DNA from: a virus
Reading direction: 5' to 3' (one strand)
Virus record (IMG/VR): IMGVR_UViG_3300032249_001455
Coordinates: 1-64,000 of that record
Length of the DNA: 64,000 bases
Made by a program: the position numbers and the translations under genes. Numbering within the stretch: the stretch's first letter is position 1; every line of letters begins with the position of its first letter. Positions 1 through 64,000 of the stretch are shown here, piece by piece. Under the pieces are notes generated by a model that worked only from the letters and a program-made list of their open reading frames with translations, ran no database searches and had not been told where the DNA came from.

Positions 1-500
1 CGTAGGAGTTAGTGTAGGTGTATTTGTACTTGTCGGTGTCAATGTTGGTGTTGATGTTGCAGTTATCGTAGGAGTTAGTGTAGGTGTTGATGTAGGTGTT
101 CTTGTTGGTGTGAGTGTAGGTGTATTTGTCCTTGTCGGTGTCAATGTAGGTGTTGATGTAGGTGTTCTTGTTGGTGTGAGTGTAGGTGTTGATGTTGCAG
201 TTATCGTAGGAGTTAGTGTAGGTGTTGATGTTACAGTTATCGTAGGAGTTAGTGTAGGTGTATTTGTACTTGTCGGTGTCAATGTTGGAGTTGATGTTGC
301 AGTTATAGTAGGAGTGAGTGTAGGTGTTGATGTAGGTGTTCTTGTTGGTGTTAGTGTAGGTGTATTTGTCCTTGTCGGTGTCAATGTTGGAGTTGATGTT
401 GCAGTTATAGTAGGAGTGAGTGTAGGTGTTGATGTTGCAGTTATCGTAGGAGTTAGTGTAGGTGTTTGAGTTGGTGTGAGTGTAGGAGTGAGAGTGGGAG
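1..500. repeat. Degenerate tandem coding repeats (about 30-36 nt units, TPTLTPT-X)
   Basis: Recurrent units such as gttgatgttgcagttatcgtaggagttagtgtaggt and gtatttgtacttgtcggtgtcaatgttggt. Confidence 0.95.
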
Positions 501-579
501 TAGCCGTTTCAACCGGCTTGTCCGACAGGGAGAATAAAACATCCTTGTTTTTGGTATTTTTTATTTCGCCAAGTCGCAT
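1..579 (-). CDS. Thr/Pro-rich repeat protein, N-terminal part (runs off window)
   Basis: ATG at 579 on the minus strand reads [50 protein letters not shown]... and stays open to base 1; it follows the 585..1796 gene directly. Confidence 0.8.
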
Positions 580-584
580 TATTT

Positions 585-1796
585 CTAGTCTTCCACGATA
601 AACCTAAACTCAAATCTGTCGGTCAATTTGGATATTTCGCCCCTCTGCCCTTCGGGGATTTCTTCCGAGGAAATGATATCGATCGTATTTAGGCCGCATC
701 TGACCTGTTTTATGCATTTGGAATTAATTTTTGCTATTCTGCATTTGAGGTCTTGCAGGCATGTACCTTTCATTGAAAAAGGCCTGTTTTCTAGGAATTC
801 AAATTCTCTGTAGAGTCTGCCGCATTCGCACCTTTGGTAGGAATTTGATATTGAACACATGTCTCCATTCCAGTATCTGACGAAGGGAGAAGGAATTGAG
901 AAATAGTCGGTGCTGACCAGTTTTCCGCCCAATTCCTCGCACCAGGACAGGTTGTCAAGAAGGTGGTAGTTTTTGTGCCTGCATGTGAAGAAAGTCGCCC
1001 CTCCATCCCAGCACCTCATGTGATCGCAGACATGATCTGCGCGACCTTCCATGAGGTAGGCCGCATCCTCTTGAAGCAGTCTTTCGTTACTGTTGCTGAG
1101 CAGGCCGCATATTTTATCGCTTATGTTCATCCTTCTCATGTAGTGGCACATGGAGTTGGTTGCGGGTCCGGGGGCGAAAATGACGTCAATTCTGTTTTCT
1201 AGGAGATGGCGGATTAGATTTACGAAGAAATCACGGTGGCTATCCTCAAAGGCCTTGAAGTTCACGTAATGCACTTCGGCCTTTCTCGATGTGCCGTGGT
1301 GTTCCATGAAGTTGGCGGAGTCGTCCCGCACGGTAATTAATTTTTTAGGATCGTACTGATTGCTGTTGAAGAAATAGAGTATTTTTGGCCTTTTTGGAAC
1401 ATCAAATTCATCAAGAATTAGATCGTAGTGGTTCAATCCCTCTATGAAATAAAGGAAAGGCTCCCATCTCATGTATCCAAAAGGACTTCCTGTGGTGCTT
1501 CCGCTGGTCGCCATTGGCTGAGCCTCGTCCATCGCCGATTTGACATACCACAGACCTTTGTCTAAAAGATCTGCCTTGGATGCAAAGTCCCTTTTTTTTG
1601 AATAAACGGGACTCATTTTCCGCGCCCAGGACTCTATGTTCCTCTTCAGTATCCCCGTAATCTCTACTACTAATTCTTCTTCCTCAAAAAGCAGGTCGCG
1701 GCAGAATGGCCTGTACTCGTGGAGAATCTCCTTGGAAGGAAGCGAAGCAGTCCTCCATTTTAATATGAATTCTTTCAGAGCCTGTGTATTCCGCAT
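585..1796 (-). CDS. Phenylacetate-CoA ligase/CapK-like adenylate-forming protein
   Basis: TSGSTTG loop, RYWNGD and CECGR motifs typical of the PaaK/CapK family. Confidence 0.7.
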
Positions 1797-2446
1797 CCTT
1801 CACGCACATAGAAGTTGAGGGTGACCTTTCCGGTGTGTCTCCATGAGACATCCTTCCATCTAGATATGATGTCCCAGTCGTTGCATTTTGGTACGAACCT
1901 CCAGCCACCGTATCTATGTATGAGGTGCCTTTTGTGCATCATCTCGCTTGTGTCTATGTAGCCTGGGGCGGGTTTGGAAGGATGTATTCTCTCTCCCATC
2001 ACCTTCATTTCGTGGTCATATAGCCTTGTGCCTGTATATGCCATGTCAACATCGCCGTATTTCATTAGCGAATAAAGCGATTCAAGGTGGTCCGGCTCGT
2101 ACCAGTTGTCGTCGTCAAGGTAGCTGATGAGGTCGTGGTCTGTGTTCAGGATTGCGAAGTTCCTCGGACCCCATCCGGCGGCTCCGCAGTTTACGGGAAG
2201 GTTGAAAAAACGGAACCTCTTGTCTTTTATTGACATGCAGAAGTCCACGGTGGATCTGCAATTTTCGCATTCCCTGCAGGTGTTCAGGTCGCAGGCGGTT
2301 CTGCATCCGTCTTTGACGATCACGCAGTCAAAGTTGGAATGGGTCTGCTCAGTCAGCGATGCTACAGATCTCTTGATCCACTCTATTTTGGAGTGGTATG
2401 TGGGTAGACAAACCAGAACCCTATCGGACTTTCCATGTCCAGACAT
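1775..2446 (-). CDS. Glycosyltransferase family 2
   Basis: N-terminal VCLPTY, ..RN..I, and YLDDDNWY.PDHL (DxD) motifs. Confidence 0.85.
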   Translation of the reverse strand: MSGHGKSDRVLVCLPTYHSKIEWIKRSVASLTEQTHSNFDCVIVKDGCRTACDLNTCRECENCRSTVDFCMSIKDKRFRFFNLPVNCGAAGWGPRNFAILNTDHDLISYLDDDNWYEPDHLESLYSLMKYGDVDMAYTGTRLYDHEMKVMGERIHPSKPAPGYIDTSEMMHKRHLIHRYGGWRFVPKCNDWDIISRWKDVSWRHTGKVTLNFYVREGCGIHRL

Positions 2447-2570
2447 CTGCCTCCTTGCGGCATCCGCTATAGCGGATTTGCTGCATTATTTACGTACGAA
2501 CGGCCTCATGAGGTGGGTATTTTGGAAAAAAATATGTTCAAATGACTATCGTGGACAATAGATATGAAAC

Positions 2571-3326
2571 ATGCAAATCGCTCTTGCCGCATTGATGGTT
2601 GTGCTGGCGACCTCTTTCTCTTATTCGGGAACCATAGATCCCTCCGTTCCCGATTCGAGGCATGTGGAGTATGGAAGACAATTCATCCATGTGGCAAAGA
2701 TCAAGGGCATATGCAACTGCAAGAAGAGGGATGGGGAGCATGACTTCCATGCGAGCGCAGTGATAATTTCTCCCCACTGGGCGGTGACAGCCGCTCATGT
2801 TGTCAGTTCTGCTGATGACGTGGCCATTGTGGCTGGCGGAAAAGAATACAAGATAAGCAAGGTCGAAATACATAAGGATTTCGACAAGGACAAAGTGGGA
2901 AACAACGACATAGCCCTGTGCTATTCCGAAGAGAATTTCGGAATGGATTTCTATCCAGAGTTGTACGTCCGCGATGACGAGGCGGGAAAGATTGCGACCA
3001 TATGCGGATACGGAACTACCGGCACTTTTTCCACGGGGGCGGTCAAGTCGGATGATCTGAAAAGGGCGGGTTCCAATGTGATTGAAAGAACGGAAAGGAA
3101 ATGTCTCGTATGCAACAATCTGGGGGGGAGAAGAACCGAACTTGAATTCATGATCGCCAGCGGGGACAGCGGAGGCGGACTTTTCATAGACGGGAAACTG
3201 GCGGGGGTGAATTCGTTCGTCATGGCGGACGACGGAAAGCCAAACTCCGACTACGGCGACGAATGCGCCCACACGAGGGTGAGCCTCTATGCGGATTGGA
3301 TTAAAGAGACCATGGAGAAGGACTGA
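2571..3326 (+). CDS. Trypsin-like (S1) serine protease with signal peptide
   Basis: TAAHV, DIAL and GDSGGG catalytic-triad motifs; hydrophobic N-terminus. Confidence 0.9.
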   Translation: MQIALAALMVVLATSFSYSGTIDPSVPDSRHVEYGRQFIHVAKIKGICNCKKRDGEHDFHASAVIISPHWAVTAAHVVSSADDVAIVAGGKEYKISKVEIHKDFDKDKVGNNDIALCYSEENFGMDFYPELYVRDDEAGKIATICGYGTTGTFSTGAVKSDDLKRAGSNVIERTERKCLVCNNLGGRRTELEFMIASGDSGGGLFIDGKLAGVNSFVMADDGKPNSDYGDECAHTRVSLYADWIKETMEKD

Positions 3327-3357
3327 ACAGGGCTTCCTTAAAATGAAGCATGTCGGC

Positions 3358-3738
3358 TCATGGGGCAATGGTGATGTGCATGGATTCGGGGGGGTCGTCG
3401 AAAACGAGCCTCATATATCCGCAGACCCAGGCCTTTCTCCTTTGAGACCCATAAGTTATCTCGTAAATCCAGCCGTCCATAAACTTCTCTAGATAGTTTG
3501 CGGAAGCGTCGCATTCCAAAGAGGGTTCATTGGAGAATTGCAGCATGAAGTCCCCGTCCATGCCCTTTCTTTTTGCTCCCTCTAGAAGAAAGGAATCGAC
3601 GCCAGCGACGTTGGGCGGAAGAACCATGCGGACGAAATCGGGAGGCGACAGATCGTAGGCCCAGCCTCCGTAATCCAGAAAGAGTCTTCCTTTTCTCTTG
3701 AGGATTTTGAATTGCAATACCTTTTCAGGAATATTCAT
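3358..3738 (-). CDS. Hypothetical protein
   Basis: ORF overlapping the upstream gene; W.Y...AWVC motif; start uncertain. Confidence 0.6.
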   Translation of the reverse strand: MNIPEKVLQFKILKRKGRLFLDYGGWAYDLSPPDFVRMVLPPNVAGVDSFLLEGAKRKGMDGDFMLQFSNEPSLECDASANYLEKFMDGWIYEITYGSQRRKAWVCGYMRLVFDDPPESMHITIAP

Positions 3739-4405
3739 GGACGAAAAGTTCCTTGAAAAACAACTCCGCATGTGGACTTATGGAAGAGCGGTAGTAGACC
3801 TTGTCGAAATCCAGAGAGTCTAGGTCTCCAAAAATGCGAGACATCCAGGGAGAAAGCACGGCATAGAATGGGGAAACCTCTCCGTTTCCTATCCATGTTT
3901 TCATCTTGTCCGTGTTCAGTTCCATGGATTTGAATTCCAAAAGGCTCCTTTTTTCAAAAAATTCGTATGTCGCCTTCATTTCGGAAATTACCTTGGATGA
4001 TTTAGTTGAAATGTCGGCTTCCTTGGAATCCAATACCCGCTCCAGCTTTTTTCTGTACCTGTATCTCCAGAGCTTCCATCTCTTCCATGCCTTCTCGCCC
4101 ACAAGGCAGTGGGGTTCTATGAGGGCGTGAACCTCCCCCTCCTTGATCGCCTTCAGAATCTGAAGCTGAGAGCGGATGTATAGGTGTATCTCATTGTCTT
4201 GCAAGATTCCTTTCATTTCTTTTGCAAGTTTATAGCAGTATTTGAAAAGTGTGGACTTTCTTGGGTCTGCATTGGCCTTGAGCTTGACAAACTGCTCTTT
4301 TGGCAGTTCCCTTCTGCACTCGTCCTGCCATATGAGGGCTATCTTGTAGGCCTTGGCCTCCATATCCGTCATCTTGTACTTGATTATCGGCTCAAGTTCC
4401 TTCAT
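3725..4405 (-). CDS. Hypothetical protein, divergent from the ncRNA/polA unit
   Basis: 226-aa ORF with phage-like composition. Confidence 0.75.
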   Translation of the reverse strand: MKELEPIIKYKMTDMEAKAYKIALIWQDECRRELPKEQFVKLKANADPRKSTLFKYCYKLAKEMKGILQDNEIHLYIRSQLQILKAIKEGEVHALIEPHCLVGEKAWKRWKLWRYRYRKKLERVLDSKEADISTKSSKVISEMKATYEFFEKRSLLEFKSMELNTDKMKTWIGNGEVSPFYAVLSPWMSRIFGDLDSLDFDKVYYRSSISPHAELFFKELFVHEYS

Positions 4406-4417
4406 TTTTTTTCTCTA

Positions 4418-4446
4418 TTGCAGAAGTTTTCAAGTCTAGTTATTAT
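4418..4446 (+). promoter_or_regulatory. Sigma70-type promoter
   Basis: TTGCAG-17 nt-TATTAT; predicted TSS about 4453. Confidence 0.65.
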
Positions 4447-4452
4447 GTCCGC

Positions 4453-4887
4453 ATGCGAAAGATCATCCACTGACTATCATAACCTACGAACCTGAAACTT
4501 TCAACCTTTTCGTGGGATGATATTTCGCAAGAGTAGATGTTTGGTCACCCCAAAAGGGCGGCTGGGTTATAAACTCCCCAGCAGTTCCAAGCCTTTGCGC
4601 TGAGACGCGTGTATGACTAGGAGGCTGTGTTTTTTCGGAGGAAATTCTTTTTTACGGCGAAAGCCGGTTTTTACCGTGTAACCCGATAGTAGTAGACTCT
4701 ATCACGGGGCCTGGGTCACGGTCCTTAATGGGAACAGAGATAAAAAAAGTTGCAGTAGTCCGAAAAGAGGAACGGAGAAGGTAGAACCAGACAGCAGAAT
4801 AAGGAAAACCTGGAAATCCGAATGAGAGATATAAGTGATTAAATTCCTTATATCTCTTTAGTAGGGTTCCCTAGGGAAGGACCCCGT
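4453..4887 (+). ncRNA. Candidate structured non-coding RNA or long leader (unknown family)
   Basis: No convincing ORF. Stems: tgcgaaa-g-atcatcc/ggatgat-a-tttcgca (4454-4529), gctggg/cccagc, agcct/aggct, ggc-GAAA-gcc, cccgatag/ctatcacggg, an 11-bp agagatataag/cttatatctct, and palindrome ttccctagggaa. Confidence 0.5.
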
Positions 4888-4908
4888 TGTATAAAAAGAA
4901 AGGCAACC

Positions 4909-5103
4909 ATGCAGAAAGATGATTTGACTGGAAAATGCTTCGGCAAGCAAAGAGGGGATACCAATAGAAAGTTGAGAAGAAATTTGAGGAGAATGGCTGA
5001 CAGAAAGGGCATCTCCTACAAGGAAGCGATATTGAAATTCTACAAGGTTTCAAGTTATGACCAATTGGACAAGAACCTCGTTTATTCACTTAACAAGAAG
5101 TAG
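4909..5103 (+). CDS. Small basic protein
   Basis: 64 aa, Lys/Arg-rich, AAAGG RBS-like element upstream. Confidence 0.55.
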   Translation: MQKDDLTGKCFGKQRGDTNRKLRRNLRRMADRKGISYKEAILKFYKVSSYDQLDKNLVYSLNKK

Positions 5104-5125
5104 GAGTTGTGGTAGAATTTTTTAA

Positions 5126-6433
5126 ATGAGCAGATTTTCGGAAATACTCCCGAGCATAAAGGGCAAGGATGTCTACCTCTATCTTTCCAGGGAGAACCCC
5201 GACTGGCGGGATTCCGGGCAGGATGTCAGCCTCGTAGTCCATTTTGGAGGAAAGAGGGTTACCTTGCCCCTCGGGGACTCCTCCGAACTGAACTACCTCG
5301 TCTCTTCTTTGTATCACTTCCTGGACTCCGACAGGCTCGTTCTGGCGTGGGGAGCCAAGGATGTCTTCTCCTACCTCAAAGGGCGTACGGAGATGAATCT
5401 GGAGATCCACAGTCAGGTCTACGACCTTTCCCTCATCTCTTCCTATCTCGGTGCGGCTCCCGCGAGGCCTGAAAATTTCAGGGACGCAGTATCGCTCCTG
5501 AAGGGGCTCATGTCCGATGCCCTCTGGAAGAAATTTTCTCCATACTACTCCGCCGTCCAGGTCCCGATGTTTTCCTCGATTCTTCCGGAGATTGAGACGG
5601 GCTGCATAGTCGATAACAAGAGGAAGAAATGCGTTTACCCGACCTATGTCATGGAGGGGCAGATAAACGGAAGACTGAAGGCCATCAAGGTCGATTCCTC
5701 CTCCTACAACCCCCACTCCATCGGCGAGGAAGAGAGGGCAAGCCTGCGTCCCAGGGGCTACGACGAGGCTTTCGTCTATTTTGACTACAGAAACATGGAG
5801 GTCGCGGTCCTCCAGTGGCTTTCCGGCGACCCCGCCCTGGCGTCAATTCTTGAATCGGGCAAGGATCTCTACAAGGAGATATGGCGCAAGATAACAAGGC
5901 AGGAACCCACGGACTCCCACAGAAAACTCTGCAAGAACACGTTTCTTCCGGTCGTATTCGGCCAGGGCAAGGCCTCCCTTGCCAAAAAACTGGGATCATC
6001 GGAAGAAATTGCGGCCAAGCTCATAGATAGCCTGGTCGATACCTTTCCCGTTGCCTTCGACTGGGTCGAATCCCAGTCACCCGACGGCAACAACACGGCA
6101 ACTGATGTTTTTGGTCGCAGAAGGACTTTTGACGGACAAGAACTGTACAAGATTAAAAATTTTTGTATTCAGTCGCCAGCGAGCATGATTTGTTTGAGAA
6201 AACTTGTGAAATTGCACGAGGCTCTGGCCGGCAAGGCCAGCATCGGTTTTCATGTGCATGACGGATATTGCGTACTTTGCGACAAAAAGAACCTTGCTTC
6301 CACCTGCGAACTCGGAATTAACGTTCTTGAGGAGGAGGATGAAATGTTCCCCGGCCTGGTACTCAAGACCACATGCAAGTTCGGACAAAATCTCAATGAT
6401 TTGGAAACTTTTACCAAGAGGATAAAAATATGA
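5126..6433 (+). CDS. Short family A DNA polymerase (degenerate exonuclease domain, thumb largely missing)
   Basis: Motif A FDYRNMEVAVLQWLSGD, motif B RKLCKNTFLPVVFG, motif C HVHDGY, plus NGRL and FGRRR; only 435 aa. Confidence 0.85.
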   Translation: MSRFSEILPSIKGKDVYLYLSRENPDWRDSGQDVSLVVHFGGKRVTLPLGDSSELNYLVSSLYHFLDSDRLVLAWGAKDVFSYLKGRTEMNLEIHSQVYDLSLISSYLGAAPARPENFRDAVSLLKGLMSDALWKKFSPYYSAVQVPMFSSILPEIETGCIVDNKRKKCVYPTYVMEGQINGRLKAIKVDSSSYNPHSIGEEERASLRPRGYDEAFVYFDYRNMEVAVLQWLSGDPALASILESGKDLYKEIWRKITRQEPTDSHRKLCKNTFLPVVFGQGKASLAKKLGSSEEIAAKLIDSLVDTFPVAFDWVESQSPDGNNTATDVFGRRRTFDGQELYKIKNFCIQSPASMICLRKLVKLHEALAGKASIGFHVHDGYCVLCDKKNLASTCELGINVLEEEDEMFPGLVLKTTCKFGQNLNDLETFTKRIKI

Positions 6434-6987
6434 AGACGATTCAGGATTCCTTTCCCGTCACCGAAGAGGAGTATCTTCTTCTGGACGGCAAGTTCGGCGA
6501 ACTGTGCGAATACCAGGCCTGGCAGCTCATAAAAAAGAACACCAGGAACAACCACACCGACAGCCAGGAGGACATCGCGCAGGACATGAGGATCGCCCTC
6601 CTCCGTGCGGCCTCGTACTACAAGAGGCAGTGCTACATCGAGGAGTGCCTTGAGAAGTGCAAGAAGTATGCCAAGGACGCGGTGATCAAGAGCGTCCTGA
6701 AGCAGCTTCTGAACCTGTGGAAGAACAAGACAAGGCACGGCGCAAACAAGCAGAAGTTCGGGCCGCATCAGGAAAAGATGCTTGACAAACTCGTTAAGTC
6801 CCTCGTGCCTTCCAAGGAGAGACCGGACAGGAAGGCTCCCTTGAGGATAGACACGAAGTTCATCACCTACTGCAAGGCGATAACATGGAATGCGCAAAAG
6901 TCGCTCGGCAAGAGGATAACTAGAGAGAAGTCAATCAGGACGGGAATGGTGTCCTTGTCCGAATACGATTACCTTGGTGGAAATTAA
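6430..6987 (+). CDS. Putative sigma-factor-like protein (region 2-like)
   Basis: EDIAQDMRIALLRAASYY ... FITYCKAITWN ... VSLSE resembles sigma70 region 2; ATGA overlap with polA. Confidence 0.45.
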   Translation: MKTIQDSFPVTEEEYLLLDGKFGELCEYQAWQLIKKNTRNNHTDSQEDIAQDMRIALLRAASYYKRQCYIEECLEKCKKYAKDAVIKSVLKQLLNLWKNKTRHGANKQKFGPHQEKMLDKLVKSLVPSKERPDRKAPLRIDTKFITYCKAITWNAQKSLGKRITREKSIRTGMVSLSEYDYLGGN

Positions 6988-9587
6988 TGTCAAAAATATG
7001 TGTGGTTCAGTTCTATACTTCCAATGTTTCCTACGGTCGTTTTGCCGAGGAGATCAACAGAAAGTACTGTGAGGCTCACGGATATGACTATTTAGTAGAA
7101 AAGGATGATGAGAAGCTGAAGTCCATGGCGGAAGGCCGAGCCTTCACATGGATCAAACCCAAGTTGATAGGCGAGGTTCTAGGCAAGTACGACCATGTAT
7201 TGTTCATGGACATTGACGCCATATTTTGCAAGCAAGATATCAGAATAGAGGAATTTTTGGATTCCAGCCATGATTTGATCGCAGCCGAAGACTACAGCCA
7301 TCATTCTAAAATGAATGCTGGAGTGTTGCTCTTCAGCAATTCATCTTGGACTTCTGATTTTTTGAGAAAATGGTGGGAGTCAGGCGATAATTTGAAAGGT
7401 TCGGATATTACTGAATTGGGAATAAACAACGATCAACCTGGGTATTTCAAGCATGGCCATTGGCATGATCAATCTTGCTTGTCTTATTTGTACTTTAATG
7501 GATATGGCGACCGCATCAAGATAATCAGCAAAAGAAGTTTTAACTGGTTGGAATACAACCAAGATAATTTCATTTTTCACGCATTCGCCAAAGGTCACCG
7601 GCGAAACAGGTCTTTGGACAAGATACACGCCAAAATTTTTGAAACAAAGATAAATTCGGAAGAGATGACGCTTGCCCAACTGGCCGAATTTCATGGCACG
7701 GACAAGGAATACGAGCATCGCTATGTCACCAATCACTATGAAAGAATATTCGCTCCATTTAGGAAGAGCGCGAAGAGGGTCTGTGAAATAGGAATAGCAG
7801 ACGGGGATTCGCTCATGATGTTCCGCGATTATTTTTCTGAAGCCACTATAGTGGGATGCGATCTTGTAGACAAATCAATTGAGGAAGAGCGGATATCTGT
7901 CGTGAAAATGAATCAGTCCGTAGATGCCGAAATTGATTCATTTTGTAAGTCTCAGGATGACTTTGACATCATATTAGACGACGGATCGCACAAGATGAGG
8001 GATCAGCAGGTCACATTTTTGAAGCTTTTTAGAAAACTCAATCCTGGCGGGCTGTTTGTCATTGAGGATTTACACACAAGCACGGAGGCCCGCATGTCCG
8101 AGAAATCCGGGTACAACTGGGGCGATCCTGAAAAGACTACTACTTTGGAAGTGCTGGAAAACTTCATTTCCTCGGGAAGGATTGAATCCGATTATCTTTC
8201 GTACGAAGAGTGCAGGTATTTAGAAAACAACATTGAATCGTGTGAGGTTCTTAAAAAAGATGAGAACTATTTCAGCGTGACATCGTTGATAAGGAAAAAG
8301 ACGAATGCGCCTAGGGAGCAACCGGCAACCAAGACGAATGCCGTTAGAGATTCATCCACAATCAATGCGGATTCCGTCGGTACTAAAATACTATTCCTTG
8401 CTTTTACAAGCAAGGAATACAAAGGACACTCAATACAAATAGACAGAGCAGATCTTACGAGAAAGATGTCTTGCATGGAGACATGGGTTCCGAGAATAGA
8501 GGCTCTTGGTTTTGAAGTAATTTTTTTTGACGGAGGCAACGACAATCAGTCGTTTGACAAGGCGAATAGAGTCCTTCATTTGATTTCAAGTGATTCTTAT
8601 GACTACAATTATCTCAATGACTTGGGATTTGGGTCTTTGATGTTTGAGCGCCTCAAGGAGGCCATCTCCTGGTGCCTCAAGAACAGGGATTTTGATTACA
8701 TATTCAGAACCGATGACGGATCTTATTTAAATTCATGGAGGTTGCCCGATTTAATTGAGGAACTTAAATTAAAATCATTTCCAGATGTTGTTTTTTCATC
8801 TTGTTCCCACGGCGGAGCGGGAATGTTATTTTCAAGAAATGCCTGTGAATTAATTTCGCGCCACAATAATGAAGCAAAGATAATAGCAGAAGACAGGGTT
8901 ATTTTTGATTTAATATCCAGGGAAAGCAAAATTAGAGCTGTAACTAGCGACCTCCTTTACGGTGGTTATGTTGTTGGGGAGAAACTTTTCACATTCCATT
9001 ACACTAATGGAAAAAGACAATATTTTGCGGATGATGTAATATCGTATTACAATAATGGCAATCCGATCAGAAGAAAAGTTATGATAAATTTTCCTTTTGA
9101 TGTTGTCAATCACGAATCTCTCCATCTGCCCGTCAAAACATGGAATTGCACGGGTTCAGAAACAACTCCCATCTGGTATTCATTTGAAAAAGACGAATAC
9201 AACTGGGAGTACTATGGAAACCTTCCGAGGTCCGGTCTGAATGCTAGTGAGTTTTGTCCGTTTGGAGCCAAGTCAATAGGCGAACTTTCGTTTTGGAACA
9301 CATTTTTTGACACGTCATTGGCTCATGAAAAAAACATGCTGAAAGCATATGGAGAATCTGTAATGGACGGAGGCCTATTGTTCTTCAATCTTACAGAAGG
9401 TTTTGAATCCAAACTTCATGGATCAAGAAAGTCGTTTGGATTTGATGAAAATACCGTATTTAACTATATAAAAGGGGTCGAATCACATTTTAATGTTATT
9501 AATGTGGATTTTGATTCAATCATCAAAAGTTCATTCAATCTTCCTGTAAAAACAGTCAGCATAAAAGCGACTCCGAAAAATGACTGA
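6987..9587 (+). CDS. Multidomain glycosyltransferase (GT34-like) / SAM O-methyltransferase / GT fusion
   Basis: FMDIDA, MNAGVLL, WHDQS (GT34-like); GTDK, EIGI, IILDDGSH, GGLFVIEDLH (MycE/TylE-like MTase); FRTDDGSY (second GT-A). Confidence 0.8.
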   Translation: MSKICVVQFYTSNVSYGRFAEEINRKYCEAHGYDYLVEKDDEKLKSMAEGRAFTWIKPKLIGEVLGKYDHVLFMDIDAIFCKQDIRIEEFLDSSHDLIAAEDYSHHSKMNAGVLLFSNSSWTSDFLRKWWESGDNLKGSDITELGINNDQPGYFKHGHWHDQSCLSYLYFNGYGDRIKIISKRSFNWLEYNQDNFIFHAFAKGHRRNRSLDKIHAKIFETKINSEEMTLAQLAEFHGTDKEYEHRYVTNHYERIFAPFRKSAKRVCEIGIADGDSLMMFRDYFSEATIVGCDLVDKSIEEERISVVKMNQSVDAEIDSFCKSQDDFDIILDDGSHKMRDQQVTFLKLFRKLNPGGLFVIEDLHTSTEARMSEKSGYNWGDPEKTTTLEVLENFISSGRIESDYLSYEECRYLENNIESCEVLKKDENYFSVTSLIRKKTNAPREQPATKTNAVRDSSTINADSVGTKILFLAFTSKEYKGHSIQIDRADLTRKMSCMETWVPRIEALGFEVIFFDGGNDNQSFDKANRVLHLISSDSYDYNYLNDLGFGSLMFERLKEAISWCLKNRDFDYIFRTDDGSYLNSWRLPDLIEELKLKSFPDVVFSSCSHGGAGMLFSRNACELISRHNNEAKIIAEDRVIFDLISRESKIRAVTSDLLYGGYVVGEKLFTFHYTNGKRQYFADDVISYYNNGNPIRRKVMINFPFDVVNHESLHLPVKTWNCTGSETTPIWYSFEKDEYNWEYYGNLPRSGLNASEFCPFGAKSIGELSFWNTFFDTSLAHEKNMLKAYGESVMDGGLLFFNLTEGFESKLHGSRKSFGFDENTVFNYIKGVESHFNVINVDFDSIIKSSFNLPVKTVSIKATPKND

Positions 9588-10617
9588 AATTCAGCGTGAT
9601 ATTTCTAGAGAAACCAGTCAAATACCGAAAATTGCCATCGTGTACTACTGCTGGGCCACTAGCGATTGGAAACAACGCGCCACTTTCGCCTTTGAAAGGT
9701 TGAAGCGTTCTGGGTTGTACGATGCCGCGGATGAATTGTACTTCTTGGTCGCGGACACAGAGGAGAACAGAGATGAGGTTGAGAATCTTGTAAGAAAATT
9801 TCCCAAATTCGCATTGGAGTACGAGGAAGTAAATCTCGGGTCGGAATATAGGGCGATTAAAAAAGTTCAGGAAATAGGCAACCGGAGCGATGAATACAAC
9901 ATCCTTTATTTCCACGCCAAAGGCGTCCACAACAAGTACTCAAATGTAATTGAACGCAAAGAATTAGACGAATTGAGGATAAAGGGAATCAACTGCTGGA
10001 CTGAAATGCTGACATACTTCGTCGTGGACAGGTGGACAGAGTGCGTCGCCAAACTGAATGATGGTTTTGATACCGCTGGTGCAGCCTGCCACTACAGGTG
10101 GTGGTGGGGAAATTTCTGGTGGGCGTCCTCCCGACACGTCAAAAAACTGATAAAGTTTGAAGGAGGCACTAGGTGGTACTGTGAGTCCTGGCTCCACGAG
10201 GGACGGGACAATTCCGAATGGGAGTCAATAAGGTTCTTCGAGCACAATAAGTTTAGATACCATCCCTACTTCAGCGTCATCCCCAGATACATTTATGAAG
10301 ATGGCGGCTCCAATGTCGCGATCAATATAATCAAGGCAGAATACGGATGTTTCGGTGAGCAGATTGACGAGGGGCGTCCGGCTCCCCGGAGTCCAGATGT
10401 TATAGATGTCACCGAAAAGGTCAGAGAACTCTCGCCCCCAGATCAGATAATTTACCCGAAGCACTTGCTTGAACAACTTCATTCTTGTGACGGAGAAAAA
10501 TACATAAGAGTTTACTTCTCTACATCTAGGGAGCCGGACGCGAATTATATTGTAACGAGCCACCCTATTTTCGACGACATCGGACTTTTTGTGCCGCCTA
10601 GAACAGAAGGAAATTAA
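9580..10617 (+). CDS. Glycan-modification-associated protein
   Basis: ILYFHAKG and GNFWWA motifs seen in viral GT-cluster proteins; operon context. Confidence 0.6.
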   Translation: MTEIQRDISRETSQIPKIAIVYYCWATSDWKQRATFAFERLKRSGLYDAADELYFLVADTEENRDEVENLVRKFPKFALEYEEVNLGSEYRAIKKVQEIGNRSDEYNILYFHAKGVHNKYSNVIERKELDELRIKGINCWTEMLTYFVVDRWTECVAKLNDGFDTAGAACHYRWWWGNFWWASSRHVKKLIKFEGGTRWYCESWLHEGRDNSEWESIRFFEHNKFRYHPYFSVIPRYIYEDGGSNVAINIIKAEYGCFGEQIDEGRPAPRSPDVIDVTEKVRELSPPDQIIYPKHLLEQLHSCDGEKYIRVYFSTSREPDANYIVTSHPIFDDIGLFVPPRTEGN

Positions 10618-11285
10618 TGAAACTTAGTGAAATAGCCAAGGCCTACCCGACCGACAAGGATTTTACCCACAACTATTACGAGGCGGCATACGAGTCTGCT
10701 TTTAGTTCTATAAGAGAAGAGGTCAAGCTTGTCTGCGAGATAGGCATAGGGGGCTTCTGGAATGAAGTGGGGTGGGTTCACGGCAACTCCCTAAAGGTTT
10801 GGAGGGACTACTTTCCGAACGCCGACATTCTTGGATTGGACATAAAAGAATATCAGATAGAAGACCTGGGCAGAATAAGGACGGGCTGGCTGGATCAGTC
10901 CAAGAAGGATCTGGTGGTGGATTACGCGTCAAAACTGAAGGACTACGATCTGATAGTGGACGACGGATCGCACAACATATATGACCAGCAGATCACGCTG
11001 GCCTATTTTTTCAAATGCCTCAAGCCGGGGGGCATATACATACTGGAAGACCTGCACAGCAGCATAGAGGTAAATGACCTTGAGAAGGCGAAGTTCTGGG
11101 GCTGGGGAGAGGCCGGACACATAACTCCGCTCCAGATGCTGGAGCATCATATCGGCACCAAAGAAATAATCAGCGATTATTTGGATGAGGGCGAAAAACA
11201 GTATCTGGAGCAGAGCATAGACAAAATAGAGGTGTTTCACATAGGACCCACTAGCATCACATCAATAATTAGAAAGAAGATCTGA
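10617..11285 (+). CDS. Class I SAM-dependent (sugar O-)methyltransferase
   Basis: TDK, EIGIGG, SLKVWRDYFPNA, IVDDGSH and GGIYILEDLH motifs. Confidence 0.85.
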   Translation: MKLSEIAKAYPTDKDFTHNYYEAAYESAFSSIREEVKLVCEIGIGGFWNEVGWVHGNSLKVWRDYFPNADILGLDIKEYQIEDLGRIRTGWLDQSKKDLVVDYASKLKDYDLIVDDGSHNIYDQQITLAYFFKCLKPGGIYILEDLHSSIEVNDLEKAKFWGWGEAGHITPLQMLEHHIGTKEIISDYLDEGEKQYLEQSIDKIEVFHIGPTSITSIIRKKI

Positions 11286-12826
11286 TGCTGACAGACCTCC
11301 CGGAAGGAACTAGAGTTTGCGGGGAAGGCAACATAAGCTGGTTCCCAGAAAGACAGGTGAAGCTTGTTGAATTTCTGAAACAGATCAAGCCTGTGACCAT
11401 TTTGGAAACGGGATTCAACATGGGTCATTCTGCGCATCTCATATGTCAAACAATTCACGAATTGAAGAAGAAATGTTCTGATTATTCAAAAGTTCATGTT
11501 GACTTTTACATCTTTGATATATGCGAACACGAGTGCGTCAGGCACAATTTTGAGATACTCAAGAGCTATTGGCGCGATTGCGTGAGCCTGCATTTGACGG
11601 AGGGCGATTCCGCCAAGACGCTCCCCGACTTTGTGTCCAGGTTCCAGGGCAGATTTGATTTTGCCGAAATAGACGGCAACCATACCTTTGACGGGGTCCA
11701 AAACGACATAAGAAGCGTCGTCGGCGAAATGGAAGAGGGCGGCGTGATTTATGTGGATGACTACAAGTCTTCCAAATTCAGGTTTGAAGGGCTGGATGCG
11801 GGCGTGGATGAATTTTCATGGGAAAGTTTTGAAATCGGCAGCATTGACGGTTTGTTCTGGGCCACAAAAAAGCAAAAGAAATGTGACTTGCTTTTGCACA
11901 ACCCCAACAGCGATTTTATGAGGGAATTCCGGGATCACTCGGCGTTTTGGGACGAGATAGTCGCCGTTCTGTCGGAGAGTTGCAATGTTTTTGAAAACAG
12001 AGGCGACGCCACAACCCAAGAAGATTTGAACATTCACCTTTCCAGGCGAACCCGAGACCACCTTCAGGTCAAGAACTGCGAGATGGTCATAGAAAACTTG
12101 GACACGGGGGACTTCTATGTCCTCTCCTTGGCAGACCAGATAAGCCCAGCCGTGCTAGCGGAGCAAGACAACCCCCATCTGAAGATGGTACTCTACAGCC
12201 AGTACGTACCCGATCAGATTTTGTTCCACGCTGGAAAGAACGCCCACAAGTACCGCCCTTGGATATATTTCCCCCAGAACAGCGCCGACTTTGACGGCCT
12301 GTATGCCAAAAGGCAGGACATGGCCGAGCTAAAGGAGAAAATGTATTTCAAGGGAACAAGGGAATACAGGCCTATCATCGGCCACATAGACCCGTCCCTA
12401 TTGTCGGACAACGGGGGACTGGGCTACCGCGAATACCTTGAGGAAATGATGGGCTACCGCCTTGCTTTGAGCATAGGAGGGGCGGCGAACGGTGATATAT
12501 GCTACCGCGATGTGGAATGCATGGCTCTTGGAGTCCCGATGATCAGATTTGAATATGTCGTCGGATTAGACCCTAATTTAATTCCCAACTACCATTATTT
12601 TTCAATCCCCCTTCCCGACGATCTGCCCCTTCAGAACGCTGTCAAAAAGGACAGGTTGGGACTGAAGAGGCATGCGGAGATGATAGAACAGAGGTTCAGG
12701 GAGGTGGTCGGAGACTTGGATTACCTCAATTTCGTATCAAACAATGCCCGTAGGTACTATGAAGAGAACCTCTCCCCCAAAGTCAGGGCTAGAAACACTC
12801 TTATGAAATTAGGATTAATAAAATGA
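11285..12826 (+). CDS. Methyltransferase plus glycosyltransferase-like fusion
   Basis: LETGFNMGHSA, EGDS, IDGNH, VDDY in the N-domain; CYRDVE..ALG.P, L.PNYHY in a GT-B-like C-domain. Confidence 0.7.
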   Translation: MLTDLPEGTRVCGEGNISWFPERQVKLVEFLKQIKPVTILETGFNMGHSAHLICQTIHELKKKCSDYSKVHVDFYIFDICEHECVRHNFEILKSYWRDCVSLHLTEGDSAKTLPDFVSRFQGRFDFAEIDGNHTFDGVQNDIRSVVGEMEEGGVIYVDDYKSSKFRFEGLDAGVDEFSWESFEIGSIDGLFWATKKQKKCDLLLHNPNSDFMREFRDHSAFWDEIVAVLSESCNVFENRGDATTQEDLNIHLSRRTRDHLQVKNCEMVIENLDTGDFYVLSLADQISPAVLAEQDNPHLKMVLYSQYVPDQILFHAGKNAHKYRPWIYFPQNSADFDGLYAKRQDMAELKEKMYFKGTREYRPIIGHIDPSLLSDNGGLGYREYLEEMMGYRLALSIGGAANGDICYRDVECMALGVPMIRFEYVVGLDPNLIPNYHYFSIPLPDDLPLQNAVKKDRLGLKRHAEMIEQRFREVVGDLDYLNFVSNNARRYYEENLSPKVRARNTLMKLGLIK

Positions 12827-14508
12827 ACAAAAATGTGACGATAGTTACGGGTCTCTGGGATCTAGGCAGAGGGGATATGGACGGCTGGGCGAAGAGAGAT
12901 TTCTCCCATTACAAGGACAAATTTTTTGAACTTTTGAAGTGCGACGCACAGATGTGCATCTGGATTCCCGAAACCATCAGGGGTGAAGTTGAGGAGATTA
13001 GGGGCGACAAGCCGACAAAAATATTCATCAAGAACAATTCCGACTTCAAGACTTGGAATCCTTTTTTCAACAAAATACAAGAATTGAGGAATGATCCTTC
13101 ATGGAAGAATTTCGCGGGATGGCTCCCCGGATCGCCCCAGGCGGCACTGGAATACTACAACGCGATGATGTTCACGAAGATGTTCATGCTCAATGATTCG
13201 GCAATAACCAATCCGTTCTCGAGCGAGTATTTCTTCTGGATGGACGGAGGATTGACAAATACTGTGAACGCGGGGTATTTCCTCCATGACATGGTTCTTG
13301 ATAATCTGGATAGATATGTTCTGAAGAGCGGCAGCAAGTTCGTCTTCATTTCCTATCCGTACGATGGCAACGACGAAATCCACGGCTTTGAGCGGAAGGC
13401 CATGGCTCGGTACTGCGATGTGGATTTCGTCAATTATGTCTGCCGTGGCGGTTTCTTCGGCGGATCCAAGGAGAACGTTCACGCCTTGAATGACCTTCAT
13501 TACGGCGTCATGAAGTCCACATTGGATGAGGGCTTCATGGGAGCCGACGAGTGCATTTTCACAATCCTCGCCCACAGGAATCCTGAACTAACACATAGGT
13601 TTGAAATATCGGGCGACGGCCTTGTGTGGCCTTTCTTTGAGAATTTGAAGGAGTTCACGGAGGACAAGATGAGGCATGATCCCTCTTTCTCCGACCCGGA
13701 TAACACCGCAATATATGTGATAACCTTCAATAGCCCCTCGCAGTTTGAGGCTCTTCTGCAGAGCATGGAGACCTACGACAATGACTTTATAACTAGACCG
13801 AGGCGGAAGTATCTGTTGGACAACTCCTCCGATCTCTCCACCACCGAGAAATACAAATCTATCTGCGAGAGATACGGATACGAACACATAAAAAAAGACA
13901 ATCTCGGAATATGCGGAGGCAGGCAGTTTGTTGCCGAACACGCGGAGGAGAACGGCTTTGATTTCTATGTGTTTTTTGAAGACGACATGTTCTTTTACTC
14001 GGGGCCGGATTCGTACTGCAAGAACGGGTTCAGAAGAAAAGTCGCAGACTTGTACAAGAACTCCATAAGTATCATAAGGGAAAACGGCTTTGACTTTCTC
14101 AAGTTGTCTTTCACGGAATTCTACGGGGACAACGGAACCCAGTGGTCCTGGTACAACGTTCCGCAGGATGTCAGAGAGAAATACTTTACTGAAAAGACCA
14201 AGTTGCCCGTCATGGGAACTGATCCGAACGCGCCGAGGACAAAATTTGACAGGATAAGGGTTTTAAATGGAATTCCTTACATAGATGGAGAGATATACTA
14301 CTGCAACTGGCCCCAGGTCGTAAGCCGAAGCGGCAACAAAAAGATGTTCCTCACCGAACGGTGGGCCCATCCCTACGAGGGCACATGGATGTCATATATT
14401 TTCCAAGAGACAAAGAAGGGCAACATCCGCCCCGGCCTCCTCTTGGCTTCGCCCACACAGCACGAACGCAGAGATTTCTACGACGGAAAATTGAGGAAGG
14501 AATCTTAG
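12823..14508 (+). CDS. HtrL/WlaTC-like glycosyltransferase fused to GT-A domain
   Basis: TIVTGLWDLGR, NPFSSEYFFWMDGG, GGFFGG, ADE; second domain with FFEDD. Confidence 0.75.
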   Translation: MNKNVTIVTGLWDLGRGDMDGWAKRDFSHYKDKFFELLKCDAQMCIWIPETIRGEVEEIRGDKPTKIFIKNNSDFKTWNPFFNKIQELRNDPSWKNFAGWLPGSPQAALEYYNAMMFTKMFMLNDSAITNPFSSEYFFWMDGGLTNTVNAGYFLHDMVLDNLDRYVLKSGSKFVFISYPYDGNDEIHGFERKAMARYCDVDFVNYVCRGGFFGGSKENVHALNDLHYGVMKSTLDEGFMGADECIFTILAHRNPELTHRFEISGDGLVWPFFENLKEFTEDKMRHDPSFSDPDNTAIYVITFNSPSQFEALLQSMETYDNDFITRPRRKYLLDNSSDLSTTEKYKSICERYGYEHIKKDNLGICGGRQFVAEHAEENGFDFYVFFEDDMFFYSGPDSYCKNGFRRKVADLYKNSISIIRENGFDFLKLSFTEFYGDNGTQWSWYNVPQDVREKYFTEKTKLPVMGTDPNAPRTKFDRIRVLNGIPYIDGEIYYCNWPQVVSRSGNKKMFLTERWAHPYEGTWMSYIFQETKKGNIRPGLLLASPTQHERRDFYDGKLRKES

Positions 14509-14783
14509 TCCCAATGTTCTGTTCCGTTCTCGTCGAAGTAGTGAAGTACCCAACCATTAGTTGAATAATACTTCCTGTCAACCTTGATTTTGCCGTTGTG
14601 GATTTTTCTGTGACACACGGCACATGTGGTCACCGTATTTAATTCCACATATTCGCCCCCGATTTCTCCCGGGACTATTCTGTGGACATCCAGGGCGCAG
14701 TAGTCGTCCTCCCCGCAGAAGTGGCACTTCTTGTCCGACTTCTTTTTGATTGCCTTGTTGATTAGTCTTTTCTTTCTCGGCAT
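14505..14783 (-). CDS. Small HNH endonuclease
   Basis: CHFCG...VHRIVPG...N....CAVCHRKIH. Confidence 0.8.
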   Translation of the reverse strand: MPRKKRLINKAIKKKSDKKCHFCGEDDYCALDVHRIVPGEIGGEYVELNTVTTCAVCHRKIHNGKIKVDRKYYSTNGWVLHYFDENGTEHWD

Positions 14784-14820
14784 TGCATGATAAAATAGTA
14801 GAAATCCATGGATTGCTCCG

Positions 14821-15852
14821 ATGCGAATTGAAAATGAAGTCAAGTTGGATTATTCCGATGTTCTCATCTGCCCGAAGAGGTCCGAATCCCCCAGCAGGAA
14901 GAATGTAAACCTCCACAGGAAGTTCAGGTTTCTGAACTCCGGAGCGGACTGGGAGGGGGTTCCGATAGTCGCCGCGAACATGTCCACGGTCGGGACTTTC
15001 GCCATGGCCAAGGCTCTCGCGGAATACGACATGCCGGTGTGCCTTCACAAGCACTACTCCACATCGCAGCTTGTCGACTTTTTCGGAGACAACGATTCTT
15101 TCTATACGCTCGGAATAAAGGACGAGGACTTTGAAAAGCTAGAAGATTTCAGGGGCAGGCACGGCGATCCCAAATATGTCTGCCTCGATGTGGCCAACGG
15201 CTACACGAGGTTCTTCGTGGAGAGGTGCAAGAGGCTCCGGGGAGCCCTGCCGAAAAGTGTTCTGATGGCGGGCAACGTATGCACGCCAGAGATGGTTCAG
15301 GAACTCCTGCTTTCGGGCGGGGTTGACATCGTCAAGATAGGAATAGGCCCCGGATCCGCATGTACCACTCGAATTGTGACTGGCTGTGGTTTCCCGCAGC
15401 TGAGTGCATGCATTGAGTGTGCCGACGCCGCCCACGGCCTCAGGGGTCACATCGTCGCGGACGGAGGATGCACCACGCCGGGCGACGTCGCCAAGGCCTT
15501 CGGAGCCGGTGCCGACTTTGTGATGCTCGGAGGGATGCTGAGCGGACACAACGAGTGCGAGGGGGACTGGGAACTTGACGAGTACGGCAACCGGGAATTC
15601 TTCAGGTTCTACGGAATGAGTAGCGACGAGGCCATGGAGAAGTTCAACGGCGGCAAGGCGAGGTACAAGGCCAGCGAGGGAAGAAGCGCCAAGGTTCCGT
15701 ACAGGGGGCCGGTGAAGTTCACCGTGGAGGAGATTCTCGGAGGCTTGAGGAGCGCCTGCACCTATGTGGGTACCGAAAACCTGAAGGACTTGAGCAAGTG
15801 CTGCAAATTTGTTAGAGTGAACAACACCCACAATAGAATATTTGAGAACTGA
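14821..15852 (+). CDS. guaC: GMP reductase
   Basis: [53 protein letters not shown]. Confidence 0.93.
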
Positions 15853-15875
15853 GTCGGACGCGACTAGGTTACGAC

Positions 15876-17483
15876 ATGCATGAATTTGAAGACGAACCTC
15901 TGTCGGACGCCGAGCAGGCGGAACTCGACAAACTCACCAACCCGGATGACAATCCCGACGAAAAGTACAAGTGGGACGAGGAATTCCAGAGGACGATAAT
16001 CGGGCTTCTGCTCAACGACAGGTGGTTTGCGACACAGTGTCAGGACCTCATAAAGCCTTCTTATTTCGTAGACGAACGGCACCAGCTCGTGTGCCGGATA
16101 CTGTTTGATCACATAGATTCCTACAAGACGATTCCTTCGAAGACGCTCGTGATGCAGGAGGTGAAGGACAAGACCGCAAACAAGGACGAGCAGTCTAGAT
16201 TTCATTACACCGCAGAAATAGAACTGATATACAAAAAGTATGTCCCGGGACTCGACACAAGAGAGGCCTTTCTCAACAAGATAATAAACTTTGCCAAGCT
16301 GATGGCTCTAAAGGTCGCCTTTGATCAGTCCCTCGGCCTCATAAAGAGGAATCCCGAGAGCGAGGACACGTGGATAAAAATTCAAGGCGTTCTGAAGGGA
16401 GCCCTTCTCGTGGACAGGAACTTCGAGGAGGGACTGAACTACTTCCAGACCTTCGAGGAGCGGTACGAGAGGATGCAGAAGGATGAGGAGACGAGGGAGA
16501 GGTTCACGAGCGGGTTTGACAGGATAGACGACGCCCTCCTCGGGGGCGGGTGTCACCGTGGCGAGATTTATTCGTGGATCGGAATGAGCGGAAGCGGAAA
16601 GTCCCTCGCCCTTGTCGGAGCCGCCCTTCAGAACGTCGTCAGGCTCGGCAAGAAGGTTCTGTACGTGTCTCTTGAAATGGGAGAGGACGCCATAGCCGAA
16701 AGATTTGACGCCCAGCTTTCGGGGGTGGACATCAACAAACTACAAGAATACAGAGAAAAGGTCAGGGCTGCCTTCGAGGACAAGCTCCGCGACAAGGAGG
16801 ACAAGCGCCTTCTAATAATAAAGCAGTTTCCCGCCGGAAGCATGACTGTCGCGACCCTCAGAGCCTACATGCAGCAGCTTCAGCTCGTGGGATTCATCCC
16901 CGATCTTGTCGTCATAGACTACATCGGCGAAATGAAGGACTATCCCGGCATTCCAACGTACGAATCCAGATACAGGATGGTCCGCGACCTCCGGGGACTC
17001 GCCACGGAGGAGAACATCTGCATATTCACCGCCATGCAGCCGAACAAGGACGCCCGCGAGGCCCAGAAGAAGGACGGCCTGGGCGACGGCGTCATAGACG
17101 ACACCAATCTCGCTGACTCCTACGGGCAGATCAGACCCCTTGACGGGTGTTGGAGCATAAATCAGATGCAGGCCGAGAAGGAGGCCGGCATAGCCCGCAT
17201 ATTCGTCATCAAGCACAGGCACGGCAAGAGCAGGTTCACATTCTGGGCCCAGTTTGACAAGGAGACGCTCCAAATAAAGCAGATAGCGGAGGACGTCTAC
17301 AACAAAATATGGAAGGAATACTCTTTCAAGAAGACGGAGCGCGCTTCCGACATGGACATGCAGGCCGAGATGCTCGCCTCCAAGACAAAGAAGAAAAAGA
17401 TGCTGGAGAACGACGCGGGGTACGATGATCCCGACTCTCCCGACGTACAACCGCCATTAGAAGAAGGAGAAAAGGGTGACTGA
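15876..17483 (+). CDS. Replicative DnaB/gp41-like helicase
   Basis: Walker A GMSGSGKS, YVSLEM, IKQFP, VIDY, K.RHG. Confidence 0.9.
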   Translation: MHEFEDEPLSDAEQAELDKLTNPDDNPDEKYKWDEEFQRTIIGLLLNDRWFATQCQDLIKPSYFVDERHQLVCRILFDHIDSYKTIPSKTLVMQEVKDKTANKDEQSRFHYTAEIELIYKKYVPGLDTREAFLNKIINFAKLMALKVAFDQSLGLIKRNPESEDTWIKIQGVLKGALLVDRNFEEGLNYFQTFEERYERMQKDEETRERFTSGFDRIDDALLGGGCHRGEIYSWIGMSGSGKSLALVGAALQNVVRLGKKVLYVSLEMGEDAIAERFDAQLSGVDINKLQEYREKVRAAFEDKLRDKEDKRLLIIKQFPAGSMTVATLRAYMQQLQLVGFIPDLVVIDYIGEMKDYPGIPTYESRYRMVRDLRGLATEENICIFTAMQPNKDAREAQKKDGLGDGVIDDTNLADSYGQIRPLDGCWSINQMQAEKEAGIARIFVIKHRHGKSRFTFWAQFDKETLQIKQIAEDVYNKIWKEYSFKKTERASDMDMQAEMLASKTKKKKMLENDAGYDDPDSPDVQPPLEEGEKGD

Positions 17484-18006
17484 AATAAACGACCTCGTAC
17501 CGAAGGGCGATGCCGACAGGGTCGCGCCCCACGCGCAGACCACGATAAAGATAGGCGGCCAGGAGATCGTCCTGGACAACACAAGGCTGTCTTTCAACGA
17601 GATTAGCCTCAATAATTTCATGGAGAACCTCGCCCTCTGGTACGACTACTTCAGCCAGAAGCTCGCAGAGGCCGAGGCCATACTGGCCTACAAGGAGTAT
17701 GAGTATGACATACTTTTCTCCGCCTCTTACGAGAAGAGCAAGGAGGAGGGGTGTACTGACAAGCTTGCGGAGGCAAGCACAAAGAAGGACGCAAATGTCT
17801 GCGAGGCCAAGAGGGAGATCATCGGAGCCAAGCACAAGGTCACTCTCATTAAGCAGCACCTCAAGGCGTGGGACAAGGCCCATGAGAACGCGATGAGCAG
17901 GGGTCACATGGTGCGCAAGGAGATGGACAAGCTTAACACCGACATCGTATTCAAGAACCGGGACGACGCGGTGAGCGGCATCGTAGGCAGAAGCCGTTCC
18001 GAATGA
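17476..18006 (+). CDS. UvsY-like recombination mediator
   Basis: Helical protein with TDKLAEA...D pattern, located between helicase and SSB/UvsX. Confidence 0.55.
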   Translation: MTEINDLVPKGDADRVAPHAQTTIKIGGQEIVLDNTRLSFNEISLNNFMENLALWYDYFSQKLAEAEAILAYKEYEYDILFSASYEKSKEEGCTDKLAEASTKKDANVCEAKREIIGAKHKVTLIKQHLKAWDKAHENAMSRGHMVRKEMDKLNTDIVFKNRDDAVSGIVGRSRSE

Positions 18007-18644
18007 GGCGTGGTGTGGATTTCCTCGTAGATCCCGACAACATAACGAAGTACGACTGCACGGATCACGAGCTTCAGCTCGTGCTTCTTTTCTGGATATG
18101 CGCCGCGGGCAAGAAGGCATCCACCGCGGCGCGAAACCTGAGCCGCATGCTTTCCCATGGCAGGGATAGATTCGGCACGGACGAGCCGTTCGAGATAATC
18201 CGCAGGTTTGGAGCCGACCTTGCGGAATCCATGAGGGCGCATGGGATAGGATGCTACAACAACAAGAGCAGGTCAATGCTTGATCTGGCAAGCAGGAGGC
18301 TTGATCTCAAAAATTGCGGCGTCTCTGATCTTGAATCCGTTCGCGGCATAGGGCCGAAGACCTCCCGGTGTTTCCTCATGCACAGCAGGAGGGGAGCGAG
18401 GTACGCAGGCCTTGACACCCATGTTTTGAAGTACATGAGGGAAAAGGGAATAGATGTTCCCAAGTCTACTCCGACGGGAGGAAAGTACCTTGAGCTTGAG
18501 GCGAAGTTTCTGGAGATGGCCGACATATCAGGAAAGACAATTGCGGAGTTTGATCTTGAGATATGGAGGCACTACTCGGGAATCAGAAAAAAATACGCCG
18601 GGTCAGACGAGCGTCCGGCGGGGCCATTGCGATCAAGGCCATGA
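18003..18644 (+). CDS. HhH-GPD DNA glycosylase (EndoIII/Ogg-like)
   Basis: VRGIGPKTSRCFL and LDTHVLK motifs. Confidence 0.8.
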   Translation: MRRGVDFLVDPDNITKYDCTDHELQLVLLFWICAAGKKASTAARNLSRMLSHGRDRFGTDEPFEIIRRFGADLAESMRAHGIGCYNNKSRSMLDLASRRLDLKNCGVSDLESVRGIGPKTSRCFLMHSRRGARYAGLDTHVLKYMREKGIDVPKSTPTGGKYLELEAKFLEMADISGKTIAEFDLEIWRHYSGIRKKYAGSDERPAGPLRSRP

Positions 18645-18740
18645 TTCCTGCCCGGCTCTCTACTGCCTTTCCGCTTCGGCTTTTCACCTGTTGCCTCCAT
18701 GGGTTGGAGAACTAGTTTCTTTTTTAGCTAGATTATTGGC

Positions 18741-19361
18741 ATGGACTTGAACAGGCTGAAGTGCGATATAGATAAGGCTCTGTCTTCGGGCCTTTTGGGG
18801 ACGAGCGTCCTCCTTGGGCATCTTCGTCTGATAGACGAAGACTCCAGAAAAAGCCCCCAGTACCAGGACCCAAAGCATCTTCCTTTCTATTATCACCTCG
18901 CGAAGCATATAGGTCCCGCTTCCGTTCTGAACGTTGGCTTCAATCTCGCCCTTCCCCTTTGCTGTTTTTTGAAGGGCTCTTCTTCTGTCACAAGGGCGGT
19001 CGGCCTTCAGACATCATCTGCGGAGTTCTATTCTCCTCGTCTTGCCCTGGCCAACATCAGAGACGTGAAGGGCAGAAGGTTTCCTGTCGACTTCCATTTT
19101 GGCAAGGCCACCGACGAGAACCTCTCCAGAAAGGTTTCCGGCGGCGTTGACCTCGCCATGATCACGGAGAGGATTGGCTCGGATTTGCTTGATGTCCTGG
19201 AGGTGTGCTGGCAGAATCTGAATCTCGACGGTTTCGTAGTGCTTGACAGAGCCCCTCCCGAATCCGCAGAAGGCAGGCTTTTTTCGGATTTCTGCAGGTC
19301 AAAGAACAGAGACTTGATATTTTTTAATACGAGGTACGGAACCGCTCTTGCGATGAAATGA
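18741..19361 (+). CDS. Degenerate methyltransferase-fold protein
   Basis: SVLNVGF and LNLDGFVVLD resemble class I MTase elements. Confidence 0.45.
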   Translation: MDLNRLKCDIDKALSSGLLGTSVLLGHLRLIDEDSRKSPQYQDPKHLPFYYHLAKHIGPASVLNVGFNLALPLCCFLKGSSSVTRAVGLQTSSAEFYSPRLALANIRDVKGRRFPVDFHFGKATDENLSRKVSGGVDLAMITERIGSDLLDVLEVCWQNLNLDGFVVLDRAPPESAEGRLFSDFCRSKNRDLIFFNTRYGTALAMK

Positions 19362-19384
19362 AATGCCGCAGCTATTTTTAATAC

Positions 19385-20104
19385 ATGGGATACGAGATTT
19401 TTTACAGTTACAAGGAGGCCTTGGATAGTCCCGGCACTTACGGGGAAGAGGTCAAGACGAAAAGCGTCAAGGTGGGCAAGGTCACCGACGATGTCGGTCT
19501 GGAAGTCGTCGCGGGCAAGGTGATGAGCCAGCTCGCCCGGCGGAACATACTGATCGTGGACGTGGAGATATACGAGTATGCCAAGAAGAAACTGGGATAC
19601 AGGGAGGCCTCCGACGGCATCGTCATAAAGGGGAAGAAGTTTAGTTTTGATTCGGGGGCAGTGGTCACGACCGAAGACTTCGAGTCCGAGGACGATTTCA
19701 AGCCCGAAGACGACTTCAAGCCAGTGCCGTCGCCATCAAGGGATCTCGCCGACAAGTCGTGCCCCGTCAGGAGGAACCTTGCGAAGCGAGCGATCCGCCA
19801 GGAAATGTACGATCCCGATCCCGTAGGCGAGCAGAAGGTCAGACAGAAGGGCCTGAAGTTCACTATGGGCAGGAAGTACCCCGTCCATTCCGAGGAATCC
19901 CTCGGATCCACCCTCGTCTACAGCACCACCGACGACTCCGGAAAGGAAGTGAAGGTCAGCGCCGAGTACTTCGTCGCCGTTGGAGCCGGACTTTCGCAGG
20001 AGGACGAAGGGCCGAAGTACGTCGGAGCCGAGAACCAGAAGGAAGAGATAAACCTCTGGGGCAACTACGAGAGAACCGAAATGCCGGACATAAGGATAAG
20101 ATGA
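19385..20104 (+). CDS. Hypothetical protein
   Basis: 239-aa ORF with typical codon usage. Confidence 0.75.
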   Translation: MGYEIFYSYKEALDSPGTYGEEVKTKSVKVGKVTDDVGLEVVAGKVMSQLARRNILIVDVEIYEYAKKKLGYREASDGIVIKGKKFSFDSGAVVTTEDFESEDDFKPEDDFKPVPSPSRDLADKSCPVRRNLAKRAIRQEMYDPDPVGEQKVRQKGLKFTMGRKYPVHSEESLGSTLVYSTTDDSGKEVKVSAEYFVAVGAGLSQEDEGPKYVGAENQKEEINLWGNYERTEMPDIRIR

Positions 20105-20535
20105 TGACAACCAAGAAACAGCTTCAGAAGAAGAAGGCGCGCGAACTCAAGGGCAAGGCCAGAGCCGCGGCGCGGCGGCACAAGCTGGAGCAGATCAAGA
20201 GGGATGATAGAAGGGGCGCAAAACTGAACAGAAGGTTCAGGGAAAAGATCGTCCCATTCGTCAAGGATCCCGAGAAGAAGAAGGCCATAGAGGAAAAGAG
20301 CAATCAGAAGTCGATTGAGAAGCTTGAAAAGAACATGCAAATTCTCAAGGCTCTGGAGGAGGAGCATCTCAGGGAGGCCGAAGAAAGACGCAAGATCAAC
20401 GAGAGCCTCGAGGCCGAGGGCCACGTCACTCTCCAGGACAAGGTCAAGGCTCTTGAGGAGAAGGCCAGGTCAAGCCTTGATGAGGAGCAGGCTGCGTCGG
20501 GTGGCATAGATTTGACCGCGGAAACACCGTCGTGA
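20101..20535 (+). CDS. Hypothetical basic coiled-coil protein
   Basis: ATGA overlap at 20101 (MMTTKKQL...). Confidence 0.7.
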   Translation: MMTTKKQLQKKKARELKGKARAAARRHKLEQIKRDDRRGAKLNRRFREKIVPFVKDPEKKKAIEEKSNQKSIEKLEKNMQILKALEEEHLREAEERRKINESLEAEGHVTLQDKVKALEEKARSSLDEEQAASGGIDLTAETPS

Positions 20536-20553
20536 AAAATCTAGAAAAATCTA

Positions 20554-20582
20554 TTGACAGCCACCCTATATTACATTATAAC
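20554..20582 (+). promoter_or_regulatory. Strong sigma70-type promoter for the SSB gene
   Basis: TTGACA-17-TATAAC preceded by direct repeat gaaaaatcta x2. Confidence 0.75.
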
Positions 20583-20645
20583 TTGCCGACGCGAACAGAA
20601 GTAGCGTTGGTTTGAACTTTCAACTTTTAACAACGGAGAATTAAC

Positions 20646-21581
20646 ATGTCACTTGATCTTGGTTCACTTCAGAGCGATTACAAGGGCCTCAAGTCCGCCG
20701 AGGGTTCTGGCGGCTCCTTCCTCGAGAATTTCGTAAAGATGCCGGAAGGCAAGGGGAGCGTGGTGATGCGCCTCCTTCCTCCCGCCCCCTCCAGCAAGTT
20801 CGGCCGCGATAAGAGCCCTTTCTATCTCACCACGGCCCTCCACAGGGTCAACGGCAAGAGCATCCATGACATCCGCGAGTATGTCAACGGCAAGTGGGTC
20901 GGCAAGAATCCCATCGTGGATTACATCCGCCACTGCTGGAAGGAGTCGGAGCAGGCCGCCCCCGCCGAGCGAGACCGCCTGCAGAACCTCTACAGGCAGC
21001 TCAAGCCCATCGAGAGGTACTACTACAACGTCATCGTCCGCTCGGAGACCGCCGAGGACGGCACGGTGAAGAAGAATGTCGGGCCGAAGATTCTCTCCGT
21101 CGGCAAGACGGTTCACGAGATCATCCTCCGCGGCATTCTCGGCGACAAGGAGATGAACCAGCCGCAGCTCGGCGACGTCACCGACTTCAAGAACGGCTAC
21201 GACTTCAAGCTCGTCAAGACGATACGCAAGTCGGGCGACCAGCAGTTTCCGAACTACGAGGGTTCGCACTTCCTCGAGCAGAGCCCCGCTGCCGACCCGG
21301 ACGAGTGCAAGAAGTGGATGGAGGGCGTACACGACCTCGTCGCCCTCAGAACCCTCAAGACCTACGAGGAACTGGAGCACGAGCTCGCCGTGCATCTCGG
21401 ACTCAAGCAGGAGTCCTCCGGCGGCTTTGATCCGTCGAAGTTTGCGACCAAGCCCGCCGCCCCCGTCGCGGAGGAGAAGGTCGCGGCCCCCAAGGCCAGG
21501 GTCGAGGAGGAATCCACGGGCGGCGACGACGACGAGATCGCCGACAAGGACTTCCTCGAGGAACTCAGAAGGCTGGGCTGA
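20646..21581 (+). CDS. gp32-like single-stranded DNA-binding protein
   Basis: RLLPP, RYYYNVIVR, G.DFKL, NYEGS and an acidic C-tail; GGAG RBS. Confidence 0.8.
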   Translation: MSLDLGSLQSDYKGLKSAEGSGGSFLENFVKMPEGKGSVVMRLLPPAPSSKFGRDKSPFYLTTALHRVNGKSIHDIREYVNGKWVGKNPIVDYIRHCWKESEQAAPAERDRLQNLYRQLKPIERYYYNVIVRSETAEDGTVKKNVGPKILSVGKTVHEIILRGILGDKEMNQPQLGDVTDFKNGYDFKLVKTIRKSGDQQFPNYEGSHFLEQSPAADPDECKKWMEGVHDLVALRTLKTYEELEHELAVHLGLKQESSGGFDPSKFATKPAAPVAEEKVAAPKARVEEESTGGDDDEIADKDFLEELRRLG

Positions 21582-21599
21582 TAGGATTCGATAAGAGAA

Positions 21600-21639
21600 C
21601 CTCTCCCCGGGACAATCGGGTCCCGGGGAGAGGATATTT
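21600..21639 (+). terminator. 14-bp GC-rich hairpin, probable terminator or processing site
   Basis: cctctccccgggac-aatcgg-gtcccggggagagg followed by atattt. Confidence 0.65.
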
Positions 21640-21686
21640 CCAGCCCCCTCTGGGCTTTCTGCAACAAATCAAAAAAAGGAGACATC

Positions 21687-22877
21687 ATGGCTAAGAAGAA
21701 TAAGGGTGAGGATTCGGCTCTTGACGAGATATTGAGTTCCACCGGAGGAGAACTCCTCCGAAACGCAGGCCAGGTTCCGTACTACGTGGACACCGGCAAC
21801 CTCGCTATCAACTACGCGTGCAGCGGGAGGTTCATCAGCGGAGGCTTCCCCGGGGGCAGAATCATAGAGGCCTTCGGTCCCGAAGCCTCCGGCAAGTCGC
21901 TTCTCGGATACTGCTTCCTCGGAGCCATTCAGAAGCAAGGCGGCATCGCCGTTCTGCTGGACTGCGAAAGGTCGAGCGGAAGCGACTTCGCGGAGCGTTG
22001 CGGACACGTTGACCCCGACAAGCTCCTTGTGTTCGATCCCGTGACCCTCCAGCAGGTCGAGAAGAAGATCATCGCCGTCGTCAATGCCATCCGCGCCAAG
22101 TTCCCCAAGAAGCCCATCGGCATCGTCTGGGACAGCATCGGCGTCAATCCCACCGACAGGGAGTGGAGCGAGGTGGAATTGCCCGAGAACGCCACCAAGG
22201 CGGAGCGAGACGCCGTCGGGAACGAGAGGCCGGGCGAACGAGCCAAGTTTGCAAACAAGATATTGAGGAGCCTCAATCCCTTCCTCAACGACAAGGATGC
22301 GACCTTGTACGTCATAAACCAGGTGCGCAAGAAGATCGGGGTGATATACGGCAACGACGAGACCACCTCCGGTGGCGGCGAGGCCCTGAAGTTCTACGCC
22401 TCACTCAGGTTCCGAACCGGCTCCCCGAAGGCGTTCCAGGACAAGAGCACAAAGCTTTCGCTCGGCACAAACATGACAATTGTCAACAAGAAGAACAGGC
22501 ACTTCACCCCAGGAATAAAGATAGAAAACGTCCCGTTGTTTTACGATTCGGGAATCAATCCCCTCGGGGGCCTCATGGACGCCATCCTCATGTCAAAGAG
22601 GGTCGAGACCGCCAAGGGCGCAGGCAAGTACAAGATTCTCTCCCCGTGGAACGGCGGCGACGAGGAGGCGGTGTTCCAGCAGGCCAAGTCGGCTCCGTTC
22701 GACGCCGAGGTTCTGATAAAGTATCCCGCTCTCATAGATGCCGAAAGCCCGGAGCAGGTCAGGGAGTATCTGAAGGAGTGGTCCGACGCCATCGCCCTCA
22801 CCAACAGCGACAGCGTGGAGCAGGTGGACACGCACCAGGATGTAAGCAACTTGATCGGCGAAAGAAATGAAGATTGA
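21687..22877 (+). CDS. uvsX: RecA/UvsX recombinase
   Basis: GRIIEAFGPEASGKS, VWDSI, INQVR.KIG, SGGGEALKFYASLR. Confidence 0.92.
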   Translation: MAKKNKGEDSALDEILSSTGGELLRNAGQVPYYVDTGNLAINYACSGRFISGGFPGGRIIEAFGPEASGKSLLGYCFLGAIQKQGGIAVLLDCERSSGSDFAERCGHVDPDKLLVFDPVTLQQVEKKIIAVVNAIRAKFPKKPIGIVWDSIGVNPTDREWSEVELPENATKAERDAVGNERPGERAKFANKILRSLNPFLNDKDATLYVINQVRKKIGVIYGNDETTSGGGEALKFYASLRFRTGSPKAFQDKSTKLSLGTNMTIVNKKNRHFTPGIKIENVPLFYDSGINPLGGLMDAILMSKRVETAKGAGKYKILSPWNGGDEEAVFQQAKSAPFDAEVLIKYPALIDAESPEQVREYLKEWSDAIALTNSDSVEQVDTHQDVSNLIGERNED

Positions 22878-23073
22878 ACTGACGGACGACCAGATTGACG
22901 AAGTCGTTCTTTTTGAGATGAGGCGCCACTCGGAACTTTTGAAGTCCAACGTGGCCTCTCTCAAAAGAAAGAGACGCAGAGAGAAGTACGAGAACGAAGA
23001 CCTCGAGAGATTCAAAGAGATTCTGTCTGCCATGAAGGTGATGCTCGGCTACTACGGCAGTCACCTGAAGTGA
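22867..23073 (+). CDS. Hypothetical protein
   Basis: 68-aa ORF overlapping the uvsX end. Confidence 0.6.
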   Translation: MKIELTDDQIDEVVLFEMRRHSELLKSNVASLKRKRRREKYENEDLERFKEILSAMKVMLGYYGSHLK

Positions 23074-23325
23074 TCATTTGATCTTTTTGTTCTTTTTGTT
23101 CTCGATTATCTTGTAGCCGACTTTTTCGCCTTTGTAGTTTTTGTCGCAGAGGGCCGGCACAAGCCCCTTCAGATCTAGAATTCTCTTTCTTTCTATATCT
23201 GCCTTCACCACGAACATCTCGGCGCCGAAGGCCCGGCAGTACTCCTCCAGGTGCTTGAAGTTTCCGAGCAGGGTGAAGAACCGCTTCTTGTCTCTGGTCT
23301 CCAGCATCAGGCATTTCAAAGCCAT
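23074..23325 (-). CDS. Hypothetical protein
   Basis: 83 aa, AGGAG RBS, TTGACG-17-TAATTT upstream. Confidence 0.65.
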   Translation of the reverse strand: MALKCLMLETRDKKRFFTLLGNFKHLEEYCRAFGAEMFVVKADIERKRILDLKGLVPALCDKNYKGEKVGYKIIENKKNKKIK

Positions 23326-23446
23326 GAAATTTTTCTCCTATTGCGTTCAAATTAACGTTTTCTGTATGATCCGTCAATGCTTGTTTTTTGGACGAATAAT
23401 CTCGTTTATTGCGTCGCCGGATCATAAATAAGGTGAGCGAAAACAC

Positions 23447-23896
23447 ATGTCAAAATTTGACGAAAAAATAGAAATGATGAGGGGTATGGCCCATCAGCTT
23501 GTGCCCTACAATTTTCCGCTCGGGCCGGTGGAACTGGAATACCACATAGCCCCTCTGAAGAGGTGCGAGGCCGTCGTGGACGGCTATTCCGTCGTTTTCC
23601 ACCTCAACAGGGCCACGTACAACGACCACTACCTGGAGACCTTTCAGGTCTACAACAAGTACGCTCCTTTCCTGCCGTTTTGTCTTGTGACGAAACTCGC
23701 CAAGAAGGTTCTCGGGGGGCATTTTCTCTTCCTCGTTGAATTCTACCAGGACGACAGGAAGGTTTATTGCTGGAGCGTCTGCCTCGACGACAGGGGCAGG
23801 CCGATCTCGTCGCCGACAAAGGAGAAGTCCAAGCCGAGGGTTTTCGAGGGTTTTGAATACATGTACATGACCCCCGATCAGCTCAACCTATATTGA
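23447..23896 (+). CDS. Hypothetical protein
   Basis: 149-aa ORF. Confidence 0.7.
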   Translation: MSKFDEKIEMMRGMAHQLVPYNFPLGPVELEYHIAPLKRCEAVVDGYSVVFHLNRATYNDHYLETFQVYNKYAPFLPFCLVTKLAKKVLGGHFLFLVEFYQDDRKVYCWSVCLDDRGRPISSPTKEKSKPRVFEGFEYMYMTPDQLNLY

Positions 23897-23940
23897 TTTC
23901 ATGATTCTTTGCAGTTGATCTCACAAAGGGAGGACAAGCC

Positions 23941-24246
23941 ATGAAAAGGACCAACAAGGAGAAGATTCAGAGGCTTTTTGTAGAATATCTTCTGAAGGAG
24001 GGCGGTCTTGCGCTGACCCTTCCGAACGGGATGGTCCTCGAGGTGGGAGTCACCCAGGAAAACAGGCGCGGCGATCTGGAGATCATTCCCGACTACTGCT
24101 GGGTGGTGGCATCCCAGCGAGACCGTTCCGTCTCCATAGACAGTTACAATCTCGGGCTCAGATACCCCGGCGACAAGGAGATGGTGTGCGAGCACTCCAT
24201 ACAGTCCGCGGATGGAACCAACATCAACGTCGTCGATGTTGTCTAG
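23941..24246 (+). CDS. Hypothetical protein
   Basis: 101 aa, GGAGG RBS. Confidence 0.7.
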   Translation: MKRTNKEKIQRLFVEYLLKEGGLALTLPNGMVLEVGVTQENRRGDLEIIPDYCWVVASQRDRSVSIDSYNLGLRYPGDKEMVCEHSIQSADGTNINVVDVV

Positions 24247-24258
24247 GCAAATCTGGCA

Positions 24259-24287
24259 TTGACTTTTCTATTGTAATCTACTAATCT
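24259..24287 (+). promoter_or_regulatory. Sigma70-type promoter
   Basis: TTGACT-17-TAATCT. Confidence 0.5.
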
Positions 24288-24362
24288 GTAACGCATGTGG
24301 CTCGTTGAGAGCCTTTTAATTCTCGCCTTCGGGCGTTTGCTTTCAGATGATGGAGATTTTGA

Positions 24363-24641
24363 ATGATTCAGTCAAAGAGGAAGTTGGGAAAGTCGGAGAT
24401 AACCCTTATCAAGGAGTACTGCTCCAGACTTTCGGACGAGGAGTTGCAGACGGTTGCGACGATGCTTCGCGACGAGTTTTCGTATGACATTTGCGTGGCT
24501 CTGGAAATCTTCCAGAAAGACGTTCAGGTCAATCGCTGGCTCAGCCAGTCGACAGGGAACGAAGACCTTCGCGTGCGTGCGGACGGAATCGGCGAACTCG
24601 CCTTGATAGAAATCAACTTGAGGCTTTCCAAGAAGAAGTGA
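24363..24641 (+). CDS. Hypothetical protein
   Basis: 92 aa, GGAG RBS. Confidence 0.65.
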   Translation: MIQSKRKLGKSEITLIKEYCSRLSDEELQTVATMLRDEFSYDICVALEIFQKDVQVNRWLSQSTGNEDLRVRADGIGELALIEINLRLSKKK

Positions 24642-24698
24642 TTTGGAGGGTGGGAGGGGGGCGGTCGTGATTTTATTCGCGGCCGCCCCCTAATTTTT

Positions 24699-27600
24699 AT
24701 GGCGCTAACAAGACTTTCCGACCAGCTCGACCTCGTCAGCACGGCAGACTTCCCGCACGGGAAGTATCCGTTTGAGAAATTCAACCGGGTGCAGAGCCGT
24801 GTTTTCGAAATCTGCGACAAGAACTGCAACTGCGTCATAGCCGCCCCCACCAGCGTGGGCAAGACGGTCTGTGCGGAACTTTTCATGAGCCACGAGGTTC
24901 GCGTCCGCGGAGGCAAGGCGATATACCTTGCTCCCCTGCGGGCCCTGGCAAAAGAGAAGATAGACGACTGGACTTCTCCGGACTCCATATTCGGCGATCT
25001 GAAGATAGCCATATGCACCGGCGACTACAGGCTCACCGAGTCCCGCATGAGGGAACTCAACGAGGCGGACATCATTGTGATGACCTCGGAGATGCTCAAC
25101 AGCCGGTGCAGGAACATGGATTCGGAGAAGAACGACTTCTTGAAGGACTGCGGCACCATCGTCGTGGACGAGTCGCACCTTCTCACGGTGCCCGGCCGTG
25201 GAGACCACCTCGAGGTCGGTCTGATGAAGTTCTCCGAGGTTGCAAGGGATCCCAGGATCGTCTTTCTTTCGGCGACGATGCCGAATGTGGATCAGATAGC
25301 GGACTGGGTGGGGTGCAGCCTCGTCAAGAAGGACACCTACCTTGTGAAGTCGGAATACAGGCCGTGTCCCCTGGACATCCACTACGAGACCTACGAGGTG
25401 TCCGAGAGCTACGAGCTGACGGAGGAATACAAGGTCTCCAAGGCCGTGGACATCGTGAGGAACTATCCCGACGACAAGTTTCTTGTTTTCGTCCACTCCA
25501 AGTCCACGGGGGAACGCGTCAAGAAAGCCCTTCAGGATGCGAAGGTAGACTGCGAATTTCATAACGCCGACCTAGACAAGGACAAGCGTCATGAGGTGGA
25601 AAAGAAATTCAAGTACGGAAAGCTGAGGGTGATAATAGCCACAAGCACATTGGCCTGGGGGTGCTACAAGCACGGCAGCAGAGTCGTGATGCAGGATGGT
25701 TCGCTCAAAGACGTCGCCGACATAGTGGTGGGCGACAAATTGCTGTGCCCCGTGAAAGACGGATTCGCCCCGAGAAAGGTCGTCAAAGAAAAGACCTTCA
25801 GATCTGACCGGGGCTATTTTGTCAAGTTGGAATGCGGCGACACCATGACCGTCTCCGAAGATCATGTTTTTCTCGCGGCGAAGGACAGGAATTCGCCCGA
25901 ATGGTGCGACGTTTCATATCTATCCCGGGGCGATTTTGTAGCCGTTCCTTCCGATTTGAAATTGTGGACTGATGAGCTTGCCGACCTTGATCGATTCTGG
26001 TATTTGGTCGGATTCGCCTTTGGAGACGGCTGTCTCGTGGACTGCGGTTTTCACGCCGATGGATCAAAAAAGGCGGTTCTTGATCTGTGCCTTGGAAAGA
26101 TGAACCGTCTTTCAAGAGAAGTTGTGAGGATGTTCTCGGAAGAGTTCAATTATGATGCCAAGGTCAAAAATGATACCAACGGCGTCCCTCATGTTTGCAC
26201 AAAGAAAAAGATAATAGTTGACAAATTTCTTGAACTCCTCCCGCTCGGCAGAAAAGACGGAAAAGACGACTTGCCTAGAGCCGTGTACCTTAATCAATTG
26301 AGGATCAAGAGCTTTTTGAGAGGCCTATTTGATGCCGACGGTGGTTCAGAAGACCACTCCAACGGCAATGTTTCTGTGGGTTTTACGAACATAAGCGAAA
26401 AGGTCGTCCATTCGGTGCGAAGTCTGCTTCTGGGATTCGGCATAAGATCTTCTTTCGGACGAAAACGCATGGTTCCTTCTGTAATAAACGGAAGGCTCCA
26501 GATTCCAGCAAGAAAATACTCCTACAGACTCAGAATTTTCGGAGTGGACAACATTCAGAAATTTGTGAATCACATTGGATTCGGATGCCCGGACAAGACG
26601 GCGAAAATATCAAAATATCTTTCTTCAAAGATCACTGACGCATCAAAGGATCTCATTCCTGCGAGGGAGTTGATCAGGGAGCATCTTGACAAAAATGGCA
26701 TGGGAGCCTCCCATTTCAAGTCGGCTACAAATTGCGACCTCTACAACAGCATCAAAACGCAGGATTGCAGAAGAGGCACCATTTTGAAGCTTATTTCTTC
26801 TGCCCGGAAAAGGACTAGACTGAACGAACTTGTGGAAAAGCCTTATTTCTGGTCTAGGATCAAGGAAATAAGAAAGTGTCGCGGCGGGTTTTTCAAGGAA
26901 ATAGAGATAGAAGACCCCCATGCTTACATTGGATGCGGTGCGATATCCCACAACTGCAATTTTCCCGCACGAAGGGTCGTCATAACGGGCGTCCACAGAG
27001 GCATGAGCGAGGTTGAGACCTACGACATATTTCAGATGGCTGGTCGTGCGGGAAGGCCGGGATACGACCCGCGGGGCGACGTCTACATTCTTCTGCCCGA
27101 CAACAATTCTGAACACCACGAGGACCGGCTCTCCTCCCCCAAGGACATAGAATCGCAGCTCCTCAGTTACTCCGGCAAGGAAGAAGACCCCCATTATAAG
27201 ACTCTCGCCTTCCACCTCGTCAGCGAGATACACCACGGCCAGATAACCACGCTTCAAGACATACACCACTGGTACGGGAAGTCCCTCGCCTATTTCCAGT
27301 ACAACGACCTGGAGGACTCCATCGTGGACAAGACGATGGAACTTCTGATGAGAGTCGGTGCAGTCAAGGAGGTCGAGGGAAAGTACGAGGTCACCTCCGT
27401 AGGCAAGGTGTCCAGCATGATGTACTACAGCCCTTTTGACGTCGCGGATCTGCGGAGGAATTTCAAGTTTCTTTTCGGCAACGGCCTGCAGAGCAACGAC
27501 ATGGCGGTCGCCCTTGCTCTCGGAAACGTGGACTCGATCAGGATGGGTTTCGTCACGAGGGCTGAAAAGGACGAGATGGAGGATTTTTCCTCCAAGGTTC

Positions 27601-28019
27601 AGAACGCCTTCGGAGGGGGCTATCTTGAATCGTCCATAAAGGGCGCATACGCCTATTACTGCCTCTTGAACGGCTATACTCTGGGTCCGTTCAACGCGAT
27701 GGCCAGGGGCCTTCAGATGGACTTTGAGAGGCAGGCGTCCGTACTCAACATGCTTGACTCCATGGCGGCCAAGTGGAACAAGCGAGACTTCTTCAGCAAC
27801 CTTTCTCTTCGTATAGCCTACGGCGTCAGACCCGAACTCATAGACCTCTGCAAGGTTCCCAATGTCGGCAAGGTTCGGGCGGAGAGGCTTTATTCCGCAG
27901 GCATAAGAAGGCCCGCAGACATGCTCAAAAACCCCCATGTCGTCAAGAAGATACTGAATATGAAGGACGATAAGGTCATGGAAATATTGAAGGCGGCCAA
28001 ATCAATTGCTTCTTCTTAA
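24699..28019 (+). CDS. Ski2/Hel308-like DExH helicase containing an intein
   Basis: APTSVGKT, PLRAL, TGD, DESH, LSAT, TSTLAWG|CNFPA, QMAGRAGRPGYD and C-terminal HhH (VPNVGKVRAERL). Confidence 0.92.
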   Translation: MALTRLSDQLDLVSTADFPHGKYPFEKFNRVQSRVFEICDKNCNCVIAAPTSVGKTVCAELFMSHEVRVRGGKAIYLAPLRALAKEKIDDWTSPDSIFGDLKIAICTGDYRLTESRMRELNEADIIVMTSEMLNSRCRNMDSEKNDFLKDCGTIVVDESHLLTVPGRGDHLEVGLMKFSEVARDPRIVFLSATMPNVDQIADWVGCSLVKKDTYLVKSEYRPCPLDIHYETYEVSESYELTEEYKVSKAVDIVRNYPDDKFLVFVHSKSTGERVKKALQDAKVDCEFHNADLDKDKRHEVEKKFKYGKLRVIIATSTLAWGCYKHGSRVVMQDGSLKDVADIVVGDKLLCPVKDGFAPRKVVKEKTFRSDRGYFVKLECGDTMTVSEDHVFLAAKDRNSPEWCDVSYLSRGDFVAVPSDLKLWTDELADLDRFWYLVGFAFGDGCLVDCGFHADGSKKAVLDLCLGKMNRLSREVVRMFSEEFNYDAKVKNDTNGVPHVCTKKKIIVDKFLELLPLGRKDGKDDLPRAVYLNQLRIKSFLRGLFDADGGSEDHSNGNVSVGFTNISEKVVHSVRSLLLGFGIRSSFGRKRMVPSVINGRLQIPARKYSYRLRIFGVDNIQKFVNHIGFGCPDKTAKISKYLSSKITDASKDLIPARELIREHLDKNGMGASHFKSATNCDLYNSIKTQDCRRGTILKLISSARKRTRLNELVEKPYFWSRIKEIRKCRGGFFKEIEIEDPHAYIGCGAISHNCNFPARRVVITGVHRGMSEVETYDIFQMAGRAGRPGYDPRGDVYILLPDNNSEHHEDRLSSPKDIESQLLSYSGKEEDPHYKTLAFHLVSEIHHGQITTLQDIHHWYGKSLAYFQYNDLEDSIVDKTMELLMRVGAVKEVEGKYEVTSVGKVSSMMYYSPFDVADLRRNFKFLFGNGLQSNDMAVALALGNVDSIRMGFVTRAEKDEMEDFSSKVQNAFGGGYLESSIKGAYAYYCLLNGYTLGPFNAMARGLQMDFERQASVLNMLDSMAAKWNKRDFFSNLSLRIAYGVRPELIDLCKVPNVGKVRAERLYSAGIRRPADMLKNPHVVKKILNMKDDKVMEILKAAKSIASS
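25662..26954 (+). mobile_element. Intein with LAGLIDADG homing endonuclease (431 aa)
   Basis: Starts with Cys (CYKHGSRV), ends SHN before +1 Cys; block B SEDHVF; LVGFAFGDG and FLRGLFDADG; inserted in helicase motif V. Confidence 0.93.
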
Positions 28020-29513
28020 TCCCCTTGATCTCCTCTTGACCCTGTCCACGACGAACTTGATCTTCTGTTCAAGTACGGATTTGTTCATCACAATTGTATT
28101 GTTTTCCCTTCCGCTTTTGCTCATCCACAATGATGTGGGCTGACTTCCTCCGTCGCAGTCTCTTTTTGTCTCGCAGCACGAACAGTTTCCTACGGCTTGT
28201 ATCTCGACACTTATGGAGTCGCCATCCTCTACTTCAGTTGAATTGCCGGCACTTCCATTGAGAATCAAGGACACCTGGCAATCCTGAAGATTTGAAGAGG
28301 AAAGTTCGGCAGTCACCGTACCTGCGCCGACGGCTTCTACGCCCCCCGAAGACATGTACAAGCAGCATCCGCTCGTTGTGAGCGTCACCGTGACTTGCTG
28401 ACAAGGCGAACAGCTGCTGGAGCTGCTTGATTCCGAACTGCTGCTTGATTCTGAAGTGCTGCTCGAACACAGGCAGTTTTGGGCACACTCCTCTTTTGTT
28501 TCATATGGCCCTCCGAGAATTTCGTAAATGCTTGGATTGTACTGTGATTCTGGTATGCAGATTACATCACAACTACTGCTACTTGATGATTCTTCGCTCG
28601 AACTACTTGACTCCGAAGAGCTGCTTGAACCCGACGAACTGCTTGAACCCGAAGAACTGCTTGAACCCGAAGAGCTGCTTGAACCCGACGAACTGCTTGA
28701 ACCCGAAGAACTGCTTGAACCCGACGAACTGCTTGAACCCGACGAACTGCTTGAACCCGACGAACTGCTTGAACCCGACGAACTGCTTGAACCCGAAGAG
28801 CTGCTTGAACCCGAAGAGCTGCTTGAACCCGAGGTGGAAGAAGTTCCTCCGGATGTGTCCGAACTTGTCGGAACCGAAGGCAATGTTCCCGATTGTGAAA
28901 ATACGAAGCCGTTAGAATTTATTGCCGATTTAGAAAATGTTGGGATTTTCCAAAAACTCTGTCTCCTTCGTGCGCAGTAATATCTTTCTTGGCTACTGCT
29001 GCTTGAAGATTCTTCGCTTGAGCTACTTGAATCTGAAGAACTAGAGGAATCGCTTGAAGAGCTGCTACTACCGCTAGAACTTGACGGTGGTGGAGAGGAC
29101 GACGAACTTCCGCTGGAGGAACTGCCACTGCTTGACGAGCTGCCGGATGAAGAACTTCCTTCGGTGGAACTTGACGTTGGTGGCGGATTTTCGGTAGAAG
29201 AACTTGTCGGCAATGTCCCGGCTTGTGAAAATACGAAGCCGTTTGACTGTAGAGTTTCCCTTGAAAAAGAGGGCAGGGAGGGAAGTTTATTTGCCTTTTT
29301 CTTGAATTTTATCCCGCTGAAGTTATATCCGTCAAATACGCAGTCGCACCTGCATTCGGGGGGGTCGCTCGGGCCGCATTCAAAGTATATCGTTACGCTG
29401 TCGCAGCAGTTGTCGGGCGGACATGTATTGCAGCAGTCAGCAAAGCACTGTTGGGCCGGATTTGTGGCCCTTCCCGGCTTTCCTCTTTTGAACGGCCCGC
29501 AGCAGTTTGGCAT
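28002..29513 (-). CDS. Cys-rich, poly-Ser protein (putative virion/surface protein)
   Basis: Many CC pairs, long SSSSSG tracts, duplicated SNGFVFSQxGTLP motif. Confidence 0.75.
   Translation of the reverse strand: MPNCCGPFKRGKPGRATNPAQQCFADCCNTCPPDNCCDSVTIYFECGPSDPPECRCDCVFDGYNFSGIKFKKKANKLPSLPSFSRETLQSNGFVFSQAGTLPTSSSTENPPPTSSSTEGSSSSGSSSSSGSSSSGSSSSSPPPSSSSGSSSSSSDSSSSSDSSSSSEESSSSSSQERYYCARRRQSFWKIPTFSKSAINSNGFVFSQSGTLPSVPTSSDTSGGTSSTSGSSSSSGSSSSSGSSSSSGSSSSSGSSSSSGSSSSSGSSSSSGSSSSSGSSSSSGSSSSSGSSSSSGSSSSSESSSSSEESSSSSSCDVICIPESQYNPSIYEILGGPYETKEECAQNCLCSSSTSESSSSSESSSSSSCSPCQQVTVTLTTSGCCLYMSSGGVEAVGAGTVTAELSSSNLQDCQVSLILNGSAGNSTEVEDGDSISVEIQAVGNCSCCETKRDCDGGSQPTSLWMSKSGRENNTIVMNKSVLEQKIKFVVDRVKRRSRGLRRSN
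28621..28832. repeat. 18-nt tandem repeat, about 12 copies (GSSSSS)
   Basis: ctgcttgaacccga(c/a)ga(a/g) units. Confidence 0.95.
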
Positions 29514-29765
29514 TCAGTTCCCAAAAAAGTCGTCTGGATATTCAATTTTTACAACTCCATTCTTGTCGGTCTTTTCGCCGGTTTTGGGATCCTCCACCCA
29601 CCATCTGACTTGGTTTACCTGTATGCCGAGTTCGTCCATGTGACACTTGTCCTCGGGACTAACCGGCATGTGGTATTTCTGGCCTTCCATCAGGATCGCT
29701 ACATTGCATAGGCCTTCTGATCTGTTGAACAGAAGGCAGTTTCCGCATATTGGTTCTTTGGACAT
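29514..29765 (-). CDS. Small Cys-containing hypothetical protein
   Basis: CGNC...C...C; directly abuts the next gene. Confidence 0.7.
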   Translation of the reverse strand: MSKEPICGNCLLFNRSEGLCNVAILMEGQKYHMPVSPEDKCHMDELGIQVNQVRWWVEDPKTGEKTDKNGVVKIEYPDDFFGN

Positions 29766-29857
29766 GCAATAGTTGAGCTAAAATACCGCAAATAAACCCG
29801 CTGATATGTATTGATAGCGGCCTGTCTTTTTGATATCATCCCGGAGAGGAGAAATAT

Positions 29858-30448
29858 ATGAAATTCATATGTGCCGCAGGGCAGATGAGAAGTGGCAAGA
29901 ATGTCACTGGAGAGTACTTGTGTGGCAAAAGTGGCTTCCTCCCCGCCTCGTTCGCCAAGCCCGTCAAAGACATATATTGCAGGGCTTTCGGCGTGGATAT
30001 GGACTTCGTGGAGAAATGGAAGGTGATAAACGAGCCTCCCCCGGGATTTGACAAGACGGTCAGGCAATCACTCCAGTTCATAGGCGACGGGTTCCGCAGC
30101 ATCAATCCGAATGTTTGGGTAGACTACGCCTTTAGTAATAATCCTGAAAAATCTTGCTACATGGACGGAAGGTACCTCAATGAGTTATCTAGGGTGAGGC
30201 TTGAGGGCGGAGCAAACATCCTTCTGTGGCGGCCAAGACATGAGAACAACGACTCCAATCAGTCTGAAGCACAAGTGAAACCTCTCGTGGATTGGTACGC
30301 CGAAAGGCGGATTGAGGGAGAGGTCGGAATGCTGGATAGGTCTTCGGCTCCAAAGGGGTGTGAGCTCGTGGACTTCTTTCTGATCAACGACGGCGACATA
30401 CCGAGTCTCTATAGAAAAATAGACAGGCTCGTCATTCCAAAAATCTAA
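29858..30448 (+). CDS. Deoxynucleoside monophosphate kinase
   Basis: G.MRSGK P-loop, SFA.PVK, R..LQ..G..FR, DGRY.NE, N.G.I..L. Confidence 0.85.
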   Translation: MKFICAAGQMRSGKNVTGEYLCGKSGFLPASFAKPVKDIYCRAFGVDMDFVEKWKVINEPPPGFDKTVRQSLQFIGDGFRSINPNVWVDYAFSNNPEKSCYMDGRYLNELSRVRLEGGANILLWRPRHENNDSNQSEAQVKPLVDWYAERRIEGEVGMLDRSSAPKGCELVDFFLINDGDIPSLYRKIDRLVIPKI

Positions 30449-31224
30449 ATAGGCCATTTTCTGCGGATTAGAAAGCCGCCGGGCTCCTTCTCCAGCCATT
30501 TTTTAAATCCTATTTTTCCTTCGCTCGTCTGCATCGCCTGTCTCTGCTGGATTCCGATGGTCTTGGGCGACTGTGATCCCATGGGCGTCGCCCTGTCCGC
30601 AGGCACGAAAAGCGGTTTGTTGTAGGTCGTATTGGGAAGCTGCTGTGGCCTTGCGAAGGAGTTCGTGTTTTTTATGTCGGCCAGCGTGGCATCAAAACTT
30701 CTGTTGGTTTTGTGGTCGTACACGCTGAATTCTATCTGGTCGTCCGGCTCCTCAATGCTTTCCTGTTCAAGTATTTCTTCTATTCCCGATGATAGCTGTC
30801 CTTTCTTGTTTGCGTCGTATCCGAAAAGTTCTATGTTGTTTGATCTGACCGCAATCCACCCTTCGTTCTTCATCACATAAAGGCGTGCGTCACCTCCACC
30901 TCCAAGAAGCTTGTAAACCTCCATGTTGATCCCGAGCTTCTTGATTATCAATTCGGCCACTTTGATCGAGGCGACTCCGCGTTCAAGGAGTGCGTAACGG
31001 ATCGCCTCTAGTAGTTCGGATGTGCTTGTGAAGGGTTCGTCGTGAATTCCCAGGTCTTCGGTGTCCAGGCCTAGTTCCTGGGCATAGTCCATGATTCTGT
31101 CTACATGGTCGGCCGCTATAGAATTCAAGGCGACCATTTCGTGGTTCTGATCTCCCACGTCGCCGTCCGCGAATTCAACTTGGCCCCCTTGAATCCAATA
31201 TTCCCCTCTGATCTTCGCCATCAC
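30445..31224 (-). CDS. Hypothetical protein
   Basis: 259 aa; C-terminal FKKWLE motif. Confidence 0.75.
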   Translation of the reverse strand: MMAKIRGEYWIQGGQVEFADGDVGDQNHEMVALNSIAADHVDRIMDYAQELGLDTEDLGIHDEPFTSTSELLEAIRYALLERGVASIKVAELIIKKLGINMEVYKLLGGGGDARLYVMKNEGWIAVRSNNIELFGYDANKKGQLSSGIEEILEQESIEEPDDQIEFSVYDHKTNRSFDATLADIKNTNSFARPQQLPNTTYNKPLFVPADRATPMGSQSPKTIGIQQRQAMQTSEGKIGFKKWLEKEPGGFLIRRKWPI

Positions 31225-31610
31225 ATGCTCCCGGGCTGGGGCTGGAAGTCCTGGGACATGAGTTTGTCAAGGTCTTCTATTCCAACGAGGAACTTCCTCT
31301 CGTCGGGAGTTCCGTCTATCTTGACGAATCCGCCTTCCCCGTCGTCCTTGTACTGTCTGTTTGTAATGGACTTGTCCGTCGTCTGCTTGACGAGAGCGTG
31401 CGTTATCTTTCCGTTATGGTCGCGCTTGAATCCAAGGACCTTGTACGGGGCTATGTTGCTTGCGGTCTTTCCGAACGAGAAGAAGCTTGCGACCTGAGGC
31501 TCGTGCTCGAGGTCGGAAGGCTTTATGCCCAGTTCGTCCCTGATCGAAGACAGGAAGGGATGCTTGTTCTCCTCCTCGCGGAGGAATTCGGAAAAAGTTT
31601 TTTCGGCCAT
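31221..31610 (-). CDS. Hypothetical protein with KTFSEFL N-terminus
   Basis: 129-aa ORF overlapping the downstream gene by 4 nt. Confidence 0.75.
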   Translation of the reverse strand: MAEKTFSEFLREEENKHPFLSSIRDELGIKPSDLEHEPQVASFFSFGKTASNIAPYKVLGFKRDHNGKITHALVKQTTDKSITNRQYKDDGEGGFVKIDGTPDERKFLVGIEDLDKLMSQDFQPQPGSM

Positions 31611-31651
31611 ACAAAAGATATATATCTGGGTCGCGATTTTTTAGGAGAAGC

Positions 31652-32044
31652 ATGGCTAGTCCGGCATTTTCAGACTTCCGAGAGCTAATGGACAGGTGGG
31701 ACGCTTCATCGCACCTGTTTTCCGAGAACGACCTGTGCATGTTCTTCAGGAAGGACGGCGTCCTGTACGGAACTACCGAGCCGGGAAGGATAACGTTCGC
31801 CCGGATGAAAAACCCCGAATCCAAGGAGGACGAGGACTGGATGAAGGACGCCACGTTCGTCGCCTACGACCTGGAGAAGACTGCCTCTGGGGAGAAGTCC
31901 ATGTCGGTCTTCGGACACAAGGAAGCGTCCAAGGCCAAGATCGTCAGTCAGGGCGACGCGGAGAAGGAGCTGAAGAAGAAGGGCAAGAGCCTTCCTGTCA
32001 TCAGCGACGATCAGGAACAGGACCGAACAATCGGCGAAAAATGA
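31652..32044 (+). CDS. Hypothetical protein
   Basis: 130 aa, AGGAG RBS. Confidence 0.75.
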   Translation: MASPAFSDFRELMDRWDASSHLFSENDLCMFFRKDGVLYGTTEPGRITFARMKNPESKEDEDWMKDATFVAYDLEKTASGEKSMSVFGHKEASKAKIVSQGDAEKELKKKGKSLPVISDDQEQDRTIGEK

Positions 32045-32223
32045 CCAAATTCACAACAATAGAAAGCTGGGCCAGCAACATAGGCTATGTCGTGGAGAAA
32101 AACGACGGCGGATTCGTATGGTACAAGGAGCACGCCTTGACGTTCCACAGGTGTTCCTCCGCCGAAGAGGCGGCCGAGCAAATACTTTCCGAAATCCGCC
32201 ATTCGCTGGGAGCGTCCGAATGA
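32041..32223 (+). CDS. Small hypothetical protein
   Basis: ATGA overlaps at both ends. Confidence 0.6.
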   Translation: MTKFTTIESWASNIGYVVEKNDGGFVWYKEHALTFHRCSSAEEAAEQILSEIRHSLGASE

Positions 32224-32882
32224 CCCTGCCCTTCGGCGACTCTACGGGCAAATACGTGTGCTTCTGCTGCGGAGTACAGTTCTCGGAATACGACGAGTTC
32301 AGGAATCACATAATTGAAAGCCACGAGGAGGGCAGGGAGTATGTCCGGTGTCCCCTGGAACACTGCAAGGCTCCCGTGAGAGACGTCAAGCTCCACATGA
32401 AGGTTAAGCACCCGAACTTCGACCTCCGCAACTTCAAGGGACAGGCAAGAGCCATAATATGGCACGACTTCTCCGCCAAGGGCAAGAAGACGAGAAAGCC
32501 CAAATTCAAGCAGGGCAAGTACGAGTCCACCAAGACCGGAAAGATACTGGGCTACCGGTCGGGACTTGAGGAGAAACTATACAAAGTGCTAGACCAGCAC
32601 GACGAGGTCATGTCTTTTTATTCGGAGCCTTTTAACATAGACTACATCCACAAGGGTCAGGCTCACAAGTATACGCCTGACCTCATCGTCAACTTCATGG
32701 ACGGCAGGAGGCAGGTGTGGGAGGTCAAGCCATCCAACCAGACCGATCTCGAGGTGAATAAGAACAAGTGGAGGGCCGCCGAGGAGGCCTGCAAGATCAG
32801 GGGCTGGGAATTCAAGGTCTTCACGGAGCAGGGAATCGACAAACTGGCGGTTGAAGTCAGAAGGCAGAAACTGGATGATTGA
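32220..32882 (+). CDS. C2H2 zinc-finger plus TnsA-like (T4 gp4-like) PD-(D/E)xK endonuclease
   Basis: CFCC..H..H and CP..HC..H..H; YRSGLE, SEP, YTPD, EVKP, GW.F.V.TE. Confidence 0.8.
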   Translation: MTLPFGDSTGKYVCFCCGVQFSEYDEFRNHIIESHEEGREYVRCPLEHCKAPVRDVKLHMKVKHPNFDLRNFKGQARAIIWHDFSAKGKKTRKPKFKQGKYESTKTGKILGYRSGLEEKLYKVLDQHDEVMSFYSEPFNIDYIHKGQAHKYTPDLIVNFMDGRRQVWEVKPSNQTDLEVNKNKWRAAEEACKIRGWEFKVFTEQGIDKLAVEVRRQKLDD

Positions 32883-32965
32883 AATCAGGGATGGAACCAC
32901 GAGAAGGTGATGCGCAACTTGGGGGGCTACTGCGGCAAAACAGTCCCCGGCGACTAGATATCGTC

Positions 32966-33772
32966 ATGGAATTCAGGGACTTCATGATCAACGAGTATGC
33001 GAGAAAACTCGCCAAGGCGTACGCTGACATCCTCAGGGACGTGCCCCAGAGTCCCGAACACCATCCCGAGGGAGCCGTCCTCAATCATGTCAGACTCGTA
33101 AGGAAGGCGATATCCGCCGCCATAGAGGAACTGAAGATCCTGAAGTCGGACCCCATCCTTGGTGATGTTCTCGCCAACCTGGATTTCAACATGACCGCCG
33201 AGGACATGAAAATACTCAATACGGCCGCATGGCTCCACGACATCGGCAAATTTTCATCCACCACAATAGATGGAATCCACTTCAGTAGCGCAGCCGGTAA
33301 GGACGGAAAGATACAGGCGATCGGGCACGAGACGCCCGCACACTACCAACCCCAGATCGACAAACTTTCCGGTCTGGCCCCCAAGGAGCTGGTAGACTTC
33401 TATGAGACGCACAGGGACGTCATCAACTTTCTCATAGAACGCCACATGGATTTCGCCCACGGAGGATTCGGCAAGGGGGTCATCGCCAGCTATTTCGAAA
33501 ACGGAAGGATCAAGAACGACAGGAAGATCAGACTTCTTCTTGTTCTAATGTGGTCCGACAAGATGGGTCGGGGAAAGGTGGCCGACCTCTCGGACAACAT
33601 ATTGAAGCTAAAGTCTGCGTCCGAAAAGAGCAGGCAGAACCATGCCAAACTTTCAAAGCAATCCAGGCCGTTCCAAGGCGGAGAGGACGACTTCAGAGCC
33701 ATGCTGAAGCAGAGGGGACTTTCGGACAAGGACATAGAATCCGCCGTCACCTCCAAATTCGGATTCCGATAG
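32966..33772 (+). CDS. HD-domain phosphohydrolase
   Basis: QSPEHHPEG.V..H, WLHDIGK, GHE, HM and D motifs. Confidence 0.8.
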   Translation: MEFRDFMINEYARKLAKAYADILRDVPQSPEHHPEGAVLNHVRLVRKAISAAIEELKILKSDPILGDVLANLDFNMTAEDMKILNTAAWLHDIGKFSSTTIDGIHFSSAAGKDGKIQAIGHETPAHYQPQIDKLSGLAPKELVDFYETHRDVINFLIERHMDFAHGGFGKGVIASYFENGRIKNDRKIRLLLVLMWSDKMGRGKVADLSDNILKLKSASEKSRQNHAKLSKQSRPFQGGEDDFRAMLKQRGLSDKDIESAVTSKFGFR

Positions 33773-33782
33773 CTCTCTGAAT

Positions 33783-34832
33783 GTGATGGCCAAGACACCC
33801 CTCTACGTATTCCAGTGGATATCCGACCTCGGCGGAGCGGACACCAGACTCAAGGAACTTCTGATCCTTCTGAAGGACGACTTCGAAATAACCTGCATTC
33901 CGAACGACGAGTTCAGGCTCAAGGAAAAGCACAATACTGACTTTCTTGACTTCCATGGAATCAAATACTGCATGCCCTCGTCCCTTCCCAAGAAGTTGGA
34001 TGGTTTCGCCTATGCGAACTGCAACTTCCGACTATTCGACGAGAGGGAGAGGATAGATTTCATATGCGGAACTGGACTCAGGCTCCTCTGGTCTAATGAC
34101 ATGATGTGGACCACCGCCAACGAGCTGGCGGGCATATCGAGGAAGCAGGTGGACTGCTGCCTCTTCACCTCGCCCTTCCACAGGGATGTCATAGGCCCCA
34201 GCACATTCAAGGCCAGACCCGATCAGAAGGCTGCCATACTGGACAACTACTTTGACAGCTCCACATGGGAGTACGTCGACAGGCCCACGAGGGATTCGGT
34301 TGTTTGCGGGAAGCACAGCAGGAACGACATGATGAAGTTTTCCGAGGATTTCCCCATGTTCTATGAGTCCGCAACAAAGGGCCTGCCGGTTTCCTACAGG
34401 GTCATGGGATGGAGCAAGGAGATATCAAAAAAGTACTCGTGGTTTAGTTTCTCCGACAGGTGGAGTCTTCTCAACACCAACCAGGAGCCGACCCGGAATT
34501 ATCTTTCATCCATAGACATCTTTCTTTACAACTGCAACCATAGGTTCATAGAGAACCAGAGCCGCGCCGTGATAGAGGCGCAGCTGACGGGCTGTCCAAT
34601 TGTGGCTCCCGGCAAGTGGAACTTCCCCAACATGGTCTGGGACAAGAGGACGGGCTTTCTCTGGGAGGATCTGGATGAACTCAGGGAGGTCATGGGAGAC
34701 CTCATGAATGGCGAGTTCAGAAAGAAGATCGGCAGGCTCGCAAGCCATGCGACCAGGGAGATATGGTGCGATAAGGAGTCTGCCAAAAGGAAGTGGAACG
34801 CGGTTCTCAACTATGTAGGAGGTGCCGGTTGA
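33783..34832 (+). CDS. Glycosyltransferase family 4 (GT-B)
   Basis: LGGADT and ENQSRAVIEAQLTGCPIV motifs. Confidence 0.8.
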   Translation: MMAKTPLYVFQWISDLGGADTRLKELLILLKDDFEITCIPNDEFRLKEKHNTDFLDFHGIKYCMPSSLPKKLDGFAYANCNFRLFDERERIDFICGTGLRLLWSNDMMWTTANELAGISRKQVDCCLFTSPFHRDVIGPSTFKARPDQKAAILDNYFDSSTWEYVDRPTRDSVVCGKHSRNDMMKFSEDFPMFYESATKGLPVSYRVMGWSKEISKKYSWFSFSDRWSLLNTNQEPTRNYLSSIDIFLYNCNHRFIENQSRAVIEAQLTGCPIVAPGKWNFPNMVWDKRTGFLWEDLDELREVMGDLMNGEFRKKIGRLASHATREIWCDKESAKRKWNAVLNYVGGAG

Positions 34833-35665
34833 AGACTCTCATATGGTCCGTAGCGTGGGGCGACTACAGATACATGCTTCAGTCCCTCATGAGTTCCATA
34901 AGGAATGTCGGGATAGAACACGACATTCTGACGTTCACCGACCAGCCCATTTCGGGCGTCGTCTCATGCGAGATAGACAAGGGCATAAATCTTGACTTCA
35001 AGCAGTACTGGAAATTCCACTACCTCAAGAAGATCAAGGATCTTGACTACGACCTCTTCGTATTCATAGACAGCGATCATTTCTTCGTGCGAAGGCCCGA
35101 GAAGGACTTCCACCAGATTATCGGGGGAGACCCGTGGCATTCCTTCCTAGAGTCGCCCATCAACTCCCCGAGAACCAAGAGGGGCGACTGGTGGGGCGTC
35201 CCCAACGACGCCATGGTGGAACTCTACAGGGGATTCGGCGCAAACCAGCGTGAGATATACAGCACGAACGGAGGCTTCTGGATGTGCAGGAGGGAGTTCA
35301 TGGATCACGCGGCAGACACGGGACTGCTCTTCGGCGAATATCAGAGGGGCAAGGGTCTAGACCTCCCGGAGGAGGTCGCCATATCGGTTCTCTCGCACAT
35401 GTTCAGCATGAACTATGAAGATAGATTTCATTACAGACATATGGACATATGGGCGAGCGAGTGGACGGGAGTCATGAAGGACAGACTTCCCGACGGTTCG
35501 TTCTGGGATTTCCAGGAATACATGACCATGGAGACCAAGAGCGTCAATCCCGCCATAGTCCACGCCATGAGGAGCAAGAACGCCCTAGTGGAGAATGGAA
35601 AAGAGATACTGAATCGCTCCGAATCAAGGGAATTCCAAGATTGGTTCGGGCAAATTGCCCGCTAA
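34829..35665 (+). CDS. GT-A fold glycosyltransferase-like protein
   Basis: FVFIDSD, NGGFW and EE motifs; TTG start overlapping the previous stop. Confidence 0.65.
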   Translation: MKTLIWSVAWGDYRYMLQSLMSSIRNVGIEHDILTFTDQPISGVVSCEIDKGINLDFKQYWKFHYLKKIKDLDYDLFVFIDSDHFFVRRPEKDFHQIIGGDPWHSFLESPINSPRTKRGDWWGVPNDAMVELYRGFGANQREIYSTNGGFWMCRREFMDHAADTGLLFGEYQRGKGLDLPEEVAISVLSHMFSMNYEDRFHYRHMDIWASEWTGVMKDRLPDGSFWDFQEYMTMETKSVNPAIVHAMRSKNALVENGKEILNRSESREFQDWFGQIAR

Positions 35666-35720
35666 TTGTTCGCACGCAATTGATATATATGTGGGCTGAC
35701 ATGATCCTCATGGAGTAGAA

Positions 35721-35984
35721 ATGAGCATAAAAATATCCGAGTTGCCCTCGGGAACGGCGGGACAGAACGATGTTGTTCCCGTCGCGAACGCTGCGGGGAC
35801 GCAGACTAGCAAGGTCACTCTCATGGGAATCGCTTCTCTTGCCACAAAGCATACTGTTGGTTTGGGAAAGATAACCGCGAACAATATTGTTTCATTTTCG
35901 GGACTGGACAATTCCGAGGTTAAGTTTGGCGGAGGGGGAGAGATTCTCTATAAGGAATCCGTAGTGGACGGGGGAGTTTTTTAA
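35721..35984 (+). CDS. Small tail-fibre-associated protein
   Basis: MSIKISELP N-terminus and terminal DGG.F motif. Confidence 0.6.
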   Translation: MSIKISELPSGTAGQNDVVPVANAAGTQTSKVTLMGIASLATKHTVGLGKITANNIVSFSGLDNSEVKFGGGGEILYKESVVDGGVF

Positions 35985-35987
35985 CTG

Positions 35988-38666
35988 ATGTCCAACATAA
36001 TCAGGCACAAGAGAACTTCGGTTTCAGGAAGGATTCCTTCCGTAGGCCAACTAGTAACCGGCGAACTCGCCATAAACTGCGCCGACGGCAAGGTTTTCAC
36101 CAAGAAGACTAACGGCGAGGTCATAGACATATCAGTTCAACAGTCCATAGACGGAGGGGAAATAATTTATGACTCGCTCCGCCAGGGGCTGCTGGGATTT
36201 TGGCTGTTTGACAGCGTGGTCGGAAGCGTGGCCGATGTGTCTGGCAACAACACTCCTCTTTTAGAGGGCTTTCTTTCCGAAAAGAAGCAGAGGCTACAGT
36301 CGCCAAATATCCTCGGTCCGCAGGAATCCTCGCTTGAACTGTCCAAAAACAACTTTTTTTACTCCCAAACTAATTTCCCGACGAGAAAGACCGTGGCTTT
36401 TTGGCTGAGGGTATTGGCCACGGAACCCTTCAGCGGCCCCGCGGATCCGGCCAACACGATTGTTTCGTTTGATTCATTCGCCGAAACAAACGGTCCGAGA
36501 ATCCGACTTGGAACGGGAGGAAGCGTAGAGTGGGTCAACGTGCGGACTGCGGGCGAAAATCCAGAGGTGGTCACCTCAGGAGACGACGCCGTCGCCGGAG
36601 GATGGCGCCACTACGCATTCGTCTACGACGATCAGGCGGGAACGGCGATTCATTACGAAAACGGCGAACTTGTAGATTCGGCCTCCATTGGCGGAGCCCT
36701 GCAGAACGCGGTTGACGGCAAATTCGTCATCGGACTCCACAACACAACCCCCGTACAAATGGACTGCCTTGGCGTTTGGAGCAGGGTCCTGACGGCAAAT
36801 GAAGTGAAGCGGCTGTTCGGCCCGTCGGAGGACGCCTCCACGAACATATCGCAGGGCAATGTCTATAGCGTGGTCGCTCCGGATAGACCGCAGATAGACC
36901 TGGAACAGTTCATGTTGTTCAACTTCTCCGACGCGATAACGAACATCGCGGTTTCCGTAGAGGGTTCTTCTTCGGCCATCTTTCCGGAGTTCTCGACAAG
37001 CGTCACCGACTATGGCGTCAAAACTGCCTCTTCTGCCGCGGGAGCCTTGGCCATCTTCACGTTGACCGTCAACGGAAACTCCTTTTCCGCCGTGGGGTCA
37101 GTGAACAAGCTGATCCGTGTCTCCAGCGGATCGCAGGAGTACTACATCAGGCTTCTTCCGTCCGACATCCAGTACGGGACATTAATCACTCCGCCAACGG
37201 AGAATTACATTCCCGGATATTACATCACGACAAGCAGAAGGGACATAGTCGCCGAAAACTACAACATCGTATACAACGAACACGGCCTGCCCATATGGTA
37301 CGTGCAAAACGCAGGCTCGCCCCACCTCGCCCAGCACGGCAACGACCGCAACAAGATCGGCGTAAGCCGCAACGGAACGGGAGCCCGCTATTCGATGACA
37401 GTGGGAAACACGGACATCAGCGCCCGCCAGTTAGAGTTCTTGCCCACAACTCGCAACGGAAACCCTTACCAGTACGTCTTCGGCAACCACGAGTTTTTGG
37501 AGGTCAAGAGTCCTCCGGACCGCCGAGGCAACATCATATACAACCACTTCATCGCGACGCCCTCGAACGGATCGCAGGCGCTCACGGACAAGTCCTACGG
37601 AGTGTATGTTCAGGAGCAGCGTCCGAACGGCACCATCGGCTGGGAGTGGTGGACTTCTGACGCCTTCGATCGGACGACGCTCGCCCGCAACGCTTCGTTC
37701 TTCCACATGAACTCGGTAGACTCGCATCCTGTCACCGGCGACATGCTCCTCAGCTGCCGCCAGTGTTCTGCAATCGTATGCCTTGATCATGAGACAAAAG
37801 CCGTCAAGTGGGTGTTGCAGGGATCATCACAGCTGTGGGGCGGAATCGCGCAGACGGCCAACGCCACGACTCTGGCCAACGCCAAATTCCTAGAGCTTGA
37901 TGGCGAACCCACGCTGGAAAGCGGTTATGAGTATCTGGGCCCGGAGGGGCAGCATCATGCTCGGTGGTGTCCCCACATAGATCCGATCACCCCGGGCAAC
38001 CAGATCATATCAGTTTTTGACAACCAGGTGGGCTTTTTCCCGGGCAGTTCAAACTCGCAGAAAACCGTCGCCGCTTTGTCGCGCAGCGGAACGACCGCAA
38101 CGGCGACCGTAGCAAATCACGGGTATGCGACGGGAGCGTATGTGAAGATGACGGGAGCCACGCCCGGCAACTTGAACGGCGTATATGCCATAACGGTGAC
38201 CAACACCAACACCTTTACATATACCACCGCCACAAGCGGCTCCGCAACGGCGACGGGATCGGTCAAGGCACAAAGAGCCCAGACCTATTTCCCCCACAGC
38301 GACGACCCCCGAGCGGTCGCCAGAGGCGTAATATACGAAATTGATCTGGTCAACAACAAGGCCATTCACCGTGCAAGCGTGTTTGCCCGATACGGCACGG
38401 TCAACTATCGCGGAAGCGGCTATTTGGGAAGCTATCAGGTTGAACTTCACGACAACGGCGAATATGTCCACATACTGAACTTCACCCAGCAGCACCCGCA
38501 GCTTGTGGAGTATGCCGACGGAGGAAACGGATGCCAGCCGGGCGAAGTCGTTCTCGCGATGGATTTCCCCGGCGACCTGTACAGAATCACAAAAGTTTCC
38601 AAGGACTATTTCGATTTGGACTTCTTGCGTTTGACAGCCGGCAAGACCGTAACATTTGTCACCTGA
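35988..38666 (+). CDS. Tail-fibre-like protein: attachment domain + LamG + arylsulfotransferase-like domain
   Basis: KRTSVSGRIP...GELAIN.ADGK; WRHYAFVYD LamG; FHMNSVD, GQHHAR, FDN (ASST-like). Confidence 0.75.
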   Translation: MSNIIRHKRTSVSGRIPSVGQLVTGELAINCADGKVFTKKTNGEVIDISVQQSIDGGEIIYDSLRQGLLGFWLFDSVVGSVADVSGNNTPLLEGFLSEKKQRLQSPNILGPQESSLELSKNNFFYSQTNFPTRKTVAFWLRVLATEPFSGPADPANTIVSFDSFAETNGPRIRLGTGGSVEWVNVRTAGENPEVVTSGDDAVAGGWRHYAFVYDDQAGTAIHYENGELVDSASIGGALQNAVDGKFVIGLHNTTPVQMDCLGVWSRVLTANEVKRLFGPSEDASTNISQGNVYSVVAPDRPQIDLEQFMLFNFSDAITNIAVSVEGSSSAIFPEFSTSVTDYGVKTASSAAGALAIFTLTVNGNSFSAVGSVNKLIRVSSGSQEYYIRLLPSDIQYGTLITPPTENYIPGYYITTSRRDIVAENYNIVYNEHGLPIWYVQNAGSPHLAQHGNDRNKIGVSRNGTGARYSMTVGNTDISARQLEFLPTTRNGNPYQYVFGNHEFLEVKSPPDRRGNIIYNHFIATPSNGSQALTDKSYGVYVQEQRPNGTIGWEWWTSDAFDRTTLARNASFFHMNSVDSHPVTGDMLLSCRQCSAIVCLDHETKAVKWVLQGSSQLWGGIAQTANATTLANAKFLELDGEPTLESGYEYLGPEGQHHARWCPHIDPITPGNQIISVFDNQVGFFPGSSNSQKTVAALSRSGTTATATVANHGYATGAYVKMTGATPGNLNGVYAITVTNTNTFTYTTATSGSATATGSVKAQRAQTYFPHSDDPRAVARGVIYEIDLVNNKAIHRASVFARYGTVNYRGSGYLGSYQVELHDNGEYVHILNFTQQHPQLVEYADGGNGCQPGEVVLAMDFPGDLYRITKVSKDYFDLDFLRLTAGKTVTFVT

Positions 38667-38678
38667 TGGTTTAAAAAA

Positions 38679-41600
38679 ATGGGCACAGAAATTAAATTCA
38701 AGCGCGGTACGGCATTGGCCCTGCAACAGTCGAACCCCGTTCTTGCGGCGGGAGAGCCGTGCCTAGAGACGGACACGAACAAAATCAAGTACGGCAACGG
38801 CGTGACTCCGTGGCGGGATCTGCCGTACGGAAACTCAGCGCTAGATGTTATAGACGGCGGTGAATTTACGGCCGGCGCTGTGCCCGCCGAGCCGGATATT
38901 TTTAGCCCGCCCACGATCGCTGGTTTAAAGCTGTGGCTTGATGCGGATAACGCTGATTACGTACACCGCGTAAATAACCGCGTATCGGTGTGGGAAGATG
39001 CGTCTGAATCTGGCGCCAAGTTTGTTCAATCTGGCAAAATGCACAGGCCGACTGTTAATAACAAAATTGCGCAACAAGATGTCGTGACGTTTGACGGCGA
39101 TAACGACGCGATGATCGGCGCGCTGAACCTGCCCGCAGAGTTTACGCTAGTAGTTGCGCTACGCCGTCGCGGCGCTAGCTCCGGCGGCAAATTAATCTCG
39201 GCGTACACGCAAAACAACGCGACCGAGCTTGTGCTTTGCGGCACCGAAACCGGCGTCGAATTAGGCGTCTTGTTTGACGGGGAATATTTAGCCTCGCAAC
39301 CGGTCGACAATATGACGCCGGTTGTGTACACGCTTCAATTTGGCGGCGACGGGCTTTCAACACGGCTCAACGGGCTAAACACACAAGCGGCCGAAAGCGT
39401 ATCTGTTTCCGGTCTGACATGTATGTCACTCGGCGGCGACCGCGCCAATTTTACCGACGACAACTACGGCGGCGATATTGCCGAGGTCGTTCTGTACGAA
39501 GGTGTTTTGTCTAGTGCAGACCTGCTTGACGTTGAAAATTACATGATGGAACGATGGGATGTTCAGCGTCTTGTACACCCACTGCTCGACAACATGAAGG
39601 CTTTTTTGCGGATGAACGAAGAGTCCGGGACGCGTTTAGATATCACGGCGGCCGAAATTCCTTTGACGCAAACCGGCGCCGTTGGTTTTGCGCCGGGCGT
39701 CATAGAAAACGCGGCAGAGTTTACGGCCGGAAATAACTATCTACAAGCCCCGAACGATCTCACATTTGCCGGATCTTTTTCTGCGTCGATCTGGTTCAAC
39801 CCTGCCGCGGTCACTGGTGGCGTATCAGAATTGATTCAGAATTGGAGCGGCACAGACGGCACTACGGGTCAAATGGCGCTCGCGTTCGGCGATGTCGGAG
39901 AAAGTTCTGCGTCGTTGTTTGGTTTCGTACGCACCGACGAGGGTGTTTATTCTGTCTCGGCGCCGGAGTTAGAAGCAAATCGGTGGTATCAATGTGTTCT
40001 GATATATGACGCCGACGCGAACGCGCTTCGTCTTTATAAAGACGGATTGTTTGTGGAAGAGGTGAGTGTTGTCGGAACGCTGTTGACGACCAACATTCCT
40101 CTGCGCGTCGGTATCGGCCAACAAACTGCGGAACAAAACGATCTGGGCTTTTTGGCTGATCAAATCGGATTGTGGGATCGCGCGTTGTCTTTGTCTGAAG
40201 TCCAGATGCTCTACAACTATGAGCTGGGCAAAGAAGACTTTGCCGCCGACTTTTACGGCGATAATGTTTCGCTGCTCTTGCATATGGACAAGCCGGCTAA
40301 CGCCCCTAGCAGGCCACTCGGCTCGCCGGCGCTGCTTCTGCACTTTGACGGTGCCGACGGCAGTACGAACATAGTTGATTCTTCGCCGCAAAACGGCACG
40401 GCGACGGCAGTAGGCGCCATTCAACTCAGCACAGCTCAAAGTAAATTTGGTGGATCTAGCCTCAAGTGCCCCGACACCTACGCTGATCATGTAGATGGTT
40501 TTGCGGGTGTCGACCTTTCGGCCGGCAGTTGGACAGTGGAGTGCTGGCTTCTCAGTGAGGGTCCGAATGTCGGCAACAACAAAACTGTTCTCAGCGCCGG
40601 ACATCAGCAGTTTCCAGACCGCTGGATCGTAGACGTATCCGTCGTTGATCACACGATTTACCCGCGCATTTACACCGTTGGAAACAGCATTTACGCCGGC
40701 GGCGAACCCCCCAACAACCCCAACGGCGGCGGCGCGACACCTACGCCGTATACCTACGGCACATGGGCGCACATCGCGTGGGTGAATGATGCTGGTTCTG
40801 ACGAATTTGCCATGTATGTTGACGGCGTCAAAGTTTACGACCGTGAATCTTTTAATCTGCCGAAATACGACACTGTTCAAATCGGCCAACAAGCGTCGGT
40901 GTTTGGTCCGGGCGAGTTCTACATCGACGAACTGCGGGTGATGAACATCGCGGTCTACACGGGCGAGTTTACGCCGCCGACGGCGCCGTTTGAATTTGTT
41001 GTGCCCCCCGCTCCGACAACGGAAATGTTTATTGATACATCTAGGCATCATCGCACGGTCACACCGGCCGGCGATGTTTACCTCAATATTGAAGATATCA
41101 AGTACGGTAACGCGAGTGGCGAATTTGCCGGCGGCTATTGCGAGCTTGATATGTCGTCAGAGCTTGCGTTCGGAACCGATGACTTCACCGTTGAGTTCTG
41201 GGGCAAACTGAACTACGCCCAGTATTCTGCGGTGTTCTCTACGGCGTCCAGTGCGCAGGAACCGGGCACCTACATTGTCGGCTTCCGCGACGACGCGAAC
41301 ATGTTCGGGTTTTGCTACGACATAGACAATTTCACGTTTATTGCGACAAATATCTCAGCACATTACAACACGTGGACGCACTACGCGTTTGTGCGGCTTG
41401 ACGGCGTGCTGAAGATGTATGTCAACGGCGTTGAAGCGGCATCCGCAACGACGGCTATGAATTTAGACGGCGGCGAGCAGACTACAGCCGTGATTGGCCG
41501 CCGCTGGACAAACGAAGATAATTACTACCTTGACGGTCTGATTGACGACTTCCGCATTACCAAAGGCGTGGCTCGGTACATCGCGGAATTTAATTCTCCG

Positions 41601-43745
41601 ACCAAGGCGTTTCCTGATCCGGTTGTTCCGGTCGTTGACAGCGCCGATCCACACTTAGAGTACGTTACACTACTGCTTCATATGGATGGCGCAGATACCA
41701 GCACTACTTTTGTTGACAATTCGTATTTGCAGCATACTGTGACTGCCGAAGGCTCCGCGGCTATTAGCACAGCCCAGAGCAAGTTTGGCGGGGCGAGCGC
41801 GTACTTTGCTGGAGACGGAGATAGGCTCGTCGTTCCGGGCGGGGACGCCTTCGCTTACGGGACGGATGACTTCACCATCGAAATGTGGGTCTGGCCCGTC
41901 AGCGTTCAGAGCGGGGGGATATTCTCGCAGGCCGAAAGCGGGATCAACTATTGCGTCATTGAGTTGATTGACGGGGAGGTACACTTCCCGTATGCGGGCA
42001 CGGGCGGCGGCGCCGGGCCGAGGATCATCGGCGGCGCGATATCAACAGAGTCTTGGCACCACATAGCCGTCGTCCGGCGACTCGGGCAGGCGCGGCTGTA
42101 TGTCGACGGCGTCGGAACCGCCGGGGAGCCGGTCAATTTTGATTTTTCGAACACCTCGTATCCGATTGCCGTCGGCGGTTACTCGTTCACCAGCGCGCTG
42201 GGCTTCAACGGCTACATCGACGACTTGCGCATCACGAAGGGCGTCGCTCACTACACGGACGACTTCATGCTGCCCACGACGCCGTTCCCGAGTCCGTTTA
42301 CTCCCGTCCCGACGGCAACGCTGCTTTTACATTTTGACGGCAGCGCGGCGTTGATCGACTCGTCGCCAAATGACCTGACGGTCATCGCTGGCGGTGGCGC
42401 TGTCCTCAGCACTGCGCAAAGTAAATTTGGCGGCTCAAGTCTTGAGCTAGCCGCGTTTGATTATGTCTCTGTGTTGCCGCCCGCAGGGTTTCAACTTGGC
42501 ACAGCCGCATGGACGATTGAGGCATGGACGTACATGAGGAGCGTGGCTCTTTACTCATGCCTTCTTGAGATCGGCAATCACGGCGTGGCGGCTGGCGCTG
42601 TGTTCTCGATGGGCTATGACGGCCTTCAGTTCTATAATAACGGCACATTTTACGGCTCTGGGGCGGCTATAACGCTCAATCAGTGGCAGCACATTGCCGC
42701 GTCGTTCGACGGCACGACGCTGCGGGTATTTACTGACGGCGTGCAACGGTGGAGCGGGCCGTTCGCTGGCGATCTAAACGACGGCAGCACTATTAGTATT
42801 GGGTACCCGCTTGGGTACACCGGGGGGCCGGGAACTAATCCCGCCTACGGTTTTGACGGCTACATAGACGAGATGCGCATTGTCCAAGGACTAGCCGTCT
42901 ACACCGCCGACTTCCCGAAGCCAACCGCCCCGTTCCGCGCCACATCCGAAGTCACACCCACAGACGTCGCTGGTTGTGATCTGTGGCTAGACTCTACAGC
43001 CGAGATAGGCACGCTCAATGGCGCGATCACAGTGTGGCCCGACAAGAGCAGCAACACGCGACCCGCTACGCCGGCTGATTATGCGCCGGCGCCGACGTTG
43101 GCTGTTGGCGAAGGACTTGCCGGGCAGAATGTCGTGCGTTTCAGCGGCGAACCGAATGTGCTTGACGTGGCATACGAGTTTAATCTCAAAAATTCGTCTG
43201 GGTTTGTAGTACTTAAACAGCCAACGCCTTTGAATGCGCCACCCGGTTTTCAAAGAATTCTGTCATTTCAGCCAACTACGGGAATAGACTCGTATCAAAA
43301 TGATGGTTTGGCGCTTGTGTTTAATAACTACACCACTGACGGCGTAGAGTTTTATTCCAACGGCAACCCCCCGATTGGTCAGCACGCTATGCCGCTTCCT
43401 GCTGGTTGGACGCTGCTCGCTTACACAATTGATAATTCCGGCAATCTCTCTCTGCGCGTAAACGGCGAAGAAGTTGACACCGGCGTCAATGCAAGCATGG
43501 CACAAGCTGCTGGCGGCAATCTTTATATTGGTCACGGCGGCTCGTTCGTCATCGACGAGGCCCTTCACGGCGACATCGCAGAGGTTGTAATCTTCGATCA
43601 TGCGCTGGGCCATGCGGCGCTGATTGGCTTAGAGCGTGGCTTACGGGCGCGTTGTTTGCCTCCACCACCGCCGCCTCCACCGCCGCCTCCACCGCCGCCG
43701 CCGCCTCCACCGCCTCCGCCAACAACAACTCCTTCTAACCCGTAA
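38679..43745 (+). CDS. Large multi-LamG tail/surface protein with Mtd_N/hyaluronidase-N-like head and poly-Pro tail
   Basis: KRGT...NPVLAAGEP.LETDT.KIKYG.GVT.W; repeated LLLH(F/M)DG...STAQSKFGG...IDDLRITKG units; about 21 Pro at the C-terminus. Confidence 0.85.
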   Translation: MGTEIKFKRGTALALQQSNPVLAAGEPCLETDTNKIKYGNGVTPWRDLPYGNSALDVIDGGEFTAGAVPAEPDIFSPPTIAGLKLWLDADNADYVHRVNNRVSVWEDASESGAKFVQSGKMHRPTVNNKIAQQDVVTFDGDNDAMIGALNLPAEFTLVVALRRRGASSGGKLISAYTQNNATELVLCGTETGVELGVLFDGEYLASQPVDNMTPVVYTLQFGGDGLSTRLNGLNTQAAESVSVSGLTCMSLGGDRANFTDDNYGGDIAEVVLYEGVLSSADLLDVENYMMERWDVQRLVHPLLDNMKAFLRMNEESGTRLDITAAEIPLTQTGAVGFAPGVIENAAEFTAGNNYLQAPNDLTFAGSFSASIWFNPAAVTGGVSELIQNWSGTDGTTGQMALAFGDVGESSASLFGFVRTDEGVYSVSAPELEANRWYQCVLIYDADANALRLYKDGLFVEEVSVVGTLLTTNIPLRVGIGQQTAEQNDLGFLADQIGLWDRALSLSEVQMLYNYELGKEDFAADFYGDNVSLLLHMDKPANAPSRPLGSPALLLHFDGADGSTNIVDSSPQNGTATAVGAIQLSTAQSKFGGSSLKCPDTYADHVDGFAGVDLSAGSWTVECWLLSEGPNVGNNKTVLSAGHQQFPDRWIVDVSVVDHTIYPRIYTVGNSIYAGGEPPNNPNGGGATPTPYTYGTWAHIAWVNDAGSDEFAMYVDGVKVYDRESFNLPKYDTVQIGQQASVFGPGEFYIDELRVMNIAVYTGEFTPPTAPFEFVVPPAPTTEMFIDTSRHHRTVTPAGDVYLNIEDIKYGNASGEFAGGYCELDMSSELAFGTDDFTVEFWGKLNYAQYSAVFSTASSAQEPGTYIVGFRDDANMFGFCYDIDNFTFIATNISAHYNTWTHYAFVRLDGVLKMYVNGVEAASATTAMNLDGGEQTTAVIGRRWTNEDNYYLDGLIDDFRITKGVARYIAEFNSPTKAFPDPVVPVVDSADPHLEYVTLLLHMDGADTSTTFVDNSYLQHTVTAEGSAAISTAQSKFGGASAYFAGDGDRLVVPGGDAFAYGTDDFTIEMWVWPVSVQSGGIFSQAESGINYCVIELIDGEVHFPYAGTGGGAGPRIIGGAISTESWHHIAVVRRLGQARLYVDGVGTAGEPVNFDFSNTSYPIAVGGYSFTSALGFNGYIDDLRITKGVAHYTDDFMLPTTPFPSPFTPVPTATLLLHFDGSAALIDSSPNDLTVIAGGGAVLSTAQSKFGGSSLELAAFDYVSVLPPAGFQLGTAAWTIEAWTYMRSVALYSCLLEIGNHGVAAGAVFSMGYDGLQFYNNGTFYGSGAAITLNQWQHIAASFDGTTLRVFTDGVQRWSGPFAGDLNDGSTISIGYPLGYTGGPGTNPAYGFDGYIDEMRIVQGLAVYTADFPKPTAPFRATSEVTPTDVAGCDLWLDSTAEIGTLNGAITVWPDKSSNTRPATPADYAPAPTLAVGEGLAGQNVVRFSGEPNVLDVAYEFNLKNSSGFVVLKQPTPLNAPPGFQRILSFQPTTGIDSYQNDGLALVFNNYTTDGVEFYSNGNPPIGQHAMPLPAGWTLLAYTIDNSGNLSLRVNGEEVDTGVNASMAQAAGGNLYIGHGGSFVIDEALHGDIAEVVIFDHALGHAALIGLERGLRARCLPPPPPPPPPPPPPPPPPPPPPTTTPSNP

Positions 43746-43751
43746 TTAACT

Positions 43752-46052
43752 ATGCCACCTATTGAAATCAGAATTCGTCGCGGGACTTCAAAATACCTCT
43801 CAGAGCAGAATGATGTTCTGGCCGACGGCGAGCCGTGTCTAGAAATTGACACGGGCAAGATCAAGTACGGTGACGGCGTCACGCCGTGGAATCAACTCGC
43901 CTATGCCACCACCGGGGATGAGCTGCCAGGAACGAATAACGAAGTCACAGGCGCAGACGGTTTGGCGGCGGGTGGTTCAGATAATCTTGCTAGCGGTTCC
44001 GCCTCGGCCGCGCTTTCCGGCAAAAACAACACAGCCAGCGGCGCTCAGTCGGTCGTCGTCGGCGGCAACGCGAACACGGCGGCCGGTGTTAATTCTGTTG
44101 CGATCGGCGGCAACGCAAACACAGCAAACGGCCCAAACAGCATTGCTGGCGGCAAAAACGCTGTTGCTACAAAAGACGCGCAATTTGCTTTGTCGGCCGG
44201 GAGCTTTTTTGTTCCCGGCGACGCGCAATTTTCTATTTACAACTTGCGCGCATCTACTGAAAACGATGTGCCAACACGCATGTATATCAACGGTACGGCT
44301 GGCAATTTAACTTTGACGCCCGGTGCCGCGTGGGCGTTTGAGGTGCGCGTGTCGGCATACGACTTTTCCGCAACCACATCCGGCGCGTGGACAATCCGCG
44401 GGAGCGTGTTCCGAGACTATGCAAACAGCGTAAGTCTATCTGGGACGCCCGTTGTTGAAGTTATTTCTGAAGAGTGGCCCGAGGGATCTGGTGTCGAAGT
44501 AACTGCCGATAATGTCAATAAAGCGCTGGCTGTCACCGTAACCGGCGCTGTTGCTCACGAGGTGCAGTGGGCGGCCACGGTTTTTTCGACCGAGCTTATC
44601 TCGCCAGAGCCGTTGGTGTCGGACATGTTCGTGGAAATTCCCGCGGACGCGGCTGTCGCCGACTTGGCTGTGACTGTAGACGGAAACAGCATGCAGCCGG
44701 CTTTTGATCCGACCATCTACGATTATGTTGTTTGGTCGGATGCTGATTTTTACAGCTCGTCAGCTCGCGACTATTCCGTCACGATCAACAACGGCAATCC
44801 AGTTACCGGCACGGCCACGGTCAATAAAGCTTTGCGCGTCAAAATTGGTGCGACAAGTTATTTCATTCGAATTCTTCCCAGCGACTTTCCAGAACTACCG
44901 GAAATTGTTACAAAAACAAATCAGTACTTGCCCGGCTATTACCTGGCTGCTTGTACGCAAGCGATTGGGCCTTACATGGTGATATACAACTCTAACGGCG
45001 TGCCGGTCTGGTACACATACAACGATGCCTCGTTGTGTGAAGTTATCAGTCTGCACGCCGGCTGGGACGCCAACAAACTGATCACCAACGGCAACACGCA
45101 CAACTGCGATCGGTGGGATATCCATATTGGTCTGAATGAGTTGACTGCAAAACCGTACACGATGATTAACCCAAATGGCAAAGGCAACAACGAAACGTGG
45201 GAGATTCACGAATCTCACGCAGTCAAAGGCCCGGCAAATCGCAAGGGCAACATTATTTACGAAGCCTACACCAACGTCGGTTTCTATATCCAAGAACAGA
45301 ATCCGCAAAATCAAATCGTGTGGGAGTGGTGGACAGAGGATTACTTCGGCTCTCGTTGGAGTGATTTCTACCACGTCAACTCTATAGATGTGCATCCAAT
45401 AACCGGAAACATTGTCGTCAGTTGCCGGCATAACAGCGCTGTATTCGCCATTGACTATGCAACAAAAGAAGTAATCTGGATTATCGAGGGTGCAGTAAAT
45501 TGCCACGGCGGCGGTTCTTTGTGGGGCGCGCGTATTCCGAACATGACGCAAAACACAAAGCTGCTCGTACTACAGGGCGAGCCAAGCCTATCGGGGAGTC
45601 AGTATGTGGGCCCAGACTCGCAACATGACGCCCGCTGGCACATTGATGTTCCGCCGCTCACCCCCGGCAACGACATTGTTTCTGTTTCTGACAACCAAAC
45701 ATGTTCCGCGCGACCAGCCCGCGGCGTTGTATATGAAATTGATCTTGCAAACTCCCGTGCGATTAACAGAATGCAAGTAAATTCGCCTTACGGCAATACT
45801 GGATGTTGCGGTTCGTTTACATTGCTGAAGGCAAACGATACAACTTATTCCGGCACGATGCTGTTAAACTCCGAAACCCCTAATACGGTAGAATTTAACT
45901 TGTCGCTGGCGGGTGCGAATCAGGGTGTCGTATTTGAGATGCACTTGCCGGGCGCGTGGTGGTATCGAGCTATTAAGGTTCGACCCGATTTCTTTAACCT
46001 GAATTACTTGCGCACAACTGCCGGGCGCATCCCAACAATCATTGGCGATTGA
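43752..46052 (+). CDS. Tail-fibre-like protein: Mtd_N-like + GGxxNxA beta-roll + arylsulfotransferase-like domain
   Basis: Same N-terminal module as the previous gene; GG.AN.A.G repeats; YHVNSID, SQHDAR, DN; C-terminal half paralogous to 35988..38666. Confidence 0.8.
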   Translation: MPPIEIRIRRGTSKYLSEQNDVLADGEPCLEIDTGKIKYGDGVTPWNQLAYATTGDELPGTNNEVTGADGLAAGGSDNLASGSASAALSGKNNTASGAQSVVVGGNANTAAGVNSVAIGGNANTANGPNSIAGGKNAVATKDAQFALSAGSFFVPGDAQFSIYNLRASTENDVPTRMYINGTAGNLTLTPGAAWAFEVRVSAYDFSATTSGAWTIRGSVFRDYANSVSLSGTPVVEVISEEWPEGSGVEVTADNVNKALAVTVTGAVAHEVQWAATVFSTELISPEPLVSDMFVEIPADAAVADLAVTVDGNSMQPAFDPTIYDYVVWSDADFYSSSARDYSVTINNGNPVTGTATVNKALRVKIGATSYFIRILPSDFPELPEIVTKTNQYLPGYYLAACTQAIGPYMVIYNSNGVPVWYTYNDASLCEVISLHAGWDANKLITNGNTHNCDRWDIHIGLNELTAKPYTMINPNGKGNNETWEIHESHAVKGPANRKGNIIYEAYTNVGFYIQEQNPQNQIVWEWWTEDYFGSRWSDFYHVNSIDVHPITGNIVVSCRHNSAVFAIDYATKEVIWIIEGAVNCHGGGSLWGARIPNMTQNTKLLVLQGEPSLSGSQYVGPDSQHDARWHIDVPPLTPGNDIVSVSDNQTCSARPARGVVYEIDLANSRAINRMQVNSPYGNTGCCGSFTLLKANDTTYSGTMLLNSETPNTVEFNLSLAGANQGVVFEMHLPGAWWYRAIKVRPDFFNLNYLRTTAGRIPTIIGD

Positions 46053-46164
46053 TGGTTTCTTTGACGCACGAAACAGACCGCCATGACGGAGACCAGGTCA
46101 ATTGTGCATTCTGCCCAGAGTTTCTGCGCTTGCTTTCAAATTAGATTATGCTAGAATCAAATCC

Positions 46165-46809
46165 ATGAAAGCAGAACTTTTGAGTCACTTCGGCGACGAC
46201 CTCATGGTCGTCAATGCGGCCAGGGTCAGTTATGGCAAGAGCAAGGGCGTTCTGGATGAGAAGGACTCAAGGCTCATAAGGTTTCTTGTAGAACACGGCC
46301 ACACCTCTCCGTTCCGGCACCCGCAGCTCCAGTTCAGGATACAGTGTCCCATATTCGTGGAAAGGCAGCTTTTCAAGCACCAGGTCGGCCTCACCGCCAA
46401 CAGCATAAGCGGAAGGTACGTTGATTTCTCGGACGAGTACTGGATTCCCGAACAGCTGAGGCTTCAGTCCAAGGACAGCAAGCAGGGAAGCGCCGGGGAT
46501 ATGGCGTCTGCCGACAACTCCCATTTTGTCACGAGAATCGACTGCCTCGTCGCCCAGTGCAAGGAACTCTATGAGGACATGGTGGCGGCGGGAGTGGCCA
46601 AGGAGCAGTGCAGGATAATACTTCCGCTCTGCCTTGAGACGCAGTTCATATGGACTGGTTCGCTCGCGGCTTTCCTTCACCTTTGGAAACTGAGGCTGAA
46701 GCCCGACGCCCAGAAGGAGACCAGGGATGTCGCCCAGATGATGCTGGACGAGGTCAGGAGCCTGCCCGGAAACCCCTTCAGTCTTACTCTTGAGGCCTTC
46801 GGTCTTTGA
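46165..46809 (+). CDS. thyX: Flavin-dependent thymidylate synthase
   Basis: VNAARVSY, GHTSPF.H, RQLFKH....NSISGRY, EQCR..LP, LRL...AQ.E. Confidence 0.92.
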   Translation: MKAELLSHFGDDLMVVNAARVSYGKSKGVLDEKDSRLIRFLVEHGHTSPFRHPQLQFRIQCPIFVERQLFKHQVGLTANSISGRYVDFSDEYWIPEQLRLQSKDSKQGSAGDMASADNSHFVTRIDCLVAQCKELYEDMVAAGVAKEQCRIILPLCLETQFIWTGSLAAFLHLWKLRLKPDAQKETRDVAQMMLDEVRSLPGNPFSLTLEAFGL

Positions 46810-46862
46810 ACGAAGGCCCGAGGCCCCTGTTCTGCTAGAAAAACAAGGTCGGACAACTAGAT

Positions 46863-47162
46863 ATGTACATGTTGAAATTCACTGAATGGATGGAACTGAA
46901 GGAGCAGATGATCGGTACGGCCTCCGCGGGAGCCTCCGGGCTTGTCAAGAAGATGCCGGGAATGTCGGGCTTTGACAAGACCAAGAAGAGAATAGATTCG
47001 ACCATCAAGGGTCTTTTTCTCAAAGGAAATACCAAGCAGGCAACGAAGCAGGTTGACACGATCATAAACGGAGAGATCAACAACACATCCACCGGCCTGG
47101 AGGACGCGGCCAAGCTCGCCGGCATGAGGGACTCAATAAAGAAGAGTCTCTCTTCGCTATGA
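46863..47162 (+). CDS. Hypothetical protein (MLKFTEW N-terminus)
   Basis: 99-aa ORF. Confidence 0.7.
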   Translation: MYMLKFTEWMELKEQMIGTASAGASGLVKKMPGMSGFDKTKKRIDSTIKGLFLKGNTKQATKQVDTIINGEINNTSTGLEDAAKLAGMRDSIKKSLSSL

Positions 47163-47344
47163 GTTTCCGCGAGTGGCTCGCCACCGAAGGGGGAAGGGGT
47201 TCCGGCACCAAGTTCACTTCCACAGGCCTCAATGCGGGCGGACAGGCGCAGAGCGGAATGACCTTCAGGATGTCCGTGAAGCCTGCCAGTCCCTTCGTTC
47301 CCCGCATCAAAGCCAAAATAAAGCCGTGGAAGAGCTCTATTTGA
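47159..47344 (+). CDS. Small hypothetical protein (MSFREWL N-terminus)
   Basis: ATGA overlap with the previous gene. Confidence 0.65.
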   Translation: MSFREWLATEGGRGSGTKFTSTGLNAGGQAQSGMTFRMSVKPASPFVPRIKAKIKPWKSSI

Positions 47345-47347
47345 TAT

Positions 47348-47812
47348 GTGGGCGAAAATCTATCAAATATAGCCATAGTATGCGAGTGCCTTCCCTGCCA
47401 CGACTGGATGTCGTTTGCATCCTGGTACTCCCTGAGCAAGAGGCTTCCGGACTCGGCCGTCGTCCTAGAAGTCCGCCACTGCCACCTCTTTTCATGGGCC
47501 CGAAGGCTGGGGGTTCGGATCGTCGGCCATTCCGAGAACGGCTTTAAAATTGGCCCCTCCGTAATGGCGGTCAGGGACTTTGACGGAGATGCGTCCATTT
47601 CGCCCGCAAAAACAGAAACCCAAACTTGTCTCATAGATTATTCGGCGGGTTGCGGCAATTTTGTTGCGGGCGACTGGATAAATAACAGCAAGGTTCCGTT
47701 CCTCAATGCTGTCAAGAGGTTCGGAACCGGCAGTTTGACCGTCAATGAGATGGCCATCCTGAATGTCTGGGAGCAATGTCACAATCTATACCTGCATGCG
47801 GGAGGCTCATGA
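47348..47812 (+). CDS. Hypothetical protein
   Basis: 154-aa ORF in operon. Confidence 0.65.
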   Translation: MGENLSNIAIVCECLPCHDWMSFASWYSLSKRLPDSAVVLEVRHCHLFSWARRLGVRIVGHSENGFKIGPSVMAVRDFDGDASISPAKTETQTCLIDYSAGCGNFVAGDWINNSKVPFLNAVKRFGTGSLTVNEMAILNVWEQCHNLYLHAGGS

Positions 47813-48081
47813 AAAGGTTTTATTTCGGCAACGAGGATGGCGACGAGGAAGACGAGGAGGATATTGACGATCCCCGCTTCATGACGCCAGACGCGTCCGA
47901 GTTCATATCGATGGCCAGGTTGGACAATCCGGAACAGTACCTTCTTGAGTGTTCCCTGAGAATGTGTGAAAAAAGCTTGTTTTGGAGGTTCTTCGGTGCG
48001 GAGAAGAAGATTTCTATGGTGAGCAAGGTATTTCTTGATCTTAAAAAACTAACAGAAGGACTTGACGATGCCCAGGTATGA
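47809..48081 (+). CDS. Hypothetical acidic protein
   Basis: GGAGG RBS, ATGA overlap. Confidence 0.65.
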   Translation: MKRFYFGNEDGDEEDEEDIDDPRFMTPDASEFISMARLDNPEQYLLECSLRMCEKSLFWRFFGAEKKISMVSKVFLDLKKLTEGLDDAQV

Positions 48082-48418
48082 GATGCAGTGTCTTAAGTGC
48101 GAGGAAGTGTACGACGTGTGGTGCAAGATGGCCGAAAAGGACGAATCCGTGAAGAAGGCCGCATGCCCCTCTTGCAAGTCCAAGAAGAAGGAGGAGGTGT
48201 TCGGGTGTCCCTCCGTCAAGTTCGCCAATCCCGTCGGAACCGACCGCTGGAACAGCGATTCCAAGGGCCATGACTACAGGTTCAAGTACAACATGGACAA
48301 GCCAGGCGGCCCTAGGGATCAGCGCACCGCCGCGGCCAGGGCCTCCAAGGTCGGAGCAGAGCCCTACAGGAGGATAGACGACATATCAAGCGGAAAGCAC
48401 TTCGGCGAAGTCAAATGA
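48068..48418 (+). CDS. FmdB-family zinc-ribbon protein
   Basis: MPRYEMQCLKC...CPSC motif. Confidence 0.8.
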   Translation: MPRYEMQCLKCEEVYDVWCKMAEKDESVKKAACPSCKSKKKEEVFGCPSVKFANPVGTDRWNSDSKGHDYRFKYNMDKPGGPRDQRTAAARASKVGAEPYRRIDDISSGKHFGEVK

Positions 48419-48514
48419 AAAGACCCATTTTTTGGGCTTTTCCGCGGTTCTCTTTTTTGCCTTTTCTGGCCCTAAATACGGTGTCCCTCCGAGCTCAATT
48501 ACACCGTGCAATCC

Positions 48515-49198
48515 ATGAATGCAGCCAAGAAAAGCGTATCCGCAGAGCAGCTGATAAGCGAAATCCACAACCACCACATAAACCACTTGTCTAGGGAGAT
48601 ATACCTGCACGGATATGTTGACGCGGACGAGGAGCCGGGCGTCGACTACAGGATGGCGACCTCGTTCATCAAGAACTTGCACATCCTCGGACTGCAGAAC
48701 AGCCAGAACATACTTGTCCACATGCACACCATAGGGGGCAACTGGAGCGACGGGATGGCCATATTCAATTCGATCAGGCTTTCCAAGTCGCCCGTCACGA
48801 TCATCGGGTACGCCCAGGCCAGCAGCATGAGCGGGATTGTATTCCAGGCCGCCGACAAGAGGGTCTTGATGCCCGACTGCGAGATCATGATCCACCACGG
48901 ATCAATAGCCCTAGACGACAACACCATGGCGGTCAAGAGCGCGGTGGATCAGAACGAGAAGTACTGCAAGAGGATGCTCCAGATATTTGCGGAGAGAGCC
49001 GTCATGGGAGCCTATTTCAATGAGAGGAAGTACAGCGTGAGGAAGGCCATGACCTTCATAGACCAGAAGATAAAGCAGAACGGAGACTGGTATCTCATGC
49101 CCGACGAGGCGGTCTACTACGGGTTCGCGGACGGCATACTCGGGGAGAAGGGCTTCGAGACCGTCGCCAAGGCCAGATCGGGGAGGAAAAGGAAATGA
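48515..49198 (+). CDS. clpP: ClpP-like protease
   Basis: REIYL.G.VD, T.GG...G.AI.N.I, ASSM (Ser), MIHH (His), DWYL...EAV.YG.AD. Confidence 0.85.
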   Translation: MNAAKKSVSAEQLISEIHNHHINHLSREIYLHGYVDADEEPGVDYRMATSFIKNLHILGLQNSQNILVHMHTIGGNWSDGMAIFNSIRLSKSPVTIIGYAQASSMSGIVFQAADKRVLMPDCEIMIHHGSIALDDNTMAVKSAVDQNEKYCKRMLQIFAERAVMGAYFNERKYSVRKAMTFIDQKIKQNGDWYLMPDEAVYYGFADGILGEKGFETVAKARSGRKRK

Positions 49199-49467
49199 GC
49201 GGGTTCTCATGGTTCACGGCCGTATCCATATTCGTTACGTACGTCGTCATAGACATGCTCTACGCCTATTATATAATGTGCGTGGAGGAGCGGAGACCCT
49301 TCAGGGCCGCCGCGACCACGAGTGTCATCTACAGCCTGCTGGCCTACGGGGTGGTCTCCTATTCCCAGAACATTCTTTATCTGATACCCTTGGCGTCCGG
49401 GGCTTTTTTTGGTACATTCATAATGGTCGCCTACAAAAAGAGAAAGGAAAACAATGACAGAGCATGA
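49195..49467 (+). CDS. Small membrane protein
   Basis: Three hydrophobic segments. Confidence 0.7.
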   Translation: MSGFSWFTAVSIFVTYVVIDMLYAYYIMCVEERRPFRAAATTSVIYSLLAYGVVSYSQNILYLIPLASGAFFGTFIMVAYKKRKENNDRA

Positions 49468-49666
49468 ACTTTTGTTGACCGACGAGTTCGTCGAATTCTC
49501 CAAGGCCGTATCCGCGGTCCACGAGGAGAAGAAGGTTCTTGAGGAGGATTTCAAGAAGCACTTCGAGGATTACAAGTCCAAGAAGAAGGAACTGGAGAAC
49601 AAGGTGGCCGCCGCCAGCTCCAAGTGGGAGGAATGGAAGAAGACTCAGCTCTCCGCAAAGAAGTAG
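49454..49666 (+). CDS. Small coiled-coil protein
   Basis: 70 aa, AAGGA RBS. Confidence 0.65.
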   Translation: MTEHELLLTDEFVEFSKAVSAVHEEKKVLEEDFKKHFEDYKSKKKELENKVAAASSKWEEWKKTQLSAKK

Positions 49667-49674
49667 TTCCCAAG

Positions 49675-50691
49675 ATGAGGAAGCTGGCATCGTTGCAGAA
49701 GGTTAAATTTGTCAGGCCCATCGCCGGGGCGGACGCCATAGAGTGCGTCGGCGTTCTCGGCTGGGAGTGCGTCTCGAAGAAGGGCGAGTTCTCTATTGAT
49801 GACGAATGTGTCTATTTCGAGATCGACAGTCTTATGCCGGACGAGCCTGTCTTCGAGTTCCTCAGGAAGGCATGCTGGAAGGAGGATCTCGGCAGGTACC
49901 GACTCCGCACTGTGCGACTCAGGGGGCAAATAAGCCAGGGACTAGCCCTTCCAATTGGTCTTTTCCCTGAACTCGCGGGCCGGGAAGTGGGGTTCGATGC
50001 CACCGAAATTCTTGGCGTGGAGAAGTACGAACCCCCCATCCCCGCCCAGATACAAGGCGATGCGAGGAGCTTCAGTTGGCCGATCGAAAAGACCGACGAA
50101 ACTAGGGTGCAGCAGGACGATGAGTGCGGTTTCATATCCCGACTGACGGGCAGCCCCTATTACATATCTCTTAAAATAGACGGCACGAGTTCGAGCTTCA
50201 TGGTGTCCGAGGGCGAGTACCACGTCTGCGGAAGGAACTACAGCTACAAGAGGTCGGATTCCCACTCCTTTTGGAAGATCAGCGAGAGGTACGGCATAGA
50301 GGCCAGGATCAGGGATCACGCCCTCCGCACGGGGCAGAGGCTTGCCATACAGGGCGAGATCGCCGGCCCAGGAATACAGAAGAACCCCCTTGGCCTTAGA
50401 TTCCCCGACCTTTTTGTATTCAACGTCGTTGACATGGATGCGGGCAAGCTTCATTTGGATTCGGCAACTAGGATTGCGGCTGAATTTGGACTTAATTTCG
50501 TGCCTGTTATGGAGCGGGGGGAGTCCTTCTCCCTCTCGCAGGCGGAACTGCTCGAGCTCGCAAGGGGAAAGTACGCGGATCACTTCCCATCCGCCAAGCC
50601 CGGTCAGGACAGGGAGGGCATCGTGGTTCGCAGCCTCTGCGGACGCATAAGTTTTAAGGCGATAAACAACGACTTCCTTCTGAAGGAATGA
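49675..50691 (+). CDS. RNA ligase (DRB0094/Rnl5-like)
   Basis: MRKLAS N-terminal OB fold, KTDE.RVQ, KIDGTS, QGE..GPGIQKN, REGIV, SFKAIN. Confidence 0.9.
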   Translation: MRKLASLQKVKFVRPIAGADAIECVGVLGWECVSKKGEFSIDDECVYFEIDSLMPDEPVFEFLRKACWKEDLGRYRLRTVRLRGQISQGLALPIGLFPELAGREVGFDATEILGVEKYEPPIPAQIQGDARSFSWPIEKTDETRVQQDDECGFISRLTGSPYYISLKIDGTSSSFMVSEGEYHVCGRNYSYKRSDSHSFWKISERYGIEARIRDHALRTGQRLAIQGEIAGPGIQKNPLGLRFPDLFVFNVVDMDAGKLHLDSATRIAAEFGLNFVPVMERGESFSLSQAELLELARGKYADHFPSAKPGQDREGIVVRSLCGRISFKAINNDFLLKE

Positions 50692-50692
50692 A

Positions 50693-50721
50693 TTGACTTG
50701 ATTGAATATTTTTATTAGAAT
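50693..50721 (+). promoter_or_regulatory. Sigma70-type promoter (near-leaderless transcript)
   Basis: TTGACT-17-TAGAAT, 7 nt before ATG at 50729. Confidence 0.7.
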
Positions 50722-50728
50722 CCTGGCC

Positions 50729-50932
50729 ATGACGCTTCCGTACGAAAGGTTCAGGGCGGTCAAGTCCGCAAGGGAGTTCCTGGGAGACCTCCTCGACCCC
50801 AGGAAGACTCCGAGGGTTCCGAAGGACGTCCGCCGCCAGGCTCTTTTCTTATTGAGGCACTATCCCATGGATTACGAGATGGAACATGTGGCGGATCTGG
50901 TTCCGGAACTGTTCTCGAGGAAATTTAAATGA
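50729..50932 (+). CDS. BPSL0761-like small phage protein
   Basis: MT.P.ER.RA....EFL..L....TPRVP..VR..A...LRHYP. Confidence 0.7.
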   Translation: MTLPYERFRAVKSAREFLGDLLDPRKTPRVPKDVRRQALFLLRHYPMDYEMEHVADLVPELFSRKFK

Positions 50933-51135
50933 AATTCGAGGATTTTGTTTCCAAGGTTGATTCCATGTATTCGGATCACAAGGAGCTCAGGTACGGACAG
51001 TCCCTGATGAACGTGCTTTTTGAAGTGTGGCCGGACAAATACAAGGAGGTCACCGGCACCGACGACGATTGCTTCTACGACGACGCCACCGTGAGGCTCA
51101 CCCTCAACAGACTTGAAAAGGAGTGGAAAGAATGA
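50929..51135 (+). CDS. Hypothetical protein
   Basis: R.GQ..MN.L...D.FY motif. Confidence 0.7.
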   Translation: MKFEDFVSKVDSMYSDHKELRYGQSLMNVLFEVWPDKYKEVTGTDDDCFYDDATVRLTLNRLEKEWKE

Positions 51136-51563
51136 GTCCCGAACTAGAACAGAAACTGACAGAAAAGTTCCCCGAGTTGTTCAATGGCAGGTCCAAGCCG
51201 AAGTCGGAGTCGCTCATGGCCTTCGGCTGCGAGCACGGCGACGGATGGTTCAACATAATCCTCTGCGCGTGCGATGCCATAGAAAACCACCTGAAGGCAT
51301 CGGCCTGCAACTCCAGGATGGAAACCCGTTCCGACTACGAGTTCTTCCAGATAAAGGAGAAGTTCGGCACGCTCAGGGTCTATGACAACGGACACGACGA
51401 GTACATAGCCGGCGTCATAAGAATGGCGGAGAACATGAGCGCCTTCACGTGCGAGGTCACGGGAAGACCCGGTCGTCTGTGCAGAAAGGGACACTGGTAC
51501 AGGACTCTCTGCGACGAGCAGGCAGAGAAGGACGGCTACGAGTCCGCGGAGAAGGATGCCTGA
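51132..51563 (+). CDS. Conserved phage hypothetical protein
   Basis: GDGW, QIKEKFG.LR.Y, CE..G.PG, W..TLC motifs. Confidence 0.8.
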   Translation: MSPELEQKLTEKFPELFNGRSKPKSESLMAFGCEHGDGWFNIILCACDAIENHLKASACNSRMETRSDYEFFQIKEKFGTLRVYDNGHDEYIAGVIRMAENMSAFTCEVTGRPGRLCRKGHWYRTLCDEQAEKDGYESAEKDA

Positions 51564-53140
51564 TGCCAACCGCAGTCGATCTCTATTCGGGGGTGGGTGG
51601 CTGGTCTCTAGGACTCAGGATGGCTGGGATAGATGTCGTCTCGTCCTACGAGTGGTGGAACAGGGCCAACGACACTAACCTCCGCAACAACGGCCACAAG
51701 ACCGAGTGCCTGGACATAAGGCAGCTTCCCTCCTCGTCTGTTCCGAAGGTAGACCTGATCGTCGGAAGCCCCCCTTGCACCCACTTCTCCCTCGCCAACA
51801 GGGGAGGCAAGGGAAACATATACGAGGGACTCAAGGATGTGGAGAAGTTCCTTGAGATCGTGGACGCCATAAAACCCCGCTTCTGGGCCATGGAGAACGT
51901 GCCCCGGCTCGCCACGATCATGGAGAGAGAACTCTGTCAGGAGGGCGTGCTGCACAGGTTTGCCGGTCTCAACCCCAGGATCATGGTACTCGACGCCTCC
52001 GAGTGGGGAGTGCCGCAGAGAAGGCAGAGGTGCATCGCGGGCAACTTTGACTTTGACCTCCTCTTCTCCTACCGTGACGGCCTTCCGAACCGCTCCCTCG
52101 GAGACGTGATCTCCTCCCTTTCCTCCGATCCTGTTCAAGACCCCATATACGGGACTTCTCTTCCTCAATCTCGCTTGTTGGATCACGATCCCGAGGACGT
52201 TCTCTCCCCCGAGGAGGAGAGGATAAATCGGGAGATGAAGACATTTCATCCGGTCTACAACAACATGTCGTTTCCCGACGACCCCCACAGGCCTTCTAGG
52301 ACGGTTACGGCGACATGCACTAGGGTTTCGCGTGAAAGTATCGTTGTGTGCACGGAGAAGGGTTTTAGAAGGCTCACTGTGAGGGAACGCGCTTGCCTGC
52401 AGTCCTTTCCCCTAAACTACCAGTTTTACGGGGACAGCCATTCGCAGAAGCTGAAGATGGTGGGCAACGCAGTTCCGCCCCTTCTCTCCTTCTATATAGC
52501 TCAAGCGATGCTCGGAACCCCCGTTTCCAATCTTCTTGACCCCTCTTCCGCAATATCGGTTTTTTCTATCCCTTCGGAATCTCCTGCGAAGACGAAGCCT
52601 GACAAGCCGGGATGCTCCTATTCGGCACAGAGGCGATTCCGCTCCGCAATCCCCCATCTCAGATTCAAAAGTGGCGTCCGTTTTGAACTCGGCAATTCAT
52701 TTGCGGGAAAGTCTCCCGAATGGAGGATCAAGTTCTTTTTCGGCGGGTCAAAAAAGATAGGAGAGGTCGTCCTCGATGACCTGCTCTTGAAGGACATTGA
52801 AAAGGTCAAGGGTGTCAAGTCAAAAATTGCCAAAGCCAGAAAGGCGTGCGATAAGGTCTCTGAAACCATCTCCGGCACCTCCTCCAGCAACCTCCAGCAC
52901 GCATGGACGCACTGCGAGGGAGGTTGCCTGCACCCGCATTCGCTCGTGGACGCCATAGGCGATGCCGTCGGCTCTATGATCGCAGAGGACGCCTCCGGGC
53001 TTTCTTCCGAGGTTGTGCGAGGCGTGATGGCTTCTATGGGCAACCCTCCCGGATGGGAGAAGGTTGTCCGCAACGCCCCCGCCGTGTTCACCGGGCTTCT
53101 GGTGGGTTGCATAGTCAACGGCATGCTGGAGAAATTCTAA
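51563..53140 (+). CDS. DNA (cytosine-5) methyltransferase with C-terminal extension
   Basis: DLYSGVGG, GSPPC, ENV, GVPQ.R.R, R.LT.RE.A.LQSFP, GNAVPP. Confidence 0.92.
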   Translation: MPTAVDLYSGVGGWSLGLRMAGIDVVSSYEWWNRANDTNLRNNGHKTECLDIRQLPSSSVPKVDLIVGSPPCTHFSLANRGGKGNIYEGLKDVEKFLEIVDAIKPRFWAMENVPRLATIMERELCQEGVLHRFAGLNPRIMVLDASEWGVPQRRQRCIAGNFDFDLLFSYRDGLPNRSLGDVISSLSSDPVQDPIYGTSLPQSRLLDHDPEDVLSPEEERINREMKTFHPVYNNMSFPDDPHRPSRTVTATCTRVSRESIVVCTEKGFRRLTVRERACLQSFPLNYQFYGDSHSQKLKMVGNAVPPLLSFYIAQAMLGTPVSNLLDPSSAISVFSIPSESPAKTKPDKPGCSYSAQRRFRSAIPHLRFKSGVRFELGNSFAGKSPEWRIKFFFGGSKKIGEVVLDDLLLKDIEKVKGVKSKIAKARKACDKVSETISGTSSSNLQHAWTHCEGGCLHPHSLVDAIGDAVGSMIAEDASGLSSEVVRGVMASMGNPPGWEKVVRNAPAVFTGLLVGCIVNGMLEKF

Positions 53141-53702
53141 TTAAGACGCGTGAGCAGATCATTGAATCCATGTGTCTCACATGGCGACACGACTACGGGC
53201 TGGACAAGAATGGATTCGGCACTGGCATGACGAATGCAGAACGCAATACTTTATACGCCTCCCGCCAGAAAACCCAGTCCCCTTTAGGGGCTGGGATGAA
53301 TGGCGGTTAACTAAATAAAATTAACACTATAGTAAGTATGAGATTCGGGACGGAATCTTTGTACTTCGGTACTAGAAGCCGACTCCCTTTAGGGGGTCGG
53401 AGCGTTCACGGCGCCAAATGGCACAACTTTTTGACAACGACATCGCCCCCCACATGGATTTCAAAAAGGTTCCGAGAAAGACCGAAATCGTCCACGACGG
53501 CATCATCAAGATTCAGTCTTTCGAACTGACGGAACCTGAAAAGAAGAAGATCGCCCTCGGCCTCAAGTACGGCCCCGCCGCCGCGGCGATGAGGGACGAC
53601 GGCACCTTCTGGGAGTCCGAAACGCCCCCCAAGGAGCCGTGGAGAAGATGGTTGTTCAGGAAATTTCTAGGAACACAGGCTGGAAAGCGGGTTTCATCTT
53701 GA
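53140..53702 (+). pseudogene. Phage gene split by mini-element 1
   Basis: Removing 53255-53409 gives a continuous frame (I)KTREQIIESMCLTWRHDYG...ERNTL-W-RQMAQLFDNDIAPH; start codon reads ATT. Confidence 0.8.
53255..53409 (+). mobile_element. Non-autonomous IS200/IS605-type mini-element, copy 1 (155 bp)
   Basis: After TTTAT, ends TCAC, no TSD, two subterminal hairpins with TTTA loops; near-identical copy at 57386. Confidence 0.9.
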
Positions 53703-54010
53703 AAGAGTCGACTTCACGAATATTCTGGTGTTTGTCTTGGATTGTCAATTTCACTTTGATTTCGCTTGTTATTTCGAACCTGATTGATCCCAAACCGCCC
53801 TTCAAAGACAATCTTCCAGAACCGCCCATACTGAAACTTTCGGACTATCCAAAAACGCAGGAACATTGTAAGGCATGTCCCCAATGCCGGGCGAGATGGG
53901 ATTTGATCGAAAAGAATCAGATCACATGGGACAGCCCCGTCTGCTGCGGCGAAGGATTTGAAATCGGAATGCAGGAATTCATAGAAAAGTTGAAGAAAGT
54001 TGAAAAGTAA
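53699..54010 (+). CDS. Hypothetical membrane-anchored protein with CxxC motif
   Basis: Hydrophobic N-terminus, HCKACPQC; start uncertain. Confidence 0.55.
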   Translation: MKESTSRIFWCLSWIVNFTLISLVISNLIDPKPPFKDNLPEPPILKLSDYPKTQEHCKACPQCRARWDLIEKNQITWDSPVCCGEGFEIGMQEFIEKLKKVEK

Positions 54011-54013
54011 AAC

Positions 54014-54274
54014 ATGTGGAATAGAAACATAAAAGAAATACCGATTGGTACGAGGCTGTTGCTTCTTTCCAAGCCGAAAACGAAAGACAAACGCAGATTT
54101 GTCGCCATCGCCGCCTTGGAGGAGTGGGGCGGCAAGAAAATGCTCATCTACCCCACGGGATACCCGGAACTGATGAGAATGTACGGCTGCAAGAAGGGGG
54201 ACGTGTCTGAATTTGAGGCCTGGGCATATCTTGAGGAAAGTCCACTTGAATCCCGAACAGTCTCCAAGCCGTAG
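54014..54274 (+). CDS. Hypothetical protein
   Basis: 86-aa ORF. Confidence 0.6.
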   Translation: MWNRNIKEIPIGTRLLLLSKPKTKDKRRFVAIAALEEWGGKKMLIYPTGYPELMRMYGCKKGDVSEFEAWAYLEESPLESRTVSKP

Positions 54275-54361
54275 ATTGGGATTGAACCATGACAGAAAAA
54301 TTTGAACCCTACGCCTAAAAGGGACACTCACGACCACGGTCATGTAAAATTCTGAATCATT

Positions 54362-54389
54362 TTGAGATGCCTCTAAAGTCTGTTATAAT
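54362..54389 (+). promoter_or_regulatory. Extended -10 sigma70 promoter
   Basis: TTGAGA-16-TATAAT with TGn extension; GGAGG RBS downstream. Confidence 0.7.
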
Positions 54390-54409
54390 CGGTGCGGAGG
54401 ACTTCCTAA

Positions 54410-54853
54410 ATGGACACTAACTACAAGTCATGGACTATAAACAATATGAATTCCGAATATACATGGGAGATCAAGAGCAAAGATTACAAATGGCCAACGA
54501 CGGTCGCCACCATCCCGGGCGTTACGGTGGCCTCCACCTACTTTGAGCCTCTCCCTTCTCCCACCGAGGAGTCCATGATTGAGGATATTATGAACCGCAC
54601 GGAAGATCGGGGATTCTTCAAGGATGTGGTTGACTGGCTAGACAAAGAGGCTCCGAGGAGACTTCAGAGCGTCCTGAAGGAACTATATTCGCATGTCGGT
54701 TCGGTCACGTACGACCTTTTGTGCGAGGTTCTTTATCGCATAGGATTCAGGACGAGCGAGCTGATAGAGCGAAGGATGATCCTCGGCCCGTCCAACAACT
54801 GGGTGGCGGAATATTTCAAGGACTTCCCTCCCGGCTCAAGGAACGACCCGTGA
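54410..54853 (+). CDS. Hypothetical protein
   Basis: 147 aa, GGAGG RBS. Confidence 0.7.
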   Translation: MDTNYKSWTINNMNSEYTWEIKSKDYKWPTTVATIPGVTVASTYFEPLPSPTEESMIEDIMNRTEDRGFFKDVVDWLDKEAPRRLQSVLKELYSHVGSVTYDLLCEVLYRIGFRTSELIERRMILGPSNNWVAEYFKDFPPGSRNDP

Positions 54854-54933
54854 AAATTCTTGTCACCGGCGGTGCCGGATTCATAGGCAGTCACATTGTG
54901 GACGGCATCCTTTCCTCGGGTCACTCCGTTGAC
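54850..54933 (+). pseudogene. N-terminal remnant of NAD-dependent epimerase/dehydratase
   Basis: GTG-KILVTGGAGFIGSHIVDGILSSGHSV, after which similarity stops. Confidence 0.75.
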
Positions 54934-55237
54934 TCTCAAGAAACGGATCAGGCGGGAAATCCAGGATTCTTTTTCGTTGTTTGCATATTTCTTGCGTCGT
55001 CTTTTCTTTTCTGCGATCAAATTAACAGCGGCCTCCGCCGCATTGCGTGCGTTTTTGTGTTCCATTAAATTGAAACAAAGCATTTCTTGTGCCACAGAAA
55101 AGACCGAATTTTCCGTCAAATGAAAGGGAATGCCATGAAATATAAAGGTTTGTTTTGCTGATGGCTTCAAATATAATGGCCGACGATGATTCTGAGCGGA
55201 GCGCCAAGATCGTTAGTCTTCTCAAAAAGGTCAGGGA

Positions 55238-55825
55238 GTGGATGGAAAGGAGTCTGAGTTGAAAGTTTATATCGGACCCTACAAGAACTGGTGGGGACCA
55301 TACCAGATCGCCGACTTGCTGCGATACGTGGGATTTTCAAAATCCAAAACGCACCGGGTCGGCGAATGGCTCGCGGATACGCCCCTTTCGGACCTGTGCG
55401 AGTGGATACACGCCCGTCGCAAGAGAACCGTTAGGGTCGTGGTTCACGACTACGACGTATGGGGAATGGACAACACCATCGCGCTCATCGCCCTTCCTCT
55501 CCTCAAGAGACTCAAGGAGAAGAAGCATGGTTCCCCTCATGTGGACGACGAAGATGTGCCTGAGCATCTTAGGTCCACGGTCGCCAAGCCCTTGACCGAG
55601 GAGGAGGCGAAAAACGGATACTCGGACAACAACTTCCACCTGCGCTGGGAATGGGTGATTGACGAGATCATCTGGGGGTTTGAGAACATGATCGCGGACG
55701 ACGCGGGCGAGACCGAATTCCACAAGGACGGCAAGTTTGACATAGAGGCCTCTAGGAAGTTCCACGACCGAATCCAGAACGCCATGCGCCTGTTCGGCAA
55801 GTACCTTCAAGGAATGTGGCATTGA
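55238..55825 (+). CDS. Conserved phage hypothetical protein
   Basis: KVYIGPY, D.W.MD.T.A....P.L..LK..KHG.P.VD, LFGKY. Confidence 0.8.
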   Translation: MDGKESELKVYIGPYKNWWGPYQIADLLRYVGFSKSKTHRVGEWLADTPLSDLCEWIHARRKRTVRVVVHDYDVWGMDNTIALIALPLLKRLKEKKHGSPHVDDEDVPEHLRSTVAKPLTEEEAKNGYSDNNFHLRWEWVIDEIIWGFENMIADDAGETEFHKDGKFDIEASRKFHDRIQNAMRLFGKYLQGMWH

Positions 55826-56175
55826 AAATGACAAAACAACCAAGGACATGGTTCATTGACTTCGACGGCACGCTCGTGACCCAGCGGAGCCACATGATGG
55901 AGACCGACACCATCCTCGAGGGAACCAAGGCTTTCTTCGATGAGGTGGTGGATGAACTGGATCATGTGGTCATCACGACCGCGAGGACGTGCGATGACAA
56001 GGAACGCATCGAGAGGTTCCTAGAGTCCCACGGCATAAGGGTCGACCATGTGATATGCGGTCTGCCCACCGGGGCGAGGATGCTCGTCAATGACATGAAG
56101 CCCGACGGAACCAAGACCGCATACGCATTCAACCTAGAGAGGGACAGGGGAATAGACAATGCAATTTTCAAATGA
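55816..56175 (+). CDS. HAD-family phosphatase-like protein
   Basis: FIDFDGT, TTAR, R.LVND motifs. Confidence 0.75.
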   Translation: MALKMTKQPRTWFIDFDGTLVTQRSHMMETDTILEGTKAFFDEVVDELDHVVITTARTCDDKERIERFLESHGIRVDHVICGLPTGARMLVNDMKPDGTKTAYAFNLERDRGIDNAIFK

Positions 56176-56334
56176 AGTCGACATGATTCAGAGCGTCGTC
56201 ATAACATTCAGCGACGGATTTAAGGCGACCTTCTCGGGTCCGGCGGCCTGTTTTGAGGGCGAGGAAAGGCGGATTGAAGATATCTACTTTACTGAGCCGA
56301 AGCCTCTACCCGCCGGCTGCAATTGGGGGACCAC

Positions 56335-56913
56335 ATGAAGACATTCAGCGAATGGGCGGGTAGCCAGCCGACAGAGGAAATGAAGTCTCTGTTTGAGAAA
56401 AGAACCCGTAGACATATTGCTCTCGTGGGCGAATTCTGTGACAGAATCGCAGAGCACGATGGCCGCTTCAAGGAACTTCTGGATAGAAAGAAATTCCACG
56501 ACGACAGCAAGTTCAAGGAGCCGGAGTACACCCCTTACCTGTTCGTGACTTGGAAGTACAAATGCAGGAAGGACGGCGAGGAATTCAAGGTTCCGAAGGA
56601 GATAGAGGACAGGATGCACGAGGCCACCCTCCACCATGTCACCACCAACTCCCACCACCCCGAGTACCACAGCCCGAGGAAGGACGGCCTCATCAACAAG
56701 GAGAACAGGGACGCGCCCCCAGAGGAGATCGTGGATGCCACAAGCATGCCCGAACTCGACATCGCCGAGATGTGTGCCGACTGGATGGCAATGTCCAAGG
56801 AACTCGGCAGCAACCCCAAGGACTGGGCCGACAAGAATGTCAATGTGAGGTGGAAGTTCACAGAAGGACAGAAAAAACTGATCTACGACATCATCGGGGA
56901 GTGCTGGGAATGA
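56335..56913 (+). CDS. DUF5662-like HD-superfamily protein
   Basis: HDDSK, HH...N.HHPEY, D..EM.ADW motifs. Confidence 0.75.
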   Translation: MKTFSEWAGSQPTEEMKSLFEKRTRRHIALVGEFCDRIAEHDGRFKELLDRKKFHDDSKFKEPEYTPYLFVTWKYKCRKDGEEFKVPKEIEDRMHEATLHHVTTNSHHPEYHSPRKDGLINKENRDAPPEEIVDATSMPELDIAEMCADWMAMSKELGSNPKDWADKNVNVRWKFTEGQKKLIYDIIGECWE

Positions 56914-57230
56914 GCCGATACTATTTCAAGGAGCCGAAAAAGGGTCTGTATCCCACTGAGGGGCTTTCCCTGAAGCTCTACAGGCTCCTCACGGAGAAGG
57001 GAAAGGACATGAAGAGGTCGGGCACCTTTTCAAAAGATGCCTGGACACAATATGTCATTTCTTTGGGGTGCGAATTCACAGATGAAACCTTTGTTCTGGA
57101 TTCAGAAAGGGAAATCATATTCCGCGACGAACATCATTTCACCCAGTTGAAGGACAGCAAGGCGTGGGACAGGCTGATAAAGGTTGATTTTGAAACCGCC
57201 ATGAGGATCGCCACCCTAGGGCTGCCGTGA
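56910..57230 (+). CDS. LGxP-motif paralogue 1
   Basis: KLYRLL..K, W.QYV..LG, C-terminus AMRIATLGLP. Confidence 0.75.
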   Translation: MSRYYFKEPKKGLYPTEGLSLKLYRLLTEKGKDMKRSGTFSKDAWTQYVISLGCEFTDETFVLDSEREIIFRDEHHFTQLKDSKAWDRLIKVDFETAMRIATLGLP

Positions 57231-57334
57231 GGAAATAACATGATTAATGCCATAAAAGTTCTCTTCCTGATTGTCTTCCACTTGGGGGTCGCCATGTTCG
57301 CCGACGACGTTTTGGGCTTGTTTCGTTTCGTTTG

Positions 57335-57969
57335 ATGTTCGCAGAAAAACCCCAGACGTTGAAGGCGCCCGACGACGTCATTTATACGCCTCCCGCCCAG
57401 AAAACCCAGTCCCCTTTAGGGGCTGGGATGAATGGCGGTTAACTGTGTAAAAAATAAAAATTAACACTATAGTAAGTATGAGATTCGGGACGGAATCTTT
57501 GTACTTCGGTACTAGAAGCCGACTCCCTTTAGGGGGTCGGAGCGTTCACTACTCAAACGGCGCTTCAGGCACGGTGGAGTCCATACACATAGGAGGGCGA
57601 ACCGAGGTCGTCAAGGTGACGGGGGTCAGGCTGACCAAGCACTCCGGGTATTGCAACAAGACAAAATGGGGAAGGGAGACATGCCTGTGGAGGCTTGACG
57701 CCGACATAGAACAACCCGAGGGGAGGAAGAACTACTTCGCTCCCCATCTAGACGGCATGGTGGACGTGAAGCAGAAATCCGGCCAACTAACCGAGCACGG
57801 GGAACGCCCTTGGGATGCTCTGACCAACATGTGCGTGGGCTGGGACCAGTTGAGATACGCAAACATCGTCTTCAAGGACGACAAACCAGTTTCTTTACAT
57901 TTCACTCATCTGAAGTACAATGGGGAAAAGTGGATTGAAATTGCAAGTTTTGAGGCCGATTTCAAATGA
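57335..57969 (+). pseudogene. Gene interrupted by mini-element 2 (possibly rescued by in-frame ATG at 57478)
   Basis: Removing 57386-57549 gives MFAEKPQTLKAPDDVIY-YSNGASGTVES... in frame. Confidence 0.75.
57386..57549 (+). mobile_element. Non-autonomous IS200/IS605-type mini-element, copy 2 (164 bp)
   Basis: After TTTAT, ends TCAC, no TSD; matches copy 1 apart from 9 nt of indels. Confidence 0.9.
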
Positions 57970-58286
57970 TTTCACAAGAATCTCTAAATTATTGGCTTGT
58001 CATCGTTGTGGCCTACTTGTATTTTTATTCTTGGGTCACCGCCTTCAGGCTCAGGGCGATACTCAAGAAAATAGAGAAAATGGAAGAGTACTGATAATGG
58101 AATCTGCAAGGGAATTCGCGGCGGCTTTCGTCCTAGCCATGGGATTCGCCATGGCTTTCATGTTGGTTGCCACCCCGGTTATTATCTTTTTGACTTGGGC
58201 GCTCCACAGGCTTTTCCCGTCCCCGGACACGGACGACCCGGGTCCGAAGTGAAAAGTCTTCGAAAAAACCCGCACCCGGAAGCCAA

Positions 58287-58655
58287 ATGGAGAGAAGGAT
58301 GAACGCGACGCCGAATATGACGAACGAGCAGAAGACAGAAAAACTGTACGGAATTTTCAGGAACAAACTGGACGAAATAAGGAACAACGCCCGCGTGGGC
58401 CACTCATTCAAAACGCTGGACGCCGACACCGTGAGGAGATATGACAACATCGGTGCCATAATCTCGGACAAAATCGAGGAGTACCTCTCCGAGCAAGGGC
58501 CCCATGTGAGAAGCCTTCACGCCGACAATCTGGTGCATCTCATCAATGAGGGTCCGTTGGACGCGGTTGCGATACGAAACCACGTGAATTACGACAATAT
58601 CATCGTGATTGAAAGGGAATACGCCGAGAAGATACTTGTGCTGGGACTGCCATGA
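58287..58655 (+). CDS. LGxP-motif paralogue 2
   Basis: KLYGIF..K, EYL, ...EYAEKILVLGLP. Confidence 0.75.
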   Translation: MERRMNATPNMTNEQKTEKLYGIFRNKLDEIRNNARVGHSFKTLDADTVRRYDNIGAIISDKIEEYLSEQGPHVRSLHADNLVHLINEGPLDAVAIRNHVNYDNIIVIEREYAEKILVLGLP

Positions 58656-58990
58656 ACGAAGCCGCTGAATTCAACGATGATCGCGGGTGGCATTCGCTCT
58701 TGGGCGGCCGTCGAGCCCCCGACCCCTTCTTGGGCAACGGCCCCATCCACGACCGATTCCAGAATTTTTTGTACGACCAGCACGACCTCGCGAATATTCA
58801 ATTGAAAGAATGGGGCGAATTAGCCTTCAGGAGAAGGATGGAGAAAGCGGGAGCCAGATTTATTCTTCCCGTCGCTAGTCCATGGTCTTCTAAAAAGCCC
58901 AGTGATTGGGTTTTTGATTCTCCCTTTGGCGGATATCTGGTCATAGACAGGGAAGCCGCCGAGAAGATATTGGTTTTAGGCCTGCCATGA
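58652..58990 (+). CDS. LGxP-motif paralogue 3
   Basis: ...EAAEKILVLGLP; ATGA overlap. Confidence 0.75.
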   Translation: MNEAAEFNDDRGWHSLLGGRRAPDPFLGNGPIHDRFQNFLYDQHDLANIQLKEWGELAFRRRMEKAGARFILPVASPWSSKKPSDWVFDSPFGGYLVIDREAAEKILVLGLP

Positions 58991-59310
58991 GAGATCTTTT
59001 TGAAATCGTGAAGGCCGCAAATCAACATCCCCACCACGATGACCCGAGGAAGATGAAGGTCTATGACATTCTTCAAAGAAAGTATACAGACTGCTTTGAA
59101 AACAAAGAGATAAAACAATCAATCAATTTTGACTATTTGGGTCTCGCCAAGGCAAAGATGAAGTGGCATGAATATCTCAAGTCGCTCGGAATGACTTTCA
59201 ACAAGAATGACGGCATCTTTGACCCCTCGTGTCATCTGGAGTGGCAACAAAGGTATATTCAAATTCCCGAAGACATGATGGACAAGATACTGACACTGGG
59301 TCTGCCATGA
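58987..59310 (+). CDS. LGxP-motif paralogue 4
   Basis: KVYDIL..KY, WHEYLKSLG, DP, IPEDMMDKILTLGLP. Confidence 0.8.
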   Translation: MRDLFEIVKAANQHPHHDDPRKMKVYDILQRKYTDCFENKEIKQSINFDYLGLAKAKMKWHEYLKSLGMTFNKNDGIFDPSCHLEWQQRYIQIPEDMMDKILTLGLP

Positions 59311-59555
59311 ACCAAGAAAAGGCCAATCTGATTGAAAATCTTCTCGTTCTTAAATATGATCGGGACTTCTACATGACGACGAAATCATGGGAAGATTATA
59401 TACATTCCATCGGCTGTTCTTTCAGTCCCATAGTCGTGGAGCGCTATGAGGCATATGATCCCGACGTATTAGGGCAGGCGAGCGGAGTGGTGCGTAAAAT
59501 ATACATCCCGTTAGAGATCGGTCTCAAGGTCTTGACTCTCGGAGGTTTCCCGTGA
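59307..59555 (+). CDS. LGxP-motif paralogue 5
   Basis: WEDYI.SIG, DP, IPLEIGLKVLTLGGFP. Confidence 0.8.
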   Translation: MNQEKANLIENLLVLKYDRDFYMTTKSWEDYIHSIGCSFSPIVVERYEAYDPDVLGQASGVVRKIYIPLEIGLKVLTLGGFP

Positions 59556-59842
59556 ATCTTTCGTACGAGACAAAGAAGAAACTGAACGAGATGCTGTGGA
59601 AAAGGTACTTTGAAAAGAGTCGTGGCGAGATTTGGAGTCCGGACAGAAGCGAGTGGAAAGAATACCTGTTCAGTTTGGGCTGTGTTTTGGGAGTAGAGGG
59701 GAATGGGTGGCGACACATGGCTCCTCCGCCCAACAAGATTGAGGGAACCGTGGTGCTTAATGACCCGGCAGACTCGCTCCATGGAGTGGCCTTTCCCAAC
59801 GAGGTTATTACAAGAGTCTTGATTCTCGGAGGTTTCCCGTGA
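59552..59842 (+). CDS. LGxP-motif paralogue 6
   Basis: WKEYLFSLG, DP, FPNEVITRVLILGGFP. Confidence 0.8.
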   Translation: MNLSYETKKKLNEMLWKRYFEKSRGEIWSPDRSEWKEYLFSLGCVLGVEGNGWRHMAPPPNKIEGTVVLNDPADSLHGVAFPNEVITRVLILGGFP

Positions 59843-59875
59843 AAAACAAAATCTACCGCATCTGGGGCTTCTGTC

Positions 59876-60181
59876 ATGGATTATGAGAAAATTGCCCGCG
59901 CCTTCAAGGAGTTGGCGTATAGGGCGAATGGCCTCCGGTTGGAGAGCTCCGAAGCCGGCGAGACCTTCACCTGGGTGGGCGACGGGCTTCCTCAAAAATG
60001 GAAGAGTCTCAAGGAGCTGGAAGTTTACTTTGAAGGCGTGGGTGGCAAGGTAACACCGTACGCCGAAAAAAGAGAAGGCTACCTTGTTGTGAACATAAGT
60101 GAGGACGAATGGATGCCGCAAGTTTTAGAAGTCCCCATGGAATTCGCCATGAAGGTCCTGACGCTAGGAGGATTCCCGTGA
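59876..60181 (+). CDS. LGxP-motif paralogue 7
   Basis: VPMEFAMKVLTLGGFP. Confidence 0.8.
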   Translation: MDYEKIARAFKELAYRANGLRLESSEAGETFTWVGDGLPQKWKSLKELEVYFEGVGGKVTPYAEKREGYLVVNISEDEWMPQVLEVPMEFAMKVLTLGGFP

Positions 60182-60501
60182 AGTGGGACAAGGAATCGCT
60201 TGAGAAGGTGACTACGATCCTTGCCGACCTCCCGCTGGAGAAGTGGCGCGAATTCAGCCAGGAAATGGACGCACGGGACGCAATTACATCCTCTTGGGCG
60301 GCGACGGTCTGGCCCTGTCCCGTCGGAACCGCGCACATAAGCCAGGGGCATGACCCCAAGCCAGCATACCTGAAGTTGACAAACAAAGTCGTGATAAGGA
60401 ATCCGTTCCCGCACCACCACTTTGTGATAGCCACCACTCCCTACATCGAGGTGGATGCCGACATGGCGATGAAGGTCCTCGTATTGGGAGGTGTCCCTTG
60501 A
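60178..60501 (+). CDS. LGxP-motif paralogue 8
   Basis: WREF, NP, DMAMKVLVLGGVP; GTGA overlap. Confidence 0.8.
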   Translation: MKWDKESLEKVTTILADLPLEKWREFSQEMDARDAITSSWAATVWPCPVGTAHISQGHDPKPAYLKLTNKVVIRNPFPHHHFVIATTPYIEVDADMAMKVLVLGGVP

Positions 60502-60773
60502 AATTAGACTCCGATCAGTACTTCAAGCTCGCCCAGCTCCTAAATGACAAGTACAATCGCGACTTCTGGATGGACGACGAGGCGTGGAAGAAATACTTGA
60601 CTTCATTCGGCGGCGCCAGGATGGACACGAACAACCCCCGCATAAAGACGATCTTTTTTCAGACGCTCAATGACCCCGTCGTCGTTCTGGTGGACCCCAA
60701 CGACCTTGACTGTGTCTTGGCTATTCCCGACGAGATCGCCTTGAAGGCATTGGCGCTGGGCTGTTTCGCATGA
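60498..60773 (+). CDS. LGxP-motif paralogue 9
   Basis: LLNDKY, WKKYLTSFG, DP, IPDEIALKALALGCFA. Confidence 0.8.
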   Translation: MKLDSDQYFKLAQLLNDKYNRDFWMDDEAWKKYLTSFGGARMDTNNPRIKTIFFQTLNDPVVVLVDPNDLDCVLAIPDEIALKALALGCFA

Positions 60774-61138
60774 TGCTTGACACGGACAAGTTGTACCTCC
60801 TCCTTAACGACAAGTGGCTTGAGGTAGGTCTTCTTTGGCGCAGCGCCTTCCGGCGGCAGATCGGTCTCGACGGTTCTCCGGCCCGCCGCACGACCCACGG
60901 ACACGCCGAACGAAATCTGTGGGACGAATACCTGCGGGAGATGAACATAGTCCACCCCGCAGTAGAAGTTCATTTTCTCGGAAGGGAGACCGAACACTAC
61001 TTCGTCGAGAACCCGTCGGGGAAGGGGGGTTCAAGGGACATCTGGAAGTTGGGCATCCCCAAGGAGCTCGCCATGAAGGCCATTATTCTCGGATACTTCC
61101 CCGACAGCCCCTCGCTGGAACGCCTGAGGAACTCATGA
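60770..61138 (+). CDS. LGxP-motif paralogue 10
   Basis: KLYLLLNDK, WDEYL, IPKELAMKAIILGYFPDSPS. Confidence 0.8.
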   Translation: MMLDTDKLYLLLNDKWLEVGLLWRSAFRRQIGLDGSPARRTTHGHAERNLWDEYLREMNIVHPAVEVHFLGRETEHYFVENPSGKGGSRDIWKLGIPKELAMKAIILGYFPDSPSLERLRNS

Positions 61139-61524
61139 AGCGAAATTTCAAGATGGGGAAGGGCGAAAAGGACGCGACCCAGAAGATATACAAACTGCTT
61201 GACGACAGACTTTTGCGGATATCTGACGAGATATACGAGGAAAGCGACCCGGCCGAATCTAGCAAGTTAAGCATGGTTAAAATAGAGAAATTCTTTCAGC
61301 TGGAGTCCGCTTGGACGGCGTACCTTGAAGGATTGGGTCTCAAGAGGACAATGTGTTCGCACAAGGACTGGCGGCGCGAGGTCTCGATAGACAACTGCAG
61401 AATCAGCGACCCTCTCTGTGTCAGTATGTTCATCGATGTTCCAAAGGAACTAGCCCTGAAAGTCCTTGTTCTCGGATACCTTCCCGACAGCCCTTCAATC
61501 AAGAAGATGATTCAACCCGCATGA
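61135..61524 (+). CDS. LGxP-motif paralogue 11
   Basis: KIYKLLDDR, WTAYLEGLG, DP, VPKELALKVLVLGYLPDSPS. Confidence 0.8.
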   Translation: MKRNFKMGKGEKDATQKIYKLLDDRLLRISDEIYEESDPAESSKLSMVKIEKFFQLESAWTAYLEGLGLKRTMCSHKDWRREVSIDNCRISDPLCVSMFIDVPKELALKVLVLGYLPDSPSIKKMIQPA

Positions 61525-61913
61525 CAAAAGACAAAATTTACCACCTGCTCAACGAAAAACTCTTCAACATCGCCGATTTGCACTATCAAAACGCCGGCGC
61601 GGAATGGAGGACCGTAGAAAACAAAGAACTTTGGGAAACCTACCTAAAAGAGATGGGCATGGTCTTATTCGTACGATCAGGGTGGTTCAAGGAGAACGAT
61701 ATGGAGGACGAAATCGAGAACCTCTCCTTCTCGGACCTCCAAGGCCAGAAAGTTGACATTGAATGGATCAAAGAAAACCTTATAATAATCCAGGATCCGC
61801 TTGCGCAGTACCATAGAGTTGGCATCCCCAAGGAACTGGCCATGAGCGCCATGACCCTCGGATATTTCCCCGACAGCCCTTCAATTCAAAAGATGCGAGA
61901 ACGCAATGAATAG
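61521..61913 (+). CDS. LGxP-motif paralogue 12
   Basis: KIYHLLNEK, WETYLKEMG, DP, IPKELAMSAMTLGYFPDSPS. Confidence 0.8.
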   Translation: MTKDKIYHLLNEKLFNIADLHYQNAGAEWRTVENKELWETYLKEMGMVLFVRSGWFKENDMEDEIENLSFSDLQGQKVDIEWIKENLIIIQDPLAQYHRVGIPKELAMSAMTLGYFPDSPSIQKMRERNE

Positions 61914-62244
61914 CGAATCAATCAAGACCGAAGCTGCCCTCTTCATATTTTATATTTTTGTCGGACTGGTTCTTTTTCTTGTTGGTTGTATAGGCTTGTA
62001 TTTTGCTTTAAAGAGACAGCCGTCAAACCGAGAGACGCAGGTCTGTTCCGGTTGCGGTGCCGAATGGACTACACTCCACAAAGATCGGTTTTGGAAGCCT
62101 TCGGCCCCCATTACTCGTTGCCCGGAGTGCCCTATGACGGAAGAGGAGTTCGAGAAACTTAAGGAACAGGTTCGGCGAGGAGATAAGCCGGATCTGAAGA
62201 ATTTGCCGTCAATTACCCACCCCCTAAAGGGAGTGGGCTTGTAA
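61906..62244 (+). CDS. Membrane-anchored zinc-ribbon protein (C-terminus extended by mini-element 3)
   Basis: TM helix, CSGC...CPEC. Confidence 0.7.
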   Translation: MNSESIKTEAALFIFYIFVGLVLFLVGCIGLYFALKRQPSNRETQVCSGCGAEWTTLHKDRFWKPSAPITRCPECPMTEEEFEKLKEQVRRGDKPDLKNLPSITHPLKGVGL

Positions 62245-62334
62245 ATCACCGGAGCCTTCTCCACAGTGTCTACTATAAGCCAATTGACACATGGCTCGTT
62301 CCTCAACAGCTTGCCGTTTCCTTGCCGAATTCAG
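62208..62334 (-). mobile_element. Non-autonomous IS200/IS605-type mini-element 3 (127 bp), tnpB right-end-like
   Basis: On the minus strand follows TTCAT and ends caagcccactccc-ttta-gggggtgggtaattgac; removal restores the ttgccATGAac stop/start overlap. Confidence 0.8.
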
Positions 62335-62667
62335 ATGAACACTGACACTGCCATCTTGGAAACCAAGTTGTACGGTCTTCTGCTCAAGAAGTCGGAGGAA
62401 ATCTGCAGAAATAACTCGGCTAGGTGTCCGGCCTTCTGGACTCCTTCAATCATACATAAGTGGGCGGAATATCTTGAGGGCATTGGATGCTTAAAAATAG
62501 ATATCGTCCGTCCGCGGCGAGGGTGGAGCCATGCGAAGTACGCGAAATCCAAGGCCCCCGAAGGGACGCAGTGCATCGTGAACCCGGCGAATCTGGGCTT
62601 CCACAGCTTCGTTATCATCCCAAACGATCTTGCCCTGAAGGCTCTCGCCTTGGGAGGGTTCCCGTGA
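62335..62667 (+). CDS. LGxP-motif paralogue 13
   Basis: KLYGLLLKK, WAEYLEGIG, NP, IPNDLALKALALGGFP. Confidence 0.8.
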   Translation: MNTDTAILETKLYGLLLKKSEEICRNNSARCPAFWTPSIIHKWAEYLEGIGCLKIDIVRPRRGWSHAKYAKSKAPEGTQCIVNPANLGFHSFVIIPNDLALKALALGGFP

Positions 62668-63053
62668 GGGACAAAGTCTTCAAGCTCATCCTCTGCAGGA
62701 TTCAAGAAATGTCCACCTGGTACAGCAGGAACTTCAACTTCCACGACAGGGCTAAAATAGATGAATGGCCGTGCAGCCAATACTCCATGATCCAGAACTA
62801 CCTGGAGGAGATCGGATGCTCCCAAGTCCGATGCCCCAAGGAGGTCTTTTTGGAACTGAAGTACAGCCCCGGCGGCCGCAGGACCGCAGAACTCCTGAAC
62901 ATTAGCGAAGGGAAATTCTTCCTTTTGGCTCATCCTTGGGAGTCCACGACTCTAATCCTCATTCCGTACGAACTGGGCGTGAAGGCTGCCGCGCTCGGCG
63001 AGTTCCCAATCGGGCCAAAAACGTCTAGAATGCTCGGTCAGGGATTGAAATGA
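62664..63053 (+). CDS. LGxP-motif paralogue 14
   Basis: KVFKLIL, NYLEEIG, HP, IPYELGVKAAALGEFP. Confidence 0.78.
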   Translation: MRDKVFKLILCRIQEMSTWYSRNFNFHDRAKIDEWPCSQYSMIQNYLEEIGCSQVRCPKEVFLELKYSPGGRRTAELLNISEGKFFLLAHPWESTTLILIPYELGVKAAALGEFPIGPKTSRMLGQGLK

Positions 63054-63352
63054 TGTACCGTTTGTTCCTAGACGACATGAGAAACCCGCCCGACGAAGAT
63101 TGGATCGTCTGTCGGTCTACACAGGAAGCGGTGGAAATCATCAAGGAAAAAGGAATCCCCGACTTCATGAGCCTTGACCACGACCTTGGCGGAGAGGACA
63201 CGACCATGGTCTTCCTCAAAAGGCTCGTGGATGAAATCTGGGACGGCCAGTCCAAACCGCCCAAGTACCAAGTCCACAGCGCGAACCCGATAGGGACGCA
63301 GAATATAATCTCGTATATGGAATCTTGGATCAAATCAACTGGAGGCAAATGA
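63050..63352 (+). CDS. Cyclic-phosphate-processing receiver-domain protein
   Basis: LFLDD.R.P, SLDHDLG, HSANP.G motifs. Confidence 0.8.
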   Translation: MMYRLFLDDMRNPPDEDWIVCRSTQEAVEIIKEKGIPDFMSLDHDLGGEDTTMVFLKRLVDEIWDGQSKPPKYQVHSANPIGTQNIISYMESWIKSTGGK

Positions 63353-63678
63353 TGGGACAAACACGATCCGACGAGCCAGAAGGAAACGGAATCTTCATCG
63401 GGGCGGTCTTTGGCGTCTTCACAGTGATTTTCGTGATTTTTGTGACTTCAATGTTATGTTCCAAGTCAAAGATAGACCCAGAAACAACATATCAAGTATT
63501 TGATGTGACAGACAGCGTGGGCAAGACATACCGAAACCTGAAGCGCTTTGATGGAAACACATTTGTGGACTACCATAGAAACCTGTACAGTTTCCACGGG
63601 AACTACACCGTGATCAGCAGAAATGTCAGCGGCGAAGAGTTAATGATGGAAGTGGGCATAGAAAAGGAAAACCAATGA
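63349..63678 (+). CDS. Hypothetical membrane-anchored protein
   Basis: Single TM helix; GGAGG RBS. Confidence 0.65.
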   Translation: MMGQTRSDEPEGNGIFIGAVFGVFTVIFVIFVTSMLCSKSKIDPETTYQVFDVTDSVGKTYRNLKRFDGNTFVDYHRNLYSFHGNYTVISRNVSGEELMMEVGIEKENQ

Positions 63679-63827
63679 ACGGTGAAAAAGAATTGAAGAA
63701 CCTGAAGTCTTTGGTCAGGAGTTTCCTGAAGGAGATAGAATATGTCCCGATGCGAGCCGTAGACTGCGACCAGGACGAGATTGAAAGACTGATGGCGCAA
63801 CTCGCCGAGGCGGCTAAAGAGAGATGA
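63675..63827 (+). CDS. Small hypothetical protein
   Basis: ATGA overlap, 50 aa. Confidence 0.5.
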   Translation: MNGEKELKNLKSLVRSFLKEIEYVPMRAVDCDQDEIERLMAQLAEAAKER

Positions 63828-63880
63828 ACCCGACAGACCATCTGATTGGCAGGCAAGAGGACTTGGACTTTCTAGTGAAG

Positions 63881-64000
63881 ATGACTGAAAGTCTCTACAA
63901 AATGCTTGAGGAAAGACACCATGATCTCATGGTCTTCTTCGGGGATATTTGTTGCGACCCCCAACGCTGGCCGATACATCTGAAGCCGATATGGTACGGG
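63881..64000 (+). CDS. Probable LGxP-motif paralogue 15 (runs off window)
   Basis: MTESLYKMLEER...IWYG matches the family N-terminal and Trp motifs; C-terminus not visible. Confidence 0.45.
   Translation, partial: MTESLYKMLEERHHDLMVFFGDICCDPQRWPIHLKPIWYG

What the first reader, a model, noticed from the sequence alone, without database searches (positions are those of the whole stretch)
53250..53430. Mini-element 1: TAM-specific, scarless IS200/IS605-type insertion retaining a minimal omegaRNA fold
Seen: 155 bp after TTTAT, ending TCAC, no TSD; removal rebuilds codon TGG and the frame ...NTL-W-RQMAQ. The left hairpin is cccagtcccc-ttta-ggggctggg. The right ~70 nt folds as agattc/gaatct (loop gggacg), gtac-TTCG-gtac and ccgactccc-ttta-gggggtcgg, and loop ggacg can pair with terminal cgttc as a pseudoknot. 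A TATAGT -10-like box at 53328 would start transcription near 53340. Established: IS200/IS605 elements insert 3' of a 4-5 nt motif without duplication and excise precisely; TnpB uses a right-end RNA with a pseudoknot plus 3' flank as guide. Inference: a protein-free element making a guide RNA (guide ggcgccaaatggcac...) that could direct a trans-encoded TnpB against the empty allele, enabling homing between co-infecting phages.
Basis: partly seen in the sequence, partly recalled or inferred. Interest (0 to 1): 0.8.

Follow-up and report, generated by a model that had tools for sequence, protein, structure and literature searches.

The report
Guide-RNA mini transposon in phage genes
Two copies of a 155-164 bp protein-free jumping element sit inside two genes of a freshwater tailed phage; each keeps only a transposon left end and a compact guide-RNA module like that of related full-size TnpA/TnpB elements in other phages, which is a known kind of element in an unusually small and clear form.

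Summary
Window 53255-53409 (155 bp) and 57386-57549 (164 bp) are 95% identical. Each lies directly 3' of TTTAT, ends in TTCAC, and has no target duplication. Homologues of both interrupted genes run straight through the insertion points. One DNA contig of another run skips exactly 53255-53409.

The element is a non-autonomous IS200/IS605-family element (PATE type). It consists of a left end, a variable AT-rich linker and a 73-nt right end. The same left end and TTTAT motif flank full-size elements in other viral contigs, one with a Y1 tnpA, a tnpB and a cargo gene.

A covariance model built only from the 3' ends of those tnpB genes matches 4 of 4 mini copies over its full length (67 bits).

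Not shown:
- transcription
- use by a TnpB
- homing between phages

The 73-kb record, estimated 44% complete, has no tnpA. Its only tnpB is 31% identical to the cognate type and sits beside a different motif (TTCAT).

PATEs that encode omegaRNAs for trans use are already in print, so this is a new member of a known kind.

The parts
53250..53254 (+). TTTAT transposon-adjacent motif (TAM) of copy 1, inside the codons ACT TTA T(GG) of gene 1
   Evidence: TTTAT directly precedes 4 of 4 mini copies and 8 of 8 evaluable loci with the same left hairpin.
53255..53409 (+). Mini element copy 1, 155 bp, with no protein gene of its own
   Evidence: The boundaries are fixed by the conserved W codon and by a DNA contig that skips exactly these 155 bases.
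53255..53312 (+). Left end. An imperfect hairpin at 53273-53295 lies inside an outer stem (53262-53267 with 53301-53306) and is preceded by AGAAAA (53267-53272), the presumed DNA guide for the TAM.
   Evidence: Near-identical to the left end of full-size elements, including the tnpA+tnpB element in L078. 51 of 59 columns are invariant among the 4 mini copies.
53313..53336 (+). AT-rich variable linker with the motif ACACTATA (53324-53331).
   Evidence: 12 of 33 columns are invariant among the 4 copies. ACACT(A/G)TA is kept in 7 of 7 aligned left-end regions. Not called a promoter by the consensus scan.
53337..53409 (+). Compact omegaRNA-type scaffold that doubles as the right end: hairpin 1 at 53341-53358 (loop 53347-53352), hairpin 2 with a UUCG loop at 53361-53372, TAGAAG at 53373-53378, right-end hairpin with a UUUA loop at 53379-53400, tail at 53401-53409.
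   Evidence: Model R1, built only from tnpB-linked sequences, matches positions 1-76 at 67.3 bits, E about 1e-16. 71 of 73 columns are invariant among the 4 copies.
53348..53352 (+). Pseudoknot 5' strand GGACG, in the loop of hairpin 1. It pairs with CGTTC at 53403-53407.
   Evidence: all 5 pairs are standard pairs in every sequence, 3 with changes on both sides and 1 with a change on one side. One search gives the same pairing from a script.
53410..53429 (+). Flank that would be the guide part of a read-through RNA. TTTAT plus this sequence is the empty allele.
   Evidence: Positional inference. The empty allele exists in DNA. 0 of 22 distant homologues carry TTTAT at this site.
53140..53254 (+). 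5' part of interrupted gene 1, a small conserved phage gene of unknown function
   Evidence: No Pfam or PHROG family.
53410..53702 (+). 3' part of interrupted gene 1
57381..57385 (+). TTTAT motif of copy 2
57386..57549 (+). Mini element copy 2, 164 bp. It differs from copy 1 by one extra C in the left end and by an 8-base insertion plus 3 substitutions in the linker.
   Evidence: Related contigs in runs X2 and X4 lack it.
57477..57549 (+). omegaRNA-type scaffold and right end of copy 2, identical to copy 1
   Evidence: 67.3 bits
57335..57385 (+). 5' part of interrupted gene 2
57550..57969 (+). 3' part of interrupted gene 2

Best explanation
Shown:
- The feature is a non-autonomous IS200/IS605-family element of the PATE type, present twice in this tailed-phage record.
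- It has three parts: a ~58-nt left end with the hairpin that a Y1 TnpA would bind, a variable AT-rich linker, and a 73-nt right end.
- The right end is a complete copy of the compact RNA scaffold found at the 3' end of one tnpB lineage. That scaffold is a stem whose loop forms a pseudoknot with the last bases before the transposon end, a short tetraloop hairpin, and the right-end hairpin with a UUUA loop.
- Full-size relatives with the same left end, the same TTTAT motif and the same right-end type carry a cargo gene, a Y1 tnpA and a tnpB.

Inferred:
- The mini element arose by internal deletion of such a full-size element.
- A TnpA supplied in trans inserted it as single-stranded DNA 3' of TTTAT, without duplication.
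- Excision would restore the interrupted genes exactly.
- Both copies lie in the sense direction of the genes they interrupt. Read-through or the element's own ACACTATA region could therefore produce an RNA that ends in the flanking sequence.
- With a cognate TnpB supplied in trans, that RNA would direct cutting of TTTAT plus flank, which is the empty allele. Repair from an element-bearing genome would then copy the element in.
For: Insertion anatomy:
- Two copies are 95% identical.
- TTTAT precedes 4 of 4 mini copies, and there is no duplication.
- Gene 1 is uninterrupted in 22 of 22 related loci and gene 2 in 4 of 4.
- A DNA contig in run X3 skips exactly 155 bases. Relatives in X2 and X4 lack copy 2.

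Family:
- The exact left hairpin occurs in 9 other viral contigs. In 8 of the 8 that can be evaluated, TTTAT lies at the same distance.
- L078 carries TTTAT, the left end, a cargo ORF, a Y1 tnpA (Pfam E 1.6e-22), a tnpB of 375 aa and a right end of the same type.
- The first ~58 nt of the left end are near-identical between the mini and full-size elements.
- Y1 tnpA scores over the Pfam cut-off in 2 of 5 viral records searched. One of them is G002, which shares gene 2 with this phage at 75% identity.

RNA module:
- Model R1, built from 5 tnpB-linked sequences only, hits 4 of 4 mini copies full length at 67 bits. Other right-end types score 32 bits or less.
- With L077 added (its TnpB is 45% identical to the query TnpB), 99.4% of 175 cells pair and 20 of 25 pairs change on both sides. 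0 of 500 shuffles reach this, and slid controls reach at most 48.6% paired.
- The pseudoknot was not in the model. It is 100% paired, with 3 of 5 pairs changed on both sides.
- Among the 4 mini copies, 71 of 73 scaffold columns are invariant, against 12 of 33 in the linker.
- The layout matches the published ISDra2 omegaRNA: the bases just 5' of the guide pair with a far-upstream segment next to stem 1, and the last stem has a UUUA loop at -20 to -17. Here the loop is at -22 to -19 (PMC10097598, passages read).
Against: - No RNA run holds this sequence, so transcription is unknown.
- The consensus scan finds no sigma-70-type promoter in the element.
- The -10-like box varies among copies: TATAGT, TGTAAT, TGTAGT.
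- The 73,428-bp record has no Y1 tnpA. Its only tnpB is 31% identical to the cognate type and sits next to TTCAT, not TTTAT.
- The record is only about 44% complete, so this absence is weak evidence.
- The covariation shows that the scaffold was under RNA-level selection in the tnpB-bearing lineages. It does not show that the mini copies themselves are used, because the 4 mini copies are nearly identical and could simply be young.
- The alignment used for the pair counts was fitted to the nested stems by the model, though not to the pseudoknot.
- The empty-site contig is a single 151-nt contig at depth 2. It has 7 other differences, so it comes from a relative and is not proof of excision in this phage.
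- Rfam has no match.
Confidence: 0.8

Rival explanations
1. Inert relic. The element is a PATE moved by a TnpA in trans. Its RNA module is merely carried along from a recent deletion of a full-size element. It is not transcribed into a working guide RNA and gives neither the element nor the phage any advantage.
For: No cognate tnpB or tnpA in the 73-kb record. No promoter call. The four copies are so similar in the right end (71 of 73 invariant columns) that recency alone could explain the conservation. Part of the right end is needed by TnpA anyway.
Against: Hairpins 1 and 2 (53341-53372) lie outside the hairpin-plus-cleavage-site part that a Y1 transposase is known to use (recalled, not tested here). 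Even so, they are as conserved as the right-end hairpin, while the adjacent linker has diverged with indels. A second mini type in other viral contigs (L053, L056) likewise joins the left end to the whole RNA region of another tnpB type. Both window copies lie in the sense direction of transcribed genes.
Confidence: 0.3
2. The phage's own TnpB, encoded at 68,147-69,298 of the record and outside the window, uses the RNA of these two mini elements.
For: Its own 3' end has the same layout: a hairpin whose loop ATCAAC is complementary to the tail GTTGAT, a GNRA-loop hairpin, and a UUUA-loop right-end hairpin. It is the only tnpB in the record.
Against: It is 31% identical to the cognate TnpB type. 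Its element lies 3' of TTCAT and ends TTGAT, not TTTAT and TTCAC. Model R1 scores only its hairpins, at 22-26 bits.
Confidence: 0.08
3. A mobile regulatory cassette (terminator plus promoter) that shuffles between phage genes, unrelated to transposases.
For: There are hairpins at both ends, an AT-rich centre with a -10-like box, and look-alike single hairpins at 62216-62237 and at 68.1 kb of the record.
Against: Both copies lie inside conserved reading frames, not between genes. The ends are those of elements that carry tnpA and tnpB. The strict TTTAT rule and the exact empty site fit single-strand transposition. The look-alike hairpins belong to other IS605-type elements.
Confidence: 0.03
4. 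An RNA-level removable insert (self-splicing intron or translational bypass), so that the two genes stay functional.
For: Removing the element restores both reading frames exactly.
Against: No Rfam family reaches its gathering score anywhere in the window, and no intron family appears at E up to 10 in the element itself. At 155 bp it is far below the size of group I or II introns (general knowledge). The skip was seen in a DNA run, not in RNA.
Confidence: 0.02
5. An assembly artefact: a repeat wrongly placed in the contig.
For: Contigs of the likely source run X1 break inside both copies, and depth there is about 4 times the flanks (123-125 against 31).
Against: The two gene halves on either side fit in frame and match single genes in relatives. 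X1 record 1 runs from the left flank into the element to 53279, and record 4 runs from 53380 in copy 1 to 57426 in copy 2. The same element occurs in two further contigs.
Confidence: 0.02

Closest known systems
PATEs (palindrome-associated transposable elements) of IS200/IS605, as noted for Geobacillus stearothermophilus by Meers et al. 2023 (preprint PMC10055086; passages read)
   Same: A protein-free element bounded by IS200/IS605-type left and right ends. It shares its ends with tnpB-carrying elements and depends on TnpA in trans. The paper states that PATEs often encode omegaRNAs that would need a TnpB from another element.
   Different: This one sits in a phage genome and inside coding genes. 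It is only 155-164 bp, and its RNA scaffold is 73 nt. Its full-size relatives are phage-borne and carry an extra cargo gene. Supplements of that paper were closed, so I could not compare sizes or sequences of their PATEs.
ISDra2 TnpB omegaRNA (Nakagawa et al. 2023, PMC10097598; passages read)
   Same: The RNA sits at the right end of the transposon and its guide comes from the flank. A pseudoknot forms between the bases just 5' of the guide and a segment next to stem 1. The last stem is closed by a UUUA loop about 20 nt from the end. The 5' sequence upstream of stem 1 is not needed.
   Different: The ISDra2 scaffold is 116 nt with four stems and a triple helix. Here it is 73 nt with three hairpins, and the stem 2/3 region is reduced to a 4-8 bp tetraloop hairpin. 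The TAM is TTTAT, against TTGAT in that paper. There is no sequence similarity by Rfam or by eye. Binding and cleavage are untested.
IS605-family elements with tnpA and tnpB, found here in viral contigs L078 (record G005) and L079/L082 (record G002)
   Same: The same left end over about 58 nt, the same TTTAT motif, the same right-end and RNA type, and the same ACACTATA motif after the left end.
   Different: They are about 2 kb long and encode a cargo ORF, a Y1 TnpA and a TnpB of 375-387 aa. The mini element has lost all three. Its scaffold differs from theirs by many substitutions, most of them compensatory.
IStrons (IS605-type elements fused to a group I intron; bioRxiv 10.1101/2023.11.20.567912 and PMC13521648, seen in search listings and abstracts only)
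   Same: IS605-family elements that sit inside genes without necessarily destroying them. The same DNA encodes an RNA with a role beyond transposition.
   Different: There is no intron here, and no Rfam intron match. Nothing suggests removal from the mRNA.

Membership tests
IS200/IS605 family, non-autonomous (PATE-type) element | Inserts 3' of a fixed 4-5 nt motif without target-site duplication | tested here: met
   TTTAT precedes 4 of 4 mini copies and 8 of 8 evaluable relatives. The flanks rejoin without any duplicated base.
IS200/IS605 family, non-autonomous (PATE-type) element | Asymmetric ends with subterminal imperfect hairpins and no terminal inverted repeats | tested here: met
   The left hairpin starts 18 nt from the left end and the right hairpin stops 9 nt from the right end. 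Both are on the same strand and have a T bulge or a T-G pair. The termini ACGCC and GTTCAC are not inverted copies of each other.
IS200/IS605 family, non-autonomous (PATE-type) element | Precise (scarless) empty sites exist | tested here: met
   The joint 53254 to 53410 skips 155 bases in one DNA contig of run X3. Homologues are uninterrupted.
IS200/IS605 family, non-autonomous (PATE-type) element | Ends shared with elements that encode a Y1 (HUH) TnpA | tested here: met
   L078 has the same left end, a Y1_Tnp ORF (E 1.6e-22), a tnpB and the same right-end type. G002 has a Y1_Tnp match (E 1.9e-25) next to the cognate tnpB.
IS200/IS605 family, non-autonomous (PATE-type) element | Cleavage sites read by bases 5' of each hairpin (DNA guides) | tested here: inconclusive
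   Read by eye. The third base of the motif pairs with the base at -4 before the hairpin in 5 of 5 ends looked at: T:A, C:G, C:G, G:C, G:C. These are few ends and there is no statistics. The rule itself is recalled from IS608 work, not read here.
IS200/IS605 family, non-autonomous (PATE-type) element | Excision and insertion catalysed by TnpA on single-stranded DNA | not testable with these tools
   Needs an excision or transposition assay. There is no tnpA in the 73-kb record.
TnpB omegaRNA | Homologous to the RNA region that overlaps the 3' end of a tnpB gene and ends at the transposon right end | tested here: met
   Model R1, built from 5 tnpB-linked 3' ends, matches the mini copies over model positions 1-76, ending at the last base of the element, at 67 bits and E about 1e-16.
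TnpB omegaRNA | Pseudoknot between the bases just 5' of the guide and an upstream segment | tested here: met
   5 pairs, 100% standard pairs in 7 distinct sequences; 3 pairs changed on both sides and 1 on one side. The same logic appears in the record's own tnpB element and in the 62.2-kb element.
TnpB omegaRNA | Conserved secondary structure supported by covariation | tested here: met
   99.4% of 175 cells paired; 20 of 25 pairs changed on both sides; 0 of 500 shuffles reach this; slid controls reach at most 48.6%. Caveat: the nested stems were fitted by the model.
TnpB omegaRNA | Transcribed, with the flank as guide | not testable with these tools
   No RNA holder was listed.
TnpB omegaRNA | Bound by a TnpB and directs TAM-dependent DNA cleavage | not testable with these tools
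   Needs biochemistry. The cognate TnpB type was found only in other contigs.
Self-splicing intron or IStron | Group I or II intron core | tested here: not met
   No Rfam match at gathering score in the window. At E up to 10 in 53200-53460 there are only two chance-level matches, a CRISPR repeat and a snoRNA.
MITE of a DDE transposon | Terminal inverted repeats and a target-site duplication | tested here: not met
   Neither is present.

The most novel reading that the evidence does not exclude
The mini element is a free-standing guide-RNA gene carried by a phage. It makes a 73-nt omegaRNA plus flank and borrows TnpB and TnpA from full-size relatives in co-infecting phages or in the host. It thereby cuts element-free alleles of the same phage genes. 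This would drive its own spread (homing) and perhaps handicap competing phages. It would also show that a TnpB can work with a natural scaffold about two thirds the size of the 116-nt ISDra2 scaffold.
Probability: 0.3. Interest if true: 0.75.

Novelty: new member of a known kind. Interest (0 to 1): 0.5.

Why it matters
If the RNA module works, this would be a natural case of a TnpB guide RNA uncoupled from its nuclease and carried by a virus. [quoted passage not shown]

It also points to a compact candidate editing system. The components would be a TnpB of 375-387 aa, a scaffold of about 73 nt, and a TTTAT motif. The minimal RNA has in effect been marked out by a natural deletion.

Even without function, the locus is a clean worked example. 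It has two insertions inside conserved genes, an empty site in a related population, and autonomous relatives. It is therefore useful for annotating phage genomes, where such 150-bp inserts split genes and are easily missed.

Tried and rejected
- Rfam: nothing at gathering score in the whole window. Only two chance-level hits at E up to 10 in 53200-53460.
- tRNA/tmRNA scan: none.
- Exact right-hairpin pattern and a 20-nt right-end pattern in viral contigs: 0 hits each. The degenerate right-end pattern then worked.
- Mini element against 50,697 GenBank phage records (blastn, distant mode): no match.
- RNA evidence: no RNA holder listed, so nothing can be said on expression.
- Promoter: the sigma-70 consensus scan lists no site in either copy. 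I did not pursue other promoter types because the host is unknown.
- Cognate TnpB or TnpA in the metagenome contigs that carry the other two mini copies: tblastn found none in the held parts of L070 and L071. Only 14.8 kb of L071's 35.9-kb contig is held.
- Homologues of the gene upstream of the 62.2-kb element: none in 5 related viral records. Its empty site is therefore inferred from the reading frames only.
- Pfam and PHROGs gave no family for either interrupted gene.
- The first MAFFT alignment, A2, misaligned hairpin 2 and L077's right hairpin. I did not use it for pair counts and used model-based alignments instead.
- Supplementary files of papers were closed. The PATE lists of Meers et al. 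may bear on how unusual the size is.
- Not in print, as far as these searches show: searches returned no paper describing a protein-free omegaRNA element inside phage genes. I read passages of PMC10055086, PMC10097598, PMC13565253 and PMC10691335 only.
- Structure prediction, complex prediction, the atlas and the look-up of encoding contigs (closed) were not used.
Full report
CONTEXT. The window is bases 1-64000 of a 73,428-bp IMG/VR virus record. The record is linear and CheckV estimates it at 44% complete. It is a tailed phage. It encodes tail-fibre and baseplate-like proteins, a DnaB-type helicase, a family A polymerase, and a helicase that carries Hint and LAGLIDADG domains. The best-holding sequencing run is a metagenome. 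Two other holders, each with a small share, are labelled freshwater metagenomes.

OBSERVATION.
- TTTAT lies at 53250-53254.
- A 155-bp insert runs from 53255 to 53409, beginning ACGCC and ending GTTCAC.
- The left hairpin is at 53273-53295.
- On the right there are three hairpins: 53341-53358, 53361-53372 (UUCG loop) and 53379-53400 (UUUA loop).
- A 9-nt tail follows.

RNA folding of 53336-53409 returns exactly these hairpins (z -2.68; 1 of 200 shuffles folds as well). The whole element plus flank folds with z -4.82.

A second copy lies at 57386-57549. It is 164 bp and 95% identical, and it also follows TTTAT and ends TTCAC. The two copies differ by one C in the left end and by an 8-base insertion plus three substitutions in the AT-rich middle.

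IS IT AN INSERTION? Yes, on three lines of evidence.
- When the element is taken out in a script, both flanks join in frame.
- Homologues run straight through the site. In 22 of 22 related viral loci gene 1 reads ...LW-x-QMAQLFDN... with the W codon intact. In 4 of 4 loci gene 2 reads ...KAPEDIVY-HSLSAEGTVESIHIGG... or a more distant equivalent.
- Laying contigs of four runs on 52900-57900 gave a joint from 53254 to 53410 that skips 155 bases. It is one 151-nt DNA contig in run X3, at depth 2, with 7 other differences, so it comes from a close relative. Related contigs in X2 and X4 lack copy 2: 241-253 bases are replaced by 72-84.

In the likely source run the element bins have about four times the depth of the flanks (123-125 against 31). 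Several loose ends show the left end in other contexts, so the community holds more copies.

WHAT FAMILY? The exact left hairpin occurs in 9 other viral contigs. In the 8 that can be evaluated, TTTAT lies at the same distance upstream. Downstream of that left end the contigs carry several arrangements:
- a small cargo ORF plus a tnpB (L034, L035);
- a cargo ORF only, plus an RNA remnant and a duplicated right end (L036);
- no gene at all (L033, 253 bp);
- the left end joined directly to the RNA region of another tnpB type (L053 and L056, about 190 bp).

A degenerate right-end pattern found 12 viral and 13 genome loci. Eleven of the genome loci are in one Deltaproteobacteria MAG. At least three different upstream RNA types share the right-end hairpin and the ...GTTCAC end.

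The one metagenome scan found two more copies of this very mini element, L070 and L071. Both follow TTTAT and both lie in unrelated sequence.

THE PARENT TYPE. The tail of the mini element, AGCGTTCAC, pointed to the tnpB of L035, whose right end has the tail AGCATTCAC. Relatives of that TnpB were found in 6 viral loci, at 45-100% identity. Their 3' ends all have the same layout:
- a 6-bp stem with a 6-nt loop;
- two U residues;
- a tetraloop hairpin (GNRA, or CUUG in L077);
- TAGAAG;
- the right-end hairpin with a UUUA loop;
- a 9-nt tail.

L078 shows the complete element, about 2 kb: TTTAT, the left end, a cargo ORF, a Y1 tnpA on the opposite strand (Pfam E 1.6e-22, with one internal stop), a tnpB of 375 aa, and the right end.

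Record G002 has a Y1 tnpA (E 1.9e-25) beside a cognate tnpB and its RNA region. The same record holds the 75%-identical homologue of gene 2, so it is a relative of this phage.

The left ends of the mini and full-size elements are near-identical for about 58 nt. After a variable stretch they share the motif ACACT(A/G)TA in 7 of 7 sequences. I infer that the mini element is an internal-deletion derivative that keeps the left end, this motif and the RNA/right-end module.

THE RNA MODULE. I built covariance model R1 from five tnpB-linked 3' ends only (alignment A3).
- It matches 4 of 4 mini copies across all 76 model positions, at 67 bits with E about 1e-16, ending at the last base of the element.
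- Right ends of other types score 32 bits or less, mostly on the hairpin alone.
- With filters off it also finds L077, whose TnpB is 45% identical to the query TnpB, at 40.7 bits.

Pair counts were made on the model-based alignment of 7 distinct sequences, with the pseudoknot added by hand.
- 99.4% of 175 cells pair.
- 20 of 25 pairs show changes on both sides.
- 0 of 500 shuffles reach the observed values.
- Sliding the partners gives at most 48.6% pairing.

The pseudoknot joins loop positions 2-6 of hairpin 1 to tail positions 3-7. It was not part of the model. It is paired in every sequence, with 3 of 5 pairs changed on both sides: GAATG/CATTC, GGATG/CATTC, GGACG/CGTTC in the mini element, and GACTA/TAGTC in L077.

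One unpaired base lies before the pseudoknot strand and none after it, so the geometry is that of a classical H-type pseudoknot stacked on hairpin 1. This last point is my inference.

COMPARISON WITH ISDra2. The published ISDra2 omegaRNA (PMC10097598, passages read) has a 116-nt scaffold of four stems and a pseudoknot. In it:
- -5 to -3 pair with -105 to -103, next to stem 1;
- the last stem has a UUUA loop at -20 to -17;
- everything 5' of stem 1 is dispensable.

Here the UUUA loop is at -22 to -19, the pseudoknot uses -7 to -3, and hairpin 1 is the 5'-most part. The 73-nt module therefore has the same order of parts, but the stem 2/3 region is reduced to one small hairpin. It is a complete scaffold of its own lineage rather than a fragment.

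SELECTION WITHIN THE MINI COPIES. Among the four copies the invariant columns are 51 of 59 in the left end, 12 of 33 in the linker and 71 of 73 in the RNA module. The two changes in the module are a loop base (UUCG to UUAG) and GAAG to GAAT. L071 also has a compensatory change in the left hairpin. This pattern fits constraint on the module, including hairpins 1 and 2. From recalled knowledge of IS608, a Y1 transposase should not need those two hairpins. With four young copies, however, the evidence is weak.

WHO SUPPLIES THE PROTEINS? The 73-kb record has no Y1 tnpA. It has one tnpB (383 aa; Pfam TNB and OrfB_IS605 domains) at 68,147-69,298 on the minus strand, outside the window.

That gene lies in a 1,267-bp AT-rich element (GC 0.36 against 0.51 for the record) inserted 3' of TTCAT. 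Taking that element out would leave a stop and a start codon overlapping as ATGA (read). This TnpB is 31% identical to the cognate type, and its element ends TTGAT.

It is therefore an unlikely partner for the two mini copies. The cognate proteins would have to come from one of three places: the unsampled 56% of the genome, a co-infecting relative such as G002, or the host.

MECHANISM, with status of each step.
- Shown: single-strand-transposon anatomy, the TTTAT rule, scarless polymorphism, relationship to tnpA/tnpB elements, and a complete, covariation-supported RNA scaffold at the right end.
- Inferred: insertion by a TnpA in trans during phage replication.
- Inferred: transcription, either by read-through (both copies are in the sense direction of their genes) or from the ACACTATA region. 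A start about 7 nt after TATAGT would fall at the foot of hairpin 1.
- Inferred: loading into a cognate TnpB, cutting of TTTAT plus flank in element-free genomes, and copying-in by recombination.
- Bearing on reach: 0 of 22 distant homologues of gene 1 carry TTTAT at the site. Only close relatives, like the one seen in X3, would be targets.

KNOWN OR NEW? TnpB genes are common in phage records. 300 of 50,697 GenBank phage records match the cognate TnpB at E 1e-20 or better. Altae-Tran et al. 2023 list TnpB in viruses (PMC10691335, passages). Meers et al. 2023 already note PATE-like elements that often encode omegaRNAs needing a TnpB in trans.

The following are new here:
- this particular family;
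- its small size;
- its position inside phage genes;
- the very compact scaffold.

I file it as a new member of a known kind.

OTHER THINGS SEEN. The details are under Noticed in passing. In brief:
- a third protein-free element at 62208-62334, on the minus strand;
- the record's own tnpB element;
- an intein in a helicase;
- an Arr-like cargo gene in relatives;
- an ATT where gene 1 should start;
- a frame change in gene 2.

Noticed in passing
window 62208-62334 (minus strand): A third protein-free element of 127 bp lies 3' of GTTCAT, which is the reverse complement of the ATGAAC start of the next gene. It has a right-end hairpin with a UUUA loop and a tail AATTGAC that is complementary to GTCAATT in an upstream hairpin loop. 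This is the same layout as the record's own tnpB element. Its left end shares CGGCAAGGAAAC with that element but lacks a clear hairpin. Taking it out would leave ...KNLP, a stop and the next start overlapping as ATGA. Model R1 scores it at 29 bits.
   Followed up: partly
G000:C1:68131-69397 (minus strand; outside the window, locus L031): A tnpB-only IS605-type element of 1,267 bp, with GC 0.36 against 0.51 for the record. It is inserted 3' of TTCAT, exactly between a stop and a start codon. Its TnpB has 383 aa, and the best database relative is 96% identical. Its 3' end has a hairpin with loop ATCAAC matching the tail GTTGAT.
   Followed up: partly
window 24699-28019 (+): A DEAD/Helicase_C helicase of 1,106 aa is interrupted by Hint and LAGLIDADG domains, which points to an intein with a homing endonuclease. 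It is another selfish element in the same phage.
   Followed up: no
L072:811-1179 (+), and cargo ORFs in L032, L034, L036, L078: Full-size relatives carry a cargo ORF right after the left end, always starting MKSFNEW. In L072 it matches the Arr-ms (rifampin ADP-ribosyltransferase) Pfam family (E 5.1e-9, over the cut-off). The L078 cargo has no Pfam family; the L032, L034 and L036 cargos were not scanned.
   Followed up: partly
window 53140-53142: Gene 1 has ATT where its homologues have ATG or GTG before KTREQII. The codon overlaps the TAA stop of the upstream cytosine methyltransferase gene (51449-53140). This may be a non-canonical start, coupling to the upstream gene, or a decayed start.
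   Followed up: no
window 57241-57385: Upstream of copy 2, the membrane-helix part of gene 2 (MINAIKVLFLIVFHLGVAMF...) is in a different frame from the part that continues into the element-interrupted ORF. The relative L027 has a single ORF of 170 aa. This could be a frameshift or a split gene.
   Followed up: no
window 58600-62700: A run of small paralogous genes ends in ...(A/V)L(T/A)LG(G/Y)FP. It shows up as direct-repeat families D3, D8 and D11. The gene downstream of the 62.2-kb element belongs to this group.
   Followed up: no
window 1-582 and 28563-28886: Long in-frame tandem repeats with periods of 12 nt (24 copies) and 18 nt (13 copies).
   Followed up: no
L053:8290-8476 and L056 (same sequence): A different mini element of about 190 bp occurs in other viral contigs. 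It has a near-identical left end after TTTAT, joined directly to the whole RNA region of another tnpB type. This shows that 'left end plus RNA module' derivatives arose more than once.
   Followed up: partly
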